From Dehalococcoidia bacterium (GTDB lineage Bacteria > Chloroflexota > Dehalococcoidia > Lucifugimonadales > JADFKI01): DNA of 64,000 bases. Within the stretch, counting starts at the first letter, position 1; each line of letters starts with the position of its first letter. The position numbers were made by a program, and so were the translations under genes. The notes below the pieces were generated by a model. That model saw only the letters and a program-made list of their open reading frames with translations. It was not told where the DNA came from and did no database searches. Below are positions 1-64,000 of this stretch, one piece after another. The stretch spans positions 2,888,313-2,952,312 of the forward strand of contig OZ241923.1 of the NCBI GenBank assembly GCA_965203955.1, in the 5' to 3' direction.

Positions 1-1
1 T

Positions 2-1183
2 GAGCCGCTTGAGCAGACATTTCAGTGGAGCCAGGGTAGCATCACGCTCGCGTACGCAATTTCCAGCGTGGTGACTGCGCTGGCTTCTCCTTTTGCGGGC
101 TGGTTCGGCGACCGGTACGGGGCGCGCAAAGCCATGAGTGTCGGCACCGCAATGTTCCTGCTCGGGATGCTGCTTACTGGCTACATCAGCACAATCTGGG
201 AACTTTACCTGTACTTTGGAGTGCTGCTCGGAGTTGCCCAGGCGATCTTCCTCGTTCCTCTGATTCCGTCCGCAATGTACTGGTTCAGGCGGCATCTGGG
301 CGTTGGAATGGGCCTGATAATGGCGTCGTGGGGGCTTGGGCCCGCGCTCGCCGCCGTGGTTGTGAGCCTGCTGCTCGAAGGGATGGGCTGGCAGAACGGC
401 TTCATTGCGCTCGGAGTGGGGTCGGCGGCGATTATGTTCGTGCTCATCGGGCTGTTCAGGGACACACCCGCTGACAGGGGCATTCAGCCGTATGGGTACA
501 GGCCCGGCGACGTTGAAGTGCAGAAGCGGAAGTCCGACCCGGAGAAGACGAAGGTCTTCAACAAATACATGCGCAAGACCGGCGCCTTCTGGAATATGAG
601 CTCGATTCACTTCCTTGGCTGTGTCGGGCATGCGATCATTCTGGTTTACATCGTTCCTCTGGCGGTCAAAGAAGGGCTGACGCTGGTGCAGGCAGCGAGC
701 GTACTCACAATCCTGTCCGCAGTCAGCATCATAACTCGCATCCTAGTCCCGATCATGTGCGATTATGTTGGCACCAGAACTGTGATGTTCGTCTTCTTCG
801 CGGCACAGGGCATCCTTGTGGTGATGCTGTTTTGGACGCACGACCTGCGGATGTTCTACCTATTCGCGGTGATCTTCGGCATAGGCTACGGCGGCGAGAC
901 GGGCGGATTTCCCATTCTGAACCGACGGTACTACGGGCACGCTCCGACGGGATCGCCGTATGGTGTTCAGATGCTGGGAGCCGGGCTTGGGATGGCGCTG
1001 GGCGGCTGGATAGGCGGACCGATCTTCGATATCTTCGGCAGCTACGACGTGGCGCTGTGGATTTCCATTGCCACAAGCCTCGCGGGAGCGCTCAACATCC
1101 TTCTGCTGGAGCCGACCGACAAGTTGCTGATTCCTGACTGGGAGGCCGAGGAAGCGACGCAGGGAGCCGCCGCGGGAGACTGA
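2..1183 (+). CDS. MFS-type transporter, 5' end outside the window
   Basis: The frame is open from nt 2 to the TGA at 1181-1183. The product is a series of hydrophobic helices split by a charged central loop (PADRGIQPYGYRPGDVEVQKRKSDPEK), as in 6+6 MFS topology. Confidence 0.8.
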   Translation, partial: EPLEQTFQWSQGSITLAYAISSVVTALASPFAGWFGDRYGARKAMSVGTAMFLLGMLLTGYISTIWELYLYFGVLLGVAQAIFLVPLIPSAMYWFRRHLGVGMGLIMASWGLGPALAAVVVSLLLEGMGWQNGFIALGVGSAAIMFVLIGLFRDTPADRGIQPYGYRPGDVEVQKRKSDPEKTKVFNKYMRKTGAFWNMSSIHFLGCVGHAIILVYIVPLAVKEGLTLVQAASVLTILSAVSIITRILVPIMCDYVGTRTVMFVFFAAQGILVVMLFWTHDLRMFYLFAVIFGIGYGGETGGFPILNRRYYGHAPTGSPYGVQMLGAGLGMALGGWIGGPIFDIFGSYDVALWISIATSLAGALNILLLEPTDKLLIPDWEAEEATQGAAAGD

Positions 1184-1201
1184 CGCCCGTGTATTCCCGC
1201 C

Positions 1202-1759
1202 CTAGTCCTTAGCCTCCATCAGCCACTTCTGGTCGCTGGCCGGACTGTTCAGCCATGTCTCCACGTACTTCTGCCGTTCTTCGGGCACTTCCACACCCAG
1301 GCCGTCAGCGAGCCGAGTCATGAAGTTGAACGTGCAGGTGATGAGGCAGACCGACAGAATCTGCTCATCGGTCAGTCCGTGCTCCCGGAGCTTGATAACA
1401 TCCGCTTCCTGCATGTTCGTAGGTTCGCGCGTGAGCTTGGTAGCGTAGTCGAGCATGGCGCGCGTCTGCGGATCGAGGTTGGCGTTACGATAGTCGTGCA
1501 TAATGTGACTTGCCAGCTCCGGGTCGTCGGAAGCGTGACGGAGAAACTCCCCGTGTGCCATCGTTCAGAAGCGGCACTCGTTCTGCACCGATACGGCGGT
1601 TGCAATTGCTTCCTCCTGTGTGCGTGTGAGAGCGGACGCTCCGAAGGTAATCGCGTTGTTAAAGTCGCTGACGGCCTGCATAGCCTTCGGGTTGATGGAC
1701 ATGATGTTGATGACGTTCGCCCAGTGCAGGCGCTCATCGGCTTCACGAATCCATGGCAT
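1202..1759 (-). CDS. AhpD / carboxymuconolactone-decarboxylase (CMD) family peroxidase-related protein, predicted selenoprotein (185 aa with U at the in-frame TGA)
   Basis: ORFs 1565-1873 and 1202-1561 share strand and frame and are separated only by TGA plus ACG. The joined sequence reads AIATAVSVQNEC-RF-[TGA]-TMAH-GEFL, matching the CMD core N-x-C-x-x-C-x-x-x-H. The likely start is the ATG at 1757-1759 (MPWIREADE), preceded by GGAGAG. A longer start would overlap the SDR gene. Confidence 0.72.
1538..1554 (-). promoter_or_regulatory. Weak hairpin downstream of the TGA (possible SECIS core, unproven)
   Basis: The mRNA reads ACGGGGAG-UUU-CUCCGU, giving 4-6 bp with a bulge. The loop lies about 18-20 nt 3' of the UGA. 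This was judged by eye only, with no energy calculation. Confidence 0.2.
1565..1567 (-). other. In-frame TGA, candidate selenocysteine codon
   Basis: It occupies the position of the second Cys of the CxxC motif of the AhpD/CMD domain. TGA is used as an ordinary stop elsewhere in the window (for example 1181-1183). Confidence 0.6.
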
Positions 1760-1793
1760 TTTATCTCTCTCCTGATTTGAGCTACAGAAAAAA

Positions 1794-2543
1794 TCAGTAT
1801 GTGGCTCTGCCGCCGCTGATGTCGAATACGCCGCCCGTGCTGAAGGAGCATTCTTCGGAGGCGAGCCAAGCAACGAGAGCGGCGATTTCGTCGATCTCGC
1901 CAGTTCGCCCGATGGGGATGCGCTCGACCATATAGTTCACCTGCTCGGGGGTGAGCTCGTCCAGGATGCGAGTGTGGACGACAGCGGGAGTCACACAGTT
2001 AACACGAATACCGGTCTTCGCCAGCTCCTTGCCGACGGACTTGGTGAGGCCGATGACGGCGGCTTTTGTGGCAGAGTAGGGCACCATCCGGGGGTTGCCC
2101 TCCTTGCCGGCGATGGAGGCGATGTTGACGATGCGCCCGTAGTCGCGGTCGATCATGTGTGGTATGACCGAGTGGCAGAACGCGAAGACACCGCGCAGGT
2201 TGATCCGGTAAACTCGGTCCATCTCATCTGGGGAAGTCTCCCAGATGTTGCCGTCAATACCGGTGATGCCGGCATTGTTCACGAGGATGTCAATGCGGCC
2301 CCAGGCGTCGAGTGCGGCCTGGACTGCGGCTTCGGCTGTGGTCTGCTCGGAGACGTCGCCGACCACGAGACGCGCATCGCTGCCGCGCGCGGATAGCTCG
2401 CTTGAGGACTGCTCGCCGAGATCGCCGTCGATGTCAACCATGACGAGGCGCGCCCCCTCAGAGGCCAGACGGCGTGCGATGCCATAGCCTATGCCGGTGG
2501 CGGCGCCCGTTACTATCGCTACCTGTTCTTCAAAACGGCTCAT
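1794..2543 (-). CDS. Short-chain dehydrogenase/reductase (SDR, FabG-like)
   Basis: It has the TGAATGIGYG cofactor motif, NNAG, and a catalytic S...YSATK signature. Confidence 0.9.
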   Translation of the reverse strand: MSRFEEQVAIVTGAATGIGYGIARRLASEGARLVMVDIDGDLGEQSSSELSARGSDARLVVGDVSEQTTAEAAVQAALDAWGRIDILVNNAGITGIDGNIWETSPDEMDRVYRINLRGVFAFCHSVIPHMIDRDYGRIVNIASIAGKEGNPRMVPYSATKAAVIGLTKSVGKELAKTGIRVNCVTPAVVHTRILDELTPEQVNYMVERIPIGRTGEIDEIAALVAWLASEECSFSTGGVFDISGGRATY

Positions 2544-2572
2544 AAAAACTCCTGTTTCGATTGTGGCGAGAT

Positions 2573-3907
2573 TTACAACTCTCCCTCCGCGCGCAAATCC
2601 TTCAAGGACTGCGAGAACGCGGCAGTGGTCCTGTCGATAACCTCTTCGTTATGGGCGGATGAGACAAGGAATGCGCGCCCGCCCATCATGTCCACACCGT
2701 TGACGAGCATAGCGCGGCGGAGCGCCCGCGTCTTGTCAACGGGCATCGTGTCGTATATCTGCTGGTAGGGCATGTCGCACAGGTCGCGGTCGCAGTTGCA
2801 GTCGGCACCGAGATTCACATGTATGATGGATGCGATGCCGTGCGCGTGGCCTGTGACCTCGTTCTGGATGAATGCCTCGTTGAGGCCGTCCTTGAGGCGC
2901 GCTGCCATTGCGTCCGCCCTCGCGTTGATGCCCTCATTGGCGATGGCTTCGAGCGCGGCGATTCCTGCGGCAGCGGTCACCGGCTGCGCGTTATATGTGC
3001 CTCCCTGCGCAACCCGTCTGAAGTTGTCCCACTCTGGGTCGTCGCGGAACGCCATCAGCTCCATGATCTCGGCCCTGCCTCCGACGGCTGCCCCTGGCTG
3101 GCCACCTGCTATTATCTTTGCCATCGTCGTGATGTCGGGCTCCAGACCCCATCGGACCTGCGCGCCGCCCGACGATAGGCGGAACCCTGTAACCACTTCG
3201 TCCATGATGAACAGGACTCCATGCTTTCTGGTCAGGTCCTGCAGATCCTGGAGGAACTGCGGGTTCTGCAGTGGGAACGTCCCGTAGTGCGCGCCGTTGC
3301 ACTCGACGATAACGGCGGCGATGTCGTCGTCGTTCGTAAGAATGTCGTCAACGGCAGCGATGTCAACGGGCGCCACTATCACGGTGTCGAGGATTTCCTG
3401 TGGGACGCCGCCGAGTGCCTGTCCGGACTCGGGAGTTGTGTAGTCGTGCCAGCCGTGGAAGTGCTCGTGGAACTTCACGATCTTGGTCTTGCCTGTATGG
3501 GCGCGGGCAAGCCTGAGTGCGAGGTAGGTGGATTCAGTGCCGGACGCAGTGAAGCGTATTCTTTCGAGAGAAGGGACTAAGCGCTTGACGGCTTCCGCAT
3601 AGCGTACCTCGTGGGTGGACGCGCCGCCCGCGTGAGTACCCCTTCCAACTTGTTCTCGAATGGCCTCTATGATCTCCGGCTTTGTGTGCCCCATCAGCAG
3701 GCTGCCGTTGCCCATCACGTAGTCAATTATCTGGTTGCCATCCACGTCGTACTTGAAGGGGCCTTCAGCGTAGTCTATGTATGCGGGGAAGGGGGACGTG
3801 AAGCGGGTCTGGTGCGTGATGCCGCCCGCGAACAGGGACTTGCCCCTCTCATACCAGGCCACCGACTTTCCGAACATATCATTGTAGCGTTCTTCGATAG
3901 TTGCCAT
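2573..3907 (-). CDS. Class III (PLP) aminotransferase, glutamate-1-semialdehyde aminomutase-like
   Basis: Supporting motifs are GNGSLLMGH, FTASGTEST, MDEVVTGFR and the Lys in TTMAKI. It is a paralogue of the gene at 22547-23881. Confidence 0.88.
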   Translation of the reverse strand: MATIEERYNDMFGKSVAWYERGKSLFAGGITHQTRFTSPFPAYIDYAEGPFKYDVDGNQIIDYVMGNGSLLMGHTKPEIIEAIREQVGRGTHAGGASTHEVRYAEAVKRLVPSLERIRFTASGTESTYLALRLARAHTGKTKIVKFHEHFHGWHDYTTPESGQALGGVPQEILDTVIVAPVDIAAVDDILTNDDDIAAVIVECNGAHYGTFPLQNPQFLQDLQDLTRKHGVLFIMDEVVTGFRLSSGGAQVRWGLEPDITTMAKIIAGGQPGAAVGGRAEIMELMAFRDDPEWDNFRRVAQGGTYNAQPVTAAAGIAALEAIANEGINARADAMAARLKDGLNEAFIQNEVTGHAHGIASIIHVNLGADCNCDRDLCDMPYQQIYDTMPVDKTRALRRAMLVNGVDMMGGRAFLVSSAHNEEVIDRTTAAFSQSLKDLRAEGEL

Positions 3908-4124
3908 GGCTACACTCCCTTTCGTGTGCGCTAAGAGGCCGGCACCTCGTCCGTGAGGCGCGATGCAATACTGATGCCAGTATTATATTCTCAATGCGGA
4001 AGGGGTCAAGATGCGGTGTTAACACGTTCTTGTGTATGGAACGGGTGGCTGATACCATCTGGTGAGCCGACTTTATCCGGCGCCGACTTATGCAATCAAG
4101 ACCCAATAGACGGAGGAAACGATA

Positions 4125-5081
4125 ATGGTACTGCTGGGATCAGGAGACTGGGTATATGAAGTGTCCGGCGAGGACTGGGGCAATCTGCCGGAGGGCGCGA
4201 CCTATAAGGAAGCGACCGCGGTCGATGTGGACGAGAATGACAATGTGTATGTGTTTAACCGTGGGACGCACCCCATGATTGTGTTCGACACCGAGGGCAA
4301 TGTGCAGCGGACTTGGGGGCACGGCATATTCAACAACCCGCACGGCGTCACGGTGGGGCCCGACGGAAATCTGTGGTGCGTGGACAACGGTGATCACACC
4401 GTGCGGCAAATGTCACCGGACGGCAAGGTGCTGATGACCATAGGTACTCCGGGACAGCCTTCACCGCCAATGAGCGGCAAGCCATTCAACGCGCCGTCGC
4501 ATGTGGCGTTCGACCCGCGCAATGGGGATTTCTATGTGGGCGACGGCTACACGAACGCTGCCGTTCACAAGTATTCCCCTAACGGCAAGCACCTGTTCTC
4601 CTGGGGCGAGTCTGGCAACGACCCGGGGCAGTTCAACATCGTTCACTATGTCGGCGTTGACAGAGACGGTTGGGTATATGTGGCAGACCGTGAGAACCAT
4701 CGTATTCAAGTGTTTAGCCCTGAAGGGAAGTTCGAGGCGCAGTGGATCAACATGTCTCGGGCCGCCTGCCTGTATCTCGATACCAAGGGCGACCAGGAGC
4801 TGATCTATGTCGGCGAGTATTTCTCTGGCATAAATCCGAACAGAATGGGCACTCAGCTCGGCCCGCGCGTGAGCATATTCGATACGAAAGGCAACCGTAT
4901 CGCGCGGCTCGGCACGCAGACTTACGGCGACGAGCCGGGACGGTTCTACTCGCCTCATGGTATCGCCGTTGACTCCAAGGGCGATATTTATGTTGCTGAG
5001 GTTTCATACGCGGACTACGGGAGCAAGATGGATCCGCCGCAGGAACTTCGCTCGATGCAGAAGCTGATTAAGCAGAGTTAA
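4125..5081 (+). CDS. NHL-repeat six-bladed beta-propeller protein (peptidyl-alpha-hydroxyglycine lyase-like)
   Basis: It contains repeated blocks of the form 'P.GVAVD..G..YVAD..NHRIQVF'. Confidence 0.75.
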   Translation: MVLLGSGDWVYEVSGEDWGNLPEGATYKEATAVDVDENDNVYVFNRGTHPMIVFDTEGNVQRTWGHGIFNNPHGVTVGPDGNLWCVDNGDHTVRQMSPDGKVLMTIGTPGQPSPPMSGKPFNAPSHVAFDPRNGDFYVGDGYTNAAVHKYSPNGKHLFSWGESGNDPGQFNIVHYVGVDRDGWVYVADRENHRIQVFSPEGKFEAQWINMSRAACLYLDTKGDQELIYVGEYFSGINPNRMGTQLGPRVSIFDTKGNRIARLGTQTYGDEPGRFYSPHGIAVDSKGDIYVAEVSYADYGSKMDPPQELRSMQKLIKQS

Positions 5082-5125
5082 GGAGAACTGACATCGATGT
5101 ACATGATGGGAAAGATAGGAGCAGG

Positions 5126-5443
5126 ATGACTTCGGAGTTGGGTGTCGAAAGCGTAGAGCTGACGGCTGAGGGCGTGTCGATTCGATGGACGGATGGACAT
5201 GCCTGCTTCTATACCGGCAAGTACCTGCGAGTTAACTGCGCCTGCGCGGAGTGCGTGGAGGAGTGGACACAGCGGAGAATTCTCGACCCGGCAACAGTGG
5301 ACGCCAACATCAGGGCTGAGGACTATCTGCAGATTGGGAGGTACGCGCTTCAGTTCCTGTGGAGTGACGCGCATTATACCGGCATATACCCGTTTGAGAT
5401 TCTGCGGAAGATGTGTCAGTGCGGTGAATCAGAAGAGGGCTGA
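5126..5443 (+). CDS. DUF971 family protein (gamma-butyrobetaine hydroxylase-like N-terminal domain)
   Basis: It contains YLRVNCACAEC and GIYPFEILR motifs typical of DUF971. Confidence 0.7.
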   Translation: MTSELGVESVELTAEGVSIRWTDGHACFYTGKYLRVNCACAECVEEWTQRRILDPATVDANIRAEDYLQIGRYALQFLWSDAHYTGIYPFEILRKMCQCGESEEG

Positions 5444-5484
5444 CGGGATTAGTGGGATAGGATAATAGGATAAAGCGTAGAAAA

Positions 5485-5517
5485 AGAGGGCTGGCGGTCA
5501 ATTACCGCCAGCCCTCT
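5485..5517. terminator. Bidirectional intrinsic terminator between convergent genes
   Basis: A perfect 14 bp stem (AGAGGGCTGGCGGT / ACCGCCAGCCCTCT) with a 5 nt loop. An A-run lies 5' and TTTGTT lies 3'. Confidence 0.7.
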
Positions 5518-5542
5518 TTGTTGCTCAGTTGCGAAATTGTGG

Positions 5543-5959
5543 CTATGCCGGCTTGAACTTGGGCAGGCTAATTTCGTCGGTTACATCCTCGAAGACGACT
5601 TCGAGGGGCATTCCAATAACTAGCTTTTCCGGCGTAGGGTCGTCCATGACGATGTTCGTGGGCATGATCGGACCCTCTTCGAGTTCCACCAGAGCCGTCA
5701 CGAAGGGGACGTCGCCTACGAAGCCCGGGTGCGGCGCCCGATGCACGATGGCGTATGTGTAGAGGGTCGCCCGCCCGCTGACCTGTCGCCACTCGGTGTT
5801 ACGCGAGAAGGTGATAGGGGAGATGTCGCGCGGGTAGAAGTAATACTGCTGAGCGTCGTTATCGTAGCGCAGCCAGAGCTCGTGTTCCTTTGCCTTCTGC
5901 CAGTACACGTCGGACTCGACCTGCGGCGTTGGCAGCGGCTTGTTGTATGCTTGCGTCAT
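5543..5959 (-). CDS. DUF35 OB-fold protein (thiolase-associated), without zinc-ribbon cysteines
   Basis: DUF35-like layout (YWQKAKEHELWL...RATLYTYAIVHR). The usual CxxC...CxxC ribbon positions carry no Cys. Confidence 0.7.
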   Translation of the reverse strand: MTQAYNKPLPTPQVESDVYWQKAKEHELWLRYDNDAQQYYFYPRDISPITFSRNTEWRQVSGRATLYTYAIVHRAPHPGFVGDVPFVTALVELEEGPIMPTNIVMDDPTPEKLVIGMPLEVVFEDVTDEISLPKFKPA

Positions 5960-5986
5960 TCTGTTTCTCCTGATGATGAACTGAAA

Positions 5987-7141
5987 TTAGTCAACTCCGA
6001 GCACAACCGTCCCCGTGGAGGACAGCGAGCCGCCGGTGCCGTTGATCAGGCAGAGCTTGGGATCGTCGAGCTGACGTTCGCCGGTCTCGCCGCGAAGCTG
6101 CCGAACCGCCTCTAGCACGAGGAACATGCCGTACATGCCGGAATGCGTGTAAGACAGACCACCACCGCTGGTATTCATCGGGAAGTCGCCGCCGGGCGCC
6201 GTGCGCTGGTTTGCAACGAAGTCGGGACCCTCGCCGGGCTCGCAGTATCCGAGGCTTTCGAGAGTCGCCAGCACCGTATAGGTAAAGGAGTCGTAAATCA
6301 TAGCGAGGTCTATGTCGTCGTGGGTTACGCCCGCCATCTGGAGGGCAGCGGGACCTGAGTAGCGCGCCCAAGTGCGGGTCAGGTTCTTCATCTGGCTGAT
6401 GACGCCGTGGTCGTGGCCTTCCGCTGCGCCGAGCACGTAAACAGGCGCTTTGGGCAGATCGCGCGCTCTTTCAGGCGTGGTTACTACATACGCGCCTCCG
6501 GCGTCCGTTACAAGACAGCAGTCGGGCAGGTGGAAGGGCCATGCAATCCAGCGTGAGTCATGATAGTCGTCGAACGACATGGGAGTGTCTTTGAAGTATG
6601 CCTTGGGGTTGAGGTTCGCCCACTTGCGTGTGGCTACTGCTACCTCAGCCATGCCCTGTCGCACCCTGCGCTCGCCGTACATGTGCATGTAGCGGCGGGC
6701 TGCCATCGCGTAGTTGATGGGTGCGCCGATGAAGCCGTAAGGGGACTCGTATTGCGGGCCTGCGTCTGATGCATTGCCGCCTGCCCGGGATCGAGCGCTG
6801 CGGCCTGCTTCTCCATGAGTAACGAGCACAGTGTCGCAGTAGCCAGCGTTGATCGCGGCAACGGCGTGCGCGATGTGGATTATGAACGACGAGCCGCCGA
6901 CGGCTGTCGTATCAGTGTATGTCGGGTTGATTCCCAGGTACTCGCCCAGGTTGATCGTCGAAGTACCCGCGGTCATGAGGCCGTTGACGTCCGACATGGA
7001 CAGCCCGGCATCTTCAAGCGCGTTGTACGCGGCTTCAGCGTGAAGCTGAAGGTTGGACTTTTCGACTCTTCCAATCTCGTCGGATTCTGCCACCCCAACA
7101 ATGGCAACCGACTTGCTCAAATCGGCCATCTTATATGGCAC
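5987..7141 (-). CDS. Thiolase-fold (SCP-x / lipid-transfer-protein type) protein, apparently lacking the catalytic Cys residues
   Basis: Thiolase-like blocks are present (AIVGVAES, NTSGGGLSYTHSGMYG, INGTGGSLSS). The C-x-S-G nucleophile position reads GGSS and the C-terminal CxG reads NGT. Confidence 0.8.
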   Translation of the reverse strand: MPYKMADLSKSVAIVGVAESDEIGRVEKSNLQLHAEAAYNALEDAGLSMSDVNGLMTAGTSTINLGEYLGINPTYTDTTAVGGSSFIIHIAHAVAAINAGYCDTVLVTHGEAGRSARSRAGGNASDAGPQYESPYGFIGAPINYAMAARRYMHMYGERRVRQGMAEVAVATRKWANLNPKAYFKDTPMSFDDYHDSRWIAWPFHLPDCCLVTDAGGAYVVTTPERARDLPKAPVYVLGAAEGHDHGVISQMKNLTRTWARYSGPAALQMAGVTHDDIDLAMIYDSFTYTVLATLESLGYCEPGEGPDFVANQRTAPGGDFPMNTSGGGLSYTHSGMYGMFLVLEAVRQLRGETGERQLDDPKLCLINGTGGSLSSTGTVVLGVD

Positions 7142-7330
7142 CTCCCGTGTGGTTTCTGCGGTGTTGCAGTCATTAGGTAGAAAGGCGGGCGCGATGCGCC
7201 AAACGCCGCAGAACAGGATATAACGTGCGGGGATTTAAGGCAAGTTAAAGAGGCGTAAATGGGTCAGTGCGGCCCTTAGCTGTCCGTATGCCGTCTGACG
7301 AACATCGTGAGCGATACGACACACTCAGAT

Positions 7331-7954
7331 TCAATTCGATCGATCGAATGCCGCAACAATCGTAGTAACGATTCCAGCAAAGATTCCGATGCCAAAGAAG
7401 ATCAGCGCGACGGCTGTTAACTTGCCGATGGCGGTTACAGGATAATGATCGCCGTATCCTACTGTCGAAACCGTAATGAGAGACCAGTATAGGGCGTCAG
7501 GAAATGTCAGAATGTTTGCGCCATCTGCATTCCGCTCGACGGTCGTCACGACGGTCGCCGCGAGGAGTACGATTCCGAGGCCGTATGCGGCCAAAGTCTC
7601 GAACGTTACGAGACGCTTCCATCTCGTGAAGTCGCGCACGACATACAGAATTACTGCCGCGATTCTCAATGGTCGGAAGATAGGGACGAATACAATGAGA
7701 GCTTCAGCCCAGTTGCTTTTCAGGTAGCGTAGCTTCCTGGGAGCAAATGTGAGCTTTAGAAAGAAGACCACGGCAAAGAATGCCCAGATTAGGATTTCGA
7801 GGACTGTGTAAATCATCCGTTCGACAGCGCCTAGTTCCCAGATGTACAGGCCTGCCAGGACTGGTATCAGGACGAACGATGCCAGCATCAACGGCAACTC
7901 GGTGATGCGTTCCAGCCTTTCGAGACGGTCCGAGGAATCCGGAGAAAGTTTCAT
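7331..7954 (-). CDS. Small potassium channel (TVGYGD selectivity filter)
   Basis: Pore helix plus filter (YWSLITVSTVGYGD), several TM helices, and an Arg-rich S4-like helix (RPLRIAAVILYVVR). Confidence 0.85.
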   Translation of the reverse strand: MKLSPDSSDRLERLERITELPLMLASFVLIPVLAGLYIWELGAVERMIYTVLEILIWAFFAVVFFLKLTFAPRKLRYLKSNWAEALIVFVPIFRPLRIAAVILYVVRDFTRWKRLVTFETLAAYGLGIVLLAATVVTTVERNADGANILTFPDALYWSLITVSTVGYGDHYPVTAIGKLTAVALIFFGIGIFAGIVTTIVAAFDRSN

Positions 7955-8011
7955 CGCATCCTCCTGAAACGACTCGGGAGTCCTCCGTCCGTCTATCGCT
8001 GTATCTGTTTG

Positions 8012-8338
8012 CTACTGAAGTGGGGAATAGTCCGTAGGCGTGAGAGTAGTGTTGAAGACGCGACTTACGATTAAGCCATCAGCCTCTGACTCTGCGCGAA
8101 CCTTCTGCCATTCCGGATCGTTGCGGAAGGCTTCCCAAGCTCGTTCGCGATGAGCTGCATCCTCGAAAGCTATGATGTAGATGAGACGGTCGCTGTAGTC
8201 GCCGACATCCGCAGTGAAGTATCCAATGTTCTTGATCCCGTGCTTCTCGAATATCTTCATCGTGTGGTCGCGGAAGCGAGCGTTGATGTTCGGCAATCTT
8301 CCCGGGAGCGTCTCATATACTCGGTATTCGTAAAGCAT
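8012..8338 (-). CDS. NIPSNAP family protein
   Basis: MLYEYRVYETLPG... is a typical NIPSNAP N-terminus. The start at 8338 is preceded by GGAGG, whereas the ORF track starts at 8377. Confidence 0.75.
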   Translation of the reverse strand: MLYEYRVYETLPGRLPNINARFRDHTMKIFEKHGIKNIGYFTADVGDYSDRLIYIIAFEDAAHRERAWEAFRNDPEWQKVRAESEADGLIVSRVFNTTLTPTDYSPLQ

Positions 8339-8390
8339 GTTTTCCTCCTTCTCATTTGAATCAGAGCCTTTTTCCATTTGCGAGTGCCCA

Positions 8391-9209
8391 TTATGAAGCG
8401 GTTACTCCGTTTCGCAATCCAAGCGCAGTCATGACACCATCGGCGAGCGGCTGCAAGGCCGGCGAATCGAAGTCCGGCTCGAAGATTGAATTTAGGGCGG
8501 TAATGGCTATGCGGTTGTTTCGCACGGCAAAGATATCGGTGTCCTCGCCGACTGGCTTGTTCATCAGGCGGTTGTGCTTGATCCAATAATATGTCCTGCG
8601 TCCGTTGCTGCCGCGCTCGACATTCTCCAGATAGAGGCGGGGGCCCACGGTAGTGATGTTGGCACCCTTGATGCCGTCGAATGTGGCATTGGGGAGGTTG
8701 ACGTTCAGGAACAGAGGTGAAAGGCTGTCCAGCGCCGTGATGCCCTTGACCAGCGAAGCTGCGGTGCGGGCCGCGGCGTCGTACTGCACATTAGTCAGCG
8801 AAGCAACCGACATAGCGATTGAGTGTATGCCCCTGAAGTATCCTTGAAAGGCGGCACCGACCGTACCCGATGTCAGCAGATCCAGCCCGAGGTTTGATCC
8901 TTCGTTGATGCCGGAGAGCACTACATCGAACCCGCCCGGCTCCAAGGACTCAGCGGCAAGTATCACGCAGTCGGCTGGAGTTCCTTCAACAGCGTAAGTG
9001 CGAATACCTTCAATCGGAGATGGTGTAATTTCGCGCGACTTCACCACCTCGAGGAGGGTCATGGCGGTGCCGATGCCGCTCTGGTCGCGGTCGGGTGCGG
9101 CGACCACCACTTCGCCGAGTTCCCTGAGCGCCCCCGCCATCTTCCAGAGACCCGGAGCATTAACGCCGTCGTCGTTGGTTACCAGGATTTTCAATTTCTG
9201 TCTCTCCAC
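8391..9209 (-). CDS. surE: 5'/3'-nucleotidase SurE
   Basis: ILVTNDDGVNAPG motif and overall SurE-like sequence. Confidence 0.9.
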   Translation of the reverse strand: MERQKLKILVTNDDGVNAPGLWKMAGALRELGEVVVAAPDRDQSGIGTAMTLLEVVKSREITPSPIEGIRTYAVEGTPADCVILAAESLEPGGFDVVLSGINEGSNLGLDLLTSGTVGAAFQGYFRGIHSIAMSVASLTNVQYDAAARTAASLVKGITALDSLSPLFLNVNLPNATFDGIKGANITTVGPRLYLENVERGSNGRRTYYWIKHNRLMNKPVGEDTDIFAVRNNRIAITALNSIFEPDFDSPALQPLADGVMTALGLRNGVTAS

Positions 9210-9240
9210 CTGTCGGGTGTATTGCTAATTCGACCGCCAG

Positions 9241-10071
9241 TCATAGTACCACATTGTCGATCAGTCGAGTCTTACCGATGCGGACTGCTAGGGAGACGAG
9301 GGCAGGGCGATCTATTGTGTCAAGTTCGCTCAGATTGTCCGCGTCCGCAATGCTTATGTAATCGATGCTGGCGCTAGGATACTCGGTAATAAGTTGACGC
9401 ATTCGCTGCCGAATCGTGGCGGCATCGGTCTCCCCTTGAATGAACAGTCGCGCCGCAAGGATGAGCGACCCATGAAGCGACAGAGCCGCCTCCCGTTCAG
9501 AGGCGCTCAGGTAAACATTGCGACTGCTGAGCGCGAGTCCGTCATCGTCGCGTACCGTAGGGCAGACTACGATTTCCGCTCCGAGATTCAGATCCTCGTT
9601 GAGGCGTCTGACCACTAAGCATTGCTGAGCGTCCTTCTGGCCGAAGTATGCCCTGTCTGGTCGGACGATAGTCAGGAGCTTGCACACAACTGTGGCAACT
9701 CCGTGGAAATGTCCCGCGCGATGCTCGCCTTCCAGTCGTTCCCCGATTCGCCCGACATCCACAAAGGTGTCGAAACCGGGCGGATAGACCTCCTCGACCG
9801 GCGGGGCGAATACGAGATCGACGCCGGCTGCTTCCAGCTTAGCGAGGTCTGAATCCATGTCGCGTGGGTAGGTGGAAAAGTCCTCATTTGGCCCAAACTG
9901 CGTGGGATTTACGAATATGCTGACGGAGACTGTGGCGTTTTCAGCGCGGGCACGCTTCACAAGCGCCATGTGTCCGTCGTGCAGAAATCCCATCGTGGGC
10001 ACTAGGCCAAGCGGCCTTTCCGCTTCGTCGTAAGCCTGTCGGAATGCGGATACCGTATCAATGACTTGCAT
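9241..10071 (-). CDS. panC: Pantoate--beta-alanine ligase
   Basis: PTMGFLHDGHMALV (HIGH-like) and other PanC blocks. Its ATG overlaps the panB stop (ATGA). Confidence 0.93.
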   Translation of the reverse strand: MQVIDTVSAFRQAYDEAERPLGLVPTMGFLHDGHMALVKRARAENATVSVSIFVNPTQFGPNEDFSTYPRDMDSDLAKLEAAGVDLVFAPPVEEVYPPGFDTFVDVGRIGERLEGEHRAGHFHGVATVVCKLLTIVRPDRAYFGQKDAQQCLVVRRLNEDLNLGAEIVVCPTVRDDDGLALSSRNVYLSASEREAALSLHGSLILAARLFIQGETDAATIRQRMRQLITEYPSASIDYISIADADNLSELDTIDRPALVSLAVRIGKTRLIDNVVL

Positions 10072-10931
10072 CAGAGCTGGCTCTGAGCCACTACATTCGG
10101 ATCCCCGGTCAGTTCGGCGAGAACCGCGTCGGACAACGTGAAACTCTCGTCCTCAGAGGGGAATGACTGCACTCTCACATCGCGAATATACTCGGATACC
10201 GCATCGTTCATGAGTTCGGCAAGATGAGCGTACTTACGGGCGTGCTTCGGCGTGAAGTCGGTGTAAAGTCCCATCATATCGTGGAAGACTTGCACCTGAC
10301 CGTCGCAATGTACTCCTGCGCCAATGCCAATCGTTGGAATTGTCAACCGCTCTGTCACTATCTTCGCAAGCTGTGAGGGCACGCCTTCGAGAACGATGGC
10401 ATAAGCGCCGGCCTCCTCAACAGCCTTTGCGTCTTCTATGAGATCTATCGCCGCCTTTGTCGTCCTGCCCTGAATGCGATAGCCGCCGAGCTGGTTCACA
10501 GCCTGAGGTGTCAGGCCAATGTGCCCCATTACAGGAATCCCTGACTGTACGATGCGCTTTATTGTCTTAGCAACGTACCTCCCGCCTTCGAGCTTGACCG
10601 ACTGCGCGCCTGCTTCCTTCAGTAGCCGACCGGCGTTACGCACCGCCTCCGACCTGCGAGCCTGATAGCTCATGAATGGGAGGTCGCCGACGACGTGCAC
10701 CTTTTCCGTGCCTCGCACGACCGCCCTGATATGGTGAATCATGTCGTCCATGGTGACCGGCACGGTTGAGTCGTAGCCGAGCACGACCTGTCCGAGGCTG
10801 TCGCCGACAAGGATCAGGTCAACGCCTGCCTGTTCCACAATGCGCGCCGAGGTGTAGTCGTAGGCGGTTATCATGGCGATTGGCTCGCCACGACGCTTCA
10901 GTGCTGCTATCTCACGAATCGTGGTTCGCAT
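10071..10931 (-). CDS. panB: 3-methyl-2-oxobutanoate hydroxymethyltransferase
   Basis: MITAYDY, LVGDSLG and VKLEGG motifs. Confidence 0.93.
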   Translation of the reverse strand: MRTTIREIAALKRRGEPIAMITAYDYTSARIVEQAGVDLILVGDSLGQVVLGYDSTVPVTMDDMIHHIRAVVRGTEKVHVVGDLPFMSYQARRSEAVRNAGRLLKEAGAQSVKLEGGRYVAKTIKRIVQSGIPVMGHIGLTPQAVNQLGGYRIQGRTTKAAIDLIEDAKAVEEAGAYAIVLEGVPSQLAKIVTERLTIPTIGIGAGVHCDGQVQVFHDMMGLYTDFTPKHARKYAHLAELMNDAVSEYIRDVRVQSFPSEDESFTLSDAVLAELTGDPNVVAQSQL

Positions 10932-10940
10932 TGTCCTACC

Positions 10941-11837
10941 TCAATCACTGGTTCGGCCATCATCCAGAATTCGCCTGAACTCCTTCTCGGTTTCCTCTGA
11001 CAGCCCTTGCTCCATTGCAAGATGCAGACCGGCAAGCGCGAGTTCACGATAGAGCGGGAGCAGGTCCGGATGCTGTGCAATAAGAGCATCGATGTGCTTA
11101 AGTGCGGTTCCGATGTCGCCACGAGGGTAGGGCCCCGCCACCGCTGCCGGAATACCGGACGTCTCTACATTGTAGGCGACCGCCCGCATCATCGGAATTA
11201 GTGCTCTTACTCCATCGTCGCGAGTGTAGCCGAAATGTTCCCATACCTCGGCGGATATGCCGACAAGACAAGTAAGCAGGTTGCCCATCATCACGCCGCT
11301 AAGGTGGTACAAAGGCTTGTCCTCAGCATTCAGAAAGACCGGGTTGCCCCCGATGTCCCTCGCCAGCTCGCCCAGATATTCACGCATCTCCGTGCTGCCT
11401 TCGATTCCGAAGGTAATTCCCGGGATGCTTCTGGCGCCGTTCTCAACCGACGAGAACGCCTGCAACGGATGAAACGCTCCAGTAACCGCGCCTTGCCTTG
11501 CCGCGGACTCCAGGACGTCAAGAGATGCTGCGCCTGAACTGTGCGCCACACCCTGGCCTTCGCGCCATTGAACCGAAGAGGCAACCTGAGTAATTGCATC
11601 ATCGGACGTTGTGATGAACAGCATATCGCTGGAATCTACAACCTCCTGGTAGCTCGTGTGTGCGGCGCAACCTTCGATGCGCGCGGCGAATCGCTCCGCA
11701 GAAGCCGGAGTGCGGCTCGCGACAGCTACCACGGGATAGCCCGCACGCGACATTGCGACGGCGAGTGAGCCTCCGACCCTCCCCGCGCCGATAAAACCTA
11801 TCCTTGATGACCTGCCAACACTAATCACAGCAAACAA
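10941..11837 (-). CDS. Rossmann-fold NAD(P)-binding protein with a DUF2520-type C-terminal domain (candidate ketopantoate reductase)
   Basis: IGFIGAGRVGGSLA dinucleotide fold plus a C-terminal PLYHLSGVMMGNLL block. It sits directly upstream of panB. The exact start is uncertain (the track start is TTG). Confidence 0.65.
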   Translation of the reverse strand: MFAVISVGRSSRIGFIGAGRVGGSLAVAMSRAGYPVVAVASRTPASAERFAARIEGCAAHTSYQEVVDSSDMLFITTSDDAITQVASSVQWREGQGVAHSSGAASLDVLESAARQGAVTGAFHPLQAFSSVENGARSIPGITFGIEGSTEMREYLGELARDIGGNPVFLNAEDKPLYHLSGVMMGNLLTCLVGISAEVWEHFGYTRDDGVRALIPMMRAVAYNVETSGIPAAVAGPYPRGDIGTALKHIDALIAQHPDLLPLYRELALAGLHLAMEQGLSEETEKEFRRILDDGRTSD

Positions 11838-12804
11838 CGTCCTTGTAGGAAGGGACGCCCCCCAGAGAGTCCGCTTCAGTTACCGCATTTACTATGGCGT
11901 CATTCACACACATGACTGCGGCCGCGAGTATTTGGTTCATATTTGGTTCCGCATCACTCTTGCCGGTTGCGAGCGCAAACATCGTGTCGCCGTCCCCCAT
12001 AAGGTGCGCCGGACGTACGGCGAGCGCAACTCCATCCTGCCCCGCCGCGGCGAGCTTGTTTGCCTGTTCCTTGTTCAGAGCAGCGTCTGTGGCAACAACG
12101 CCAATGGTGGTATTTGAGGAAGTTACGGGCTGCATTGCCACGGGAGTGTTCGAAATTGCCACCTCCATCGCATCCAGAATGGATGAGCCGTCCTCACCGC
12201 GAGGGCCAGCGACTATGCGCCCGGTCGCTGCCTCATAGACGCCGCCAATCGCATTTACGGCGACGATTGCTCCAACAGTCGGCCCATTAGGAATCGAAAT
12301 ACTTGATGATCCAATACCACCCTTCATCGCTCGCTCCAGCCCGAGAGCCTTGCCAACGGTTGCCCCGGTTCCTGCGCCTACGCTGCCCCACGCGTCAGAT
12401 GAATCAGTTGCTTGGACACAGGAGGCTTCACCATCTTCAGCGGTAGGGCGAACGTCGCCTCTGACAAGACCCAGATCATATATGATTGCCGCAGGTACAA
12501 TGGGAATCACCGCTCCTCCGAATTGCAGTCCAACCCCTTTCCCTTCCAGGAATCGCACGACTCCCGTTGCCGCGGCGAGACCGAATGCACTGCCTCCGCT
12601 CAGCAGCACCGCGTGAACTTCATTGACGAGCGTTGTAGGTCGAAGCAGGTCGGTCTCACGCGTACCCGGCGCTGAGCCGCGAACGTCCACGCCGCCTACC
12701 GCGCCGTCCTCACAAAGAACGACGGTGCAGCCTGTGGCGGCCTCGACGTTCGTCTGATGACCGATGCGAATTCCTTGAACGTCGGTGATGCTCTTAGAGT
12801 TCAT
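11821..12804 (-). CDS. Peptidase S58 (DmpA / beta-aminopeptidase family, Ntn-type)
   Basis: ITDVQGIRIGH N-terminus and the NTTIGVVATDA self-processing/nucleophile block. The likely start is MNSKS at 12804, whereas the ORF track starts at 12903. Confidence 0.8.
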   Translation of the reverse strand: MNSKSITDVQGIRIGHQTNVEAATGCTVVLCEDGAVGGVDVRGSAPGTRETDLLRPTTLVNEVHAVLLSGGSAFGLAAATGVVRFLEGKGVGLQFGGAVIPIVPAAIIYDLGLVRGDVRPTAEDGEASCVQATDSSDAWGSVGAGTGATVGKALGLERAMKGGIGSSSISIPNGPTVGAIVAVNAIGGVYEAATGRIVAGPRGEDGSSILDAMEVAISNTPVAMQPVTSSNTTIGVVATDAALNKEQANKLAAAGQDGVALAVRPAHLMGDGDTMFALATGKSDAEPNMNQILAAAVMCVNDAIVNAVTEADSLGGVPSYKDVVCCD

Positions 12805-12982
12805 ATCTATTTCAAACAGCAAAAGGCCTTCCCGCGCCTTGGCAGGAAGGCTCTTCAATGCAAATGCCGCCTGTGCTGTCCGTGCGGCCAGCGAATTTAA
12901 CATTAACAGGTTTCATTTTAAGCGCTCACCGTTCCTGTCAGGATTGGCTGCGCCTGTATATTAGCAAGAAAGAAACTTTGCT

Positions 12983-14134
12983 TCAAATCCAGACGTTCTG
13001 CTGGCGGGAAGGGAAGTGGGCGGCTTGCAGGTAACCTTCCGGATGGCTGTCGTCCCCAGGTGGATACCTCGGCAGCGCCTCTTCATCCAGCTCTATCCCT
13101 AGACCGGTTCCCTCCGGCAGGCTGAAGTAGCCATTCTTCTGGAAGGGGAAATCCCCCTTTACCACATGCTGGTACCAGGCCCCGTGCCCTCCCTCCTGGA
13201 TCAGGAAATTTGGGCATGAGGCGTCCACATGGAGCGCCGCCATCGTATTGATGGGCCCATAGGGATTGTGTGGGCAGAAGCCTACATAGTAGGTCTCTGC
13301 CATTGCAGCAATCTTCTTGAGTTCGAGGATACCGCCTGCGTGGCAGATGTCCGGCTGTGCCATGTCAATGACTTGCTTCTCGAACAGGTCCCGGAAACCC
13401 CACTTGGTGTAGATTCGCTCTCCGGTGGCTATGGGAATGTTAACTCCTGCGGACACCTTAGCCATCGCGTCGATATTCTCAGGTGGTACAGGCTCTTCAA
13501 ACCAGAAGGGACGGTACTCTTCAAGCGCATTGCCCATACGTATCGCCTCGTGAGGAGACAGCCTGCCGTGTACCTCTATGAGCAGTTCGATGTCATCCCC
13601 GACGGCCTCTCTCACGGCTTTGACCTTGGCGAGCGCATCTCGTTCCGATTCCACGGTAGTGAATAGACCCTGGTGTGCAAAAGGATCACCCTTGAGTGCG
13701 GTCAAGCCCTGTTCTACCCAGGAAAGGGCATTCTTGACGGCGGCGTCACTTGTGCGGCCGTCAAAACGACCGTAAGCCCAGAACTTATCGCGCATCGCGC
13801 CGCCGAGCAACTCATAGACTGGCACATTGAGCGCCTTGCCTTTGATGTCCCAGAGGGCGATATCAATACCGCTGATCGCCGCCATGTGAAGGACGCCGCC
13901 ACGCACGTTATGGCCGAAGTTGTAGAGGCTTTGCCAGTGTTCTTCGATGCGGAAGGGATTCTTTCCGACCAGGGTTTCGCCCAGTTCTTCAACGACCGCA
14001 CCGACAGATAGTGCTCCAACAGTAGCCTCACCCCATCCAACAATACCTTCATCGGTTGAAACCTTGACGAAGACATAGTTGCGGGTCGCTTCTGGTGGCC
14101 TAGTCGCGAATGCTTTGACTTCTGCAATCTTCAT
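12983..14134 (-). CDS. Enolase-superfamily dehydratase (galactonate/mannonate dehydratase-like)
   Basis: MKIAEVKAF...DIALWDIKGK...EEP...ATGER...PH blocks of the MR/MLE family. The start at 14134 is preceded by GGAG. Confidence 0.85.
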   Translation of the reverse strand: MKIAEVKAFATRPPEATRNYVFVKVSTDEGIVGWGEATVGALSVGAVVEELGETLVGKNPFRIEEHWQSLYNFGHNVRGGVLHMAAISGIDIALWDIKGKALNVPVYELLGGAMRDKFWAYGRFDGRTSDAAVKNALSWVEQGLTALKGDPFAHQGLFTTVESERDALAKVKAVREAVGDDIELLIEVHGRLSPHEAIRMGNALEEYRPFWFEEPVPPENIDAMAKVSAGVNIPIATGERIYTKWGFRDLFEKQVIDMAQPDICHAGGILELKKIAAMAETYYVGFCPHNPYGPINTMAALHVDASCPNFLIQEGGHGAWYQHVVKGDFPFQKNGYFSLPEGTGLGIELDEEALPRYPPGDDSHPEGYLQAAHFPSRQQNVWI

Positions 14135-14325
14135 GGTGGCACCGTCTCCTCTGTGTTGAGATGGCACAGAGTTTAGCACCGCATCTCACTTATCTCAATT
14201 TACCTATAATCTGATGTTTTTTTGGCTGGATATGTATCAGGAATGACGTGAGTTATAATTGGCAGCGAAGATCACCAGAGTTTACGATTCACATAAAGGT
14301 CTGGCAGCGAGCGAGAGGAAATCAG

Positions 14326-14775
14326 ATGCGAATAGCGATTGGGGCGGACCACGCCGGTTATCCGGCAAAAGAGCCGGTCAAGGCAGTTCTCGAATCTCAT
14401 GGGCACGAAGTGATAGATCTGGGGGCGCATACATACGACGCACTTGACGACTATCCGGACTTTGCCAAAGCAGTCGCGGAATATGTCGCGGCCGAGGATG
14501 CTGACAGAGGTGTTGTGCTGTGCGGCAGCGGTGTGGGAGCCTCGGTAGCATCAAATAAGGTTCGAGGTATCAGGGCAAGCGTCTGCCACGATACCTATTC
14601 GGCCCACCAAGGTGTGGAGCATGACGACATGAACATCCTGTGCATGGGCGTGCGTATTATCGGCGAGGAGTTGGTGAAGGAGATTGTCAGCGCGTTCGTG
14701 GCGGCAGAATTCTCAGGCGAAGAGCGTCATGTGAGGCGTATGCAGAAAGTCTTCGATATGGAAACTAACTTCTGA
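14326..14775 (+). CDS. rpiB: Ribose-5-phosphate isomerase B (RpiB/LacAB family)
   Basis: MRIAIGADHAGY, CGSGVG and HDTYSA motifs. The start is at 14326 after GAGAGGAAA. Confidence 0.88.
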   Translation: MRIAIGADHAGYPAKEPVKAVLESHGHEVIDLGAHTYDALDDYPDFAKAVAEYVAAEDADRGVVLCGSGVGASVASNKVRGIRASVCHDTYSAHQGVEHDDMNILCMGVRIIGEELVKEIVSAFVAAEFSGEERHVRRMQKVFDMETNF

Positions 14776-14968
14776 TGGAGGGTGGGGAAGTGGTTGTCGG
14801 GCAGTCTGGGTTCAGGTCCTGGGCAACTCGCCTAGCAGTAGTCGCCGACTAATCCTGAGCAATGCCGTTCAATAAGTACAGGGAGCGAGCCGCCATTGTG
14901 GCAGCCCGCTCTCTAGGGGAGGCTAGCTCTTCTCTAGTGCTAGTGGCGTGAAATATTCCCAGGAATCA

Positions 14969-16084
14969 CTAGGCGCCGTTCTTGCTTGCCTGGGACTTCT
15001 GCGGCTTGGAGTATCGGCGCAGGAACGGGGGAAGGTCAAGCTTGCCTGTATCGCTTGCCATCGCTTCCAAGAGCATATTTGCATAGCCCTCGTCCGTATC
15101 CTTGATGTCGCCGGGTTGCTCGAATCCTGTTGCAATGATGGTGAGCTTGATCTCGTTCTCCATCTTCAGGTCGGTCGCCATACCGAAAATGATGTTGCAC
15201 TCCGGGTCCACCACTCTCTGAATAACCTCTGCGGCCTCGTGCAGCTCGGAGAGTTTCAGGTCGCTGCCGCCGGTGATGTTGAACAGGACTCCGCGCGCGC
15301 CTTCTATGGAGACGTCCAGCAGAGGATTGGTGATGGCAGTCTGGGCTGCGCTTCGCGCGCGATGCTCGCCGACGCCCCAGCCAATCGACATCCAGGCCGG
15401 GCCCGAATTCTGCATGATTGACTGTACGTCGGCAAAGTCAAGGTTGATTTCGCCGGGAACGGTTATCAGTTCAGCGATCGACTGGACGCCCATACGCAGC
15501 ACGTCGTCTGCCATAAGGAAGGCGTTCTGCGCCGTAATCTCTTCCTCGCAGATGATATGCAGGCGCTCATTCGGAATCACCAGCAACGTGTCCACATGCT
15601 CCTTGAGGCGGTCGATGCCCTCATCTGCCGTGTCTGCGCGGCGCTTGCCCTCGAATGCGAAGGGCCTGGTAACTACGCCGACTGTCAGCGCGCCCGTTTC
15701 CCTCGCAATTTCGGCGATGACGGGCGCAGCTCCTGTACCTGTCCCACCGCCCATTCCGGCTGCTACGAAGACCATGTCTGCGTCGCGAATTACGTCGTAC
15801 AGCTCTTCGCGGCTCTCTTCGGCGGACTTCATGCCGAGTTCCGGGTTTCCGCCCACACCCTTGCCCATCGTCAACCCGTCGCCGATTCGCATCTTCAAGG
15901 GCACATCGCAGGTTACAAGGGCCTGAGCGTCCGTGTTGACTATCATGTACTCGACGGAAGGCACGCGCTCCCTGAACATCCGAGACACGGCGTTGGATCC
16001 ACCGCCGCCGACGCCGATGACCTTGATGCGTGCCATCCCATCCATTTCCCTAACGTATTCAAGCTCTCTGATCGCTGTAGCCAT
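14969..16084 (-). CDS. ftsZ: Cell division protein FtsZ
   Basis: [10 protein letters not shown] and [10 protein letters not shown] tubulin signatures, plus a C-terminal LDLPPFLRR peptide. Confidence 0.97.
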
Positions 16085-16137
16085 TCTTTCCTCCCCTAAT
16101 TTTGGTCGTGTTTGAATTGGTTACTTCTGAATGAAAG

Positions 16138-17442
16138 TCATCTGCTGAACACACTTAGTATGCCGCTCTTCTTAGGACGTTCTCGAAGCGCGTTAGGGCT
16201 GCTGCCGTTAACAGCGGGAGCGCGCCTGCGATTCTCGCGGCGTCGATGTTCGCGGTGCCCGATGGCGTGAGGTTTAGGCTCATCATCTTCCTGCAACGCG
16301 GCCCACAGGAGGATGCCTGTTCCGGTGCTGCAAATCGGCGTTTGTAACTCACGCGGCACGCCGAGGTAGCCGAGAGGAGCGCCTATTCGCACATTGGCGG
16401 AAGTCCCGGCCCTGAAGAGCTCATAGAACCCGTCCAGCTTGGAAGAGCCTCCGGAAAGTACGATGCGGTAATCCGTAAGGTCCTCAATTCCGGCTTCCCG
16501 CAGTTTCAGTATGATTAGCCGCATCAGTTCCTGGGCCCGCTCCCTCGTCAACTGGCAGATGTCATGCAGTGAGACCCTCAGAGATGTATGACCGCCCGGA
16601 ATAGGCAGGGAGACTTCTTCATGAATTTTTGCAGAGTCTGGGAGCACACTCGCTCTTGTGAGCTTGACATCCTCCGCAGCTTCGTATGAGGTGTTGTACA
16701 CGACGCATATGTCGTTGGTGAACTGGTAGCCTCCGACGGGGATGACGGAAGAGTATTGCATCGTGCCGTCCCTGAACACCATGACATCGGTGGTGCCACC
16801 GCCCATGTCTATTAGCGCGGCTCCTCGGACCTTCTCCTCCTGCGTAAGCACAGACTCGCAACTTGCTAGAGCTTCAAGGACGAGAGCCTCAATCCTGATG
16901 CCCGCTCCCTCAACCGCTTGGGTAAGTCTGGAAACCTCTAGCTCGGAAGCCTGCACCAGGTGCGTCTCGACATCTAGCTTCGACGTGTGCATTCCCATTG
17001 GATCCGAAACGCCTATCTTGCCGTCGATGGAGTAAGTGCGCGGGATGGCATGAATTACCTTCTTACCCATGTGGTAGCCGTTGTTGCCGTTACCGGCGAC
17101 AGAGATGGGCACCTTCTCCACTTCGTTATAGGTAACTACGCCGTGTTCTCCAACCCAGTCGATCGTGTCTCGGCGCTTCTCGTAAGATATCCCCATTCCC
17201 GTAATGCCCACAAAGGCGGTGTCCACATGGGCTCCACTGGCACTCTCGGCCTTACCGACCGAACTGCGGACGGCGGTCTTCGTAGCGTGTACGTCCTCCA
17301 CCACTCCCTTGCGAACTCCGGCACATGGTGCGATCCCGTGCCCCAGAACTTCGACACACCCTTCACCGACTTTCCTGCCGATGACAGTCAACACCTTAGT
17401 CGTGCCGATGTCGATTGCTGCAAATACCTTGGAGTTGTCCAT
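16138..17442 (-). CDS. ftsA: Cell division protein FtsA
   Basis: Actin-like ATPase blocks (AIDIGTTKV, IDMGGGTTD) and a basic C-terminus ending in an amphipathic helix. The ORF track starts at 17457. Confidence 0.92.
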   Translation of the reverse strand: MDNSKVFAAIDIGTTKVLTVIGRKVGEGCVEVLGHGIAPCAGVRKGVVEDVHATKTAVRSSVGKAESASGAHVDTAFVGITGMGISYEKRRDTIDWVGEHGVVTYNEVEKVPISVAGNGNNGYHMGKKVIHAIPRTYSIDGKIGVSDPMGMHTSKLDVETHLVQASELEVSRLTQAVEGAGIRIEALVLEALASCESVLTQEEKVRGAALIDMGGGTTDVMVFRDGTMQYSSVIPVGGYQFTNDICVVYNTSYEAAEDVKLTRASVLPDSAKIHEEVSLPIPGGHTSLRVSLHDICQLTRERAQELMRLIILKLREAGIEDLTDYRIVLSGGSSKLDGFYELFRAGTSANVRIGAPLGYLGVPRELQTPICSTGTGILLWAALQEDDEPKPHAIGHREHRRRENRRRAPAVNGSSPNALRERPKKSGILSVFSR

Positions 17443-17518
17443 TCCTACTCCACGCATTGTTGATTCCTTCCTATACCAGTTTCATCCAGGTGGCTGAGAC
17501 TGTTTTCGTCTGATTCTT

Positions 17519-18445
17519 TCACAAGCGTTCGGCTATTCGTAGCTGAGCGCTTCGGCTTCTTATGTTTGCGCGCACCTCTGGGGCTGACGGCTTGATGACC
17601 CGCCGATTCACAATTCTGACGGTAGGGATATGTTCGCAAACACATTGCGGTATCGAGGGCGGGCACGTGCAGTCCGCAGCCATATACCGGAGGGCATTCT
17701 TGACGATGCGGTCTTCGAGAGAGTGATACGTGATGACGGCAAGTCGCCCTCCAACGCCAAGCGTATCGACCGCTCCCTCAAGTCCGCGTTGTATGTTGCC
17801 AAACTCATCATTAACCGCAATGCGAATCGCCTGAAATGTCCTTGTCGCGGGGTGAATTCTGCCCCTACGCCTTCCAACCGAATCTGAAACTATCGCTGCA
17901 AGTTGTTTCGTGGTTGTGACTGGACGGTTTCTGACTATTGCCCTGGCGATCCTCCTAGACCTTCTCTCTTCCCCGTAACGATAAATGACTTGCGCCAGTT
18001 CTTCTTCGTCGTACCCGTTTACTATCGTATGTGCAGAAACTTCCTGCGATGGATCGAATCGCATATCTAATCGTGCTTCGTGCCTGAAACTGAATCCACG
18101 CTCGCCTGTATCCAATTGCAGTGATGATAGCCCCAAGTCCAGGAGCAAACCGTCCGCTTCTAGAAAGCCAGTCTCCCCCGCCACTTCCCTGACATTGCTG
18201 TAATTGGCCTGCCGTAAGGTTGCATTGAGGGCCTGCTCTCGCAATGTTGCCTCTGCAGTCCTCAGCGCTTCACCGTCCTTATCTATGCATAGGACCGCAG
18301 GTGGTGGCGTCGTGGCTTTCAAAATCGCCAGTGAGTGCCCTCCTTCGCCAGCGGTGCAATCTATATATCTGCCCTCCGCGGTCACTTGCAGTGCTGCGAG
18401 GACTTCCTCCACCATCACCGGCGTGTGATGCGGTCTCACCGCCAA
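17519..18445 (-). CDS. rsmH: 16S rRNA (cytosine1402-N4)-methyltransferase
   Basis: HTPVMVEEV, DCTAGEGGHS and DLGLSSLQLD motifs. Confidence 0.95.
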   Translation of the reverse strand: MAVRPHHTPVMVEEVLAALQVTAEGRYIDCTAGEGGHSLAILKATTPPPAVLCIDKDGEALRTAEATLREQALNATLRQANYSNVREVAGETGFLEADGLLLDLGLSSLQLDTGERGFSFRHEARLDMRFDPSQEVSAHTIVNGYDEEELAQVIYRYGEERRSRRIARAIVRNRPVTTTKQLAAIVSDSVGRRRGRIHPATRTFQAIRIAVNDEFGNIQRGLEGAVDTLGVGGRLAVITYHSLEDRIVKNALRYMAADCTCPPSIPQCVCEHIPTVRIVNRRVIKPSAPEVRANIRSRSAQLRIAERL

Positions 18446-18692
18446 GAGCGAGCGAAATGCTCAACGCTTGCTAATGGCGTATGCAACTCAATGCCTCCCC
18501 CAAGATTCCGTCACTTTTGACGAGTCTATGGTTTCATTCCAAGCCATCATGTTAGAATGTGACTGTCGGCTGTGGCTTCAGATTCCTTGACCGTGCAACG
18601 AGTTTCGCAAAGATTTCTCAGATTACGCAAGGACTTTTTGTGTATATGTTTGCAACTTTTCCTATACTTTCACTAAACATATTTCAGGCAAC

Positions 18693-19214
18693 GTGTTGAA
18701 AATGTCAGGGAATCCGGAGAGCAAATTCAATCTGGGAGTTCTCACCGTAAGCGACACCGGAGCAACTGGCTTGCGCACGGTTGATGGCAGCGGAGACGCT
18801 ATCTGCGAAATAATGGCGGGCGAAGGATATGCGCTGGCGTCTCGCGGGATGGTCCCCGACGATGTGCCTCAGATTTCCAAGGTTTTGACCGAGTGGTGCG
18901 ACAGTGGGAATGTGGATCTCATTCTCACGACTGGCGGAACCGGTCTTGGTCCGCGAGACGTGACGCCTGAAGCCACGCGTGCGGTGTTAGACATTGAGGC
19001 TCCAGGCATCGGGGAGGCAATGCGAATGCAGACTCTGCGGTTCACGCCGTTCGCCATGCTGAGCCGCGCCACGGCGGGCGTGCGCTCGGGTTGCCTGATA
19101 GTAAATTTGCCCGGCAGTGAAAAGGCCGTCCGCGAAACGCTGGCAGTGGCCCTGCCCGCTCTTGTCCATGGTCTCGAAATGGTCAAGGGCTGGCGCACGC
19201 ACTCTGTCCCCTGA
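18693..19214 (+). CDS. Molybdenum cofactor biosynthesis protein MogA/MoaB family
   Basis: LTVSDTG and [18 protein letters not shown] motifs. Confidence 0.88.
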
Positions 19215-19218
19215 TTCC

Positions 19219-19962
19219 ATGCGCTTCCATGTGCTGACAATCTTCCCGGGCATGTTCAGCGGTCCTTTGTCGGAGAGTATCATTTCTCGCGCGTTAGACA
19301 GCGGTCTAGTGGAGATTAATCTCTATGATATTCGCGAGAGTGCCACCGACAAGCATCGCACCGTGGATGACTACCCTTACGGCGGCGGGCACGGCATGGT
19401 GATGAAACCGGAGCCCATTTTCGATTCTTTCAGGCGAGTCAGAGACGACGCCAGTCTGAATGACACCGCCCCCGTAATTCTGCTGACCCCTCAGGGAACT
19501 CCGCTAACTCAACCCCTCGTGGAGCGATTGACCGGATACGATGATATTGTGCTCATTTGCGGTCGATATGAGGGCGTGGATGAGCGCGTCCAAGAGAATA
19601 TAGTAACTTGCGAAATCAGCGTAGGGGACTATGTTCTGAGCGGCGGCGAACTCGCTGCAATGATAGTCATAGATGCCGTTACCCGGCTCATTCCAGGCGC
19701 CGTAGGCTCCATTGAGTCCACTCAGGACGACTCCTTCTCTACGGGCCTTCTTCAGTTCCCTCAGTACACTCGTCCCCAGTCTTACGAGGGAAATGAAGTG
19801 CCTGAGATACTTCTGTCAGGAAATCATGGCGAGATCGAACGATGGCGCAGGCGTGAATCCTTGCGCCGGACCTTTGATCGACGTCCAGACCTGCTGGGTG
19901 ATGCGGACCTGTCTGCCGAAGATTGGGATTTCATTGACAGTCTGAAACAGGGGACTGGATAG
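19219..19962 (+). CDS. trmD: tRNA (guanine37-N1)-methyltransferase
   Basis: [25 protein letters not shown] and [11 protein letters not shown] motifs. The ATG lies 4 nt after the mog stop. Confidence 0.95.
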
Positions 19963-20016
19963 GGTCATAGTTTCTGTCATTTTTCGTTTTGGTTTTACAA
20001 AGGGAGGGGCGACCAA

Positions 20017-20889
20017 ATGGATAAGCTAGAGTTCGTTGACTCGCACGTACATTTCTACGACATGCAACATCCCGAGCTGCATTATGGACACTGGCAACCG
20101 GATGTCGATCCACCCCTGATTGGCAAGCAGATGCGCAAGCTTGGAGAACGTAATTTTCTAGCAGAGGATTTCATCGAGACTACGCGAGCATCCAATGTAA
20201 CAAAGGCCGTGCACGTACAGGCTGCAATTGGATCCAAGGACCCGGTGAAGGAAACGGAGTGGCTTGAGGAGGCTGCTAAGCGGACAGGCTTTCCACATGC
20301 GATTGTGGCGCACGCCGACCTTAGAGATGCAAACGTTGAGTCCGTGCTTGAACGACACTGTGAATTTCCTCGGATGCGTGGAATCCGGGACTTCTCATAC
20401 GGGGACTTCCTTGTCGCCGACGACTTCCACAGAGGTTACTCGCTACTCGAAAAGTACGGACTGCACGCGAGCATTGCGGCTCAGTGCCAGGATATGGAAA
20501 AGCTGGTCGCGCTTGCGAACAGATTTCCAAACACTGCAATTGTGATTGACCACGCCGGCAATCCCGCTGAGCGCACAGACGAGTACTTCGAGTTATGGAA
20601 GCGTGGCATGGCAACCGCGGCGACAGCGGACAACATCATCTGCAAGATTTCGGGCTTGGGAATGGGAGATCATAACTGGACTGTGGAGGGCATTCGTCCC
20701 TGGGTGCTGGGGTGCATCGAAGCATTCGGCGTCGAACGCTGTATTTTCGCCACGAACTGGCCCGTTGACAGCCTCTTCAGCAGTTATGGCACACTCATCG
20801 ATGCCTATACGAAGATCGTCTCGGACTTCTCTGACGACGAGAAGCGCGACCTGTTCTCAAGAAATACGGAGAGGCTGTACAGGATCTAG
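20017..20889 (+). CDS. Amidohydrolase-2 family metal-dependent hydrolase (TIM barrel)
   Basis: FVDSHVHFYD N-terminal metal motif, IDHAG, and C-terminal ATNWPV. Confidence 0.8.
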   Translation: MDKLEFVDSHVHFYDMQHPELHYGHWQPDVDPPLIGKQMRKLGERNFLAEDFIETTRASNVTKAVHVQAAIGSKDPVKETEWLEEAAKRTGFPHAIVAHADLRDANVESVLERHCEFPRMRGIRDFSYGDFLVADDFHRGYSLLEKYGLHASIAAQCQDMEKLVALANRFPNTAIVIDHAGNPAERTDEYFELWKRGMATAATADNIICKISGLGMGDHNWTVEGIRPWVLGCIEAFGVERCIFATNWPVDSLFSSYGTLIDAYTKIVSDFSDDEKRDLFSRNTERLYRI

Positions 20890-20943
20890 CCTGCCCGGCG
20901 CAACCAATGTCAGCAGATAGGTGATTGGTTTGCAGGCAATCAA

Positions 20944-20972
20944 TTGACAAGTGCTGGAGTAACCCATAATCT
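20944..20972 (+). promoter_or_regulatory. Sigma70-like promoter candidate for the NifU-like gene
   Basis: TTGACA (20944-20949), then either CATAAT after 15 nt or TAATCT after 17 nt. A GAGGAGG RBS precedes the GTG at 21012. Confidence 0.35.
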
Positions 20973-21011
20973 CATCAATGGTATCGAATGCAGTAATAGA
21001 GGAGGCCCCAA

Positions 21012-21254
21012 GTGGCAGTAAATGCTGATCCTGGAGTTCAGGCAATTCTGGACAATATGCAGGTTATAGTCGGCTCAGAAGGCGGATCGCTTGAATACAT
21101 AGATATGAGGGGTGGGACTCTGACTGTCAAGTATCACAAGGGCGTGAACGAGGAATGTCCTGAGTGCGTGCCGGACCATGCACTGGTTGAGCAAATGTTC
21201 CGCACTTCAATGGCGACTTTCGCGCCTTACGTCAGGGATCTCGAATTGCTATAG
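21012..21254 (+). CDS. NifU-like (Nfu C-terminal domain) Fe-S scaffold/carrier protein
   Basis: GGSLEYIDMRGGTLTVKY...CPEC matches the NifU C-terminal CxxC domain pattern. Confidence 0.7.
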   Translation: MAVNADPGVQAILDNMQVIVGSEGGSLEYIDMRGGTLTVKYHKGVNEECPECVPDHALVEQMFRTSMATFAPYVRDLELL

Positions 21255-21260
21255 CATTCT

Positions 21261-22442
21261 TTACCTGATCATATCAAGATACTTGAGCCCTGAGCCCGTG
21301 TTGAGCAGCAGGATTGAATCGTCTGCTGAGATTGCGTCGGCCTTCAGCAACTTCCGAAGCGCCGCCGATAACGCTGCCCCTTCAGGGCATACGAACATGC
21401 CCTCAAGTGAAGCAACTGCGCGCATATCTGACAGAATCTCTTCTTCGCTGACCGTAATCGCGCCGCCGCCGCTCTCCCTGAGAGCCTGCAATATCAGGTA
21501 ATCGCCAATGGCGGCAGGCACGCGGATGCCCGCTGCGAGCGTGTCAGGGTTCTCCCATGGTTCGGCGAACTCGGTGCCTTCGTTGAAGGCACGGACGATA
21601 GGAGCGCATCCCTCTGACTGCACGGCGAACATCCTTGGACGCTTGCTGTCAATCCAGCCCATTGCTTCCATTTCGTGAAAAGCCTTCCACATTCCCACTA
21701 TGCCCGTGCCGCCACCTGTCGGGTAGAGAATTACATCCGGCAGAGTCCAGTTCATTTGCTCGGCAATCTCGTAGCCCATCGTCTTCTTGCCTTCGACGCG
21801 ATACGGCTCGCGCAGGGTAGAAACATCGAACAGTCCCAGTTCTTCCGCTCGCTCACCGGATATTCTTCCTGCATCTGTGATATAACCGTCCACAAGTTCC
21901 AGCTTTGCGCCGGTGATTTCGACCTCTACGCGGTTTGCCTCCGGAGCGTCCTTCGGCATGAAGACATAGGCCTCCATGCCCGCCTTTGCCGCGTATGCAG
22001 TCATCGCGCCTGCGGCGTTACCTGCCGATGGCATCGTCAGGCGAGTAATGCCCAGTTCCTTTGCTTTTGAGACCGCCGCCCCCAGACCGCGAGCCTTGAA
22101 CGACCCGGTGGGATTGAGGCCCTCGTCCTTGATATAGAGTGCGTTGCAGCCTGTGTCGGTGCCAAGTCTGTCGGCCTTGAATATAGGCGTGAACCCCTCA
22201 CCGAGCGTGACCATATTTTGCTCGTTACGCACGGGCATTACTTCAAAGTAGCGCCACATATTGGCAGGGCGATCCCGGAGGTCTTCCTTGCTGAAAGAAG
22301 CTCCTGCCGCTTTCAAGTCGTAGCGCGGGTATAGCACCTTGCCACATTCAGGGCATGTGCGGTGCGGCTCATCCGCAGAGTATTCAAGGCCGCAGTATGT
22401 GCATTCCAGATTCGTCAGAAAGCTCTTCATCTCATTTCCCAT
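21261..22442 (-). CDS. thrC: Threonine synthase with an N-terminal zinc ribbon
   Basis: CTYCG...CPECG ribbon, PLP lysine block NPTGSFKARG, and PSAGNAAGA. Confidence 0.88.
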   Translation of the reverse strand: MGNEMKSFLTNLECTYCGLEYSADEPHRTCPECGKVLYPRYDLKAAGASFSKEDLRDRPANMWRYFEVMPVRNEQNMVTLGEGFTPIFKADRLGTDTGCNALYIKDEGLNPTGSFKARGLGAAVSKAKELGITRLTMPSAGNAAGAMTAYAAKAGMEAYVFMPKDAPEANRVEVEITGAKLELVDGYITDAGRISGERAEELGLFDVSTLREPYRVEGKKTMGYEIAEQMNWTLPDVILYPTGGGTGIVGMWKAFHEMEAMGWIDSKRPRMFAVQSEGCAPIVRAFNEGTEFAEPWENPDTLAAGIRVPAAIGDYLILQALRESGGGAITVSEEEILSDMRAVASLEGMFVCPEGAALSAALRKLLKADAISADDSILLLNTGSGLKYLDMIR

Positions 22443-22471
22443 TCTGCTTGATGGCGGTTCTAACCTGTTCG

Positions 22472-22499
22472 TTGCATATTATACGCTTGGGGATATAAT
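22472..22499 (+). promoter_or_regulatory. Sigma70-like promoter for the aminotransferase gene (it overlaps a divergent TATAAT for thrC)
   Basis: TTGCAT, then 16 nt, then TATAAT (22494-22499). The opposite strand carries TATAAT at 22478-22483. Confidence 0.45.
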
Positions 22500-22546
22500 A
22501 CAGTCAGCCTTTGACAGACGGATGTTATCAAACTGGAAGGACGATT

Positions 22547-23881
22547 ATGGTTTCCACTATTGAGCAACGATACTATGACTTGCATGTCGGATCGGCAGAC
22601 CGCTGGGCGACGGCGCGCGACATCTTTCCTGACGGTGTAACTCACGACGGAAGGCGAATGTCGCCGTTCCCGCTGTACGGCACGCACGGGCAGGGAGGAG
22701 TGAAATGGGATGTGGACGGCAATCGCATAGTGGACTTCTGGACCGGACACGGCTCAATGCTCTTGGGACACGCGCATCCCGAAATTGTCAAAGTGGTGCA
22801 GGAACAAGTGGCAATAGGCACGCACTTGAGCATGTCTTCCGACCTGGAGATACGGTGGGCCCAGCTTGTTCAACAACTCATACCAAGCGCGGAGAAGGTG
22901 CGCTTCCATAGCTCCGGCACCGAAGCGACAATGATGGCGATTCGCATGGCGCGCGCATTTACGGGCAAGACGAAGGTCATCAAGTTCGAGGAGCACTTCC
23001 ACGGGTGGAGCGACTACCTTGCCGCCGGTGGCGCGGGATTGGGTGGTATTCCACAGGAGACCCTTAGCACGATGGTCGTGCTGCCGCCCAACGACATTGG
23101 TGCAGTGGAACAGGCGCTTCAGCGCAGCGACGACATCGCCGCAATCATTTTGGAGCCGACGGGCGCGCACATGGGACTGGAGCCGATTCGCCCCGGCTTC
23201 CTGCACGAACTGCGAGACATCACTGAGAAGAACGGTGTCGTGCTCATATTTGATGAGGTGGTGACGGGCTTCCGTGTGGCTAAGGGCGGCGCGCAGTCGC
23301 TGTACGGTGTGACGCCGGACATGACCACGATGGCGAAGATTCTTGGCGGGGGCCTGCCAGGCGGCGCCGTGGCGGGCAAGGCGGACATCATCAATATGAT
23401 AGAAGGCAGCAACGACCCGGACAGGCGCATAGCGCACAACGGGACGTTCAATGCCAACCCATTGTCTGCGGTGGCGGGCATAAGGGCTTTGGAACTGGTT
23501 GCCACGACGGATGTCAATGACCGAGCGGCAGCTATGGGCGAGCGACTGAAGGCAGGCATAAACGAGATGCTGACAAAGCTGGAGATACCTGGATGCGCTA
23601 CGGGCATTAATTCGCTTATCTTCCTGCGGCTCAACGTTGACGAGGACGCCGCCGATCCTGACAAGAATTCTAATGCGGCCCGTGATATGCGAAATTTGGA
23701 TGACGCGGAGATGCAGACTCAACTCAATTTGTCGATGCTCAACCACGGTGTTCACGCTGGCAACGCCCACGGTGGCGCTCGGTTCATTCTGAGCGCGGCA
23801 CACACCGAACAGGACATTGAAGAATCCGTTGATGCGATCGGCAACGCACTTGCAGATATAAGAGACCAAGGCCTCGTTTAG
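22547..23881 (+). CDS. Class III (PLP) aminotransferase, GSA-aminomutase-like (paralogue 2)
   Basis: Its N-terminus (MVSTIEQRY) parallels paralogue 1 (MATIEERY). It carries SSGTEAT, FDEVVTGFR and TTMAKI. GGAAGGA precedes the ATG at 22547. Confidence 0.88.
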   Translation: MVSTIEQRYYDLHVGSADRWATARDIFPDGVTHDGRRMSPFPLYGTHGQGGVKWDVDGNRIVDFWTGHGSMLLGHAHPEIVKVVQEQVAIGTHLSMSSDLEIRWAQLVQQLIPSAEKVRFHSSGTEATMMAIRMARAFTGKTKVIKFEEHFHGWSDYLAAGGAGLGGIPQETLSTMVVLPPNDIGAVEQALQRSDDIAAIILEPTGAHMGLEPIRPGFLHELRDITEKNGVVLIFDEVVTGFRVAKGGAQSLYGVTPDMTTMAKILGGGLPGGAVAGKADIINMIEGSNDPDRRIAHNGTFNANPLSAVAGIRALELVATTDVNDRAAAMGERLKAGINEMLTKLEIPGCATGINSLIFLRLNVDEDAADPDKNSNAARDMRNLDDAEMQTQLNLSMLNHGVHAGNAHGGARFILSAAHTEQDIEESVDAIGNALADIRDQGLV

Positions 23882-23900
23882 CGTCATCGAAGGACACCGG

Positions 23901-24833
23901 ATGCAAGACGACACCTACGATGTGATAATAATCGGCGGGGGTGCGGCAGGCCTGACGGCAGGCATTTACACTTGTCGCGCGGGACTGAAGACCTTGATGC
24001 TCGAACGACTGATGCCGGGCGGTCAGGTCATCAATGCGGAGAGCATCGAAAACTTTCCAGGATTTCCCGACGGCATCTCCGGTGCCGAGATCGGTCCACT
24101 TATGCAGCAGCAAGCGATGAATTACGGGCTGCAGATCCAGCTCGGTGAAGTCGATGAACTGACGATGGACGGCGATGGCTGGCGCGTATCCGCGTGGGGA
24201 CAAGAGCACACCAGCAAGGCGGTAATAATTGCCGGAGGATCAACGCTGAGAAAGTTGGGCGTGCCGGGTGAAGAGGAGTTTTTCGGCGCGGGCGTTTCCT
24301 ACTGTGCGACTTGCGATGGCGGATTCTTCATCAATCAGACCGTCGGTGTAGTAGGCGGTGGAGACTCGGCGCTCGACGAGGCACTCGTGCTGACAGAGTA
24401 TGCGAGCAAAGTAGTGGTTTTTCACCGTGGAAATGCGCTTTCAGGTGAGCAGATTCTTAGAGATCGTGTGCTGGCCAATCCAAAGATAGAAGTGCGCTGG
24501 AACACGACTGTTAGTGAGATATTGGGCGACCGGCAGGTTGAAGGTGTGTCCATCATGGACGAGACATCGGGTGAGACGTCACGCATCGACCTATCCGGGG
24601 TTTTCATATACATCGGATTGGACCCAAATACGGAATACCTACAGAGCCTGCTGCCACTGGATAACGCAGGGCATATCCCGACCGACATCTGGATGCACAG
24701 TGATACACGCGGCATCTTCGCGGCGGGCGACATACGCCAGAACTCTGCGGCCCAGCTAGTAAGCGCGGCTGGTGACGGGGCAACGGCGGCGATTGCGGCG
24801 CGGCGATACTTAGAGTCCTTAGCGGAAGGATAG
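23901..24833 (+). CDS. trxB: Thioredoxin-disulfide reductase
   Basis: GGGAAGLTAG FAD fold, redox CATCDG, GGGDSALDEA NADPH fold, and GDIR. Confidence 0.93.
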   Translation: MQDDTYDVIIIGGGAAGLTAGIYTCRAGLKTLMLERLMPGGQVINAESIENFPGFPDGISGAEIGPLMQQQAMNYGLQIQLGEVDELTMDGDGWRVSAWGQEHTSKAVIIAGGSTLRKLGVPGEEEFFGAGVSYCATCDGGFFINQTVGVVGGGDSALDEALVLTEYASKVVVFHRGNALSGEQILRDRVLANPKIEVRWNTTVSEILGDRQVEGVSIMDETSGETSRIDLSGVFIYIGLDPNTEYLQSLLPLDNAGHIPTDIWMHSDTRGIFAAGDIRQNSAAQLVSAAGDGATAAIAARRYLESLAEG

Positions 24834-24903
24834 TCCAGGAGAGATTGTGGATGGTGCCCCACCACCGTTCCGCTAGCGGTACTTGAAACTAGAGAGACGC
24901 AAT

Positions 24904-26088
24904 ATGGACTTCAATTTCACACAAGAACAGCAAGACTTCCGACACGAAGTACGCGATTTCCTCGTCGACAACCTTGGCGAGGACTGGAACGGCATTGTCC
25001 CGGATGATTACTTCACCGATGAGAACTGGAAGACCATACGTAATCTGACAGGAAGGCTCGTGGATCAGGGCTGGCTTACGCTCGCCTGGCCGGAGGAATA
25101 CGGCGGGCAGGGCAGGCCGCACATCGAGCAGATGATTTACAACGAGGAGACCGCTTACTTCCGCGCACCCACGCGGGATACGAGCATGGGCACCCACATG
25201 GTTGGTCCATCCATCATGCTCTATGGGTCCGATGAACAGAAGGCGCGCTTCCTGCCTGAGATCGCGGACGGCTCAGCAGTCTATTGCCAGGGGTTCAGTG
25301 AGCCCGAATCGGGGTCTGACCTTGCTTCGCTGCAGCTTCGCGCAGTCGAGGATGGCGACGACTTTGTTCTCAGCGGCTCCAAGATATGGACCAGCGGCGC
25401 GCAGCGCGCCAATCGCTGCTACATAATGGTGCGAACGGACCCAGACGCGCCCAAGCACCGCGGTATAAGCGTGTTCATCGTGGATATGAAGACCCCTGGA
25501 ATCGAAGTGGCGCCCATCATCAATATGTTCGGTGTGCACTACTTTAATCAAGTATTCTTTGAAAACGTGCGCGTGCCAAAGCAGAACATGATTGGTGAGA
25601 TGAACCGAGGATGGTATGTCGCCGCGACCACTTTGGACTTCGAAAGATCGGGAGTGGGGCGGTACGGCTCTAACCGCCGCGACCTTGAAGAGCTTGCAGG
25701 TCTGTCCAGAGAGATTAAGCTGAACGGGAGTACGCTCAGCAAAGATCCGAAATTCCGAAGTAGGCTTGCCGAACTCTGGACGGCAAACGAGGCAGGCAGG
25801 ATGGTCGCCTACAACGTCGCGTGGATGCAGAGTGAAGGTCTTGTGCCGAACAAGGAGGCATCTGCGGCAAAGTTGGTTGGAAGCGAGATCAGCCAGCGTA
25901 TCAGCCAGCTTGGGATGCAGATGCTGGGCCTGTATGGGCTGCTGGACGAAGGATCGAAGTGGGCGTACATCAATGGCAGAATCGCGCAGCAATGGATGGA
26001 CTCGGTGTCGCTGACCATTCGTGCCGGAACGTCGGAGATTCAGCGCAATATTATTGCCAGCCGTGGGCTAGGTCTGCCGAGAGGCTAG
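24904..26088 (+). CDS. Acyl-CoA dehydrogenase
   Basis: MDFNFTQEQQDFR, FSEPESGSDLASL and GTSEIQRNIIA blocks. The ORF track starts at 24883. Confidence 0.9.
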   Translation: MDFNFTQEQQDFRHEVRDFLVDNLGEDWNGIVPDDYFTDENWKTIRNLTGRLVDQGWLTLAWPEEYGGQGRPHIEQMIYNEETAYFRAPTRDTSMGTHMVGPSIMLYGSDEQKARFLPEIADGSAVYCQGFSEPESGSDLASLQLRAVEDGDDFVLSGSKIWTSGAQRANRCYIMVRTDPDAPKHRGISVFIVDMKTPGIEVAPIINMFGVHYFNQVFFENVRVPKQNMIGEMNRGWYVAATTLDFERSGVGRYGSNRRDLEELAGLSREIKLNGSTLSKDPKFRSRLAELWTANEAGRMVAYNVAWMQSEGLVPNKEASAAKLVGSEISQRISQLGMQMLGLYGLLDEGSKWAYINGRIAQQWMDSVSLTIRAGTSEIQRNIIASRGLGLPRG

Positions 26089-26092
26089 GCAC

Positions 26093-26467
26093 TTGCTCCT
26101 CTGGACGCTGGTAGCACTTGGTGGGGCGCTTGGCGCGATCTCCCGCTTTGCCGTTGACCGCATGGTCAACGAACTGCTTGGCACGGTGGTGCTGGGAACA
26201 TTCGTGACGAACATAAGCGGTTCGTTTCTTCTTGGAGTTCTGGTCGCGGTGGCAGGAGGACGCGTCGGGCTGTCGGAGGAAGTCAGAGCGGTGGCGGCAA
26301 TCGGCTTTCTAGGGTCTTACACGACATTCTCCACCCTTACGGTCGCCAGTGTTCAGCTTGCTGCAGATGGTGATTGGTTGCGTGCTTTCACCAACATCGT
26401 AGGCAGCATCGTTGTCGGCATTCTAGCAGCGCTTGTCGGCATCCTCGTGGGCAGGGCGGCATTCTAA
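26093..26467 (+). CDS. crcB: Fluoride ion channel CrcB/FluC
   Basis: 124 aa with 4 TM helices and GGALGAISRF / GSYTTFST motifs. It starts 4 nt after the ACAD stop. Confidence 0.88.
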   Translation: MLLWTLVALGGALGAISRFAVDRMVNELLGTVVLGTFVTNISGSFLLGVLVAVAGGRVGLSEEVRAVAAIGFLGSYTTFSTLTVASVQLAADGDWLRAFTNIVGSIVVGILAALVGILVGRAAF

Positions 26468-26500
26468 TTGGCTGCCTGGCTTATCCATCGGGATTTCGGG

Positions 26501-27370
26501 CTAAAACGCATCGACTCCCCCGCGAATCGCCAGAATTGCGCCGACAGCCAGTAGAACCAAGCCCATCGCTAGGATGAGATTTGTTAGCTGCACCCTTCCG
26601 GTGAGCTTCGCGCCGTAGTAGCTGCCAATCATCGCGGCAGCGCCCATCAGCACCAGAAGGGCGTAATCGACCTCTCCCTGCAACACATGCCCGACCCAGC
26701 CGAATGCGCCAATCAACATACCAATGAAGAGATTCGTTCCGGCGGCTATCCGTGGGTCAACACGCAGGATGCGAATTAGGGCAGGCAGTCGAATACTGCC
26801 GAGTATCAGCCCGACCGCGCCGCCCAGCAGCCCAACCCCCAACCCTATGCCGGCTTCTGCGGACATACGACCGGGTGTGGATGTTCCCTCGGAGCCGGAG
26901 AGTTCCCCGCCGAATAGGTTAGTGTCGGTTACTCCCTCCCTCCTGCGCTCGCGTGCCATTATCAGGAACTCCACGCCCTGCCAGAAGACGAGAAGCCCGG
27001 CGAGCAGTATTAGAATGCCCTCTGGCGCAGCGTCACTAAGGAAGCCCCCGATGAAGGCTCCTATGAATGCTGGGACTCCCATGACTAGCACTATGCGCAA
27101 ATTGACCCGTCCCTCGCGAAGATGACGGATCGCGCCCGTAAGCGACGCTAAGCCGCTGACCAGGATGTTCGTGCCACCGGCTATGGGAGCAGCCATTCCA
27201 AAGAGCAGCATCGCAGGCAGACGAATCGTGCCAAGTGCAAGTCCGACGAATCCGCCGAGAATGCCCACCGCAAAGGAGATGACGGTCAGCAGAGCCGCCA
27301 TCCAGATTTCAATGCCCGAAGCAAATTCAAACTCACCCAATGTTCGATCCTCCACGCTGACTGAATTCAA
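26501..27370 (-). CDS. TauE/SafE family anion (sulfite-type) exporter
   Basis: About 8 TM helices with an internal duplication and G-rich helices typical of TauE/SafE. Confidence 0.7.
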   Translation of the reverse strand: MNSVSVEDRTLGEFEFASGIEIWMAALLTVISFAVGILGGFVGLALGTIRLPAMLLFGMAAPIAGGTNILVSGLASLTGAIRHLREGRVNLRIVLVMGVPAFIGAFIGGFLSDAAPEGILILLAGLLVFWQGVEFLIMARERRREGVTDTNLFGGELSGSEGTSTPGRMSAEAGIGLGVGLLGGAVGLILGSIRLPALIRILRVDPRIAAGTNLFIGMLIGAFGWVGHVLQGEVDYALLVLMGAAAMIGSYYGAKLTGRVQLTNLILAMGLVLLAVGAILAIRGGVDAF

Positions 27371-27378
27371 GCGGGAAT

Positions 27379-28812
27379 CTAAGTCTCCGAGTCCCGCGAT
27401 CTGCCCTTTGCGTTGGCGACTCGTTCAAGTTCGACTCGCATTTCATCTATCTGCTGCCTGGTAGATGGATGATTCCCATAACAAGCGCGCGCAAAAGCCC
27501 TGGTGGCCATGCGCACGAGTCGCCGTGGAAAGACCCTCTCCAGCGTGGACTGAAATTCCAACGGAGTCTCGCTGAAATGCCTGGGGTGTTCGCGCTCCTC
27601 AGCCAGCATCAGCATACCGAAATATATGCGAAATACGTCGGTGATATTCGGGTCACCGACGGGAACGCGAAGTGGACGCTCAACGCTGCGCCTGCGGAAG
27701 CGCGAAGGGAGCATGTTGAACAATAGGTTCGCAAAATCGTATGTAACGTCCGCTCCTTCGATCAGGGATTCGCGCTGTCCCTCGGCAGCCTCACGCCTCT
27801 GTCGATAACGCCGTCGGAATGCCAAAGCCATCACCAGCAGCGCGCCGGCAATTATTGCTGCCACGATGGACCACTGCAGAATTTGCAGCAGAAGCAGAGC
27901 TGCCGGCTCCGGATCGCTGTCTCTCGCAAAACCTTCGAATGCTCCAACACCCTCTGGTAGTGCTAAGGCTCTGTCCTGTTGTGGCTCACCGCCAAGCCAC
28001 AACAACAGAGCAAATATCCCTCTCGTTATGAAATCTATGACGTAAGCAAGTGGGAAAATTATGACATAGAAGACTACGGTTGCCAGCAATTCCAGCGCCC
28101 ACAGCAGCGGTGCCGCGATTGCGGAGAGAACGTCTCGCTGAAGCAGGCTGAACAGCAGGCCCAATACGACGAGCGCCCCTACTATGCCGCCGATTACGCG
28201 CGTCCAGGCACTCGTTACATTCGCCTGCCGGGATGTGGGGGCCATGTGGGCTACTGCCAGACCTGCAACGCCGGACGCGAAGAAGATGAACATCATTGGA
28301 AATACATTCAGATCGGCGGAGTTGGCTATGTCTATGACAGCTGCAATAGCGAGAACGACAATTCCAATCCGGAAGCTCAGACCGAGACTCTCTGCAGGAA
28401 TTTCCGCTCCCCCTATACGGCCGCCACGCCACCAGAGCGCCGCACCCCCCAAGCTGCCATATAGTGCTCTCAGAGTGAACTTCTCCGGTGCTTCGCCTGA
28501 GGTTAGAACGCCGATCCAACCGAGGTTCAAGGCATCCGATTCCGGTGACACCTGCGAGGCAACCATGAGATAAACGACAATGATGCCTGCCATCATCTGC
28601 AAGGCATACGCCAGAAGCGACGGTATCGCGACCATTGACAACAGACGGCCCCAAACCAGAGAAATCGCCATTACCGCAAGCACAGCAATCCACGAGATCG
28701 GGCTGCTGGTCGCTCCAAACGGAAAACTGAGGATCCCGAGCAGAGCGACGAGCCAAGCGCTTTCTGACAGAAGAAGCGCGGCGGTAACCAAGTTCTCACG
28801 TGTCGGAGTCAT
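27379..28812 (-). CDS. Polytopic membrane protein with a C-terminal DUF4129 domain
   Basis: About 10 TM helices followed by TPLEFQSTLERVFP...FARACYGNHPST (DUF4129-like). It overlaps the DUF58 gene by 4 nt. Confidence 0.7.
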   Translation of the reverse strand: MTPTRENLVTAALLLSESAWLVALLGILSFPFGATSSPISWIAVLAVMAISLVWGRLLSMVAIPSLLAYALQMMAGIIVVYLMVASQVSPESDALNLGWIGVLTSGEAPEKFTLRALYGSLGGAALWWRGGRIGGAEIPAESLGLSFRIGIVVLAIAAVIDIANSADLNVFPMMFIFFASGVAGLAVAHMAPTSRQANVTSAWTRVIGGIVGALVVLGLLFSLLQRDVLSAIAAPLLWALELLATVVFYVIIFPLAYVIDFITRGIFALLLWLGGEPQQDRALALPEGVGAFEGFARDSDPEPAALLLLQILQWSIVAAIIAGALLVMALAFRRRYRQRREAAEGQRESLIEGADVTYDFANLLFNMLPSRFRRRSVERPLRVPVGDPNITDVFRIYFGMLMLAEEREHPRHFSETPLEFQSTLERVFPRRLVRMATRAFARACYGNHPSTRQQIDEMRVELERVANAKGRSRDSET

Positions 28813-30080
28813 GTCGCTTCCCCGTGGGAATTCATAGCAGCGAATCGCCTCTCATGTCGCTGCTCTGCGAACTCCGGACCCTCGAACGTGTCTCCTATCT
28901 CATAAAGCAGTACGCCGTCCGGCATCTTCGGGCAGGGCTCGTCCCCGACGTACACTACCACGATCTTATAACCGTGGGCGCGCATGTTTTCGAGGATCTG
29001 GGGAAGTTCTTCCGCGACAAGTGAAAGGATGACGACTACGGTCGATCCAAGAGGAAACCGGCGCCACTGCTGTCCCAGCTGCCCAGCGATCGAGCCCATC
29101 GGCAGTGGACGAACGGAAGCAAGAGCTTCCAGAATAATCGTCAGCTGCTCAGTTGACTGACTCGGAGCTATCTTCATTGGTCTGTCCGCCAGCACTGGTG
29201 TACCGTTGGAAAACAACCCCAAACTGTACTGACGCTCGGCTGCATAGACGGCCAGAGAAGCTGCGGCAGTGATTATTCGTTCAAGATGAACTGCTGAATA
29301 GCCTTCCCATGTGTGGGCCATAGTATCGACTGCGACTGCAAGTAGGACAGTCATTGACGAACTGGGTTCAAAAGTCCGCACTTGCAGCTCCTGCATCCGT
29401 GCGGTGGCCTTCCAATCCACTGTTTTCAGAGGATCGCCGGTTTGGTAGTCACGCAGACCCATGGGTCGTGACATATCCTCGAATATGCGTATGCCGCCGC
29501 GGGTCTCTCCTAAGGGCCGCGCTGAGGGAATGCCGATTTCGGGCAGCGATACGATCCGAGGGTACACCAGCACATAGTCGCGATCTTGCGAGTCCCTTTC
29601 GCTGCTGAAGAATCCAAAGAGATCGCCACTACGGAGCGTCGAGGGGCCAACTCGGAAGAAACCGCGCCGACTACACTGAAATTCGTAAGTCCATCGCACA
29701 CGCTCATACCACGACATCGACGTTGAATGTCTTAGCGTCTGACCTTCAGGATTCGGACTGCCTACGACATCTGCACCTTCCATGCTCATACATGCTGGCA
29801 CGTCATCTTCCACTCGCACACGACCTAGTGGAAGAGGCTTGCGATTAGTCAGCGTAATGGAAAGTGTTGCCTTCTCGCCGATAAACACACGCTGTTGCGA
29901 GAATTCGCGCTCGTATGTCAGATCTTCCAGAGAGGCCCTGTTCCAGATGCGCGCTGTGCCGACGATGAGCAACCCCATAACGCTGAAGCCGATGAGCAGG
30001 CCTTCTCCCGCGAAGATGCCGATGAAGATCAGCACCACGAATATGAGAATCCAAAGCTCTTGCCACATCTGGCTCAGCAT
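28809..30080 (-). CDS. DUF58 (vWA-like) protein
   Basis: N-terminal TM pair and an RDYQTGDPLKTVDWKATAR signature. Confidence 0.85.
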   Translation of the reverse strand: MLSQMWQELWILIFVVLIFIGIFAGEGLLIGFSVMGLLIVGTARIWNRASLEDLTYEREFSQQRVFIGEKATLSITLTNRKPLPLGRVRVEDDVPACMSMEGADVVGSPNPEGQTLRHSTSMSWYERVRWTYEFQCSRRGFFRVGPSTLRSGDLFGFFSSERDSQDRDYVLVYPRIVSLPEIGIPSARPLGETRGGIRIFEDMSRPMGLRDYQTGDPLKTVDWKATARMQELQVRTFEPSSSMTVLLAVAVDTMAHTWEGYSAVHLERIITAAASLAVYAAERQYSLGLFSNGTPVLADRPMKIAPSQSTEQLTIILEALASVRPLPMGSIAGQLGQQWRRFPLGSTVVVILSLVAEELPQILENMRAHGYKIVVVYVGDEPCPKMPDGVLLYEIGDTFEGPEFAEQRHERRFAAMNSHGEAT

Positions 30081-30086
30081 CGGCCG

Positions 30087-31046
30087 CTACCTTTCGATAG
30101 GCACAGGTATGCCTGCCAGAATGTCCCTTACTATCTGGCCAGCCGTTCGGCCTCGGAGTCGCGCATTGGATGCGACGATGAGGCGGTGAGACAAGACCGG
30201 CAAGGCGAGGGTCTTAACATCATCCGGCAGAACGAAATCTCGCCCCTCCAACGCAGCCCGAGCCTGACTTGCCTTGTAGAGAGCGAGGCCGGCGCGCGGG
30301 CTTGCACCGAGAGTCAGCGACTGATTAGTGCGCGAGGCTTGTAGAATTTCAACAATGTACTGCCGTAATGTATCTTCAACGAGGACTCTGTTTACCAGGG
30401 ATTGCATCTCGGCAAGCTCTTCCGCATCAGCAACGGCATCCACTTCCGGCGGCTCTGTCTCGCGCTCGAAGCGGAGAAGGATGTCGGACTCCTCTTCAGG
30501 AGTCGGATACCCTAGCCTGATACGCAGCATGAATCTGTCGAGCTGAGCCTCGGGCAGCGGGAACGTTCCCTCCATTTCGATGGGGTTCTGCGTCGCCATA
30601 ACGAGGAACGGTTCAGGAAGCCGACGAGTTTCTCCGTCAACTGTAGCTTGTTGCTCCTGCATGGCCTCCAAGAGCGAGGACTGCGTGCGCGGCGTTGCTC
30701 GGTTTATTTCGTCCGCGAGAAGCATCTGGCTAAATATCGGACCCTGACGAAACTCGAAATCGCTAGTGCGTTGGTTATAGAAGTTGACCCCTAATACATC
30801 AGTTGGCATGAGGTCCGGCGTAAACTGGATTCGCTTGAAGGTGCACCGCAGCGACTGCGCCAGAGCCTTAGCGAGCGTAGTCTTACCAATGCCGGGGGCG
30901 TCTTCCACCAGAATGTGCCCTCGGCAGAGCAGGGCGATAATTGCCAGATTGATTGCGTCGTCCTTGCCTACGATGACGCGCTGCACATTCTCTCGTATGC
31001 GCCCCGCCATTTGCTGGACGTTTTCTACTGCGATTGTTTCAGTCAA
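30087..31046 (-). CDS. MoxR-family AAA+ ATPase
   Basis: Walker A (APGIGKT), LLADEINRA, and an ATQNP sensor block. Confidence 0.92.
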   Translation of the reverse strand: MTETIAVENVQQMAGRIRENVQRVIVGKDDAINLAIIALLCRGHILVEDAPGIGKTTLAKALAQSLRCTFKRIQFTPDLMPTDVLGVNFYNQRTSDFEFRQGPIFSQMLLADEINRATPRTQSSLLEAMQEQQATVDGETRRLPEPFLVMATQNPIEMEGTFPLPEAQLDRFMLRIRLGYPTPEEESDILLRFERETEPPEVDAVADAEELAEMQSLVNRVLVEDTLRQYIVEILQASRTNQSLTLGASPRAGLALYKASQARAALEGRDFVLPDDVKTLALPVLSHRLIVASNARLRGRTAGQIVRDILAGIPVPIER

Positions 31047-31283
31047 CTGCTCCCTCGCTTGCGTTGGCGATAAATAGAATTCAGAGGACGCGTTGGGGCG
31101 ATTGATCGTTCGCCTGTGGCAGATTGCGGTAAGTATAATGCACGCAACGACAATCCACTAGCCGAACGCAGGAATTACTGGTTTATGCTCCTGCTATGCG
31201 ATATATTTGTAACAATATCGTCTTTGAAATCTCTTTCTGATGCGGCGGCTAAATCCTCTGAGCCGATGCTTCGATTTGCTTGA

Positions 31284-31354
31284 TGCCCGGTGGTGTAGTG
31301 GTAGCACAAAGGACTTTGGATCCTTTGACCGAGGTTCGAATCCTCGCCGGGCAG
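31284..31354 (+). tRNA. tRNA-Gln (anticodon UUG)
   Basis: Hand-folded cloverleaf: acceptor TGCCCGG/CCGGGCA (U1-A72), anticodon loop CTTTGGA, T-loop TTCGAAT, discriminator G. No CCA is encoded. Confidence 0.9.
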
Positions 31355-31480
31355 CTCACTCACACCAGCCATCTTTGCAGACTGCCCCTTTGGTGGCACT
31401 ACCCTTGCTGGGCGGCAAGTCGGTACTTCAAAGCGTCTGACGTGGGCGAAAACTCGGAGGGGGTGGCGGGAATGGGATAG

Positions 31481-31557
31481 TGGCAGGAGCGGCAGGATTC
31501 GAACCCGCGACACTCGGTTTTGGAGACCGATGCTCTACCAAGCTGAGCTACGCTCCT
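31481..31557 (-). tRNA. tRNA-Trp (anticodon CCA), with CCA encoded
   Basis: Acceptor AGGAGCG/CGCTCCT, D-arm GCTCAGCTTGGTAGAGC, anticodon loop CTCCAAA, T-loop TTCGAAT, discriminator G followed by CCA. Confidence 0.92.
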
Positions 31558-31573
31558 GCGCCGAACGGATATA

Positions 31574-31602
31574 ATTTTAGCGGCTGAGCGACGGTGGGTC
31601 AA
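31574..31602 (-). promoter_or_regulatory. Sigma70-like promoter upstream of tRNA-Trp
   Basis: On the minus strand: TTGACC, then 17 nt, then TAAAAT. The predicted start is about 10 nt before the tRNA 5' end. Confidence 0.45.
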
Positions 31603-31654
31603 ACTGGAATCGGAAAGACTGAACGTCTCTTGAGCGCTGCCTCCGCACTTGCCG

Positions 31655-32022
31655 GACACCAAGGAGGCCTGTAAGCCGAGTTTTGTACCCGACGCGCCAG
31701 CATCGGGTGGCGACCATCTATCTAGCCGCGACGTTGCCGTCTCGGTCTTGCGGCCAACCCGGGGAAGGGCGGGCACCCGTTATCCCCCTATTAGGCCTTG
31801 CTCCGGATGGGGTTTGCCTTGCCCCCGATGTTACCATCGAAGCGGTGCGCTCTTACCGCACCTTTTCACCCTTACCTCGACTTCAGTCGGGGCGGTGTGT
31901 TTCTGTGGCACTGTCCGTCGGGTCGCCCCGCCCCGCAGTTAGCGGGCATCCTGCCCGGTGGAGCTCGGACTTTCCTCTCTTTCGTCTTTCAGACGCAACA
32001 GCGGTCGCCCAGCCTCCTTGGT
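31655..32022 (-). ncRNA. rnpB: RNase P RNA, bacterial type A
   Basis: The minus strand contains GAGGAAAGTCCGAGCTCCAC (CR-I) and ACAAAACTCGGCTTACAG (CR-V). The 5' CCAAGGAGGC pairs with the 3' GCCTCCTTGG (P1). Ends are approximate. Confidence 0.9.
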
Positions 32023-32029
32023 AGCACTC

Positions 32030-32038
32030 ATTGTAACA
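32030..32038 (-). promoter_or_regulatory. Extended -10 promoter element for rnpB
   Basis: On the minus strand, TGtTACAAT lies 7-8 nt upstream of the predicted P1 5' end. Confidence 0.4.
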
Positions 32039-32203
32039 TCGCCGAGGTATTGGGGCGGCGATTGACCGCAGCCAATCCTGCGAATTGATCCTTTTTGTGG
32101 AATCCCTTGGCCTCAAGAGGTCGCCGGGAAAGGGGGAAAGACTCCGCTCCGAAATGACTCCGGCCAATGGCATCCTATCTTGATAGGAAAGTAGGAAGGT
32201 AAC

Positions 32204-33604
32204 CTAGGTTACCACTTCGACCGAATCGTCGCTTACGATGATCTTTGTCACATGAAGCTGCAAGAACGCCTGCTGGTCCTCAAACCCCAGCGAATCCCAG
32301 TTTTCGATCGTGTCTTCAACATCCCAGTGTCGGTCCCAGGACGCCGCACCCGTTCTGGCATGGTCCAACTGTTTCAGGTGGTCTTGAACCGCTCCCAAAC
32401 CGAACTCGCCCCTTGCCGCCCGCTTTAGATTCAGCAAGAATCGACGTTCGGCATTCTTTATTCGTTTGTCCCACATTGCCTGCAATCGGTCGCGACTCCG
32501 CCCTGCGACGGCCACGCTGCCCTCGGTTGAGTCTTTCCCGGACAGGGTATCCCTGATCTGCGAGAGCACCGCGGACTCAAGGACGCCGGCCCGCCACGTA
32601 TGATAGCCGCACAGACTCTGGTTGTTCCGGCTCTGGCACTGATAATAGCGGTAAATGCCTCGTGCGCTGTTGCCGTCCTTCCGCTTCCATGACTGCCTGC
32701 GAGTTACACCCATCATCTTGTTGGAGCAGTAGCCGCACTCGGCCAGCCCCGACAATAAGAAGGGCTCCGTGCTGACTGACCTTGACGAAGGTCGTCTTGC
32801 CTTCGTCTGATCTTGCGCCATTCGGTATGTCTTTGGGCTTATGATCGCTTCATGTGCTTTTGGAAGCCGAAGGCCAAATCGGTAGTACGTCCCGGTGTAA
32901 GTAGGGTTTCGGAGGATGTCCCGGATGGTCACCATGTTCCAGCGTCCACCGCGCCTCGTCTTGATGTCCCGCTCATTCAGGTATTGCGCAATCAGCCGAA
33001 GTCCTAGCCCTTCGTTTACGTACCTGTCGTAAATGAGCCTGACGATCGAAGCTTCATCTTCGATTACTTCGAGATTGCCGTCACTGCTATTGCGGTAGCC
33101 AAATGGAGGCTTGCCTAGCCCCTTGCCTAGCATTGCTCTCCGGCGCATCGAATCTTTGATGCGCTCGCTTCGCTCTTTGGAGACCCCCGCAGGTCCCATT
33201 GAATCAAGTGCATTCTGAAGGGGATCAGGGATTTCATCGTCTTCGCAGATCACTTTACAACCCGTTGCCTCGATCTCGATGATCGTGCGAATAACTTCTT
33301 CCAGGTCTTTACCGAGATGCGTTGTGTCCGGCACGACAACCAGGTAATTGCTGTGCGAGTTCACGATGTGCTCAAGCATGCGACCATATTCCGGCAGCCT
33401 GTGCCCCGAACCGCCGTTGCCGTTGCTCTTGCCATTGCCGTTGTTTCCCCAGTGGGATAGCTCCCCAGCGGAGGGCACATCGCCGAAGATGGCTACCGGC
33501 TGATGCAGGTAGCGCTCGCAGTACCGCTCAAAACGCTCTTGGTGTTCCCCGACGGCTTCTTCACTATCTTCATTTTTCAGTCTGTAATATCCTATTGCGC
33601 GCAT
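32204..33604 (-). CDS. Large serine recombinase homologue (resolvase N-domain + recombinase domain + zinc ribbon + coiled coil), with catalytic residues apparently substituted
   Basis: The recombinase domain (GKPPFGYR...RWNMVTIRDILRNPTYTG) and Cys-rich ribbon (CGYC...YYQC...C) are clear. The N-terminus reads IGYYRLKNEDS where YARVSTDEQ is expected, and PDTTHLGKD where DRLSR is expected. The start ATG at 33604 lies 8 nt after the upstream stop. Confidence 0.8.
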   Translation of the reverse strand: MRAIGYYRLKNEDSEEAVGEHQERFERYCERYLHQPVAIFGDVPSAGELSHWGNNGNGKSNGNGGSGHRLPEYGRMLEHIVNSHSNYLVVVPDTTHLGKDLEEVIRTIIEIEATGCKVICEDDEIPDPLQNALDSMGPAGVSKERSERIKDSMRRRAMLGKGLGKPPFGYRNSSDGNLEVIEDEASIVRLIYDRYVNEGLGLRLIAQYLNERDIKTRRGGRWNMVTIRDILRNPTYTGTYYRFGLRLPKAHEAIISPKTYRMAQDQTKARRPSSRSVSTEPFLLSGLAECGYCSNKMMGVTRRQSWKRKDGNSARGIYRYYQCQSRNNQSLCGYHTWRAGVLESAVLSQIRDTLSGKDSTEGSVAVAGRSRDRLQAMWDKRIKNAERRFLLNLKRAARGEFGLGAVQDHLKQLDHARTGAASWDRHWDVEDTIENWDSLGFEDQQAFLQLHVTKIIVSDDSVEVVT

Positions 33605-33611
33605 GGTAATC

Positions 33612-34394
33612 TCATTCCACGTAAAGTATGCGCCGACAATTGTTACATTGGACAAGCGGGTCGCCGCCTCTGAGTCGTTGCGAATCCGAAGTGGGCAGCG
33701 CCACGCGGCAGATTCCGCAGATCTCCCTGCCTCTTGCAAGTTCCACTTTGCTCACGGCTTGCCCGCCGCGACTCGCCAGTAATGTTTCGTAAGTCGAGAG
33801 CATCTGTGGCGGGAACAGAGGCAGCATTTCAGCTCGCCTTAGTTCGAGAGCGTCAAGCTCGGCAACTAATGTCTGCTCCTGTATTCTAAGTTGTGGCACT
33901 CGCTCTCTTCGCTGTTCCTCAAGTGCTTGAAAAGCAGACCTTGCCGCCGCCAATTCTTCCTCTAGCTCCTCCGTCTCTACCATTCGCTCTAGAAGTACGT
34001 CCTCCGCCTCTGAAATTTGGCGACCTAGTTTTGCCTGTTCTTCCTGGAATGCCTCCAGTTCGCGAGGATTAGTGACAGCGCCGCTGTAGAGCCGTTCCTG
34101 CACAGACTCTGCTCTGGCTTCAAGTTGTTCTACTATGAGCTGGGCGTCGCGGCGTAACGCGCTTCGGTTTGTGTGGTGGGCGTCAACCTGTGCGAGTCGC
34201 TGCTGGGCGCGGCGCAGGCTGGATTCGTCGGCAAGTTCGGCCCGCACCGTACTTAGCGCCTGCTGCTTCTCGACTCTCACGAGATCAAGTTCCTGAAGAT
34301 TGTAGAGTTCTTTGAGCGACAATCTGACCAGCCAAAAGGATATTCCGTTAGTTTGTACTAATATATGCAGGTGTTCCATTGAGCGTATAGGCAA
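33612..34394 (-). CDS. Coiled-coil protein with a C-terminal zinc ribbon (COG1579/DUF164-like)
   Basis: A long heptad-rich region followed by CGICRVALP...CNNCRRILY. The exact start is uncertain. Confidence 0.7.
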   Translation of the reverse strand: MPIRSMEHLHILVQTNGISFWLVRLSLKELYNLQELDLVRVEKQQALSTVRAELADESSLRRAQQRLAQVDAHHTNRSALRRDAQLIVEQLEARAESVQERLYSGAVTNPRELEAFQEEQAKLGRQISEAEDVLLERMVETEELEEELAAARSAFQALEEQRRERVPQLRIQEQTLVAELDALELRRAEMLPLFPPQMLSTYETLLASRGGQAVSKVELARGREICGICRVALPTSDSQRLRGGDPLVQCNNCRRILYVE

Positions 34395-34457
34395 GTACAG
34401 TTCACATTTGGCTTTTTTGGCACACTCATGTGTAATATGGTTCGCAATAATATCTGG

Positions 34458-34485
34458 TTAACATTTGCTTAACAATCTGTTAACA
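34458..34485. promoter_or_regulatory. Three TTAACA boxes phased at exactly 11 bp in a divergent intergenic region
   Basis: TTAACA occurs at 34458, 34469 and 34480. Boxes 1 and 3 lie within GTTAAC palindromes. The site sits between the COG1579-like gene and pyk. Confidence 0.35.
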
Positions 34486-34545
34486 ATGGAGTTGGTCGGT
34501 TTGATACGATGAATCAATCCACTTCTTTTGGAGGTTCTGCTTAGT

Positions 34546-36018
34546 ATGGTCTCTTCCAATATCGGCTGGAGAAACCGTAAGACTAAGATTATCTGCACGC
34601 TTGCCCGTGAGCCAGAGCCAGGAAACGATGGCATTCCGAAGGAAATTGTCTCCGAGGAGATAATTGAGAGATTAGCGCTATTGGGCATGAACGTCGCTCG
34701 TATCAATATGTCCCACGGCGACGTTGAGGAGCATGCAACCGTCATTAGTCGAGTAAGGCGCGTGGCGAGACGCTTCGGCATCCCCGTCGCCATTTTGATA
34801 GATACACCCGGGCCAGAGTACCGGACTAGGGAAACTACGCCGGAGCGATTCATGCTTGAAAAAGGAGACATGATCACGCTCACCAGTCGCAACATCGACG
34901 GCAATCAGTCCGTCGTGTCAGTCGCTCCGCCCGGCATTCACCGCGATGCCGCTGTGGGAGGATCTATCTTGCTCGGAGATGGCGAAGTAAGACTCATAGT
35001 GCGGCAAATGCAAGGTGAAGATGTGCGCTGCGTCGTGGATATTGGCGGAGTCGTCACTGAGCGCCGCAGCGTAACCATGCCGGGCCGGCAGATTTCGCTG
35101 GACTTTCTCGATGATGAAGGCAAAGCAGTTCTTGCGTTCGCAGCTGAACAACAGGCTGAATTCGTTGCTCTGTCCTTTGTCAACAGCGAAGAGGATGTGC
35201 AGACTGCGAGAGAATTTCTGGGCGAAAAAGGCACCAGTCCTCAGATAGTCTCCAAAATCGAGACCAGAAAAGCCGTCGATAACTTCGACGATATTCTTAA
35301 TGCGAGCGACGCGATCATGGTTGCGCGCGGCGACTTGGGGGTCAATCGACCCTTAAGGGAAATCCCCCTCATACAGGAGGACATTATTACCAAGAGCAAT
35401 GCCGCGGGAAAGCCTGTGATTACCGCTACGCAAATGCTGGAATCCCTGATGCGCTCGGAGGTTGCAACTCGCCCCGAGATGACAGACATTTACAATGCCA
35501 TCCGCGACGGCACTGATGCTCTGATGCTGTCTGGCGAGACTGCCGTCGGGTGGTATCCGAGAGGCGCCGTGAATACTATGAGTGAGGCGGCTACGCTATA
35601 TGAGGATGCGCTTCCGTATGAGGACAAGTCGGACCTGACGGTGCGCCTACGCACAGATGACGCTATCGCCTACGCAGCAGCTCGCACGGCGTACCAGATC
35701 AACGCTAAACTTATCGTAGTGTTCACGGAGAGCGGCAGTTCTGCGACTCGCGTCTCCAAGTACCGTCCCAAGTCTGGGATTCTCGCGCTAACGCCTGATG
35801 AGCGTACCTGCCGTCAACTCACGCTCAGCTGGGGGGTTACACCTGTGACAGTCGCCCGGCCGAAATCCGGGGACGACATTTTTGAAATCGCAATGAAACA
35901 GGCGCGGAGAATTGGGGGCGTGATGCCCGGGGACTCCATAGTTATAGTAGCCGGCCTGCCGATGGGTACGCGAGGCAGCACAAATCTGCTTCGCGTCGCG
36001 ACAATTGGCGGAGGGTGA
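34546..36018 (+). CDS. pyk: Pyruvate kinase
   Basis: KTKIICT, MNVARINMSHG, MVARGDLGV and ATQMLESM blocks. The ATG at 34546 lies 11 nt after GGAGG. Confidence 0.93.
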   Translation: MVSSNIGWRNRKTKIICTLAREPEPGNDGIPKEIVSEEIIERLALLGMNVARINMSHGDVEEHATVISRVRRVARRFGIPVAILIDTPGPEYRTRETTPERFMLEKGDMITLTSRNIDGNQSVVSVAPPGIHRDAAVGGSILLGDGEVRLIVRQMQGEDVRCVVDIGGVVTERRSVTMPGRQISLDFLDDEGKAVLAFAAEQQAEFVALSFVNSEEDVQTAREFLGEKGTSPQIVSKIETRKAVDNFDDILNASDAIMVARGDLGVNRPLREIPLIQEDIITKSNAAGKPVITATQMLESLMRSEVATRPEMTDIYNAIRDGTDALMLSGETAVGWYPRGAVNTMSEAATLYEDALPYEDKSDLTVRLRTDDAIAYAAARTAYQINAKLIVVFTESGSSATRVSKYRPKSGILALTPDERTCRQLTLSWGVTPVTVARPKSGDDIFEIAMKQARRIGGVMPGDSIVIVAGLPMGTRGSTNLLRVATIGGG

Positions 36019-36116
36019 ATTTTGGAGTCGCTGCCCTCCGTTAGACAATCCCAGAGCGCCAATGTACAATCCAATACAAGATAGACTGCTAAGCTAAGTG
36101 GGTTGGGAGTAGGCAA

Positions 36117-38294
36117 GTGCTCAGGTTATACAACACTCTGTCCAAGCGAATCGAAGAGGTGCGCCCGATAGAGCCCGGTATAGTCAAGATGTACACCTGC
36201 GGGCCTACGGTTTATCGGGATGCGCACATCGGAAATCTGCGCTCATACCTGATGGCCGACTGGATAAGAAGGGCGCTTGAACTCGACGACCTGAAAGTTC
36301 TCCACATCAAGAACATCACCGATGTTGGGCACATGCGTCAGGAAGTCTTGGAACAGGGTGGGGACAAGGTAATTGCCGCTGCCATAGCCGAAGGCAAAAC
36401 GCCCGCGCAGATAGCACAGTTTTACACTGATAGGTTCCTCAGCGACGAGCTAAAGCTGAATATCACGCCGGCGCAAGAATTTCCTAAAGCAACCGACCAT
36501 GTGCCGGAAATGCTGGAGATAACGGAGCGCCTTGTCGAGCGTGGGCTTGCATACGAGGTAGGCGGCAACGTTTACTTCGAAGTTGGCAAATTCAACAGGT
36601 ACGGTCAGCTGTCGGGAAATATCGCTGAGGGAGACCTGCTTGAAGCTGTGCGCGTTGAAGCCGATCCACTAAAGCGCGATCCGAGAGATTTTACGCTATG
36701 GAAAGCCGCGGAGCAGGGTAGAGAGCTGAAGTGGCCCAGTGTTTGGGGCGAAGGATTTCCGGGATGGCACATCGAGTGCTCGGCAATGTCGATCAAGTAT
36801 CTGGGGACCCAATTCGATATTCATACCGGCGGTGTGGACAACATTTTCCCGCATCATGAAGGTGAAATAGCTCAGAGCGAGGGCTATGCGGGAGAGCAGG
36901 TGGTTAACATCTGGACACACGGGCAACACCTGCTTGCCGACGGTGTGAAGATGGCGAAGTCCATGGGCAATTCATTCATCCTGTCAGACATTGAGGCTCA
37001 AGGTATCGACCCGCTTGCGTTCCGCTATCTTTGCCTGACAGCCCAGTATGATTCGCGCCTGAACTTCACGTTTACTTCCCTTAAGGCCGCGCAGCGAGCG
37101 TTGCTGAGGCTGCGCAATATGGTCTGGCATTGGAATCGCCAGGCAAACGGGAGTTCAGCGGACAGCGAATCAATTACCCGATGGCAGCGTCGCTTCAAGG
37201 ACCTCGTTGATGACAACCTGAATTTGCCGGGCGCCGTTGCTCTTACTTGGGAATTGGCTCACTCGGACGCACCGCCTTCGGTCAAGCTGAACCTGCTGTC
37301 TTACTTTGACAGGGTTCTGGGACTGAACATTGCGAGCGTAATCGACGATTACTCGGTGCCTAATGAGGTCGCAGAAGAGGTCTCGCATCGCACCAGACAC
37401 CGTGGAAGAAAGGACTACGCACGCGCAGATTCGATTCGCTCCGATCTAATGGACTCGGGGTTCGTCATCCAAGACGGCGGTGCCGCTACCTTCGTGCGCC
37501 CCAAGACGGACTGGGAGATGCGACAAGAACGCTGGCATACCTACTCTTCTGAGGCTGAAGTGGAGTCTCTCGTTGGCGCTCCCGACGGGGTTGACGTTTC
37601 CGTGGGGATCGTGGCGTGCAATTATCTCGGCGACGTGAAGCGTTGCGTCAAAAGCGCATTCGAGTGGCTTGGTGACCGCAGCGCAGAGGTTGTGGTGGTT
37701 GACAACGGCTCAACTGACGGCACGGATGAGTGGCTCGAAGAGGCCGCTGCCGAAGATGACAGACTTCGCGTGATTCATATCGACCATCCTCTAGGGGAAG
37801 GATCAGCCAAGAGAATTCTACTGAAGCAATGCGTTGGTAGGACCGTCGTGATGGTGGATACTAGTGTGGAGATTGCGGGAGATATATTCGGTCCAATTGA
37901 GCTCGCACTTGAAGATGAAACCGTCGGGGTGGCCGGACCATTCGGTCTCCGTACAACGGACCTGCATCACTTCCACGATGGTGAGGGTGAGAGTGGGGAT
38001 ATGGATGCGATGCAAGCCTACTGTTTTGCCTTCCGGCGGTCACGATTGAGGGAGGTAGGTTTGCCCAGGCGGGCGTTCCGCTTCTATAGGAACCTTGATC
38101 TCGACTTTAGTTTCCAATTCAAGGCGCGAGGGTATAGAATAGTTGCAGATCCCGACCTGCCACTCGGACAGCATGAGCATCGGGTATGGTCGGAACTCGG
38201 AGAGGCTGAACGCGACGAATTGAGCCGCAAGAACTACGGGCGGTTCCTCGACAAGTGGGGCGATCGGCCAGATCTATTGACCTGTAACCAGTAG
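36117..38294 (+). CDS. cysS: Cysteine--tRNA ligase fused to a C-terminal GT2-family glycosyltransferase domain
   Basis: Residues 1-~470 are a complete class I CysRS: CGPTVY, HIGN, WHIEC, HHEGE, KMAKS, and a C-terminal KDYARADSIRSDL helix. Residues ~492-725 (nt 37590-38294) read VSVGIVACN...VVVDNGSTDGT...MVDTSV...NLDLDFSFQFKARGYRI, which is GT2-like. Confidence 0.88.
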   Translation: MLRLYNTLSKRIEEVRPIEPGIVKMYTCGPTVYRDAHIGNLRSYLMADWIRRALELDDLKVLHIKNITDVGHMRQEVLEQGGDKVIAAAIAEGKTPAQIAQFYTDRFLSDELKLNITPAQEFPKATDHVPEMLEITERLVERGLAYEVGGNVYFEVGKFNRYGQLSGNIAEGDLLEAVRVEADPLKRDPRDFTLWKAAEQGRELKWPSVWGEGFPGWHIECSAMSIKYLGTQFDIHTGGVDNIFPHHEGEIAQSEGYAGEQVVNIWTHGQHLLADGVKMAKSMGNSFILSDIEAQGIDPLAFRYLCLTAQYDSRLNFTFTSLKAAQRALLRLRNMVWHWNRQANGSSADSESITRWQRRFKDLVDDNLNLPGAVALTWELAHSDAPPSVKLNLLSYFDRVLGLNIASVIDDYSVPNEVAEEVSHRTRHRGRKDYARADSIRSDLMDSGFVIQDGGAATFVRPKTDWEMRQERWHTYSSEAEVESLVGAPDGVDVSVGIVACNYLGDVKRCVKSAFEWLGDRSAEVVVVDNGSTDGTDEWLEEAAAEDDRLRVIHIDHPLGEGSAKRILLKQCVGRTVVMVDTSVEIAGDIFGPIELALEDETVGVAGPFGLRTTDLHHFHDGEGESGDMDAMQAYCFAFRRSRLREVGLPRRAFRFYRNLDLDFSFQFKARGYRIVADPDLPLGQHEHRVWSELGEAERDELSRKNYGRFLDKWGDRPDLLTCNQ

Positions 38295-38336
38295 TGGGAC
38301 AAATTTTACTCAGAATCGAATTTCAGAAACTGGCGG

Positions 38337-38361
38337 CCCCGTAATTCGGGGTCGTTTTTTT
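38337..38361 (+). terminator. Intrinsic terminator after the cysS fusion gene
   Basis: CCCCG-taatt-CGGGG stem followed by TCGTTTTTTT. Confidence 0.6.
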
Positions 38362-38394
38362 GCGCGAAAATGTATCAAGCTATTAAACTGAGGA

Positions 38395-39441
38395 GTGCAA
38401 TTGCCTGAATTCGCCCAAACCATCCCGGGGCTGTGGATACAACTTCTAGCAGCTGCCGGGTTCATTCTACTCGCCTCCAATTTCCTTGCTAAATCTGCCG
38501 ATATTATCGCACTGCGAACAGGCTTGGGACGCTCGTTAATCGGCGTAGTGCTCTTGGCTACAGCGACTTCACTACCGGAGTTGGGCACCGGTGTCAGCGC
38601 GATTGCCATCGTGGACAACCCGGACCTGGCAGTCGGCGACGCTTTCGGCAGCAACCTGTTCAATCTCTTAATCATTGGGCTGCTCGAACTGTTCTGGCGC
38701 GGCAACGGAGCGCCGATACTTGACGCCGTGGGAACGACTTCGGTGTTCGTGGGCATTATGGGCATGCTGGTTATATCGACAGCGGGCGTGGCGATTCTCT
38801 TTCATCAATCGTTGCCAGGCGGCTCATTCTCAGGATGGTCCGTCAGCCCGATTACCGTAATACTGGCTGCTATCTTCCTATTTTCGATGTACTTGATCTA
38901 CCGGGTATCTCAGAGCGCCAAGCATGCCGAATCCACTGACGAAAGCTACGAATCGGAAAGTTTGCTTCGCGCCAGCGTAACCTATGCCTTTGCCGCGATA
39001 GTCATAATCGGGGCCGCCGTATGGCTGGCGCGCACCGGTGAGGGAATAGCGCACGCCATGCACTGGGAGGCGAGCTTCGTGGGAACGCAGTTTCTCGCGT
39101 TAAGCACATCCATGCCGGAGCTGGCGGCGTCCTTGGCGGCTATCCGCATTGCCGCGCCGGAACTGGCGATAAGTAATGTGCTGGGCAGCAACCTGTTCAA
39201 CATGGGCTTTATTCTCTCCATTGACGACATTGCGCTTGTGGGCGAACCTCTCTGGTCTTCGATTTCCTCGATGCACTTGGCGACCGCTATGTTCGCCGTA
39301 ATTATGACCTGCGTGGTCTTGGTCGGGCTGATGCAGAGTAACCGCAGGCGGCGGCCGTTCTCGTTCATTACATACGAATCGGCGGCTCTGATCGCGCTCT
39401 ACATATTTGCCAGCATCTATGTGTTCAGGTTCGCGACTTGA
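38395..39441 (+). CDS. Na+/Ca2+ exchanger family (CaCA, YrbG-like) membrane protein
   Basis: Two alpha-repeat motifs (GDAFGSNLFNLL and SNVLGSNLFNMG) and about 10 TM helices. The start could instead be the TTG at 38401. Confidence 0.85.
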   Translation: MQLPEFAQTIPGLWIQLLAAAGFILLASNFLAKSADIIALRTGLGRSLIGVVLLATATSLPELGTGVSAIAIVDNPDLAVGDAFGSNLFNLLIIGLLELFWRGNGAPILDAVGTTSVFVGIMGMLVISTAGVAILFHQSLPGGSFSGWSVSPITVILAAIFLFSMYLIYRVSQSAKHAESTDESYESESLLRASVTYAFAAIVIIGAAVWLARTGEGIAHAMHWEASFVGTQFLALSTSMPELAASLAAIRIAAPELAISNVLGSNLFNMGFILSIDDIALVGEPLWSSISSMHLATAMFAVIMTCVVLVGLMQSNRRRRPFSFITYESAALIALYIFASIYVFRFAT

Positions 39442-39499
39442 CACACGCAATCAGCGCGAATACATTACCCGCAGAATATTGGCTAAGAAGGAGAATGCG

Positions 39500-39820
39500 A
39501 TGTTCTTTGAATTAAGAGAGTACCGGACTCAGCCGGGACAGCGAGAAAATTGGGTCAGGTTCATGGAAGAGACCATTATTCCCTTCCAGACCGGTAAGGG
39601 CATGGTCATAGTTGGCAGTTTCGTGGGCGAAGAGGAAGACGATCTGTATATCTGGGTTCGTCGCTTTGAAAGTGAAGCACAGCGCGAGAGACTTTACGAG
39701 GCTGTGTACGAAAGCGATACCTGGAAGAACGACATTGCGCCCGCCATTCCTGATATGATGCAGCGCGACAAGATAGTTGTCAGGCGTATTGAATCCACGC
39801 CGCTATCAGTGATTCATTAA
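39500..39820 (+). CDS. NIPSNAP family protein (second copy)
   Basis: MFFELREYRTQPG... The start at 39500 follows AAGGAG. Confidence 0.72.
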   Translation: MFFELREYRTQPGQRENWVRFMEETIIPFQTGKGMVIVGSFVGEEEDDLYIWVRRFESEAQRERLYEAVYESDTWKNDIAPAIPDMMQRDKIVVRRIESTPLSVIH

Positions 39821-39857
39821 CCGAATTCAAGCTTCGGTATCCGCATGGCAGGGCGAG

Positions 39858-41399
39858 ATGGCAGTCGTAAGCGGAAAGCCAGCGCTCGTCCTGGTTAATG
39901 CGAATGTCTTGACTCTCGAATCATCCACACCGCGCGCGGACACTGTAGTTGTAAACGATGACCGGATCACCTGGGTAGGTGATCATTTACAGGTCTCGCC
40001 TTCGATAGCAGCCGACGCCACAGTCTTCGACTGCGGTGGCCAGACAGTCATTCCCGGATTCATAGACGCGCATTGTCACATTCTTGCCTATGCCGCAAGT
40101 TTGGAAGCGGTTAACTGCTCGTCACCTGATGCGTCTTCAATTGGAGACATTATCCGGGAAATTAGGCATCGGGCGAGTGTAACACCATTCGGCGAGTGGA
40201 TACGCGCCGCCGGCTACAGCGAATTCGACCTGCGAGAGAAGCGGCATCCAACGCGCCAAGATTTGGACATCGCTTCGCGGCACCATCCTGTTCGCCTCAA
40301 CCACCGCTCCGGACACGCCTGCGTACTGAATAGCCTTGCGCTGGAGCGAGTCGGCATTGCCTCCGACTTCGAAGAGCCGAAGGGCGGCACAGTAGTGCGA
40401 GACTTGGCTACTGGAGAGCCGAACGGCCTGCTGCTGGAAATGGACTCCTGGCTCGAATATCGGATTCCTCTGCTGGACGAGTTCAGCTTGCGGAAAGCGG
40501 TAGGTGAAGCAAGCCGTCGGTTCGTTTCGCAGGGTGTGACTTCAGTTGCGGACGCGACAGCGTCCAACTCCTTTGAGAGATGGAGCCTACTCAGGCGATT
40601 CACGGCTGCTGGCGATTTCACTCCGGCCCTCCATATAATGCCTGGTTATGGACGGCTCGCGGAGTTCGAAGAATCGGGACTGTTCTACGGCCACAGTGAC
40701 GACTTGTCAAAGCTGGGACACGCAAAGTTAATGCTGTCGCTCACCAGCGGCAGACTCGTCCCTGACCCAGAGACGCTGCGGAGATCAGTTGCGGAGGCTC
40801 ACGACCGGTATTACCCTGTGGCGATTCATGCGGTTGAAGCGGCTGCAGTGACTGCCGCTGCCGAGGCGCTCGCGGCAAACCGGACGTGCGGCTTGCGGGA
40901 CCGCATTGAACACGCATCGGAGTGTCCGCCCGATGCACTGGAGGCGATGCTGAAGGCGCAGCCAGTGGTTGTGACGCAGCCAGGTTTTCTGCGTGAAAGT
41001 GGTGACAAGTATCTTGCGGAGTTCGGCGATGACGCGCGCTGGCTCTATCGATTCAAGACACTTATAGACAGCGGCACTGTTCTCGCTGCGTCGTCAGATG
41101 CCCCGGTGACAGCCCCAAATCCGCTATTAGGCATGCATGCCGCGGTTGCTCGTCAGTCCAATTCTGGAGCGACCGTTGGTCCCAATGAGAAACTTACGGC
41201 AAAGCAGGCATTGATCATGCACACCCGGAACGCAGCCTACGCGGTCGGCAGAGAGAAAGAGATTGGAACTATTGCCGTCGGCAAGAGGGCAGACCTGGCT
41301 GTGTTGAGCCACGACCCGACGCAACTGGAGCCTGATGCACTCTTGGGAGTGTCAGTGACCGCGACTATAATCAACGGAGAGGTCGTCTGGAGTGAGTAG
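39858..41399 (+). CDS. Amidohydrolase-3 family (YtcJ-like) metal-dependent hydrolase
   Basis: PGFIDAHCH motif, a C-terminal SSDAPV block, and GKRADLAVL. Confidence 0.82.
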   Translation: MAVVSGKPALVLVNANVLTLESSTPRADTVVVNDDRITWVGDHLQVSPSIAADATVFDCGGQTVIPGFIDAHCHILAYAASLEAVNCSSPDASSIGDIIREIRHRASVTPFGEWIRAAGYSEFDLREKRHPTRQDLDIASRHHPVRLNHRSGHACVLNSLALERVGIASDFEEPKGGTVVRDLATGEPNGLLLEMDSWLEYRIPLLDEFSLRKAVGEASRRFVSQGVTSVADATASNSFERWSLLRRFTAAGDFTPALHIMPGYGRLAEFEESGLFYGHSDDLSKLGHAKLMLSLTSGRLVPDPETLRRSVAEAHDRYYPVAIHAVEAAAVTAAAEALAANRTCGLRDRIEHASECPPDALEAMLKAQPVVVTQPGFLRESGDKYLAEFGDDARWLYRFKTLIDSGTVLAASSDAPVTAPNPLLGMHAAVARQSNSGATVGPNEKLTAKQALIMHTRNAAYAVGREKEIGTIAVGKRADLAVLSHDPTQLEPDALLGVSVTATIINGEVVWSE

Positions 41400-41413
41400 G
41401 GCGCACAGCCCGT

Positions 41414-42379
41414 TCAGTTACGTCTCACCTTGACGTGGCTTACCAGCTCCTCCAATGAGTCACGAGAGGGGGACGGAGGCAAGCTCCCCAAGTCCTCTAG
41501 CGCCTTTTCGCAGAACGCATTAGCGAAGGCGTAAGATTCTTCAAGAACTGCATCATCCTGAATTATGCCCACAACTTCTCGCATCAGGCATTCGTCGTCA
41601 GGATGCGCCAGCGCCTGTTGAACGGCATCACAACAGGACTTCTGCTTCATTGCGACTAGAGTCGGAAGGGTGACCACACCATTTGCGAGGTCGCTCCCTA
41701 TAGGCTTTCCGATCTCTTCCTCGTTGCCATCGAAATCAAGGATGTCATCAACGACCTGGAATGCCATGCCTAGATTGTGCCCGTAGCTGCGTAACGCCTC
41801 AGAGCAGGCTTCCGGCGCGCCGCTGAGAACGGCTCCTGATTCTGCTGCGGTAGTGAAGAGCGAGGCTGTCTTGTTGTAGATGCGCTCTAGGTATCCGTCC
41901 ATCGACTGATCCGGATTGTAAGTCTCTGCCATCTCCTGCAATTCGCCGCTTGAAAGCTCCATTATGGTTTCGGCAAAGCGCCGAATAACACGGATATTGC
42001 CCGTGTCGCAGACGAGCGTTGCGGAGGCCGCGAATATATAGTCGCCGGCGAGCACGGCGGCCTTCGGACCCCAGAGGCTGCTGATTGTCATCTTGCCGCG
42101 TCGAAGTGCGGAGCCGTCCACCGTATCGTCGTGGATGAGCGACGCGATGTGCAGAAGCTCAACGCCCGTTGCCATCTTTTCGGTAAGGTGCTCGTCGTGC
42201 GGGTAAAAGTTCGACGCGAGCAGCGTAATCGCGGGCCTGATGTTCTTCCCCGGTGTTGAGAACGTGTGGTCGAGCAGTTGAGCAAGGAATGGGTGCTTTC
42301 TTTCTGCCATTTCGGTCAGAGAAGCGTTCACTTTTGCGAGGCGTTCCCGGACCGGCTCATAAAACGATGCAGACTGCAC
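41414..42379 (-). CDS. Polyprenyl diphosphate synthase (long-chain trans-prenyltransferase)
   Basis: First motif IHDDTVDGSALRRG and second motif FQVVDDILDF. Confidence 0.9.
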   Translation of the reverse strand: MQSASFYEPVRERLAKVNASLTEMAERKHPFLAQLLDHTFSTPGKNIRPAITLLASNFYPHDEHLTEKMATGVELLHIASLIHDDTVDGSALRRGKMTISSLWGPKAAVLAGDYIFAASATLVCDTGNIRVIRRFAETIMELSSGELQEMAETYNPDQSMDGYLERIYNKTASLFTTAAESGAVLSGAPEACSEALRSYGHNLGMAFQVVDDILDFDGNEEEIGKPIGSDLANGVVTLPTLVAMKQKSCCDAVQQALAHPDDECLMREVVGIIQDDAVLEESYAFANAFCEKALEDLGSLPPSPSRDSLEELVSHVKVRRN

Positions 42380-42405
42380 TCGATGTAGTTCCTTCTTCTC
42401 GCTTC

Positions 42406-44073
42406 CTATTCGTTAAGGCGCTGCTCTTCAGCCGCAATTACATCTTCATCCAGTTTCTGGAACAATGGAGTTGGCCTCTGCAATTGCTGGCCCGGTTTCA
42501 TTGCATCAGGCTGCCAGGACCAGCCCTTCTCCTCGACAATTCCATCGAAGCCGAGCATTGCATGCAACTTCTGAGAGCTGAATGGCAGGAATGGACAAAG
42601 GGTGGTCTTTAGGCAGTTAATGACTGAAGCGGTAGTCCAGAGAGTCTGCGCGGCGTCCTCCTTGTCTTGCCGAACGGCGCGCCACGGCTCCTTCTGATCT
42701 AGGTATCGGTTCGCTGCCTGCGCCAGAGCCATCGAGGACTGCAACCCCTGGCGCAGCCTGACGGACTCCAGGTACGACCCCACCTCATCGAATCTACGCT
42801 GCGCCTCGCTGAGTAGTTCCTTGCTCACTTCGTCAAGTTCACCCGGTTCCGGCAGCACGCCTTCAAAGTTGCGGTTTAGCATAGATAGCACGCGGTGCAC
42901 CAGATTGCCGTAAGTCGCCACCAGTTCGTCGTTATTCCGCCGCACATACTCGCGCCATGAGAAGTCTGAATCTGAAGTCTCCGGTAAATTGGCGGCAATT
43001 ACATAGCGAAGTGGGTCCGGTTCGTAGCGGTCAAGATAATCCGGCAGCCAGACCGCCCAGTTGCGGCTGGTGGAGAGCTTGAAGCCTTCAAGGTTTAGGT
43101 ACTCGTTGGCAGGCACGTCGTATGGCAGTTTCAGGCCGCCGTATCCGAGCAGCATCGCAGGCCAGATGACTGTATGGAACGGTATGTTGTCCTTGCCCAT
43201 GAAGTAATACGCGCGGCTGCCGTCCTCCCAGAATGGCTTCCAAGCTTCAGGCGTTCCGTTGTTGTGCGCCCATTCGATTGACGCGGACAGGTACCCGATG
43301 ACCGCCTCGAACCAAACGTATATTCGCTTGTCCTCGTATCCATCCACGGGAAGCGGGACGCCCCACTCAATGTCACGCGTAATGGCGCGGTCATGCAGGC
43401 CGCCTTCAAGATAGCCGATGGTGAAGTTACGCACATTCGGACGCCAGTGTTCCTGCTCCCGCACCCACTCCAGGAGCTGGTCCTGGAACGCACTGAGCTT
43501 CAGGAAGAAGTGCTCGGTTTCCCTGAACTCCGGCTCGCTGCCGCAGATCCTGCAGGACATGCGGAGCAAGTCCTTGGGGTCGAGTGTTCGACCACAATTG
43601 TCGCACTGGTCGCCTCGTGCGCCATCAAAGCTGCAATGTGGGCAGGTGCCTTCGACGTAACGGTCTGCGAGAAAGCGACTCTCATTTTCGCAGAATGGCT
43701 GAACCATCGTGTCCTTGTAAATATAGCCACGCTCCAGCAGCCTGCTGAATATGTCCTGTGACACGTCGGCATGGTTATCAGTGTGCGTCGTAGTGAAGAG
43801 GTCAAAGCTGATCCCCAGCCGTTCCCAGCTGTCGAGAAACTCGGCCTGATACTTGCTGAAGACTTCTTCAGGGGTGATTCCCCGCTCCTCAGCGGTCAGG
43901 GTGACCGGCGTGCCGTGAGCATCGCTGCCCGACACCATCAGCACGTCGTTACCTTTTAGCCGATGATAGCGAGCGAAAATGTCGGCAGGCAGATATGTTC
44001 CCGCCACATGACCTATGTGAATGGAGCCGTTCGCGTAAGGCCAGGCGACGGCTGCTAGGATTCGTTCTGGCAT
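42406..44073 (-). CDS. metG: Methionine--tRNA ligase
   Basis: PYANGSIHIGH, a CPHC...CDNCG zinc knuckle, and KLSTSR (KMSKS-like). Confidence 0.95.
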   Translation of the reverse strand: MPERILAAVAWPYANGSIHIGHVAGTYLPADIFARYHRLKGNDVLMVSGSDAHGTPVTLTAEERGITPEEVFSKYQAEFLDSWERLGISFDLFTTTHTDNHADVSQDIFSRLLERGYIYKDTMVQPFCENESRFLADRYVEGTCPHCSFDGARGDQCDNCGRTLDPKDLLRMSCRICGSEPEFRETEHFFLKLSAFQDQLLEWVREQEHWRPNVRNFTIGYLEGGLHDRAITRDIEWGVPLPVDGYEDKRIYVWFEAVIGYLSASIEWAHNNGTPEAWKPFWEDGSRAYYFMGKDNIPFHTVIWPAMLLGYGGLKLPYDVPANEYLNLEGFKLSTSRNWAVWLPDYLDRYEPDPLRYVIAANLPETSDSDFSWREYVRRNNDELVATYGNLVHRVLSMLNRNFEGVLPEPGELDEVSKELLSEAQRRFDEVGSYLESVRLRQGLQSSMALAQAANRYLDQKEPWRAVRQDKEDAAQTLWTTASVINCLKTTLCPFLPFSSQKLHAMLGFDGIVEEKGWSWQPDAMKPGQQLQRPTPLFQKLDEDVIAAEEQRLNE

Positions 44074-44142
44074 TGTTGCTCACATTGCGTATTGCGCTTA
44101 TTGCCGCGAGCCATGATAACACAAGGCATTGAAGCAGGGCAC

Positions 44143-45030
44143 TTATTCGGAGGCTGCGTCAGAAGCTTTTTGCTCGCCTGCGATCCACATGCGATATACT
44201 TCTCTTCTCGACAGCCCGGTAACTGCGGTGACATGCGAAACGGCATGCCTGGCTCCTGTGCCTTCCAGTCGCATCTCGCCAAGCAGTGAGGATGCCAGTG
44301 CCACTAACTCGGTGCCGTTGTCATTCTCAACCGGAACGCCTTCGAGTACCAGAGTGAACTCTCCTCGGGGCTTATCGAAGTGCGCCAGCGCTTCGGAAAC
44401 ACTGCCACGGAATACTTCCTCGTGCAGCTTAGTCATCTCCCTGCAGACAGCGAGACGCCTGTCTCTCAGTATTGTAAGCACATCCTGCAGGGATTGCCTC
44501 AGCCGATGGGGTGTCTCCAGCGCAACGATTGGATGCCCCTCCCGTCGCAGAGTATTCAGGACTCTCCTACGCTCGCCACTTCTTCTTGGGAGAAACCCGA
44601 GATATATGAAGGCTTCGTCAACAAGCCCGGATACGGCCACGGCGGACGTTACGGCAGACGCGCCTGGAACTACGACAACCGGAATGCCGGCGTCTGCCGC
44701 AGCATTCACAAGGGCCTGCCCGGGATCGTTAATGCCCGGCGTGCCGGCGTCAGAAACCAGCGCGACATCCGCCTCTCGCAGAACGGACAGCATCTCCGGC
44801 ACTCGAGAGGATTGGTTATGCTCATTGAAGCTTGTCAGACGCGTGTGTATGTCGTAATGGCTCAGTAGTCTGCGGGTAACCCTTGTGTCCTCCGCGGCAA
44901 TCAGTTCTACTTCCCGCAGCACACGCAGCGCACGCAGCGTAATGTCTTCGAGATTGCCTATGGGCGTTGCAACAATGTGGAGCGTAGGCATTCTGGTCCT
45001 GCCAGCCGACACTTTGGCGTTATGCGGCAA
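44143..45030 (-). CDS. rsmI: 16S rRNA (cytidine1402-2'-O)-methyltransferase
   Basis: LHIVATPIGNLEDITLRALRVL and DAGTPGINDPG blocks. The start may be at 44991. Confidence 0.9.
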   Translation of the reverse strand: MPHNAKVSAGRTRMPTLHIVATPIGNLEDITLRALRVLREVELIAAEDTRVTRRLLSHYDIHTRLTSFNEHNQSSRVPEMLSVLREADVALVSDAGTPGINDPGQALVNAAADAGIPVVVVPGASAVTSAVAVSGLVDEAFIYLGFLPRRSGERRRVLNTLRREGHPIVALETPHRLRQSLQDVLTILRDRRLAVCREMTKLHEEVFRGSVSEALAHFDKPRGEFTLVLEGVPVENDNGTELVALASSLLGEMRLEGTGARHAVSHVTAVTGLSRREVYRMWIAGEQKASDAASE

Positions 45031-45037
45031 TGGAATA

Positions 45038-45057
45038 GGGCAGCCCGAAGGCTGCCC
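45038..45057 (-). other. Stable 8 bp hairpin with a UUCG tetraloop in an intergenic spacer
   Basis: The minus-strand RNA is GGGCAGCC-UUCG-GGCUGCCC, with no clean U-tract after it. Confidence 0.4.
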
Positions 45058-45084
45058 AAAATAGCATTAGTCCAAGAGTCAAAC

Positions 45085-45960
45085 CTATTCGAGCGCGCTT
45101 GCGGTGCCGACGATACAAACGGTGCCGTCAGGCTTCTCCATCCATATCGCAACGTTTGCACGGGTGCTGCCGTTTTCCTTCACCCTATCGGTGATGACTC
45201 CTCGCGCAATGACGTGGTCCTCGGGCCAAACGATGTTCGTGAACTTGATGTCCAGCGTGCCCCCTTCGTACCAGCCCTTGCCGAAACGCCTGTCCATCAT
45301 GTCGCCAATGTACGACATCGTCATCCTACCGCCGACTACCACCTCTTCGAACCCAAGTTCCTCGGCGGCTTGCCTATCGGTATGGTAGTTCTTGTTGCCG
45401 TGGAAAAACAGCCCGCACATCTCAAGCGTTATATCGCTCTCCACCGGGCTTATCGCTTCGCCTTCCGGCACTTGGAACTTGCGAATTCCTTCCTTCTTCT
45501 TGGGGTCGCGCAGCTTGACCTTGCCCAGATGGCTCTTGCCAAGCAGGTAGCTCTGATGGTGTGTGCCCCGCGCCATCAACTCGCCGTTTTCGGACCACAG
45601 GTCAACGACCTGTTTGACGACGGTTCGATCACGCCAGTCGTAGATGTCGGCAACCGTTGAAGTCCTCTTATAGCTCTCAGCGGGATACATCGGCTGGTGC
45701 AGTTCCCATTCCTGGCGAATCCACAGGTTGCCGAAATTGTCCTTGAAGCCTGCCCCGCTAAAGCCACCATCCACATTGGTCAGAATCATCGATGGGACAA
45801 CCGGCTTACCGTAGGGTGAAGCCTCGGTATAGAAGGACGAATCAACCTCAAGGCCCTCATAGTAGTGATGCAGGATTTCGTCGGTCGCCGTGAATTCGTT
45901 GCTTCCCAGATCCTTGCCAACAAATGCCTCTTCCGGATCACGGGTCTGTTGCTGGGTCAT
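45085..45960 (-). CDS. Double hot-dog fold (MaoC-like) enoyl-CoA hydratase/dehydratase
   Basis: An N-terminal FAS1-like hot-dog domain and a C-terminal MaoC block (HTDRQAAEELGFEEVVVGG). Confidence 0.78.
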   Translation of the reverse strand: MTQQQTRDPEEAFVGKDLGSNEFTATDEILHHYYEGLEVDSSFYTEASPYGKPVVPSMILTNVDGGFSGAGFKDNFGNLWIRQEWELHQPMYPAESYKRTSTVADIYDWRDRTVVKQVVDLWSENGELMARGTHHQSYLLGKSHLGKVKLRDPKKKEGIRKFQVPEGEAISPVESDITLEMCGLFFHGNKNYHTDRQAAEELGFEEVVVGGRMTMSYIGDMMDRRFGKGWYEGGTLDIKFTNIVWPEDHVIARGVITDRVKENGSTRANVAIWMEKPDGTVCIVGTASALE

Positions 45961-46039
45961 TATACTCTCCTTGGTGATTTGGCGGGTGATGCCATTGGCG
46001 CTATTTTACGCTACTCGTCGCAATTCGCAACTACCGGTT

Positions 46040-47272
46040 TCAAAGTATCACGTTCTGGCTCTTCAGCATTTCAACGTCGTCCCATGTGTAATCGAGCAAG
46101 TCTATGAGCACCGACTCGGTATGTTCGCCGTGAGCTGGCGCAAGACGCTGCGTTGATACGGGAGTCTTGCCGAATGCTATCGGCGTCTGATGCCATTTGG
46201 TTGGCCCCAGCGTGGAATGCTCGAAGTTGATGAGATAGTCGTTCTCCTGTACTTGTGGGTCGTCCGGCAGGTCCATGATTGACTGCACGCGCTCCCAGAT
46301 AAGGTCTCCCGCCGCATCGAGTTGCTGTTCCCATTCCAAGCGCGTCCGCTGGATGAAAATTTCGTCCAGTATCGCAATCAGCTCTTCGCGATTGTCTCGT
46401 CTCGCTGCCATACTGGAGTATCTCTCGTCAATAATGAGGTCCTTGCGACCCAAAGCCTTGCAGAATGTGGGCCAATACCTGTCTCCCTGGCTCATCGAGA
46501 ACGCGATCCACTTGTCATCCTTGCAGCGGTAGTAGTTCCAAAGGATATTGCCGGCGCGAGTCCTGGGCTGGCGCTGGAACTCGTTTCCCATCAGTAGGGC
46601 GATGCCGTCTCGCATTCCGCCGAGCCACATTAGGCTACCCAGGTGGGATACGTCCACGCGCTGCGAAACGCCAAACCGCTCACGGGCGACAACGGCGCCT
46701 AGAACGCCGTAAGAGAGCATTATGCCGGCAATCTGGTCGGCCATGCCATTGATGTTGTACGGAATGCCGTCGCCGGGCCCCGCCCACCATAGAGAACCAG
46801 CTCGCGCCTCGCCCGTAAGCGCGAATGCGGGCTTACCCGAATCATCACCTTTTGGTCCATATCCCGTAGCGGAGGCGTAAATTATCTCTGGATTGCGCCC
46901 CTTTAAGTCTTCGTATCCCAGCCCTAGCCGCTCGGCAACGCCTTGCCGGAAGTTCTCCACGAAGATGTCTGACTGGTCAACCAGCTTCAGCATGACCTCA
47001 AGTCCCTTCGGATGCTTGAGGTCGAGCGCGATCCCGCGCTTATTACGGTTCAGGCTCTCGTAGTATGCGCTGCTGCCCTCCAGACCGGCAACAACGCCGG
47101 CGACACTTGCGAATTGTCTGCCGTGATCGCCGTCCAGCGACTCAACTTTGATCACATCTGCGCCCAGGTCGGCGAGCATCATTGTGGACACAGGCCCGAA
47201 CTGCCACATAGTCCAGTCAACGACGCGCATTCCCGAAAGCGGCCCTTGGCTTATGTCATTGTTTCCGTTCAT
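46040..47272 (-). CDS. Family III CoA-transferase (CaiB/BaiF/Frc type), copy 1
   Basis: MRVVDWTMWQFGP...LADLGADVIKVE, NRNKRG and FRQGVAERLGLGY blocks. Confidence 0.9.
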   Translation of the reverse strand: MNGNNDISQGPLSGMRVVDWTMWQFGPVSTMMLADLGADVIKVESLDGDHGRQFASVAGVVAGLEGSSAYYESLNRNKRGIALDLKHPKGLEVMLKLVDQSDIFVENFRQGVAERLGLGYEDLKGRNPEIIYASATGYGPKGDDSGKPAFALTGEARAGSLWWAGPGDGIPYNINGMADQIAGIMLSYGVLGAVVARERFGVSQRVDVSHLGSLMWLGGMRDGIALLMGNEFQRQPRTRAGNILWNYYRCKDDKWIAFSMSQGDRYWPTFCKALGRKDLIIDERYSSMAARRDNREELIAILDEIFIQRTRLEWEQQLDAAGDLIWERVQSIMDLPDDPQVQENDYLINFEHSTLGPTKWHQTPIAFGKTPVSTQRLAPAHGEHTESVLIDLLDYTWDDVEMLKSQNVIL

Positions 47273-47313
47273 GACTTCGCCCTGTCACTTCAATCGAATA
47301 AATCGTATAAGCG

Positions 47314-47339
47314 TTGGGCGACCAATGCTGGTCGCCCAA
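47314..47339. other. Perfect 11 bp inverted repeat (hairpin or palindromic site) between the TPP-enzyme and CoA-transferase genes
   Basis: TTGGGCGACCA-atgc-TGGTCGCCCAA. No U-tract follows on either strand. Confidence 0.5.
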
Positions 47340-47397
47340 TCAGTGTGCACCTATTTCCTGCAAGTAAGGTTGACCTACTGACAGCCTGGAGAATCGT

Positions 47398-49062
47398 TTA
47401 ATACTGGCGCTGCTGGCGCGACCGTCCGCCCATTGCGGCGTATGCGACCTCCGGATCGGTAACGACATCGAGCAGTGCAGGCTTGCCCGAATTGAATGCG
47501 CGCTCCAGAGCGGGCCGGATCTCTGCGGGATCGGTTACCCGCTCCGCATGTCCGCCCATGCCTTCCATTATCTTGGCATAGTCCGTGTCCTGCGACAGGT
47601 ACGTTCCGATGCCGCGCATGCCGCGCCGCACAACGCCCTGCGTCGTCTGATTCCACGCGCCATTGTTGCCGACGATGGAGACGATTGGCAGGTTGAAGCG
47701 CACGTAGCTCTCGACGTCAAAGCCGGTAAGACCGAAGCCGCCGTCCCCGTACACGATGCAGACCTGCTTGCCCGGTCGTGCCAACTGCGCGGCTGCCGCG
47801 AATCCGCTTCCGGCGCCCAGGCAGCCGAACTGCCCCGGATCCAGCCAGTGCCCCGGCTCGTTGATATCCAGCACACGCGCGGCAAAGGTTACGATGTCGC
47901 CGCCGTCACCGATCACCGTGGCGTCGTCATCCAGCACATCGCGTAACTCTTTCATCAGACGCATCGGATGGATAGGGGACTGGTCGCTGTTCAGCATGCC
48001 TTCGTCGGCTGCCTTCAGTGTCTGGTCCTCCGTGATGACCTCTTCGACCCATCCTTTGCCCGGAGACTTATAGCCGGTCGCTTTAAGCTCGTCCATTATC
48101 TGCCGCAGCACTGCCTTGGAATTTCCGACGACTCCCACATTGATATCGCGGTTCTGCCCGATCTTGCTGCCATCCATCATAATCTCGATCAGATTCGGAC
48201 TTTGCGGGAACATGCTATCCGCCCCGTAGCCAAGCCTGAAGTCGATGGGCGTGCCGATGAGAATAACCGTGTCGGATTTGACAAGGCCGTAGCGCCTTCC
48301 CTGGCTGCCGAGGTTAGGATGGTCCGAGGGAATGCTGCCGCGCCCCATGGCATTCAGGAACACGGGCGAGTCGATCATCTCGACAAACTCGCGTAACTCC
48401 TCCGAGGCGTCATTCCACCAGATGTCCGAACCTGCGAGCACCATAGGGCGCTCGGTGTTGTGCAGTATATCAACGACCTGCTTGATGTACTCAGGATCGC
48501 CATACGCCTTTGAGTCCGTGCGATAACTGCTCGGGTAGCTCACGCTCTCTTCTTCGGTTCTGCCGTTTACCACGTCAATAGGAATCTCAAGGTACGCGGG
48601 TCCGGGTACACCGGTCGTCGCATGCCTGAACGCAATCGACACATAGTCCGGGATGCGCTCTACGCGCTTCACCTGTTCAGAAAACTTGGTGACGGGTTTC
48701 AGGAACGTCGCGCTGTCAAAGTCTTGCAACCCGCCGCGAAGATGGTCTGTGATCCCCGCGTTGCCGCCAATGAGAATCATCGGGCTTGGAGCTTGGAATG
48801 CGTTGGCAATGCCGGTAACTGCGTCGGTAACACCGGGACCTGCGGTGACTATCGCCACGCCCGGCTTTCCGGTTACCTTCGCCCAGCCCTCGGCGGCGTG
48901 CGCTGCAACCTGCTCGTGCCGGAAGTCTATGACCTTGATCCCCTCGTCGACGCATCCTTCGTAGAGGTTATAGATATGCCCGCCGTTAAGCGTAAAGACG
49001 TATTCCACTCCCTCTCTCTTGAGTGCTTTGGCGAACAGTCGCCCGCCGTCTATCTCTGCCAT
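47398..49062 (-). CDS. Thiamine-diphosphate enzyme of the oxalyl-CoA decarboxylase / 2-hydroxyacyl-CoA lyase / acetolactate synthase family
   Basis: FRHEQ, TAGPGVTDA and the TPP-binding GDGGFG...N block. Confidence 0.88.
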   Translation of the reverse strand: MAEIDGGRLFAKALKREGVEYVFTLNGGHIYNLYEGCVDEGIKVIDFRHEQVAAHAAEGWAKVTGKPGVAIVTAGPGVTDAVTGIANAFQAPSPMILIGGNAGITDHLRGGLQDFDSATFLKPVTKFSEQVKRVERIPDYVSIAFRHATTGVPGPAYLEIPIDVVNGRTEEESVSYPSSYRTDSKAYGDPEYIKQVVDILHNTERPMVLAGSDIWWNDASEELREFVEMIDSPVFLNAMGRGSIPSDHPNLGSQGRRYGLVKSDTVILIGTPIDFRLGYGADSMFPQSPNLIEIMMDGSKIGQNRDINVGVVGNSKAVLRQIMDELKATGYKSPGKGWVEEVITEDQTLKAADEGMLNSDQSPIHPMRLMKELRDVLDDDATVIGDGGDIVTFAARVLDINEPGHWLDPGQFGCLGAGSGFAAAAQLARPGKQVCIVYGDGGFGLTGFDVESYVRFNLPIVSIVGNNGAWNQTTQGVVRRGMRGIGTYLSQDTDYAKIMEGMGGHAERVTDPAEIRPALERAFNSGKPALLDVVTDPEVAYAAMGGRSRQQRQY

Positions 49063-49104
49063 TTTTCCTCCCTTTGTAGTGGATTTCTATATTTTCGGTG
49101 ATGC

Positions 49105-49332
49105 CTACGCAAACATCGGCCTTCCTTTGGGTTCCGGTATGGAATGCCCCATCTCCTTCTGTGTCTCGATCCAGATGTCCATGACTTCTTGGATCATCGC
49201 CAGAGCATCCTCGTATGTGGGCCCGTCGGCTACGCAGCCGGGAAGTTCAGGGACTTCGGCGACTATCGCATTGTCTTCCTTACTCCAGTACATGATTATT
49301 TCATATCTATTGGTCATGGGGCACCAATCCAT
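49105..49332 (-). CDS. hicB: HicB-family antitoxin (UPF0150 domain only)
   Basis: YWSKEDNAIVAEVPELPGCVADGPTYEDAL...IPEP is a typical HicB core. Confidence 0.8.
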   Translation of the reverse strand: MDWCPMTNRYEIIMYWSKEDNAIVAEVPELPGCVADGPTYEDALAMIQEVMDIWIETQKEMGHSIPEPKGRPMFA

Positions 49333-49588
49333 AGCTGATCACTATCTGTCGAAACTGCCTGACTTGGTATGCCTTCGCCATCGAGTTCTACGGCTGTACT
49401 ATTACAGACGCTCTCAACCCAGACCTGCGGAAAATGCGGTGGCTTCCTCTAATGGTCTCGCAAAAGCCCATATTGACTAATAGCCGACGAAATTCTGCAA
49501 ACCTGATATTCGCGTCTGATCTGCCGGCTAATATGGTTCGCAGCAAACGCCGGTCTCTGGACGACAAGCTGGCTTCTGAATCGGACAA
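49307..49588 (-). pseudogene. hicA: hicA toxin gene interrupted by an in-frame TAG
   Basis: The ORF ends ...GSHRIFRRSGLRASVIVQP*(TAG at 49388-49390). The same frame continues NSMAKAYQVRQFRQIVISYGL, which is the normal HicA C-terminus, and overlaps the hicB start. Confidence 0.6.
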
Positions 49589-49644
49589 CTGGTGTTATCA
49601 TCCTCATACTCTAATCAGTCTATTGGGAGTGTATCTATTATTCT

Positions 49645-50895
49645 TCACAAGATCGCTCCTGCGTCCTGCAACTCCTTGATGTCGTCCCAGTCGTAGCCCA
49701 GTTCGTCGAGCAATATCTGCTCAGTGTGCTGACCGAGTTCAGGCGCCTCCCGCCACAGGCCGGCTGGCGTCTCGCTGTATGTGTTCGGGTGGTTGCACAT
49801 CTTCACATCGCCGAGTACCGGATGCTCGAAGTCGGTGATATAGTCATTGGCGACTACCTGCACGTCGTCCACGAGGTCGGTTATCGATTGCACTTTTGCG
49901 TAAATGAAATCGACCTCGAACTCCCTGAAGACAGCGTCCCATTCGTCGGCTGTCTTGCTGGCGAACTTCTCGTCCATAATCCTGACAAGCTCAACCGTAT
50001 TCTCAGCGCGCGCCCTCATGTCCCCAAAGCGCGGATCGTCGATTATGTCGTCCATTCCCATCGCGCGGCAGATCGGCCGCCAGTAGGGATCAGGCTGCAA
50101 GTGCATCAGCTGTATGCAGCGCCCGTCCTTGCACTTGTAGAGATTGGAAAGCGGGTTGGTAGGCGCTTCACGCTCGTAAGAACCGAATGTCTGCCCATTG
50201 TTGAGCAGGCTCATACTGATGCCGAGCCCCTGAAGCCACATGTTCGCGCTCAGGTGCGATGCATCGACCTTCTGCCCGATGCCCTGCTGGTTGCGGCACA
50301 CGAGCGCCGACAGCACGCCCAAACAGAGCATTATTGCGCCCATCTGGTCGGAAACGCCTTGCGATACGCGCGTGGGATACTCTGCTCCCGGAGGTGTCGC
50401 GGACATCATCAGCCCGGCTCGCGCCTGCCCGCATCCGTCGAAGGAAGGCAGATGCGAGTCTGGCCCTTCCGGTCCATAGCCGTTGCCTGAGCCGTACACC
50501 AGCATTGGGTTAATCTCGCTCAGGGTATCGTATCCCACACCTAGCCGCTCGGCGACGCCTTGCCGGAGGTTCTGCACAAACACATCCGCGTTCTTCACGA
50601 GCTTGTAGATAATCTGCCGTCCTTCCTCGGTCTTCAGATTGACGGCGATACCTCTCTTGTTGCGGTTGCACGCCTCAAAATAGGCGTTGCGCCCCTCACC
50701 CAAGTCCATATTTAGCGTGGACGCTCGCCATAGCCCGCGCCCGGCGTCGCCGTCAAGCGATTCAATCTTGATGACATCCGCGCCCATGTCGCCCATCATC
50801 GCGGCGCTCACAGGCCCAAACTGCCACATTGTCATGTCCAGCACGCGGATGCCCTTGAGGGGACCGTTGCCGGGGTAATGACCGTTGGAAACCAT
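49645..50895 (-). CDS. Family III CoA-transferase (CaiB/BaiF/Frc type), copy 2
   Basis: It carries the same conserved blocks as copy 1 (IRVLDMTMWQFGP, NRNKRG, LRQGVAERLGVGY). Confidence 0.9.
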   Translation of the reverse strand: MVSNGHYPGNGPLKGIRVLDMTMWQFGPVSAAMMGDMGADVIKIESLDGDAGRGLWRASTLNMDLGEGRNAYFEACNRNKRGIAVNLKTEEGRQIIYKLVKNADVFVQNLRQGVAERLGVGYDTLSEINPMLVYGSGNGYGPEGPDSHLPSFDGCGQARAGLMMSATPPGAEYPTRVSQGVSDQMGAIMLCLGVLSALVCRNQQGIGQKVDASHLSANMWLQGLGISMSLLNNGQTFGSYEREAPTNPLSNLYKCKDGRCIQLMHLQPDPYWRPICRAMGMDDIIDDPRFGDMRARAENTVELVRIMDEKFASKTADEWDAVFREFEVDFIYAKVQSITDLVDDVQVVANDYITDFEHPVLGDVKMCNHPNTYSETPAGLWREAPELGQHTEQILLDELGYDWDDIKELQDAGAIL

Positions 50896-50923
50896 AGCCT
50901 CTACCTCCAGCTAAATGTGAGTC

Positions 50924-50939
50924 CGCAAATTGATTTGCG
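50924..50939. promoter_or_regulatory. Operator-like palindrome in a divergent promoter region
   Basis: CGCAAAT-tg-ATTTGCG (7 bp arms). Confidence 0.25.
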
Positions 50940-51043
50940 ATAGTGCGGAAACGGCCTATCGAACACTGCGGGGATTGTAACACAAAACACATAGCCAACA
51001 TATCTGATTCTTGACGGCGGACTATGTTAAGATGCAGCCTGCT

Positions 51044-51547
51044 ATGGGAACAAGGATAGTGGTGCTTTCAGACACCCATTGCCATACTTGGGACGAAGTA
51101 CATCCCGCTATACGGGCGGAAGTTGAGACTGCCGACATCGCAATTCACTGCGGCGACCTCGTGCGGATGGACGTTGTAGAGGGCATGCGCCGCTCCGCGA
51201 AACGAGCAATTGTGGTGCACGGCAACTCTGATCCCCCCGACGTGCGGCGATCAACAGAGTATGTTGAGACTCTGGAAGTTGACGGCGTTCGTATAGGTGT
51301 TACCCATCCTGCATGGGGTGGTCCGGAATTTCCACCGCAAGATCTACTCGGCGACTTCGAGGTTGCTCCCGACGTAATTTTGTACGGTCATATCCACGAA
51401 CCGTTGAACGAGACAATAGAAGGCGTTCTGTACCTGAACCCGGGACAAGGATATCCCTCGTTCATGGTTGCCGCGACTGTCGCGGTGCTGTCTGTCGATA
51501 ACGGCACATTTGAAGCTGAAATTAAGACCATCGTTCCGGCTCGCTAA
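51044..51547 (+). CDS. YfcE/MJ0936-type metallophosphoesterase
   Basis: VLSDTH, CGDL, HGNSD and GHIHEP motifs. The ORF track starts at 51011. Confidence 0.82.
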   Translation: MGTRIVVLSDTHCHTWDEVHPAIRAEVETADIAIHCGDLVRMDVVEGMRRSAKRAIVVHGNSDPPDVRRSTEYVETLEVDGVRIGVTHPAWGGPEFPPQDLLGDFEVAPDVILYGHIHEPLNETIEGVLYLNPGQGYPSFMVAATVAVLSVDNGTFEAEIKTIVPAR

Positions 51548-51655
51548 CGAATGGCTTCCCTCTGGACTTCAGTCGAAAATCGACTGGCAGTTGTGTTTGC
51601 CATGCGATAAACTCCGCGATGACTTACCAGACTCCGACTCTAGTCGAGGTGAATT

Positions 51656-52549
51656 ATGGCAAAGCGAATAAACAGGGTAATCGAGCTGCTTGAGCAGGGG
51701 CAGCCTATCTACAACTCAGGCACCCACGATCTGTCGTATGAGAACGGCAAGGCGATGGCGTCCACTTGGGCAGACTACATCGGTGTGGAAATGGAGCACG
51801 GCTCATTTGACATGTCCGCGCTAGACGAGTTCATGCGCGGCCTCGTTGACGGCGGTCCTACGCCCAGCGGACATCGCACGCCGCCCGTCATCATGACCAT
51901 TCCCACGGACGGCACGAGTGAGGACGTAGTCCGCGCGAATGCCTGGATGATGAAGCAGGCGCTAGCTCGCGGCATCCACGGCATCCTGCTTTGTCACGCG
52001 GAAACGCCTGGCGCGGTTCAGGCGTTCGTCGAATCGTGCCGCTACCCATTCCAGGCTGTCGGCGTCGGTGAAGGACTGGATGTTGGCAGGCGCGGTGGCG
52101 GTGGTCAACGAGGCGCCGCGGAAATCTGGGGACTGTCTCCCAACGAGTACATGAAGGTAGCGGACCCATGGCCTCTCAACCGGGACGGTGAACTCTTCCT
52201 GGGCCTGAAGCTGGAGAACAAGCGCGCGCTCGCCAACTGCGAGGAGAGTGCGGCGGTACCCGGGATCGCCTTCGCCGAATGGGGGCCCGGCGATATGGGG
52301 CTATCCTTCGGATATGCAGACGCCCACGACCCGCCGTATCCCAACGACATGGATGCCGCCAGGCTCCGCGTGAAGGCTGCCTGCGATGCCGCCGGACTCG
52401 CCTTCCTGTGCGGGTGGAACGACTTCACCATTAGCACGGAAGCCAGGGTTAGGAAATTGATGGAGGACGGCGTGAAAGTTCTTTCGGGTGTTGGCGAAGA
52501 AGGAGCGGCGATCGGGCGGGAAATCACAGGCAGAACTATGCCGGTCTAG
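51656..52549 (+). CDS. HpcH/HpaI-family class II aldolase, copy 1
   Basis: INRVIELLEQGQP, VEMEHG and LKLENKRAL blocks. Confidence 0.8.
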   Translation: MAKRINRVIELLEQGQPIYNSGTHDLSYENGKAMASTWADYIGVEMEHGSFDMSALDEFMRGLVDGGPTPSGHRTPPVIMTIPTDGTSEDVVRANAWMMKQALARGIHGILLCHAETPGAVQAFVESCRYPFQAVGVGEGLDVGRRGGGGQRGAAEIWGLSPNEYMKVADPWPLNRDGELFLGLKLENKRALANCEESAAVPGIAFAEWGPGDMGLSFGYADAHDPPYPNDMDAARLRVKAACDAAGLAFLCGWNDFTISTEARVRKLMEDGVKVLSGVGEEGAAIGREITGRTMPV

Positions 52550-52610
52550 CCTAGAACCTGAGCCATTCCCGATTTTCACCAAGGCTACTGAACGGAGGAC
52601 TACACAGAAC

Positions 52611-53492
52611 ATGCCAAAGCGAATCAACCGAGCAATCGAACTGCTAGAACAGGGACAGCCCATCTACTACACTGGAGCGCACTCGGGCGCCGTCTTGACA
52701 TATGAAATGGGCATGGAAATGGCGCATACTTGGGCAGACTACATCAATATCGGCATGGAGCACGGCGCATTCGACATGGCTGGGCTTGACCAGTTTATGA
52801 AAGGGCTTGTTGACGCCGGCCCCACCAACAGCGGACACCGAACGCCCGCCATCATCGTGGAGGTTCCCGTGGATGGAGGAAGCGAAGACATCATTCGCTA
52901 CAATGCCTGGCAGTTCCGCCAGATTCTGGCGCGAGGCGTACACGGCATCATCTTGTGCAACGCGGAGACACCCGGTGCCGTTCGTGCGTTCGTCGAGTCG
53001 TGCCGCTACACCTTTCAAGACATTGGCGTCGGCGAACTCATTGGCCGGGGAACTCGCGGTGCCGGGGCGCAGGGCCCGGCGAGCGAAGTCTGGGGCATTT
53101 CGCCGGACGAGTACTTGGATAGGGCTGACCCCTGGCCCCTCAATCCCAATGGCGAGCTAATGCTGGGGCTGAAGATTGAAAACAGGCGCGCCCTTGCCAA
53201 TGCTGAGCTTAGCACACGCATTCCAGGAATCGCTTATGCTGAATGGGGTGTAGGTGACATGCACATGTCACACGGCTACAAGACACCAGTGGAGCCCAGG
53301 CCACCTGAGATTACCGCCGCTAGAAACCGAGTGTTTCAGGCGTGTCGAGACGCGGGTGTCATATTCTTGGATTCGGTGCGACCTGAAAATGTGGCGGCGA
53401 TGATCGATGAAGGGGTGATGGTGTGCGCTGGCGGCAGCGAAGAGACCGCTCGCATCGGCAGAGCGCACACCGGACGCACGATGCCGGTCTAG
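52611..53492 (+). CDS. HpcH/HpaI-family class II aldolase, copy 2 (tandem paralogue)
   Basis: Collinear with copy 1 (INRAIELLEQGQP, IGMEHG, LKIENRRAL). The start is at 52611. Confidence 0.8.
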   Translation: MPKRINRAIELLEQGQPIYYTGAHSGAVLTYEMGMEMAHTWADYINIGMEHGAFDMAGLDQFMKGLVDAGPTNSGHRTPAIIVEVPVDGGSEDIIRYNAWQFRQILARGVHGIILCNAETPGAVRAFVESCRYTFQDIGVGELIGRGTRGAGAQGPASEVWGISPDEYLDRADPWPLNPNGELMLGLKIENRRALANAELSTRIPGIAYAEWGVGDMHMSHGYKTPVEPRPPEITAARNRVFQACRDAGVIFLDSVRPENVAAMIDEGVMVCAGGSEETARIGRAHTGRTMPV

Positions 53493-53494
53493 GG

Positions 53495-53854
53495 CTACCT
53501 CAGCCCAAGACCACGCAGAGGTCTGCCGCCCAGGAGGTGCATGTGAAGGTGCATCACCTCCTGGCCCCCGTCGCTGCCTTGGTTGACGATCAGGCGATAG
53601 CCCGACTCGGCGATGCCTTCGCTCTCCGCCATCGCCCGGGCAGCCACAAACATGTTTGCGAAGGCAGGGTGCGGCTCAGAGTTAAGCTCTGAGAGCTGTG
53701 CGAAGTGCTGGTTTGGAATAACGAGGAGATGGGTGGGCGCCACGGGATTGATGTCCCGTATCACGAAGCAATCATCATCGCTATGCAGCTTCTCGCTCGG
53801 TATATCGCCATCCCTGATCTTACAGAAGATGCAGTCTTCAGCCATGCGCGCCAC
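53495..53854 (-). CDS. HIT (histidine triad) family protein
   Basis: CIFCKI and HLHMHLLGG motifs. Confidence 0.9.
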   Translation of the reverse strand: MARMAEDCIFCKIRDGDIPSEKLHSDDDCFVIRDINPVAPTHLLVIPNQHFAQLSELNSEPHPAFANMFVAARAMAESEGIAESGYRLIVNQGSDGGQEVMHLHMHLLGGRPLRGLGLR

Positions 53855-53859
53855 TCCGT

Positions 53860-54243
53860 CTATTCGATAACCGCAAAGGCTTCCACTTCCACGAGCATCT
53901 CAGGCCTAACTAGCGCCTTTATGAAAACCGTGCTGCTTGCAGGGCCATTCTCAGGGAAGATACCATTCCGCACCTCGGCGTAAGCCGCGTAGTCGTCCGC
54001 GTTCACCATGAAGCAGGTTATCTTCGTCACATCGTCCCAGCCTGCCCCCGCCACACTTAGCGCTGCCTCGATATTTCTGAAGCACTGCTCGGACTGCGCT
54101 CTGGCGTCACCGATGCCAACCAGTTCGCCTTCAGCGTTCGTCGCTACTTGACCGGACACGAACACATGGTTGCCGACTCGCGTCGCGGGGGAGAATCCCA
54201 CAGGCTTGTTGTCAGGATTGGGAAAGAAAACTTCTCTTGCCAA
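53860..54243 (-). CDS. RidA/YjgF family enamine/imine deaminase
   Basis: Size and blocks (VFVSGQVA...ITCFM...VEVEA) are typical of RidA. Confidence 0.85.
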   Translation of the reverse strand: MAREVFFPNPDNKPVGFSPATRVGNHVFVSGQVATNAEGELVGIGDARAQSEQCFRNIEAALSVAGAGWDDVTKITCFMVNADDYAAYAEVRNGIFPENGPASSTVFIKALVRPEMLVEVEAFAVIE

Positions 54244-54260
54244 TTTGGTTCACTCCATAA

Positions 54261-54656
54261 CTAACTGGGGAGTTGTAGCAGTTCGATACGCACGTCGTCC
54301 GGGACCTTGATGAACGCGATAGTAGGACCGTTGGGATTGCGTATAGGGCCTTCCGCAAGCTCTGCTCCAAGAGCCTGAAGCCTCTCAAGCTCGGCGTCCA
54401 TATCATCAACCGTTATGCCAAAGTGCTCTAGCCCGTAGTGGACATCGGCGTCTCCTTGTCCCATTTCCTCGTCGGTTCTGGCACCGGATATGCGTACTAT
54501 GGTGCCGTCCTCCATCTTGCACTCGATGAACCTGTCGCCCGTCGGACGCACGCCGCGGTCATTGAAAATCTCGAAATTGAACGCCTTCACATACCAGTTC
54601 GCCGTCTTCTCAGGATCCGGCGCCTTCAGGTGGATGTGCTCCATTCGATAAGCCAA
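54261..54656 (-). CDS. VOC (glyoxalase/dioxygenase/epimerase) superfamily protein
   Basis: MEHIHLKAPD...GLEHFGITVDD pattern. Confidence 0.8.
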   Translation of the reverse strand: MAYRMEHIHLKAPDPEKTANWYVKAFNFEIFNDRGVRPTGDRFIECKMEDGTIVRISGARTDEEMGQGDADVHYGLEHFGITVDDMDAELERLQALGAELAEGPIRNPNGPTIAFIKVPDDVRIELLQLPS

Positions 54657-54799
54657 CTTAACCCTCCTAGTCCAGTATCAATAAATTGACGCGCTAAAGC
54701 CTATGTTAGCCAATCGCGCCTGTCAAGACTTGTAGGATCGCCGCTGTCGCGCCGACAAACTGATATACTGGCAAGCCGATTGAGATTGCAATAGAATTC

Positions 54800-55891
54800 G
54801 TGACTGCGACACTCCGGGAGGACCAAATGAGCACTGAAACTTCGGAAATCGGAATCGAGTGGGACGATCCCATAGAGGCTATGGAGCAGTTATATCGTTT
54901 AGGGTGGACTGACGGATTGCCGGTTGTACCGCCTACTCAGAGCCGGGTATCCGAGTTCATTGATTACGGAGGAAGACCTGCCGGTGAAATAGTCGGCGAG
55001 TTGCCTGAGCGCCGCCGCGAGATCAGCGTGGAAAAGGTGGCTGCCAATGCGGTTATGGCAGGCTGCCTGCCTGAGTACATGCCCGTCGTGCTGGCCGCCT
55101 CAGAGGCGATGCTCGATCCGAAATTCAACCTCGTTGGCCCTTCTTCCAGCCTCGGCGGGTCCGGGATAATGGTAATCGTGAACGGCCCAGTCGCGCGCGA
55201 ACTCGACATCAACGCCCGCAACAACCTGTTCGGCCCCGGCAACCGCGCCAATGCGACAATCGGACGGACGGTACGGCTTATTCTGATGAACGCCTGCGCC
55301 GCGATTCCGGGCCTGTTCGATCGCAGCATCCTTGGACATCCCGGCAAGTACAGCTACTGTATCGCGGAAGCCGAAAATGAAACTCACTGGAACCCGCTGC
55401 ATGTGGAGCGCGGTTTTGAGCGCGCGCAAAGCGCCGTTACGGTCTTCGCCTGCGAGTCACCAAGACAGGTGCGGGCGAGCGGTGGCCCTGAGACGATTCT
55501 GAATACCGTGGCCGACGTCGCGTCCGCGCTGGGCACATCGCTATCAACAGTTGGATCGACCGATGACAAGTCCGCGGTGGTACGACAGGGTGAACTCGCT
55601 GTTGTGTTTTCAGGGGAAAGCTACGTCTGGGACGACTGGACCAAGCAGGATGTCCGAGAAGCCTTGCAGCCGAAAGTTCGGCGCACGCTCGCGGACATAA
55701 AGCGGGCGGGGGAAGTAAGTGGCGACGTGACTGCTGAGGACGAAGGTCACTGGCTGCCGCTCGTAGCGACGCCGGATGACATAATCGTAATCTTCGCTGG
55801 CGGTGAGGAACGCACGATGTCCGCGGTCATACCAAGTTGGGGACCTAAGGTGTCATCTACCTCGGTTACGAAGGCAGTCAGAAGCGGGTAG
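54800..55891 (+). CDS. Conserved-looking protein of unknown function
   Basis: A long ORF with coding-like composition and ordered blocks (LYRLGWTDGLPVVPPT, KVAANAVMAGC, GPGNRANATIGR). I recognise no family signature. The start may be at 54827. Confidence 0.6.
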   Translation: MTATLREDQMSTETSEIGIEWDDPIEAMEQLYRLGWTDGLPVVPPTQSRVSEFIDYGGRPAGEIVGELPERRREISVEKVAANAVMAGCLPEYMPVVLAASEAMLDPKFNLVGPSSSLGGSGIMVIVNGPVARELDINARNNLFGPGNRANATIGRTVRLILMNACAAIPGLFDRSILGHPGKYSYCIAEAENETHWNPLHVERGFERAQSAVTVFACESPRQVRASGGPETILNTVADVASALGTSLSTVGSTDDKSAVVRQGELAVVFSGESYVWDDWTKQDVREALQPKVRRTLADIKRAGEVSGDVTAEDEGHWLPLVATPDDIIVIFAGGEERTMSAVIPSWGPKVSSTSVTKAVRSG

Positions 55892-55913
55892 GGCGGAAGA
55901 CTACTCAGAATAG

Positions 55914-56399
55914 TTAGTTCCGCGGAAAGACGCGACTCCGTGCCGCGCGCGCTTCGGCTGCCTGCTTCACCTGAGCCATATGCTTCACCAGGGTGCGCTC
56001 GAAGACCGGGCGCGTGTATATGACGCCGCCGAACCAGCCGAACAATGGAAACCTGCTCCAGATGAACTCGCCGCTGTGTGTTAGGTCGGTTTCCTTGCCT
56101 TCCACATCGTCGAACCTGAACTCCTCCCGCGCATAGTGCAGCGGACCTGACAGGTGCTCGAAAGTGATGCGGTCCGGCGGGTAAAGCTTCACCTCTTCGA
56201 CCGTCGTGTAGGTGAAATACAGCGCTTTGGTCTGGAACTCAGTGACGAGGCGGTTATCGTCCCGTTCCAGCACTTTGGACGACTCGTTGTTGTCTTCCGG
56301 TAGCCTACCCCTTCCGAAGTGCGACATCATCTGGAATACCAGCTCGCGAGGCGCCTGGATGCGGACTGTGTGCGGTCTGAGTCTTATGGGCTTAGGCAT
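55914..56399 (-). CDS. SRPBCC (START/polyketide-cyclase-like) superfamily protein
   Basis: Size and pattern match SRPBCC. Its start overlaps the trpF stop by 8 nt. Confidence 0.65.
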   Translation of the reverse strand: MPKPIRLRPHTVRIQAPRELVFQMMSHFGRGRLPEDNNESSKVLERDDNRLVTEFQTKALYFTYTTVEEVKLYPPDRITFEHLSGPLHYAREEFRFDDVEGKETDLTHSGEFIWSRFPLFGWFGGVIYTRPVFERTLVKHMAQVKQAAEARAARSRVFPRN

Positions 56400-57075
56400 G
56401 AGTGGAGAGTGGAAGTTCGGACGCTGCGGCGCGCACTATATTTCCGAAGGCTGCGATCTTGGATTTATCCTTGACACCGTTGGTCTCAACGCCACTGGAG
56501 ACATCAACGCCCCAAGGCTGCACAGAATCAATCGCCTGCCGCACATTTTCAGGCGCAAGACCCCCTGCAAGGAACACCGGATGACGCCGCGCAAGCTCAG
56601 AAGCAATGCTCCAGTCAAAGGTGTGCCCCGTGCCGCCCAGAGCCCCTTTGACGCGCTTGTCCAGCAGCGTAAGGTGAAGGCGATTCACCGCTTCGTCTAT
56701 CTGACATAATGCTTCGGAGATTGCTGTTCTGCGGGGTAAGCTGTCGTCCACCTTTACCTGCCGCACGACCCATGCGTCCACGCTGTCCCAATAGTCCGGC
56801 GGCTCGTCGCCACACAACTGCGCGAAGTCGAGCTCACACGCGCGAATGGTCCTATTCACTTCGTGCAACGGCTGGTTGGCGAACAGCCCTACGATGCGCG
56901 GACTAGCCTCGCCTCGCAACTCACGAATCTGACGGATGACGCTCTTCGCGTGGTCAACTGACACCTGTCTCCGCACTCCCGGCACGAATACGAATCCTAT
57001 AAGTGACGCCCCCGCATCTGCCGCTGCGAGCGCATGGTCAAATGATCTCATGCCGCATATCTTGAACTCAATCAC
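56392..57075 (-). CDS. trpF: Phosphoribosylanthranilate isomerase
   Basis: KICGM, GFVF and LAGGL blocks. It overlaps trpC by 4 nt. Confidence 0.9.
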   Translation of the reverse strand: MIEFKICGMRSFDHALAAADAGASLIGFVFVPGVRRQVSVDHAKSVIRQIRELRGEASPRIVGLFANQPLHEVNRTIRACELDFAQLCGDEPPDYWDSVDAWVVRQVKVDDSLPRRTAISEALCQIDEAVNRLHLTLLDKRVKGALGGTGHTFDWSIASELARRHPVFLAGGLAPENVRQAIDSVQPWGVDVSSGVETNGVKDKSKIAAFGNIVRAAASELPLSTHA

Positions 57076-57854
57076 ACCAGTTCTCCCAGCTTCTCTCCTA
57101 CGTCGGGCGCTGTCACGAGAGCCTCGCCTATAAGCGCCGCGTGCGCGCCCGCCGACTTGATTCGCTTCAGATGATCGCGATTATTGATGCCGCTTTCGCT
57201 CACGACAACCTTGCCGAAAGGGATTCTTGACGCCAGACGTTCCGTCACATCAATGTCGGTAATAAATGTCCGCAGGTCGCGGTTATTGATTCCAATAATT
57301 TCAGCCCCGGCGTCAAGCGCGACCTTAAGCTCCTCTTCGTCATGGACTTCTACAAGGCACTGCATCCAGAACTTCTGGCTCAACTCCATCAGCGACTTCA
57401 GTACTTCGGGCGTTAGCATCGCAACGATGAGCAGGATCGCGTCTGCGCCATAAGCGCGCGCCTCATAGACCTGGTATTCATCGAAAATAAACTCCTTGCG
57501 AAGCACGGGAATCCTACGTGGATTTGCGACCGCATGCACCAAGCCGAGATGCTCGACGCTGCCCTGAAAGTGATCTGCATTGGTCAGCACGGATATTGCC
57601 GCTGCGCCATTCTCCGCATAAGTCTTCGCCAGAGACTTCGGATCGAAGTCCTCGCGCAACAGTCCTTTGGATGGTGACGCCTTCTTCACTTCCGCGATTA
57701 TGCGGATGGACTCGCCAAACAACGCCCCCGCCAGATTGAGCGGTGGCTGCTGCGCTTCGATCCGCCTTTCGAGTTCGGCAATAGGCGCTTCCACTTTCAG
57801 TCTCTCGACCTCGCGCCGTTTCACCTCGACTATGCGTTGCAGTATGTCAGCCAT
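57072..57854 (-). CDS. trpC: Indole-3-glycerol phosphate synthase
   Basis: IIAEVKKASPSKG, RKEFI, INNRDL and ESGI blocks. Confidence 0.93.
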   Translation of the reverse strand: MADILQRIVEVKRREVERLKVEAPIAELERRIEAQQPPLNLAGALFGESIRIIAEVKKASPSKGLLREDFDPKSLAKTYAENGAAAISVLTNADHFQGSVEHLGLVHAVANPRRIPVLRKEFIFDEYQVYEARAYGADAILLIVAMLTPEVLKSLMELSQKFWMQCLVEVHDEEELKVALDAGAEIIGINNRDLRTFITDIDVTERLASRIPFGKVVVSESGINNRDHLKRIKSAGAHAALIGEALVTAPDVGEKLGELV

Positions 57855-57862
57855 GCAAACCT

Positions 57863-58876
57863 CTATGCCAGTCTCTGGCTCAGTTCCACAAATGACTCCA
57901 TTCGTTCCTTGGCGCTTCCGCTGTCAATGGCACTTGCCACGGCGTCCACGCCTTCACGCAGAGTTCCTGCCAAGTCGGCAGCGAGCAGCGCGGCCGCGGC
58001 GTTCAGCAGCACGATGTCTCGCGCCGCGCCAGCGTTGCCGTCCAGCACATCGCGGAGTATCCCCGCGCTTTCATCGGCATGGGACGCCTGTATGTCGTGA
58101 AGGGACGAAGCGTTCAGTCCGAAGTCGGCAGGCGACACGTTGTACTCGCCGACATCGCCGTCATTGAGTTCCCAGACGCGGGTCGAGTCGGCAATAGTGA
58201 TCTCGTCGAGGCCATCGCTGCCATGCACGACCAGGGCGCGTCTGCTGCCAAGCCTGCCGAGCACCTGCGCCATCTTCGACGCCATAGAAGCGTCCGCAAC
58301 GCCGATGACCTGTGCGTCGGCGCCCGCAGGATTCGTTAGTGGTCCGAGAATGTTGAACACAGTGCGTATGCCGATCTCCCGCCTAGGGCCTGCTGCAAAA
58401 CGCATTGACGGGTGAAAGCCCTGCGCGAACATGAATCCGAAACCAGTCTCGTGGATGCAGCGTGCGACTGACTCCGGGCTGAGGTCTATCTTTGCGCCCA
58501 GCGCCTCCAGCACATCCGCGCTTCCGGAGGAGCCGGACATCGCGCGGTTGCCGTGCTTGGCGACCTTCGCGCCTGCCCCCGCCGCCACAAACGCGGCAGT
58601 CGTGGATATGTTGAATGTACCTGAGCCATCGCCGCCAGTGCCGCAGGTGTCAACGAGTGTGCCGTCCACTTCCACATGCAGCGAATGCTCGCGCATAACC
58701 TGCGCCATCCCCGCAATCTCGTCCACCGTCTCGCCCTTCAGACGCAGAGCCGTTACGAACGCCCCGAACTGCGCGGGTGTCGCCTCGCCGCTCATAATCT
58801 CATTCATGGCCTGAGCGGCGTGCTCCATCGAAAGGGATTCGCCGCTCACGACCGTCTCGATTGCTTCCCGTATCAT
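57863..58876 (-). CDS. trpD: Anthranilate phosphoribosyltransferase
   Basis: DTCGTGGDG, KHGNRA and NPAG blocks. Confidence 0.93.
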   Translation of the reverse strand: MIREAIETVVSGESLSMEHAAQAMNEIMSGEATPAQFGAFVTALRLKGETVDEIAGMAQVMREHSLHVEVDGTLVDTCGTGGDGSGTFNISTTAAFVAAGAGAKVAKHGNRAMSGSSGSADVLEALGAKIDLSPESVARCIHETGFGFMFAQGFHPSMRFAAGPRREIGIRTVFNILGPLTNPAGADAQVIGVADASMASKMAQVLGRLGSRRALVVHGSDGLDEITIADSTRVWELNDGDVGEYNVSPADFGLNASSLHDIQASHADESAGILRDVLDGNAGAARDIVLLNAAAALLAADLAGTLREGVDAVASAIDSGSAKERMESFVELSQRLA

Positions 58877-58902
58877 TGCTGTAATCCTTATTCTTCCGAG
58901 GC

Positions 58903-59466
58903 TTACATATTCAGGAAATTACGGAGCAGGTCATGTCCCACCTTCGTCATTATCGACTCCGGATGAAACTGTATCCCCTCCACAGGATGGCTCTTGTGCC
59001 GCACACCCATGACGATTCCGTTGTCTGTCCAGGCCGTGACTTCCAGGTCCTCTGGCATGTCTTCCTTGTACACGGCAAGAGAATGGTAGCGAATCGCCTC
59101 GAACGGGTTCGGCAGTCCCTTGAACACCCCCTCGCCGTCGTGGTGGATCAGCGACATCTTGCCGTGCATTATCTCTCCTGCGCCGCCAACCGTGCCCCCG
59201 TAGGCGTCTCCGATGCACTGGTGCCCAAGGCACACGCCCAGCGTCGGGGTGCCCTCCCCAAACTGCATAATCACGTCGTTGGAAATGCCCGCTTCTTTCG
59301 GCGTGCATGGTCCCGGCGAAATGACTATTTTCTCCGGAGACATCGCCTCAATCTCCTCGATGGATGTCTTGTCGTTGCGCCTTACCTCTACCTCCGCGCC
59401 AAGTTCGCAGAGATACTGGTATAAGTTGTATGTGAAGCTGTCGTAATTGTCTATCAGCAGTATCAA
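58903..59466 (-). CDS. trpG: Anthranilate synthase component II (glutamine amidotransferase)
   Basis: MILLIDNYDSFTYN, GVCLGHQ and QFHPES motifs. Confidence 0.93.
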   Translation of the reverse strand: MILLIDNYDSFTYNLYQYLCELGAEVEVRRNDKTSIEEIEAMSPEKIVISPGPCTPKEAGISNDVIMQFGEGTPTLGVCLGHQCIGDAYGGTVGGAGEIMHGKMSLIHHDGEGVFKGLPNPFEAIRYHSLAVYKEDMPEDLEVTAWTDNGIVMGVRHKSHPVEGIQFHPESIMTKVGHDLLRNFLNM

Positions 59467-59512
59467 TTTTCGTTCCTCTGCCGTTCAGTCCAGGCGTGTC
59501 TTTTCTTAGTGT

Positions 59513-60967
59513 CTATTGGTGCGCGATCCCGACTTCTTCGGCGTCATCTATGGCACGCATTAGTGCGGATGCCTTGTGCAGAGTCTCTCTGTACTCGAAG
59601 TCCGGAGTGCTGTCGTAAACTATGCCTCCGCCGGCCTGTGCGTGCGCGATGCCGTCCTTGATAACCAGCGTGCGTATGTCGATTGCCGTATCCATATTGC
59701 CCGTGAAGTCGAAATAGCCGACCGCACCTGCGTAAGGCCCTCGCTTGTCTGGCTCCAGTTCCGCGATGATTTCCATTGCGCGAATCTTCGGCGCGCCCGA
59801 CACTGTGCCGGCAGGGAAGCAGGCGCGCAGGGCATCGAAGTTGGTGTAGCCCTCCCGCAGCTTCCCGCTCACTCGCGATACAAGGTGCATCACATGCGAG
59901 TACCGCTCCACATCCATAAGCTGGTTCACTGAAACCGTTCCCGGTTCGCTGACGCGCCCAATGTCATTGCGGCCTAGGTCCACCAGCATGATGTGTTCCG
60001 CGCGTTCCTTCTCGTCGCCGCGCAGCTCTTCTTCATTTAAGTCGTCTTCTCTCTGGCTCGCCCCCCGAGGACGAGTGCCGGCTATCGGATTCGTCGATAC
60101 CACGCCATCCTCTACGCGCACCAGCATCTCGGGCGACGCTCCCACGATCTGGAAGCCGTCGAGTTCGAGGTAGTACATATAAGGCGACGGGTTGATGGCG
60201 CGCAGTGAGCGATATATCTGGAATGGGTCCGCCGTAGTAGGGCGCGACAGCCGCTGTGACACGACGGTCTGGATTACATCCCCTGCGACGATGTATTCCT
60301 TCACCTGGTTCACCATGTCGTAATACTCTTCAGGTGTCATGTTCGAAGTCGTCGCCAGCCGCTGGTCCGCCGCGCTGTTCGTCGAAATCGGAACCGACAA
60401 TGGAGATTGCAACCGCCTTATGACTTCGTCGATTCGGCCCGTCGCCTCGCTGTACGCCCCTTCGACATCGCCGTCAAGGTGTGCGTGGCTCACTACCGTT
60501 ATCTTATGCCCCACATGGTCGAAAACCATGTACGTCATCGTGAGCATAAACACCGCTTCCGGCACGCCAAGCACGTCCGGGTCTGGTGAGGGCAATTCCT
60601 CGAAGTAGTTTACTGACTCATAAGACAGGTAGCCCACCGCGCCTCCGTTGAAGCGCTGCATATTCGGCACCTCGATCAGTTTGAAGCGTCTCAGTTCTTT
60701 CTCTATTGGCTCCAGTGGGTCAATTTTGCCAAGCGCCTGATCCACGCCAGTCTTGATGACAACCTGCGGTTCCGTGCCAATGAAACTATATCGTGCCATT
60801 CGCTCGCCGCCTTCTACGCTCTCAAACAGGAAAGAGTAGGGCGGGCGAGCTACTTTCAGGTAGGCGCTGACCGGCGTATCCAGGTCGGCGTTGATTTCAC
60901 GGCAGATGGGGATCAGATTGCCCTTATGGGCAAGCTCCTTCACCTGCTTCAGGTCCGGGTAGTACAT
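59513..60967 (-). CDS. trpE: Anthranilate synthase component I
   Basis: Chorismate-binding blocks (LFESVEGG, GAVGYF, GGGIVYDS). The ATG at 60967 follows GGAGG. The ORF track start at 61012 would run through the hairpin. Confidence 0.92.
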   Translation of the reverse strand: MYYPDLKQVKELAHKGNLIPICREINADLDTPVSAYLKVARPPYSFLFESVEGGERMARYSFIGTEPQVVIKTGVDQALGKIDPLEPIEKELRRFKLIEVPNMQRFNGGAVGYLSYESVNYFEELPSPDPDVLGVPEAVFMLTMTYMVFDHVGHKITVVSHAHLDGDVEGAYSEATGRIDEVIRRLQSPLSVPISTNSAADQRLATTSNMTPEEYYDMVNQVKEYIVAGDVIQTVVSQRLSRPTTADPFQIYRSLRAINPSPYMYYLELDGFQIVGASPEMLVRVEDGVVSTNPIAGTRPRGASQREDDLNEEELRGDEKERAEHIMLVDLGRNDIGRVSEPGTVSVNQLMDVERYSHVMHLVSRVSGKLREGYTNFDALRACFPAGTVSGAPKIRAMEIIAELEPDKRGPYAGAVGYFDFTGNMDTAIDIRTLVIKDGIAHAQAGGGIVYDSTPDFEYRETLHKASALMRAIDDAEEVGIAHQ

Positions 60968-60990
60968 TGTCTGTATGCCTCCAGAATGAA

Positions 60991-61019
60991 GGCTGCTGTG
61001 GAACAACTCCACAGCAGCC
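60991..61019 (-). terminator. Strong intercistronic hairpin between trpS and trpE (partial terminator or stability element)
   Basis: A perfect 12 bp stem (GGCUGCUGUGGA-guugu-UCCACAGCAGCC) followed by UUCAUUCU. It lies 8 nt upstream of the trpE RBS. Confidence 0.45.
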
Positions 61020-61036
61020 CGGAAAAGTCGGAGTTA

Positions 61037-62098
61037 TTAGTATTGCGGCAGCGTAAAGCCTACTCGCCGCTTGATTTCATCCATCTTGGGGGTTGCCACG
61101 GCTGCTGCGCTTTCGGCGCCCCTTGCGAGCATGCGGTCCAGTTCAGCAGGGTCATCCATGAACTCGTAGTATCGCTGCTGGATCGGTGAAAGCGCGTCTA
61201 TGACAACCTCTGCCACTCGCGATTTCAGGTCACCATAGCCGCGCGCGTCCGCGAAGTCCGAAATCACCTCATCTTGCGACTTGTCGGTGATGACCTTGTA
61301 AATGCCCAGCAGGTTGTTCACGCCCGCCTTCTCCGCTTCCTCGGAAAAAACGATGTCACTGCCGGAGTCGGTTACGGCTCGCTTGATGGTGCGCTCTATC
61401 TCCTTTGGTTCATCCAGCATTCGCACCGCATGTCCGCGGATATGCGCGTAGCTCTTCGACATCTTGACCGTCGGATCGTTCATCCCCATCACGCGCGCGC
61501 CAATCGCCGGAATCATCGGCTCCGGCACAACAAAGGTATCTCCGTAGATGCGATTGAAGCGAATGGCGATGTCCCGTGCCAGCTCTACATGTTGCCGCTG
61601 ATCGTCCCCGACGGGCACTTCATGAGAGTCGTAGAGCAGGATGTCTCCCGCCATCAGCACCGGATAGTCGAACAGCCCCGCGGATACGCTTTCCTGCCGG
61701 GAGGACTTGTCCTTAAACTGCGTCATGCGCTCCAGCCAGCCCATCGGCGTCACGCAATTGAGCACCCAACAGGACTCTGCGTGCGCGGCGACGTGACTCT
61801 GCACGAATACCGTGCTCTTGTCCGGGTGCAGCCCTGCTGCGAAAAGCACTGCTGCCAGCGAGCGCGTCTGATTTCGCAGCTCCTCGGGGTCCTGATAGAC
61901 CGTTATGGCATGCAGGTCAACAAGGCAGAAAAAGTTAACCTTCTCCTCCTGCCCCTCGACCCATCCCTTAATGGCGCCGAGATAGTTGCCCAGCTGCACC
62001 TCGCCCGAAGGCTGGATGCCGCTGAAAACGCGCCGCTTCTCCGCGGTGCGCCGTTCGGCTGTCTTTCTGTGAATTTGCGTAGTCATCGCCTCGATCAC
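61037..62098 (-). CDS. trpS: Tryptophan--tRNA ligase
   Basis: GIQPSGEVQLGNYLG and KMSKS motifs. The start is the GTG at 62098 or the ATG at 62086. Confidence 0.95.
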   Translation of the reverse strand: MIEAMTTQIHRKTAERRTAEKRRVFSGIQPSGEVQLGNYLGAIKGWVEGQEEKVNFFCLVDLHAITVYQDPEELRNQTRSLAAVLFAAGLHPDKSTVFVQSHVAAHAESCWVLNCVTPMGWLERMTQFKDKSSRQESVSAGLFDYPVLMAGDILLYDSHEVPVGDDQRQHVELARDIAIRFNRIYGDTFVVPEPMIPAIGARVMGMNDPTVKMSKSYAHIRGHAVRMLDEPKEIERTIKRAVTDSGSDIVFSEEAEKAGVNNLLGIYKVITDKSQDEVISDFADARGYGDLKSRVAEVVIDALSPIQQRYYEFMDDPAELDRMLARGAESAAAVATPKMDEIKRRVGFTLPQY

Positions 62099-62201
62099 CT
62101 CATGGAATTCAACGAGTCCATATCTTCGCTAATGACTTCGCCAGAATACCGCGCCGATGTTGGTCATCGTGCACTCGCCTCCTACTCTGTCAGATGGCAA
62201 C

Positions 62202-62490
62202 AAAAAAACCCGCCCCCAAAGGGACGGGTTGTAACCGTGGTGCCACCCTAGTTCGCCACCTACGCCCACATTGCAGGCTCAGGTGACCTCTATTCAAGTA
62301 CGGAAAGCTACTCTGAACTTTCGATACCCTGGGCTGTGATAACGGTGCCCTCTCCGGTCACGCCTACTCGACTTGTATGTCTTTCGGATGACGGCTCCCG
62401 GGTCCATTCCATCTTCTGCGCGAGTGCCGGCTCTCACCTGGTCCGGTTCTCTGGAACTCCGCTGGAAGACTTACTACTCCCGTTCAATGC
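62202..62490 (-). promoter_or_regulatory. T-box riboswitch leader, Trp specifier (UGG)
   Basis: Minus strand: Stem I carries AGUA...AGAGA...GGUGAGAG, and the specifier loop reads GAAGA-UGG-A (UGG at 62409-62411). The T-box sequence AACUAGGGUGGCACCACGG lies at 62231-62253. The terminator AACCCGUCCC-UUU-GGGGGCGGGUU is followed by U7 (62202-62230). Confidence 0.85.
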
Positions 62491-62515
62491 CTCTTGACTT
62501 TCGATGTCTTCAGAG

Positions 62516-62545
62516 ATGTTAGCGTGGTTCTTGAACGCTTGTCAA
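62516..62545 (-). promoter_or_regulatory. Sigma70-like promoter for the T-box/trpS operon
   Basis: On the minus strand: TTGACA, then 18 nt, then TAACAT, just upstream of Stem I. Confidence 0.4.
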
Positions 62546-62572
62546 CAAAAACGACGCTGCCAATGCCTGATT

Positions 62573-62758
62573 CTATTCTTCCGACGCAAGCTTCCCGCTC
62601 TCCGCCCAGTTATCCTTGGACACGTCGTCGAACACGATGATAGTAGCCTCGGGCGGCGCGCCCGCAATCTCGTGTACGGCGTCCGTGATGGCCTTCGCCA
62701 GCCTCGCCTTCTGCTCGTGTGTCCTTCCGGGCCACATTTCAACTCGTACAATCGGCAT
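62573..62758 (-). CDS. 4-oxalocrotonate tautomerase family protein
   Basis: 61 aa starting MPIVRVEM (catalytic Pro1), with a typical beta-alpha-beta size. Confidence 0.85.
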   Translation of the reverse strand: MPIVRVEMWPGRTHEQKARLAKAITDAVHEIAGAPPEATIIVFDDVSKDNWAESGKLASEE

Positions 62759-62810
62759 GTCAAACTCCCGTTAAATATGATGTTTCAGTGCTTCCGTTGT
62801 CTTGGCCGGA

Positions 62811-63185
62811 CTACTGGCTCCGTCCCCGGAGCATCCTACCAAGGATGAACATCGCAATCAATCCTAGTGCGAAGCCCGCCTTTATGAGCCTGCTCCTGTC
62901 CTCGAAGGAAGTATATCTAGTTCCTTCGGCTGTGACTTCCAGAACGCCAATCGCAGTCACTTCAATACCGCCTCCACCTCCGCCTCCTTGCCCGGCATCT
63001 TCGTTTCCCTCGCCTTCGCCGAAGCCGCCGCCGAACCCGTAGCGCACCTTCGCGACGGGAATTATTGTCCTACCCTCCGCTATTATAGGCTCACCATAGA
63101 CCCTCTGGACGTCCGCCGAGCCTTCCAGGCGGTCGGATATGTTCTTGAGTATGTCCTGCAAGGCCACAATTTTCTCCGCAATCAA
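62811..63185 (-). CDS. YtfJ/GerW family protein with a Gly-rich loop and a C-terminal TM helix
   Basis: VYGEPIIAEGRTIIPVAKV...GGGFG...IGVLEV pattern of the YtfJ/GerW family. Confidence 0.7.
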   Translation of the reverse strand: MIAEKIVALQDILKNISDRLEGSADVQRVYGEPIIAEGRTIIPVAKVRYGFGGGFGEGEGNEDAGQGGGGGGGIEVTAIGVLEVTAEGTRYTSFEDRSRLIKAGFALGLIAMFILGRMLRGRSQ

Positions 63186-63204
63186 GCCGTGGCAAATTCA
63201 CAAG

Positions 63205-63999
63205 CTAAGCAAGGTAGCCAACGACCCTGTCAAGTATCGCACATCCCACATCGTACTTGCTCATCAGTGGCAGTGCCTCCTCACTGCCTTCCCTGTCGAG
63301 GAGCACGACCCTGTTAGTGTCCACACCGAATCCGCTATCCTCTGCGGTTATGTCGTTGGCTGCAATTAAGTGGAGTCCCTTGGTAAGCAGTTTGCTCTCT
63401 GCATTCTTCAGCAGGTCTTCGCTTTCCGCCGCGAAGCCCACTTTCACGAGGCGTTCGTATGCAATCCCCGCAATAATGTCCGGGTTCTTCACCAGATCGA
63501 GTCCCCAGTTGTCTGCGGCGCCCTTCTTTACTTTTTGGTCGGATGCGCTGGACGGTCGCCAGTCAGCCACCGCAGCAGCCATAATGAGCGCGTCCGCATT
63601 AGAGCACTCGCTGTGCAGCGCGTCACTCATCTGAAGAGCCGTCTGCACTTCAATGACATTGACGCCGAACGGATCCGGCAGGGCAGTTGGCGCTGAAACA
63701 AGCGATACCGTTGCGCCCCTGTCCCTCGCCGCCTCTGCGACCGCGAATCCCATCTTGCCGGATGAATGGTTCGCTATGACGCGCACCGGGTCAATCGGCT
63801 CCTGCGTCCCGCCGGCGCTAACCACAACCTTGCGTCCCGACAGATCGCCGCCGCGTCCTAGAGTCTGACGCAGGCAACCGAGCAGTTCAGGCGTTTCCAG
63901 CAGCCGCCCTTTGCCGACGAGGCCGGATGCAAGCCGTCCACTCGCGGGCCCGGCGATGACGCAGCCCCTCTCACGCAAAACAGCGATATTGTGCTGCGT
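63205..63999 (-). CDS. coaBC: Phosphopantothenoylcysteine decarboxylase / phosphopantothenate--cysteine ligase (CoaBC), with the N-terminal part outside the window
   Basis: The frame is open to the window end (…TQHNIAVLRERGCVIAGP). CoaB blocks are present: VSAGGTQEPIDPVRVIANHSSGKMG and AAAVADW. Confidence 0.88.
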   Translation of the reverse strand, partial: TQHNIAVLRERGCVIAGPASGRLASGLVGKGRLLETPELLGCLRQTLGRGGDLSGRKVVVSAGGTQEPIDPVRVIANHSSGKMGFAVAEAARDRGATVSLVSAPTALPDPFGVNVIEVQTALQMSDALHSECSNADALIMAAAVADWRPSSASDQKVKKGAADNWGLDLVKNPDIIAGIAYERLVKVGFAAESEDLLKNAESKLLTKGLHLIAANDITAEDSGFGVDTNRVVLLDREGSEEALPLMSKYDVGCAILDRVVGYLA

Positions 64000-64000
64000 G

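Follow-up and report, generated by a model that had tools for sequence, protein, structure and literature searches.

An in-frame UGA in an AhpD-like gene

The window analysed here is a 64,000-nucleotide (64-kb) stretch of DNA from a Dehalococcoidia bacterium. According to its list of open reading frames, two minus-strand ORFs, 1565..1873 and 1202..1561, share one frame. Between them lie only a TGA codon (1567-1565) and an ACG codon (1564-1562), and the codon that follows is an ATG (1561-1559). An earlier note on this DNA had described two same-frame ORFs split in this way, and its coordinates were confirmed on the sequence. Read through from ATG 1759-1757 to TAG 1204-1202, the frame comprises 185 codons, including codon 65, for which we propose selenocysteine (Sec); the translation over the junction is ...SVQNECRF-(UGA)-TMAHGEFLRH.... 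The main features of the locus are collected in Table 1.

The true start of the gene is ATG 1759. It is preceded by a ribosome-binding site, the N-terminus M-[PSA]-W-I-R-E is kept among relatives, and the relatives have in-frame stops immediately 5' of the equivalent methionine. The TTG at 1873 was rejected as a start, since both the ribosome-binding site and the conserved N-terminus point to ATG 1759.

The neighbouring genes code for a class-III aminotransferase, an SDR and a convergent MFS transporter. The order aminotransferase, SDR, UGA-containing gene and convergent MFS transporter is syntenic in the closest relatives only, and this neighbourhood yields no hint of function.

Table 1. Features of the AhpD-like gene and its surroundings (positions in the window).
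Feature	Position	Strand	Basis
AhpD-like (TIGR01926/COG2128) CDS, predicted selenoprotein	1202..1759	-	Sequence, translation, profile, PDB matches, dN/dS
Ribosome-binding site AGGAGAG	1767..1773	-	7 nt 5' of ATG, read from sequence
Glu50 codon, Glu of E-X11-C-X2-U-X3-H	1610..1612	-	EE[AMC]IA motif kept in all loci
Cys62 codon TGC, first residue of CxxU	1574..1576	-	TGC/TGT in 47/47
In-frame UGA, codon 65, putatively read as Sec	1565..1567	-	TGA in 47/47; aligns with second Cys
His69 codon CAC, His of C-X2-U-X3-H	1553..1555	-	CAC in 47/47
Predicted SECIS, 17-nt hairpin ACGGGGA-GUU-UCUCCGU (7-bp stem, GUU apical loop)	1538..1554	-	Folding and comparative data

Family membership and active site

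The joined protein was scored on profiles with Cys substituted for the in-frame stop. It matches TIGR01926 (peroxidase-related enzyme) with 129 bits, for a cut-off of 81.8, and the match runs unbroken over the junction, from residue 12 to residue 158 of the protein and from position 27 to position 175 of the 178-position model. With the Pfam CMD profile, whose cut-off is 23 bits, the joined protein reaches 43.1 bits and its halves 21.8 and 14.2; this match places the protein in the shared superfamily only. Three solved homologues, PDB 3c1l, 2pfx and 2prr, match at E-values of 6e-26 to 8e-24, and residue U65 is aligned to the second Cys of their motifs (nhCyyC, nkCfyC and nqClyC). By inspection, C-x-Y-C is found at the corresponding position of the distant full-length homologues P0179, P0185, P0200, P0204 and P0244. 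Minus-strand positions 1759..1202 are one gene of the AhpD/CMD superfamily. The earlier note had proposed as much, with neither half being a complete domain and the UGA falling on the second Cys of the CxxC motif; the profile scores and the structural alignments bear out each of these points.

The active-site residues E50-X11-C62-R-F-U65-X3-H69 are all kept across the loci that we compared. Their spacing is that of the proton relay of Mycobacterium tuberculosis AhpD, where Glu118, Cys130, Cys133 and His137 constitute a two-helix motif, Glu-X11-Cys-X2-Cys-X3-His (PMC3141380). The same relay motif is shared with Pseudomonas aeruginosa PA0269, and at the His132/Tyr50 position of these two enzymes the window protein has Phe or Tyr. 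It probably adopts the two-helix AhpD-type fold, to judge from its sequence matches to the solved structures. Contrary to M. tuberculosis AhpD, the window protein would have Sec in place of the second Cys, and its chain topology is that of the TIGR01926 group of about 185 residues (PDB 3c1l, 2pfx, 2prr and 6k40). No AhpC or peroxiredoxin gene, and hence no AhpC linkage, was found near the gene or among the 30 window ORFs scanned.

Two other assignments were considered and rejected. The first is a gamma-carboxymuconolactone decarboxylase (PcaC): the window protein carries the CxxU/His relay, whereas members of the gamma-CMD family are devoid of the CxxC/His relay (PMC3141380). The second is NF041238 (AhpD_rel_CFYUT), an alkylhydroperoxidase-related (seleno)protein that the Sargasso Sea study calls 'hypothetical protein 1'. 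Its domain is related to that of the window protein and the local motif, C-[FRH]-[YF]-U-T followed by xxH[AG]EFLR, is nearly identical. Proteins of this family, however, have two domains and a length of about 357 residues, and positions 177-342 of the model are all that the window protein covers. The score of 60.4 bits, for a cut-off of 175, and the different architecture rule out membership.

Conservation of the UGA codon among relatives

A genome scan gave 50 related loci from Dehalococcoidia, SAR202 and other Chloroflexota MAGs, from Methylomirabilota and Binatia and from one 'Deltaproteobacteria' MAG. Four of them (L046, L047, L049 and L050) were set aside as decayed or truncated. The remaining 46 intact orthologues, at 48-95% protein identity, all have TGA at codon 65, which makes 47/47 with the window sequence included. 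The context of the codon is C-[RH]-[FY]-TGA-[TA] in the intact loci, and where the two halves join, the aligned orthologues are free of indels. Relative to the window sequence, dN/dS is 0.01-0.33 upstream as well as downstream of the TGA, with dS near or beyond saturation. This invariance of the UGA in 46 independent assemblies upholds the view of the earlier note that the gene likely encodes a selenoprotein.

The same data bear on the possibility that an ordinary CxxC AhpD-like gene has suffered a nonsense mutation, or that a TGC or TGT was miscalled in the assembly. Decayed copies do exist in a few relatives, L046 and L050 being frameshifted and L047 truncated, and two short metagenome contigs carry TGG or CGA at the Sec codon. 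Against a pseudogene or an error, the TGA recurs in 47/47 independent assemblies from at least three phyla, strong purifying selection acts on the two halves in one and the same frame, the downstream hairpin shows conservation and covariation (see below), and no close orthologue has Cys at the Sec position. We regard the probability of this explanation as negligible.

It could also be imagined that the UGA ends translation, which then resumes at ATG 1561, two codons further on, with the resulting peptides of 64 and 119 residues assembling into a split protein. The databases would seem to agree with this: as the earlier note had expected of standard ORF callers, the gene is reported in pieces, and public gene calls almost always hold only the C-terminal piece of 118-119 residues, under the name 'hypothetical protein'. 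Among the 150 nearest 50%-identity clusters, about 40 consist of fragments starting one to three residues past the Sec codon. The downstream ATG, however, is absent in 9/47 sequences, which have CTG, TTG, ACC, AAT, TCT or TCG instead. Independent initiation is therefore not a conserved feature and the halves are not separate genes. Neither does a Shine-Dalgarno sequence precede ATG 1561, and a split would sever the active-site helix with its CxxC/H motif, at the cost of the second redox residue, while Cys-containing homologues have a continuous chain. A split protein is thus extremely improbable, and a single chain read through the UGA is the reading that we retain.

A conserved hairpin downstream of the UGA

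A hairpin begins 10 nt past the UGA, and its apical loop begins 17 nt past it. The hairpin encodes the residues (H)-G-E-F-L-R of the active-site helix.

The minimal upper stem-loop of the Escherichia coli fdhF SECIS has 17 nt and lies 11 nt after the UGA, and the GU of its loop contacts SelB. The window hairpin likewise has 17 nt, lies 10 nt after the UGA within the coding sequence, and has an apical loop that opens with GU. It differs from the fdhF element in its sequence and in having no evident bulged U, and it is a predicted element.

Folded as a single sequence, the 71 nt around the UGA are no more stable than their shuffled versions (z = -0.07). The earlier note had called the hairpin at 1538-1554 weak and the SECIS not established, and its caution was justified by this result; it is the comparative data alone that show the hairpin to be more than a chance structure. 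In an alignment of 47 sequences, standard pairs occupy 97.5% of the stem cells, compared with 37-67% in controls with slid 3' partners. Neither the observed pairing nor the covariation score was reached in any of 500 shuffles, and RNAalifold independently predicts the identical stem.

Compensatory changes are found at two pairs of the stem. One G-C pair is replaced by C-G in six sequences of the Methylomirabilota/Binatia group, and an A-U pair by G-C or C-G in 13-14 sequences. These replacements couple an amino-acid change on one side (Gly to Ala; Glu to Gly or Ala) with a third-position change in the facing codon, which is synonymous in Leu (CTC to CTG) and Phe (TTT to TTC). They amount to about three independent events in related clades, a modest number.

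Synonymous sites were examined in the same 47 sequences, relative to the window's own codon usage. Glycine at position +5 from the UGA is encoded by GGG or GGA only, the codons GGC and GGT together making up 65% of the Gly codons in the window. At +6, glutamate is GAG in 33/33 cases (GAA is used at 41% in the window), and its G is the invariant G of the loop. Arginine at +9 is CGT in 41/47 sequences, a codon with a share of 11% in the window. Histidine at +4 is invariably CAC, CAT accounting for 40% of the His codons of the window.

The bSECISearch model, as quoted in PMC13188914, describes a loop of 3-9 nt on an upper stem of 4-16 bp, a G as the first or second loop base, most often with G or U after it, a distance of 16-37 nt from UGA to loop, and a minimum free energy that does not exceed -7.5 kcal/mol. 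The window hairpin and its orthologues fall within these ranges. The loop has 3 nt (5 nt with the closing pair broken) and the stem 6-7 bp; the loop sequence is GUU in 44 cases, GGC in two and GUC in one, so that its G, at 1547 in the window, is invariant. From UGA to loop there are 17 nt in 47/47 sequences (alignment columns 13-15 and 33). In the window the 17-nt hairpin has an energy of -7.5 kcal/mol, the median being -7.8, and 43/47 sequences reach the threshold; for the segment made of the UGA and the following 45 nt it is -11.9 kcal/mol in the window, and 47/47 do. In 46/47 sequences the minimum-free-energy fold contains the hairpin.

Altogether, the hairpin at 1554-1538 is a predicted SECIS, and its covariation and synonymous constraint indirectly support a role in Sec insertion. 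The existence of the hairpin noticed earlier is thereby confirmed, along with its agreement with the bSECISearch model and its compensatory changes across 47 sequences. No Rfam family matched the hairpin at gathering or permissive thresholds, the search returning one chance match on the opposite strand. A lower stem of possibly 3 bp is not claimed, because its register shifts among orthologues.

Two overlaps with the protein sequence may be mentioned. The hairpin as a whole coincides with a conserved protein motif, which counts against the SECIS reading, and the final two bases of the His69 codon form the start of the stem.

Genetic code and selenocysteine machinery

TGA is the stop codon of 9/29 long coding-like ORFs in the window, among them the convergent MFS transporter gene, which ends at TGA 1181-1183. 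These stops argue against a reassigned code, as had been pointed out from the same stop codon in the earlier note. When the whole 64-kb window was scanned for in-frame TGA codons, the gene described here was the sole real candidate; a second match was dismissed as the stop/start junction of two adjacent genes. Taken together, the conservation of the TGA, the selection on both halves, the non-conserved ATG and the TGA stops elsewhere exclude a pseudogene, a sequencing error, a split gene and code reassignment, or make them very unlikely.

ARAGORN found no tRNA-Sec in the 64-kb window, nor in about 450 kb of flanking sequence from the 50 related loci. Thirty window ORFs were scanned, those with the expected lengths of SelA, SelB and SelD among them, and none proved to be selA, selB or selD. 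Evidence for the machinery comes from relatives. The orthologue L006 (91% identity, TGA kept) lies on contig MPND01000002.1 of SAR202 bin90, from the sponge Aplysina aerophoba. COG counts reported for this bin are three for COG1921 (SelA), one for COG3276 (SelB) and one for COG0709 (SelD) (PMC5649159, Table S4). On a Binataceae contig (L045), a selD gene (TIGR00476, 389 bits) is found directly upstream of the orthologue; it has an in-frame TGA of its own, in the context ...AAG-(TGA)-AGK..., and is itself preceded by a gene for an ArsS-type radical SAM (seleno)protein. Approximate E. coli SelD and SelA queries matched only this locus among the related ones.

Two further orthologues adjoin candidate selenoprotein genes of the UxxC type: in L017 a DUF3179 gene with W-U-P-L-C, and in L040 an AhpC/TSA-Redoxin gene with FFATW-U-PVC. 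Each of these candidates has a hairpin with G in its loop 17-20 nt after the UGA. In BSepDB, Dehalococcoidia MAGs with 46 and 49 selenoproteins rank among the richest bacteria. From all this we infer that selA, selB, selC and selD are present in the source genome.

The UGA might still be decoded as a standard amino acid, be it through a code reassigned to Trp or Gly or by near-cognate read-through. A tRNA-Sec-like tRNA charged with Cys is one more recoding route. In favour of this, the site is occupied by TGG (Trp) in one relative and by Gly or Ala in a sister clade, and Sec insertion is here a prediction. Yet the TGA stops of 9/29 long window genes leave no room for reassignment, the site is the position of a catalytic Cys, and the hairpin is of the kind described by the SelB-type SECIS model. 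The orthologue-bearing MAG is reported to encode SelA and SelD, whose product is Sec and not Cys, and a Sec-type selD adjoins the orthologue in L045. Decoding as a standard amino acid is thus very improbable, and we favour Sec.

Residues at the predicted Sec position

No Cys-form orthologue was found among the 120 nearest database clusters, and the close clade seems to consist of Sec forms alone. Two database proteins appear as 'full-length'. They could be suspected of being TGA-containing genes translated under another code, an explanation that we rejected on finding real TGG and CGA codons in the DNA; both come from singleton contigs of about 1 kb and have the hairpin intact. A library of 50%-identity clusters was searched with the C-terminal half as query, and its nearest full-length clusters have Gly or Ala at the Sec position, some of them without the first Cys.

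All departures from UGA seen in the close and sister sequences are to residues without a redox role.

The enzyme may be strictly Sec-dependent in the SAR202/Dehalococcoidia clade, though we consider this unlikely. If it were so, Cys would be unable to substitute for Sec in the reaction of this subfamily, the substrate or the chemistry would be unlike classical AhpC recycling, and the SECIS stem would be what shapes the H-G-E-F-L-R segment of the active-site helix.

Proposed function

The gene very probably encodes an AhpD-like selenoprotein, with UGA as its Sec codon and a SECIS at 1554-1538. In the mechanism that we propose, the 17-nt hairpin 10 nt downstream of the UGA would recruit SelB carrying Sec-tRNA(Sec), and Sec would be inserted at codon 65 instead of the chain being terminated. 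Such an insertion is suggested by comparison of sequences. The product would be a 185-residue AhpD-like thiol/selenol oxidoreductase of the TIGR01926/COG2128 'peroxidase-related' family, in which Sec65 replaces the second Cys of the AhpD CxxC pair. It is possible that Sec65 cycles with Cys62 between a selenol/thiol and a selenenylsulfide state. The enzyme would then likely serve in the re-reduction of a peroxiredoxin-type partner or reduce hydroperoxides directly.

Once its halves are joined, a complete redox enzyme is restored, and the main value of the gene lies in this correction of the annotation; it raises no new question on Sec decoding or AhpD chemistry. The gene also marks the source organism as a probable selenium user. 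This is consistent with reports of selenoprotein-rich SAR202/Dehalococcoidia from marine and sponge-associated habitats.

Relation to known selenoproteins

Both the family and the selenoprotein richness of the lineage are already known. The AhpD-like protein (COG2128, CxxU) became known as a selenoprotein family in 2005, when 27 sequences from the Sargasso Sea were reported together with a predicted SECIS. In the GOS data, 'AhpD-like 1' is the fourth most abundant family, with 299 Sec and 902 Cys forms. These counts substantiate the statement of the earlier note that AhpD-like selenoproteins occur in marine metagenomes. The family is also included in a 2022 review and in BSepDB, and a 2026 review enters it as 'AhpD-like protein, TIGR01926, CxxU'. 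Since the window protein matches this very model above its cut-off, the gene belongs to a known selenoprotein family and is in no way exceptional within it.

The window protein has in common with the AhpD-like family (COG2128 YciW/TIGR01926) the NCBIfam model and the CxxU motif with, as predicted, Sec at the second Cys. The SECIS architecture is also shared, the element lying just downstream of the UGA with a G in its small apical loop, and so is the marine or sponge-associated habitat. Nothing of substance sets it apart; this instance comes from a SAR202-type Dehalococcoidia genome.

Variation at the predicted selenocysteine position

The only nominally full-length close homologues of the window protein in the protein database, encoded at L051 and L052, carry at the selenocysteine codon TGG (Trp) and CGA (Arg), respectively, each a single base away from TGA. 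In both, the SECIS hairpin that follows this codon is intact. Each sequence is a singleton contig about 1 kb long, so the non-TGA codon may stem from a sequencing error or mark a rare, inactive allele.

In the nearest full-length clusters (P0122-P0138, 44-54% identity) the selenocysteine position is occupied by Gly or Ala, with the local motif C-R-Y-G-A-L-T-H; in two of them the first Cys is also gone. Several possess long C-terminal extensions, terminating in a conserved module (...ARDLYIxYxRWCDE...GRHWWxGI...). The group looks like a sister clade devoid of redox function.

Decayed copies of the AhpD-like gene occur in three Dehalococcoidia MAGs (L046, L047 and L050); they could reflect true gene loss or assembly errors. 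In addition, a 208-residue database ORF, P0114, joins a C-terminal piece of one AhpD-like gene to an N-terminal piece of another, which ends in ...KCRF: a layout suggesting that a single contig carries the selenoprotein gene twice, in tandem.

Candidate selenium-related neighbours of the AhpD-like gene

Two more selenoprotein candidates adjoin the AhpD-like gene in Chloroflexota MAGs (L017 and L040), both with a G-in-loop hairpin 17-20 nt past the UGA. The L017 candidate scores 267 bits on Pfam with its halves joined, and its family, DUF3179, is named in two selenoprotein reviews; UxxC families of the Prx-like/Trx-like type are likewise catalogued in selenoprotein reviews. In a Binataceae contig (L045), three consecutive genes, the last of them AhpD-like, look like a small selenium-related cluster. 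Its selD has an in-frame TGA of its own, in the context AAG*AGK.

Other features of the window

In the single ORF at 36117-38294, residues 1-460 make up a complete catalytic region of a cysteine-tRNA ligase and residues 495-621 a glycosyltransferase family 2 domain. Either the two are unusually fused, or the ORF spans two same-frame genes without an intervening stop. The region 31284-33739, in which a large serine recombinase gene adjoins RNase P RNA, tRNA-Trp and tRNA-Gln, may be the boundary of an integrated mobile element. The T-box leader upstream of trpS looks Trp-responsive and appears to govern both the synthetase gene and the biosynthetic genes (57863-62496).

Positions of the features in the window and in the loci of other genomes
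Source	Feature	Position	Strand	Remark
Window	tRNA-Gln	31284-31355		near recombinase gene
Window	tRNA-Trp	31481-31557		near recombinase gene
Window	RNase P RNA	31656-32020		adjoins recombinase gene
Window	large serine recombinase gene	32204-33739	-	
Window	cysteine-tRNA ligase/glycosyltransferase ORF	36117-38294	+	725 codons
Window	trpD	57863-58876	-	after trpE
Window	trpE	59513-61012	-	after trpS
Window	trpS	61037-62098	-	
Window	T-box leader	62217-62496	-	upstream of trpS
L017	DUF3179 protein	5559-6842		TGA at 6120; W-U-P-L-C
L040	AhpC/TSA-Redoxin protein	8388-9218		TGA at 8898; FFATW-U-PVC
L045	ArsS-type radical SAM (seleno)protein gene	within 1521-4334		gene 1; TIGR04167, Cys form
L045	selD	within 1521-4334		gene 2; TIGR00476, 389 bits
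L045	AhpD-like gene	within 1521-4334		gene 3; CHY-TGA-T
L046	decayed copy	4175-4674		frameshifted; first active-site Cys gone
L047	decayed copy	5001-5336		without N-terminal part
L050	decayed copy	5001-5251		internal deletion or frameshift
L051	close homologue	581-1132		
L052	close homologue	173-727
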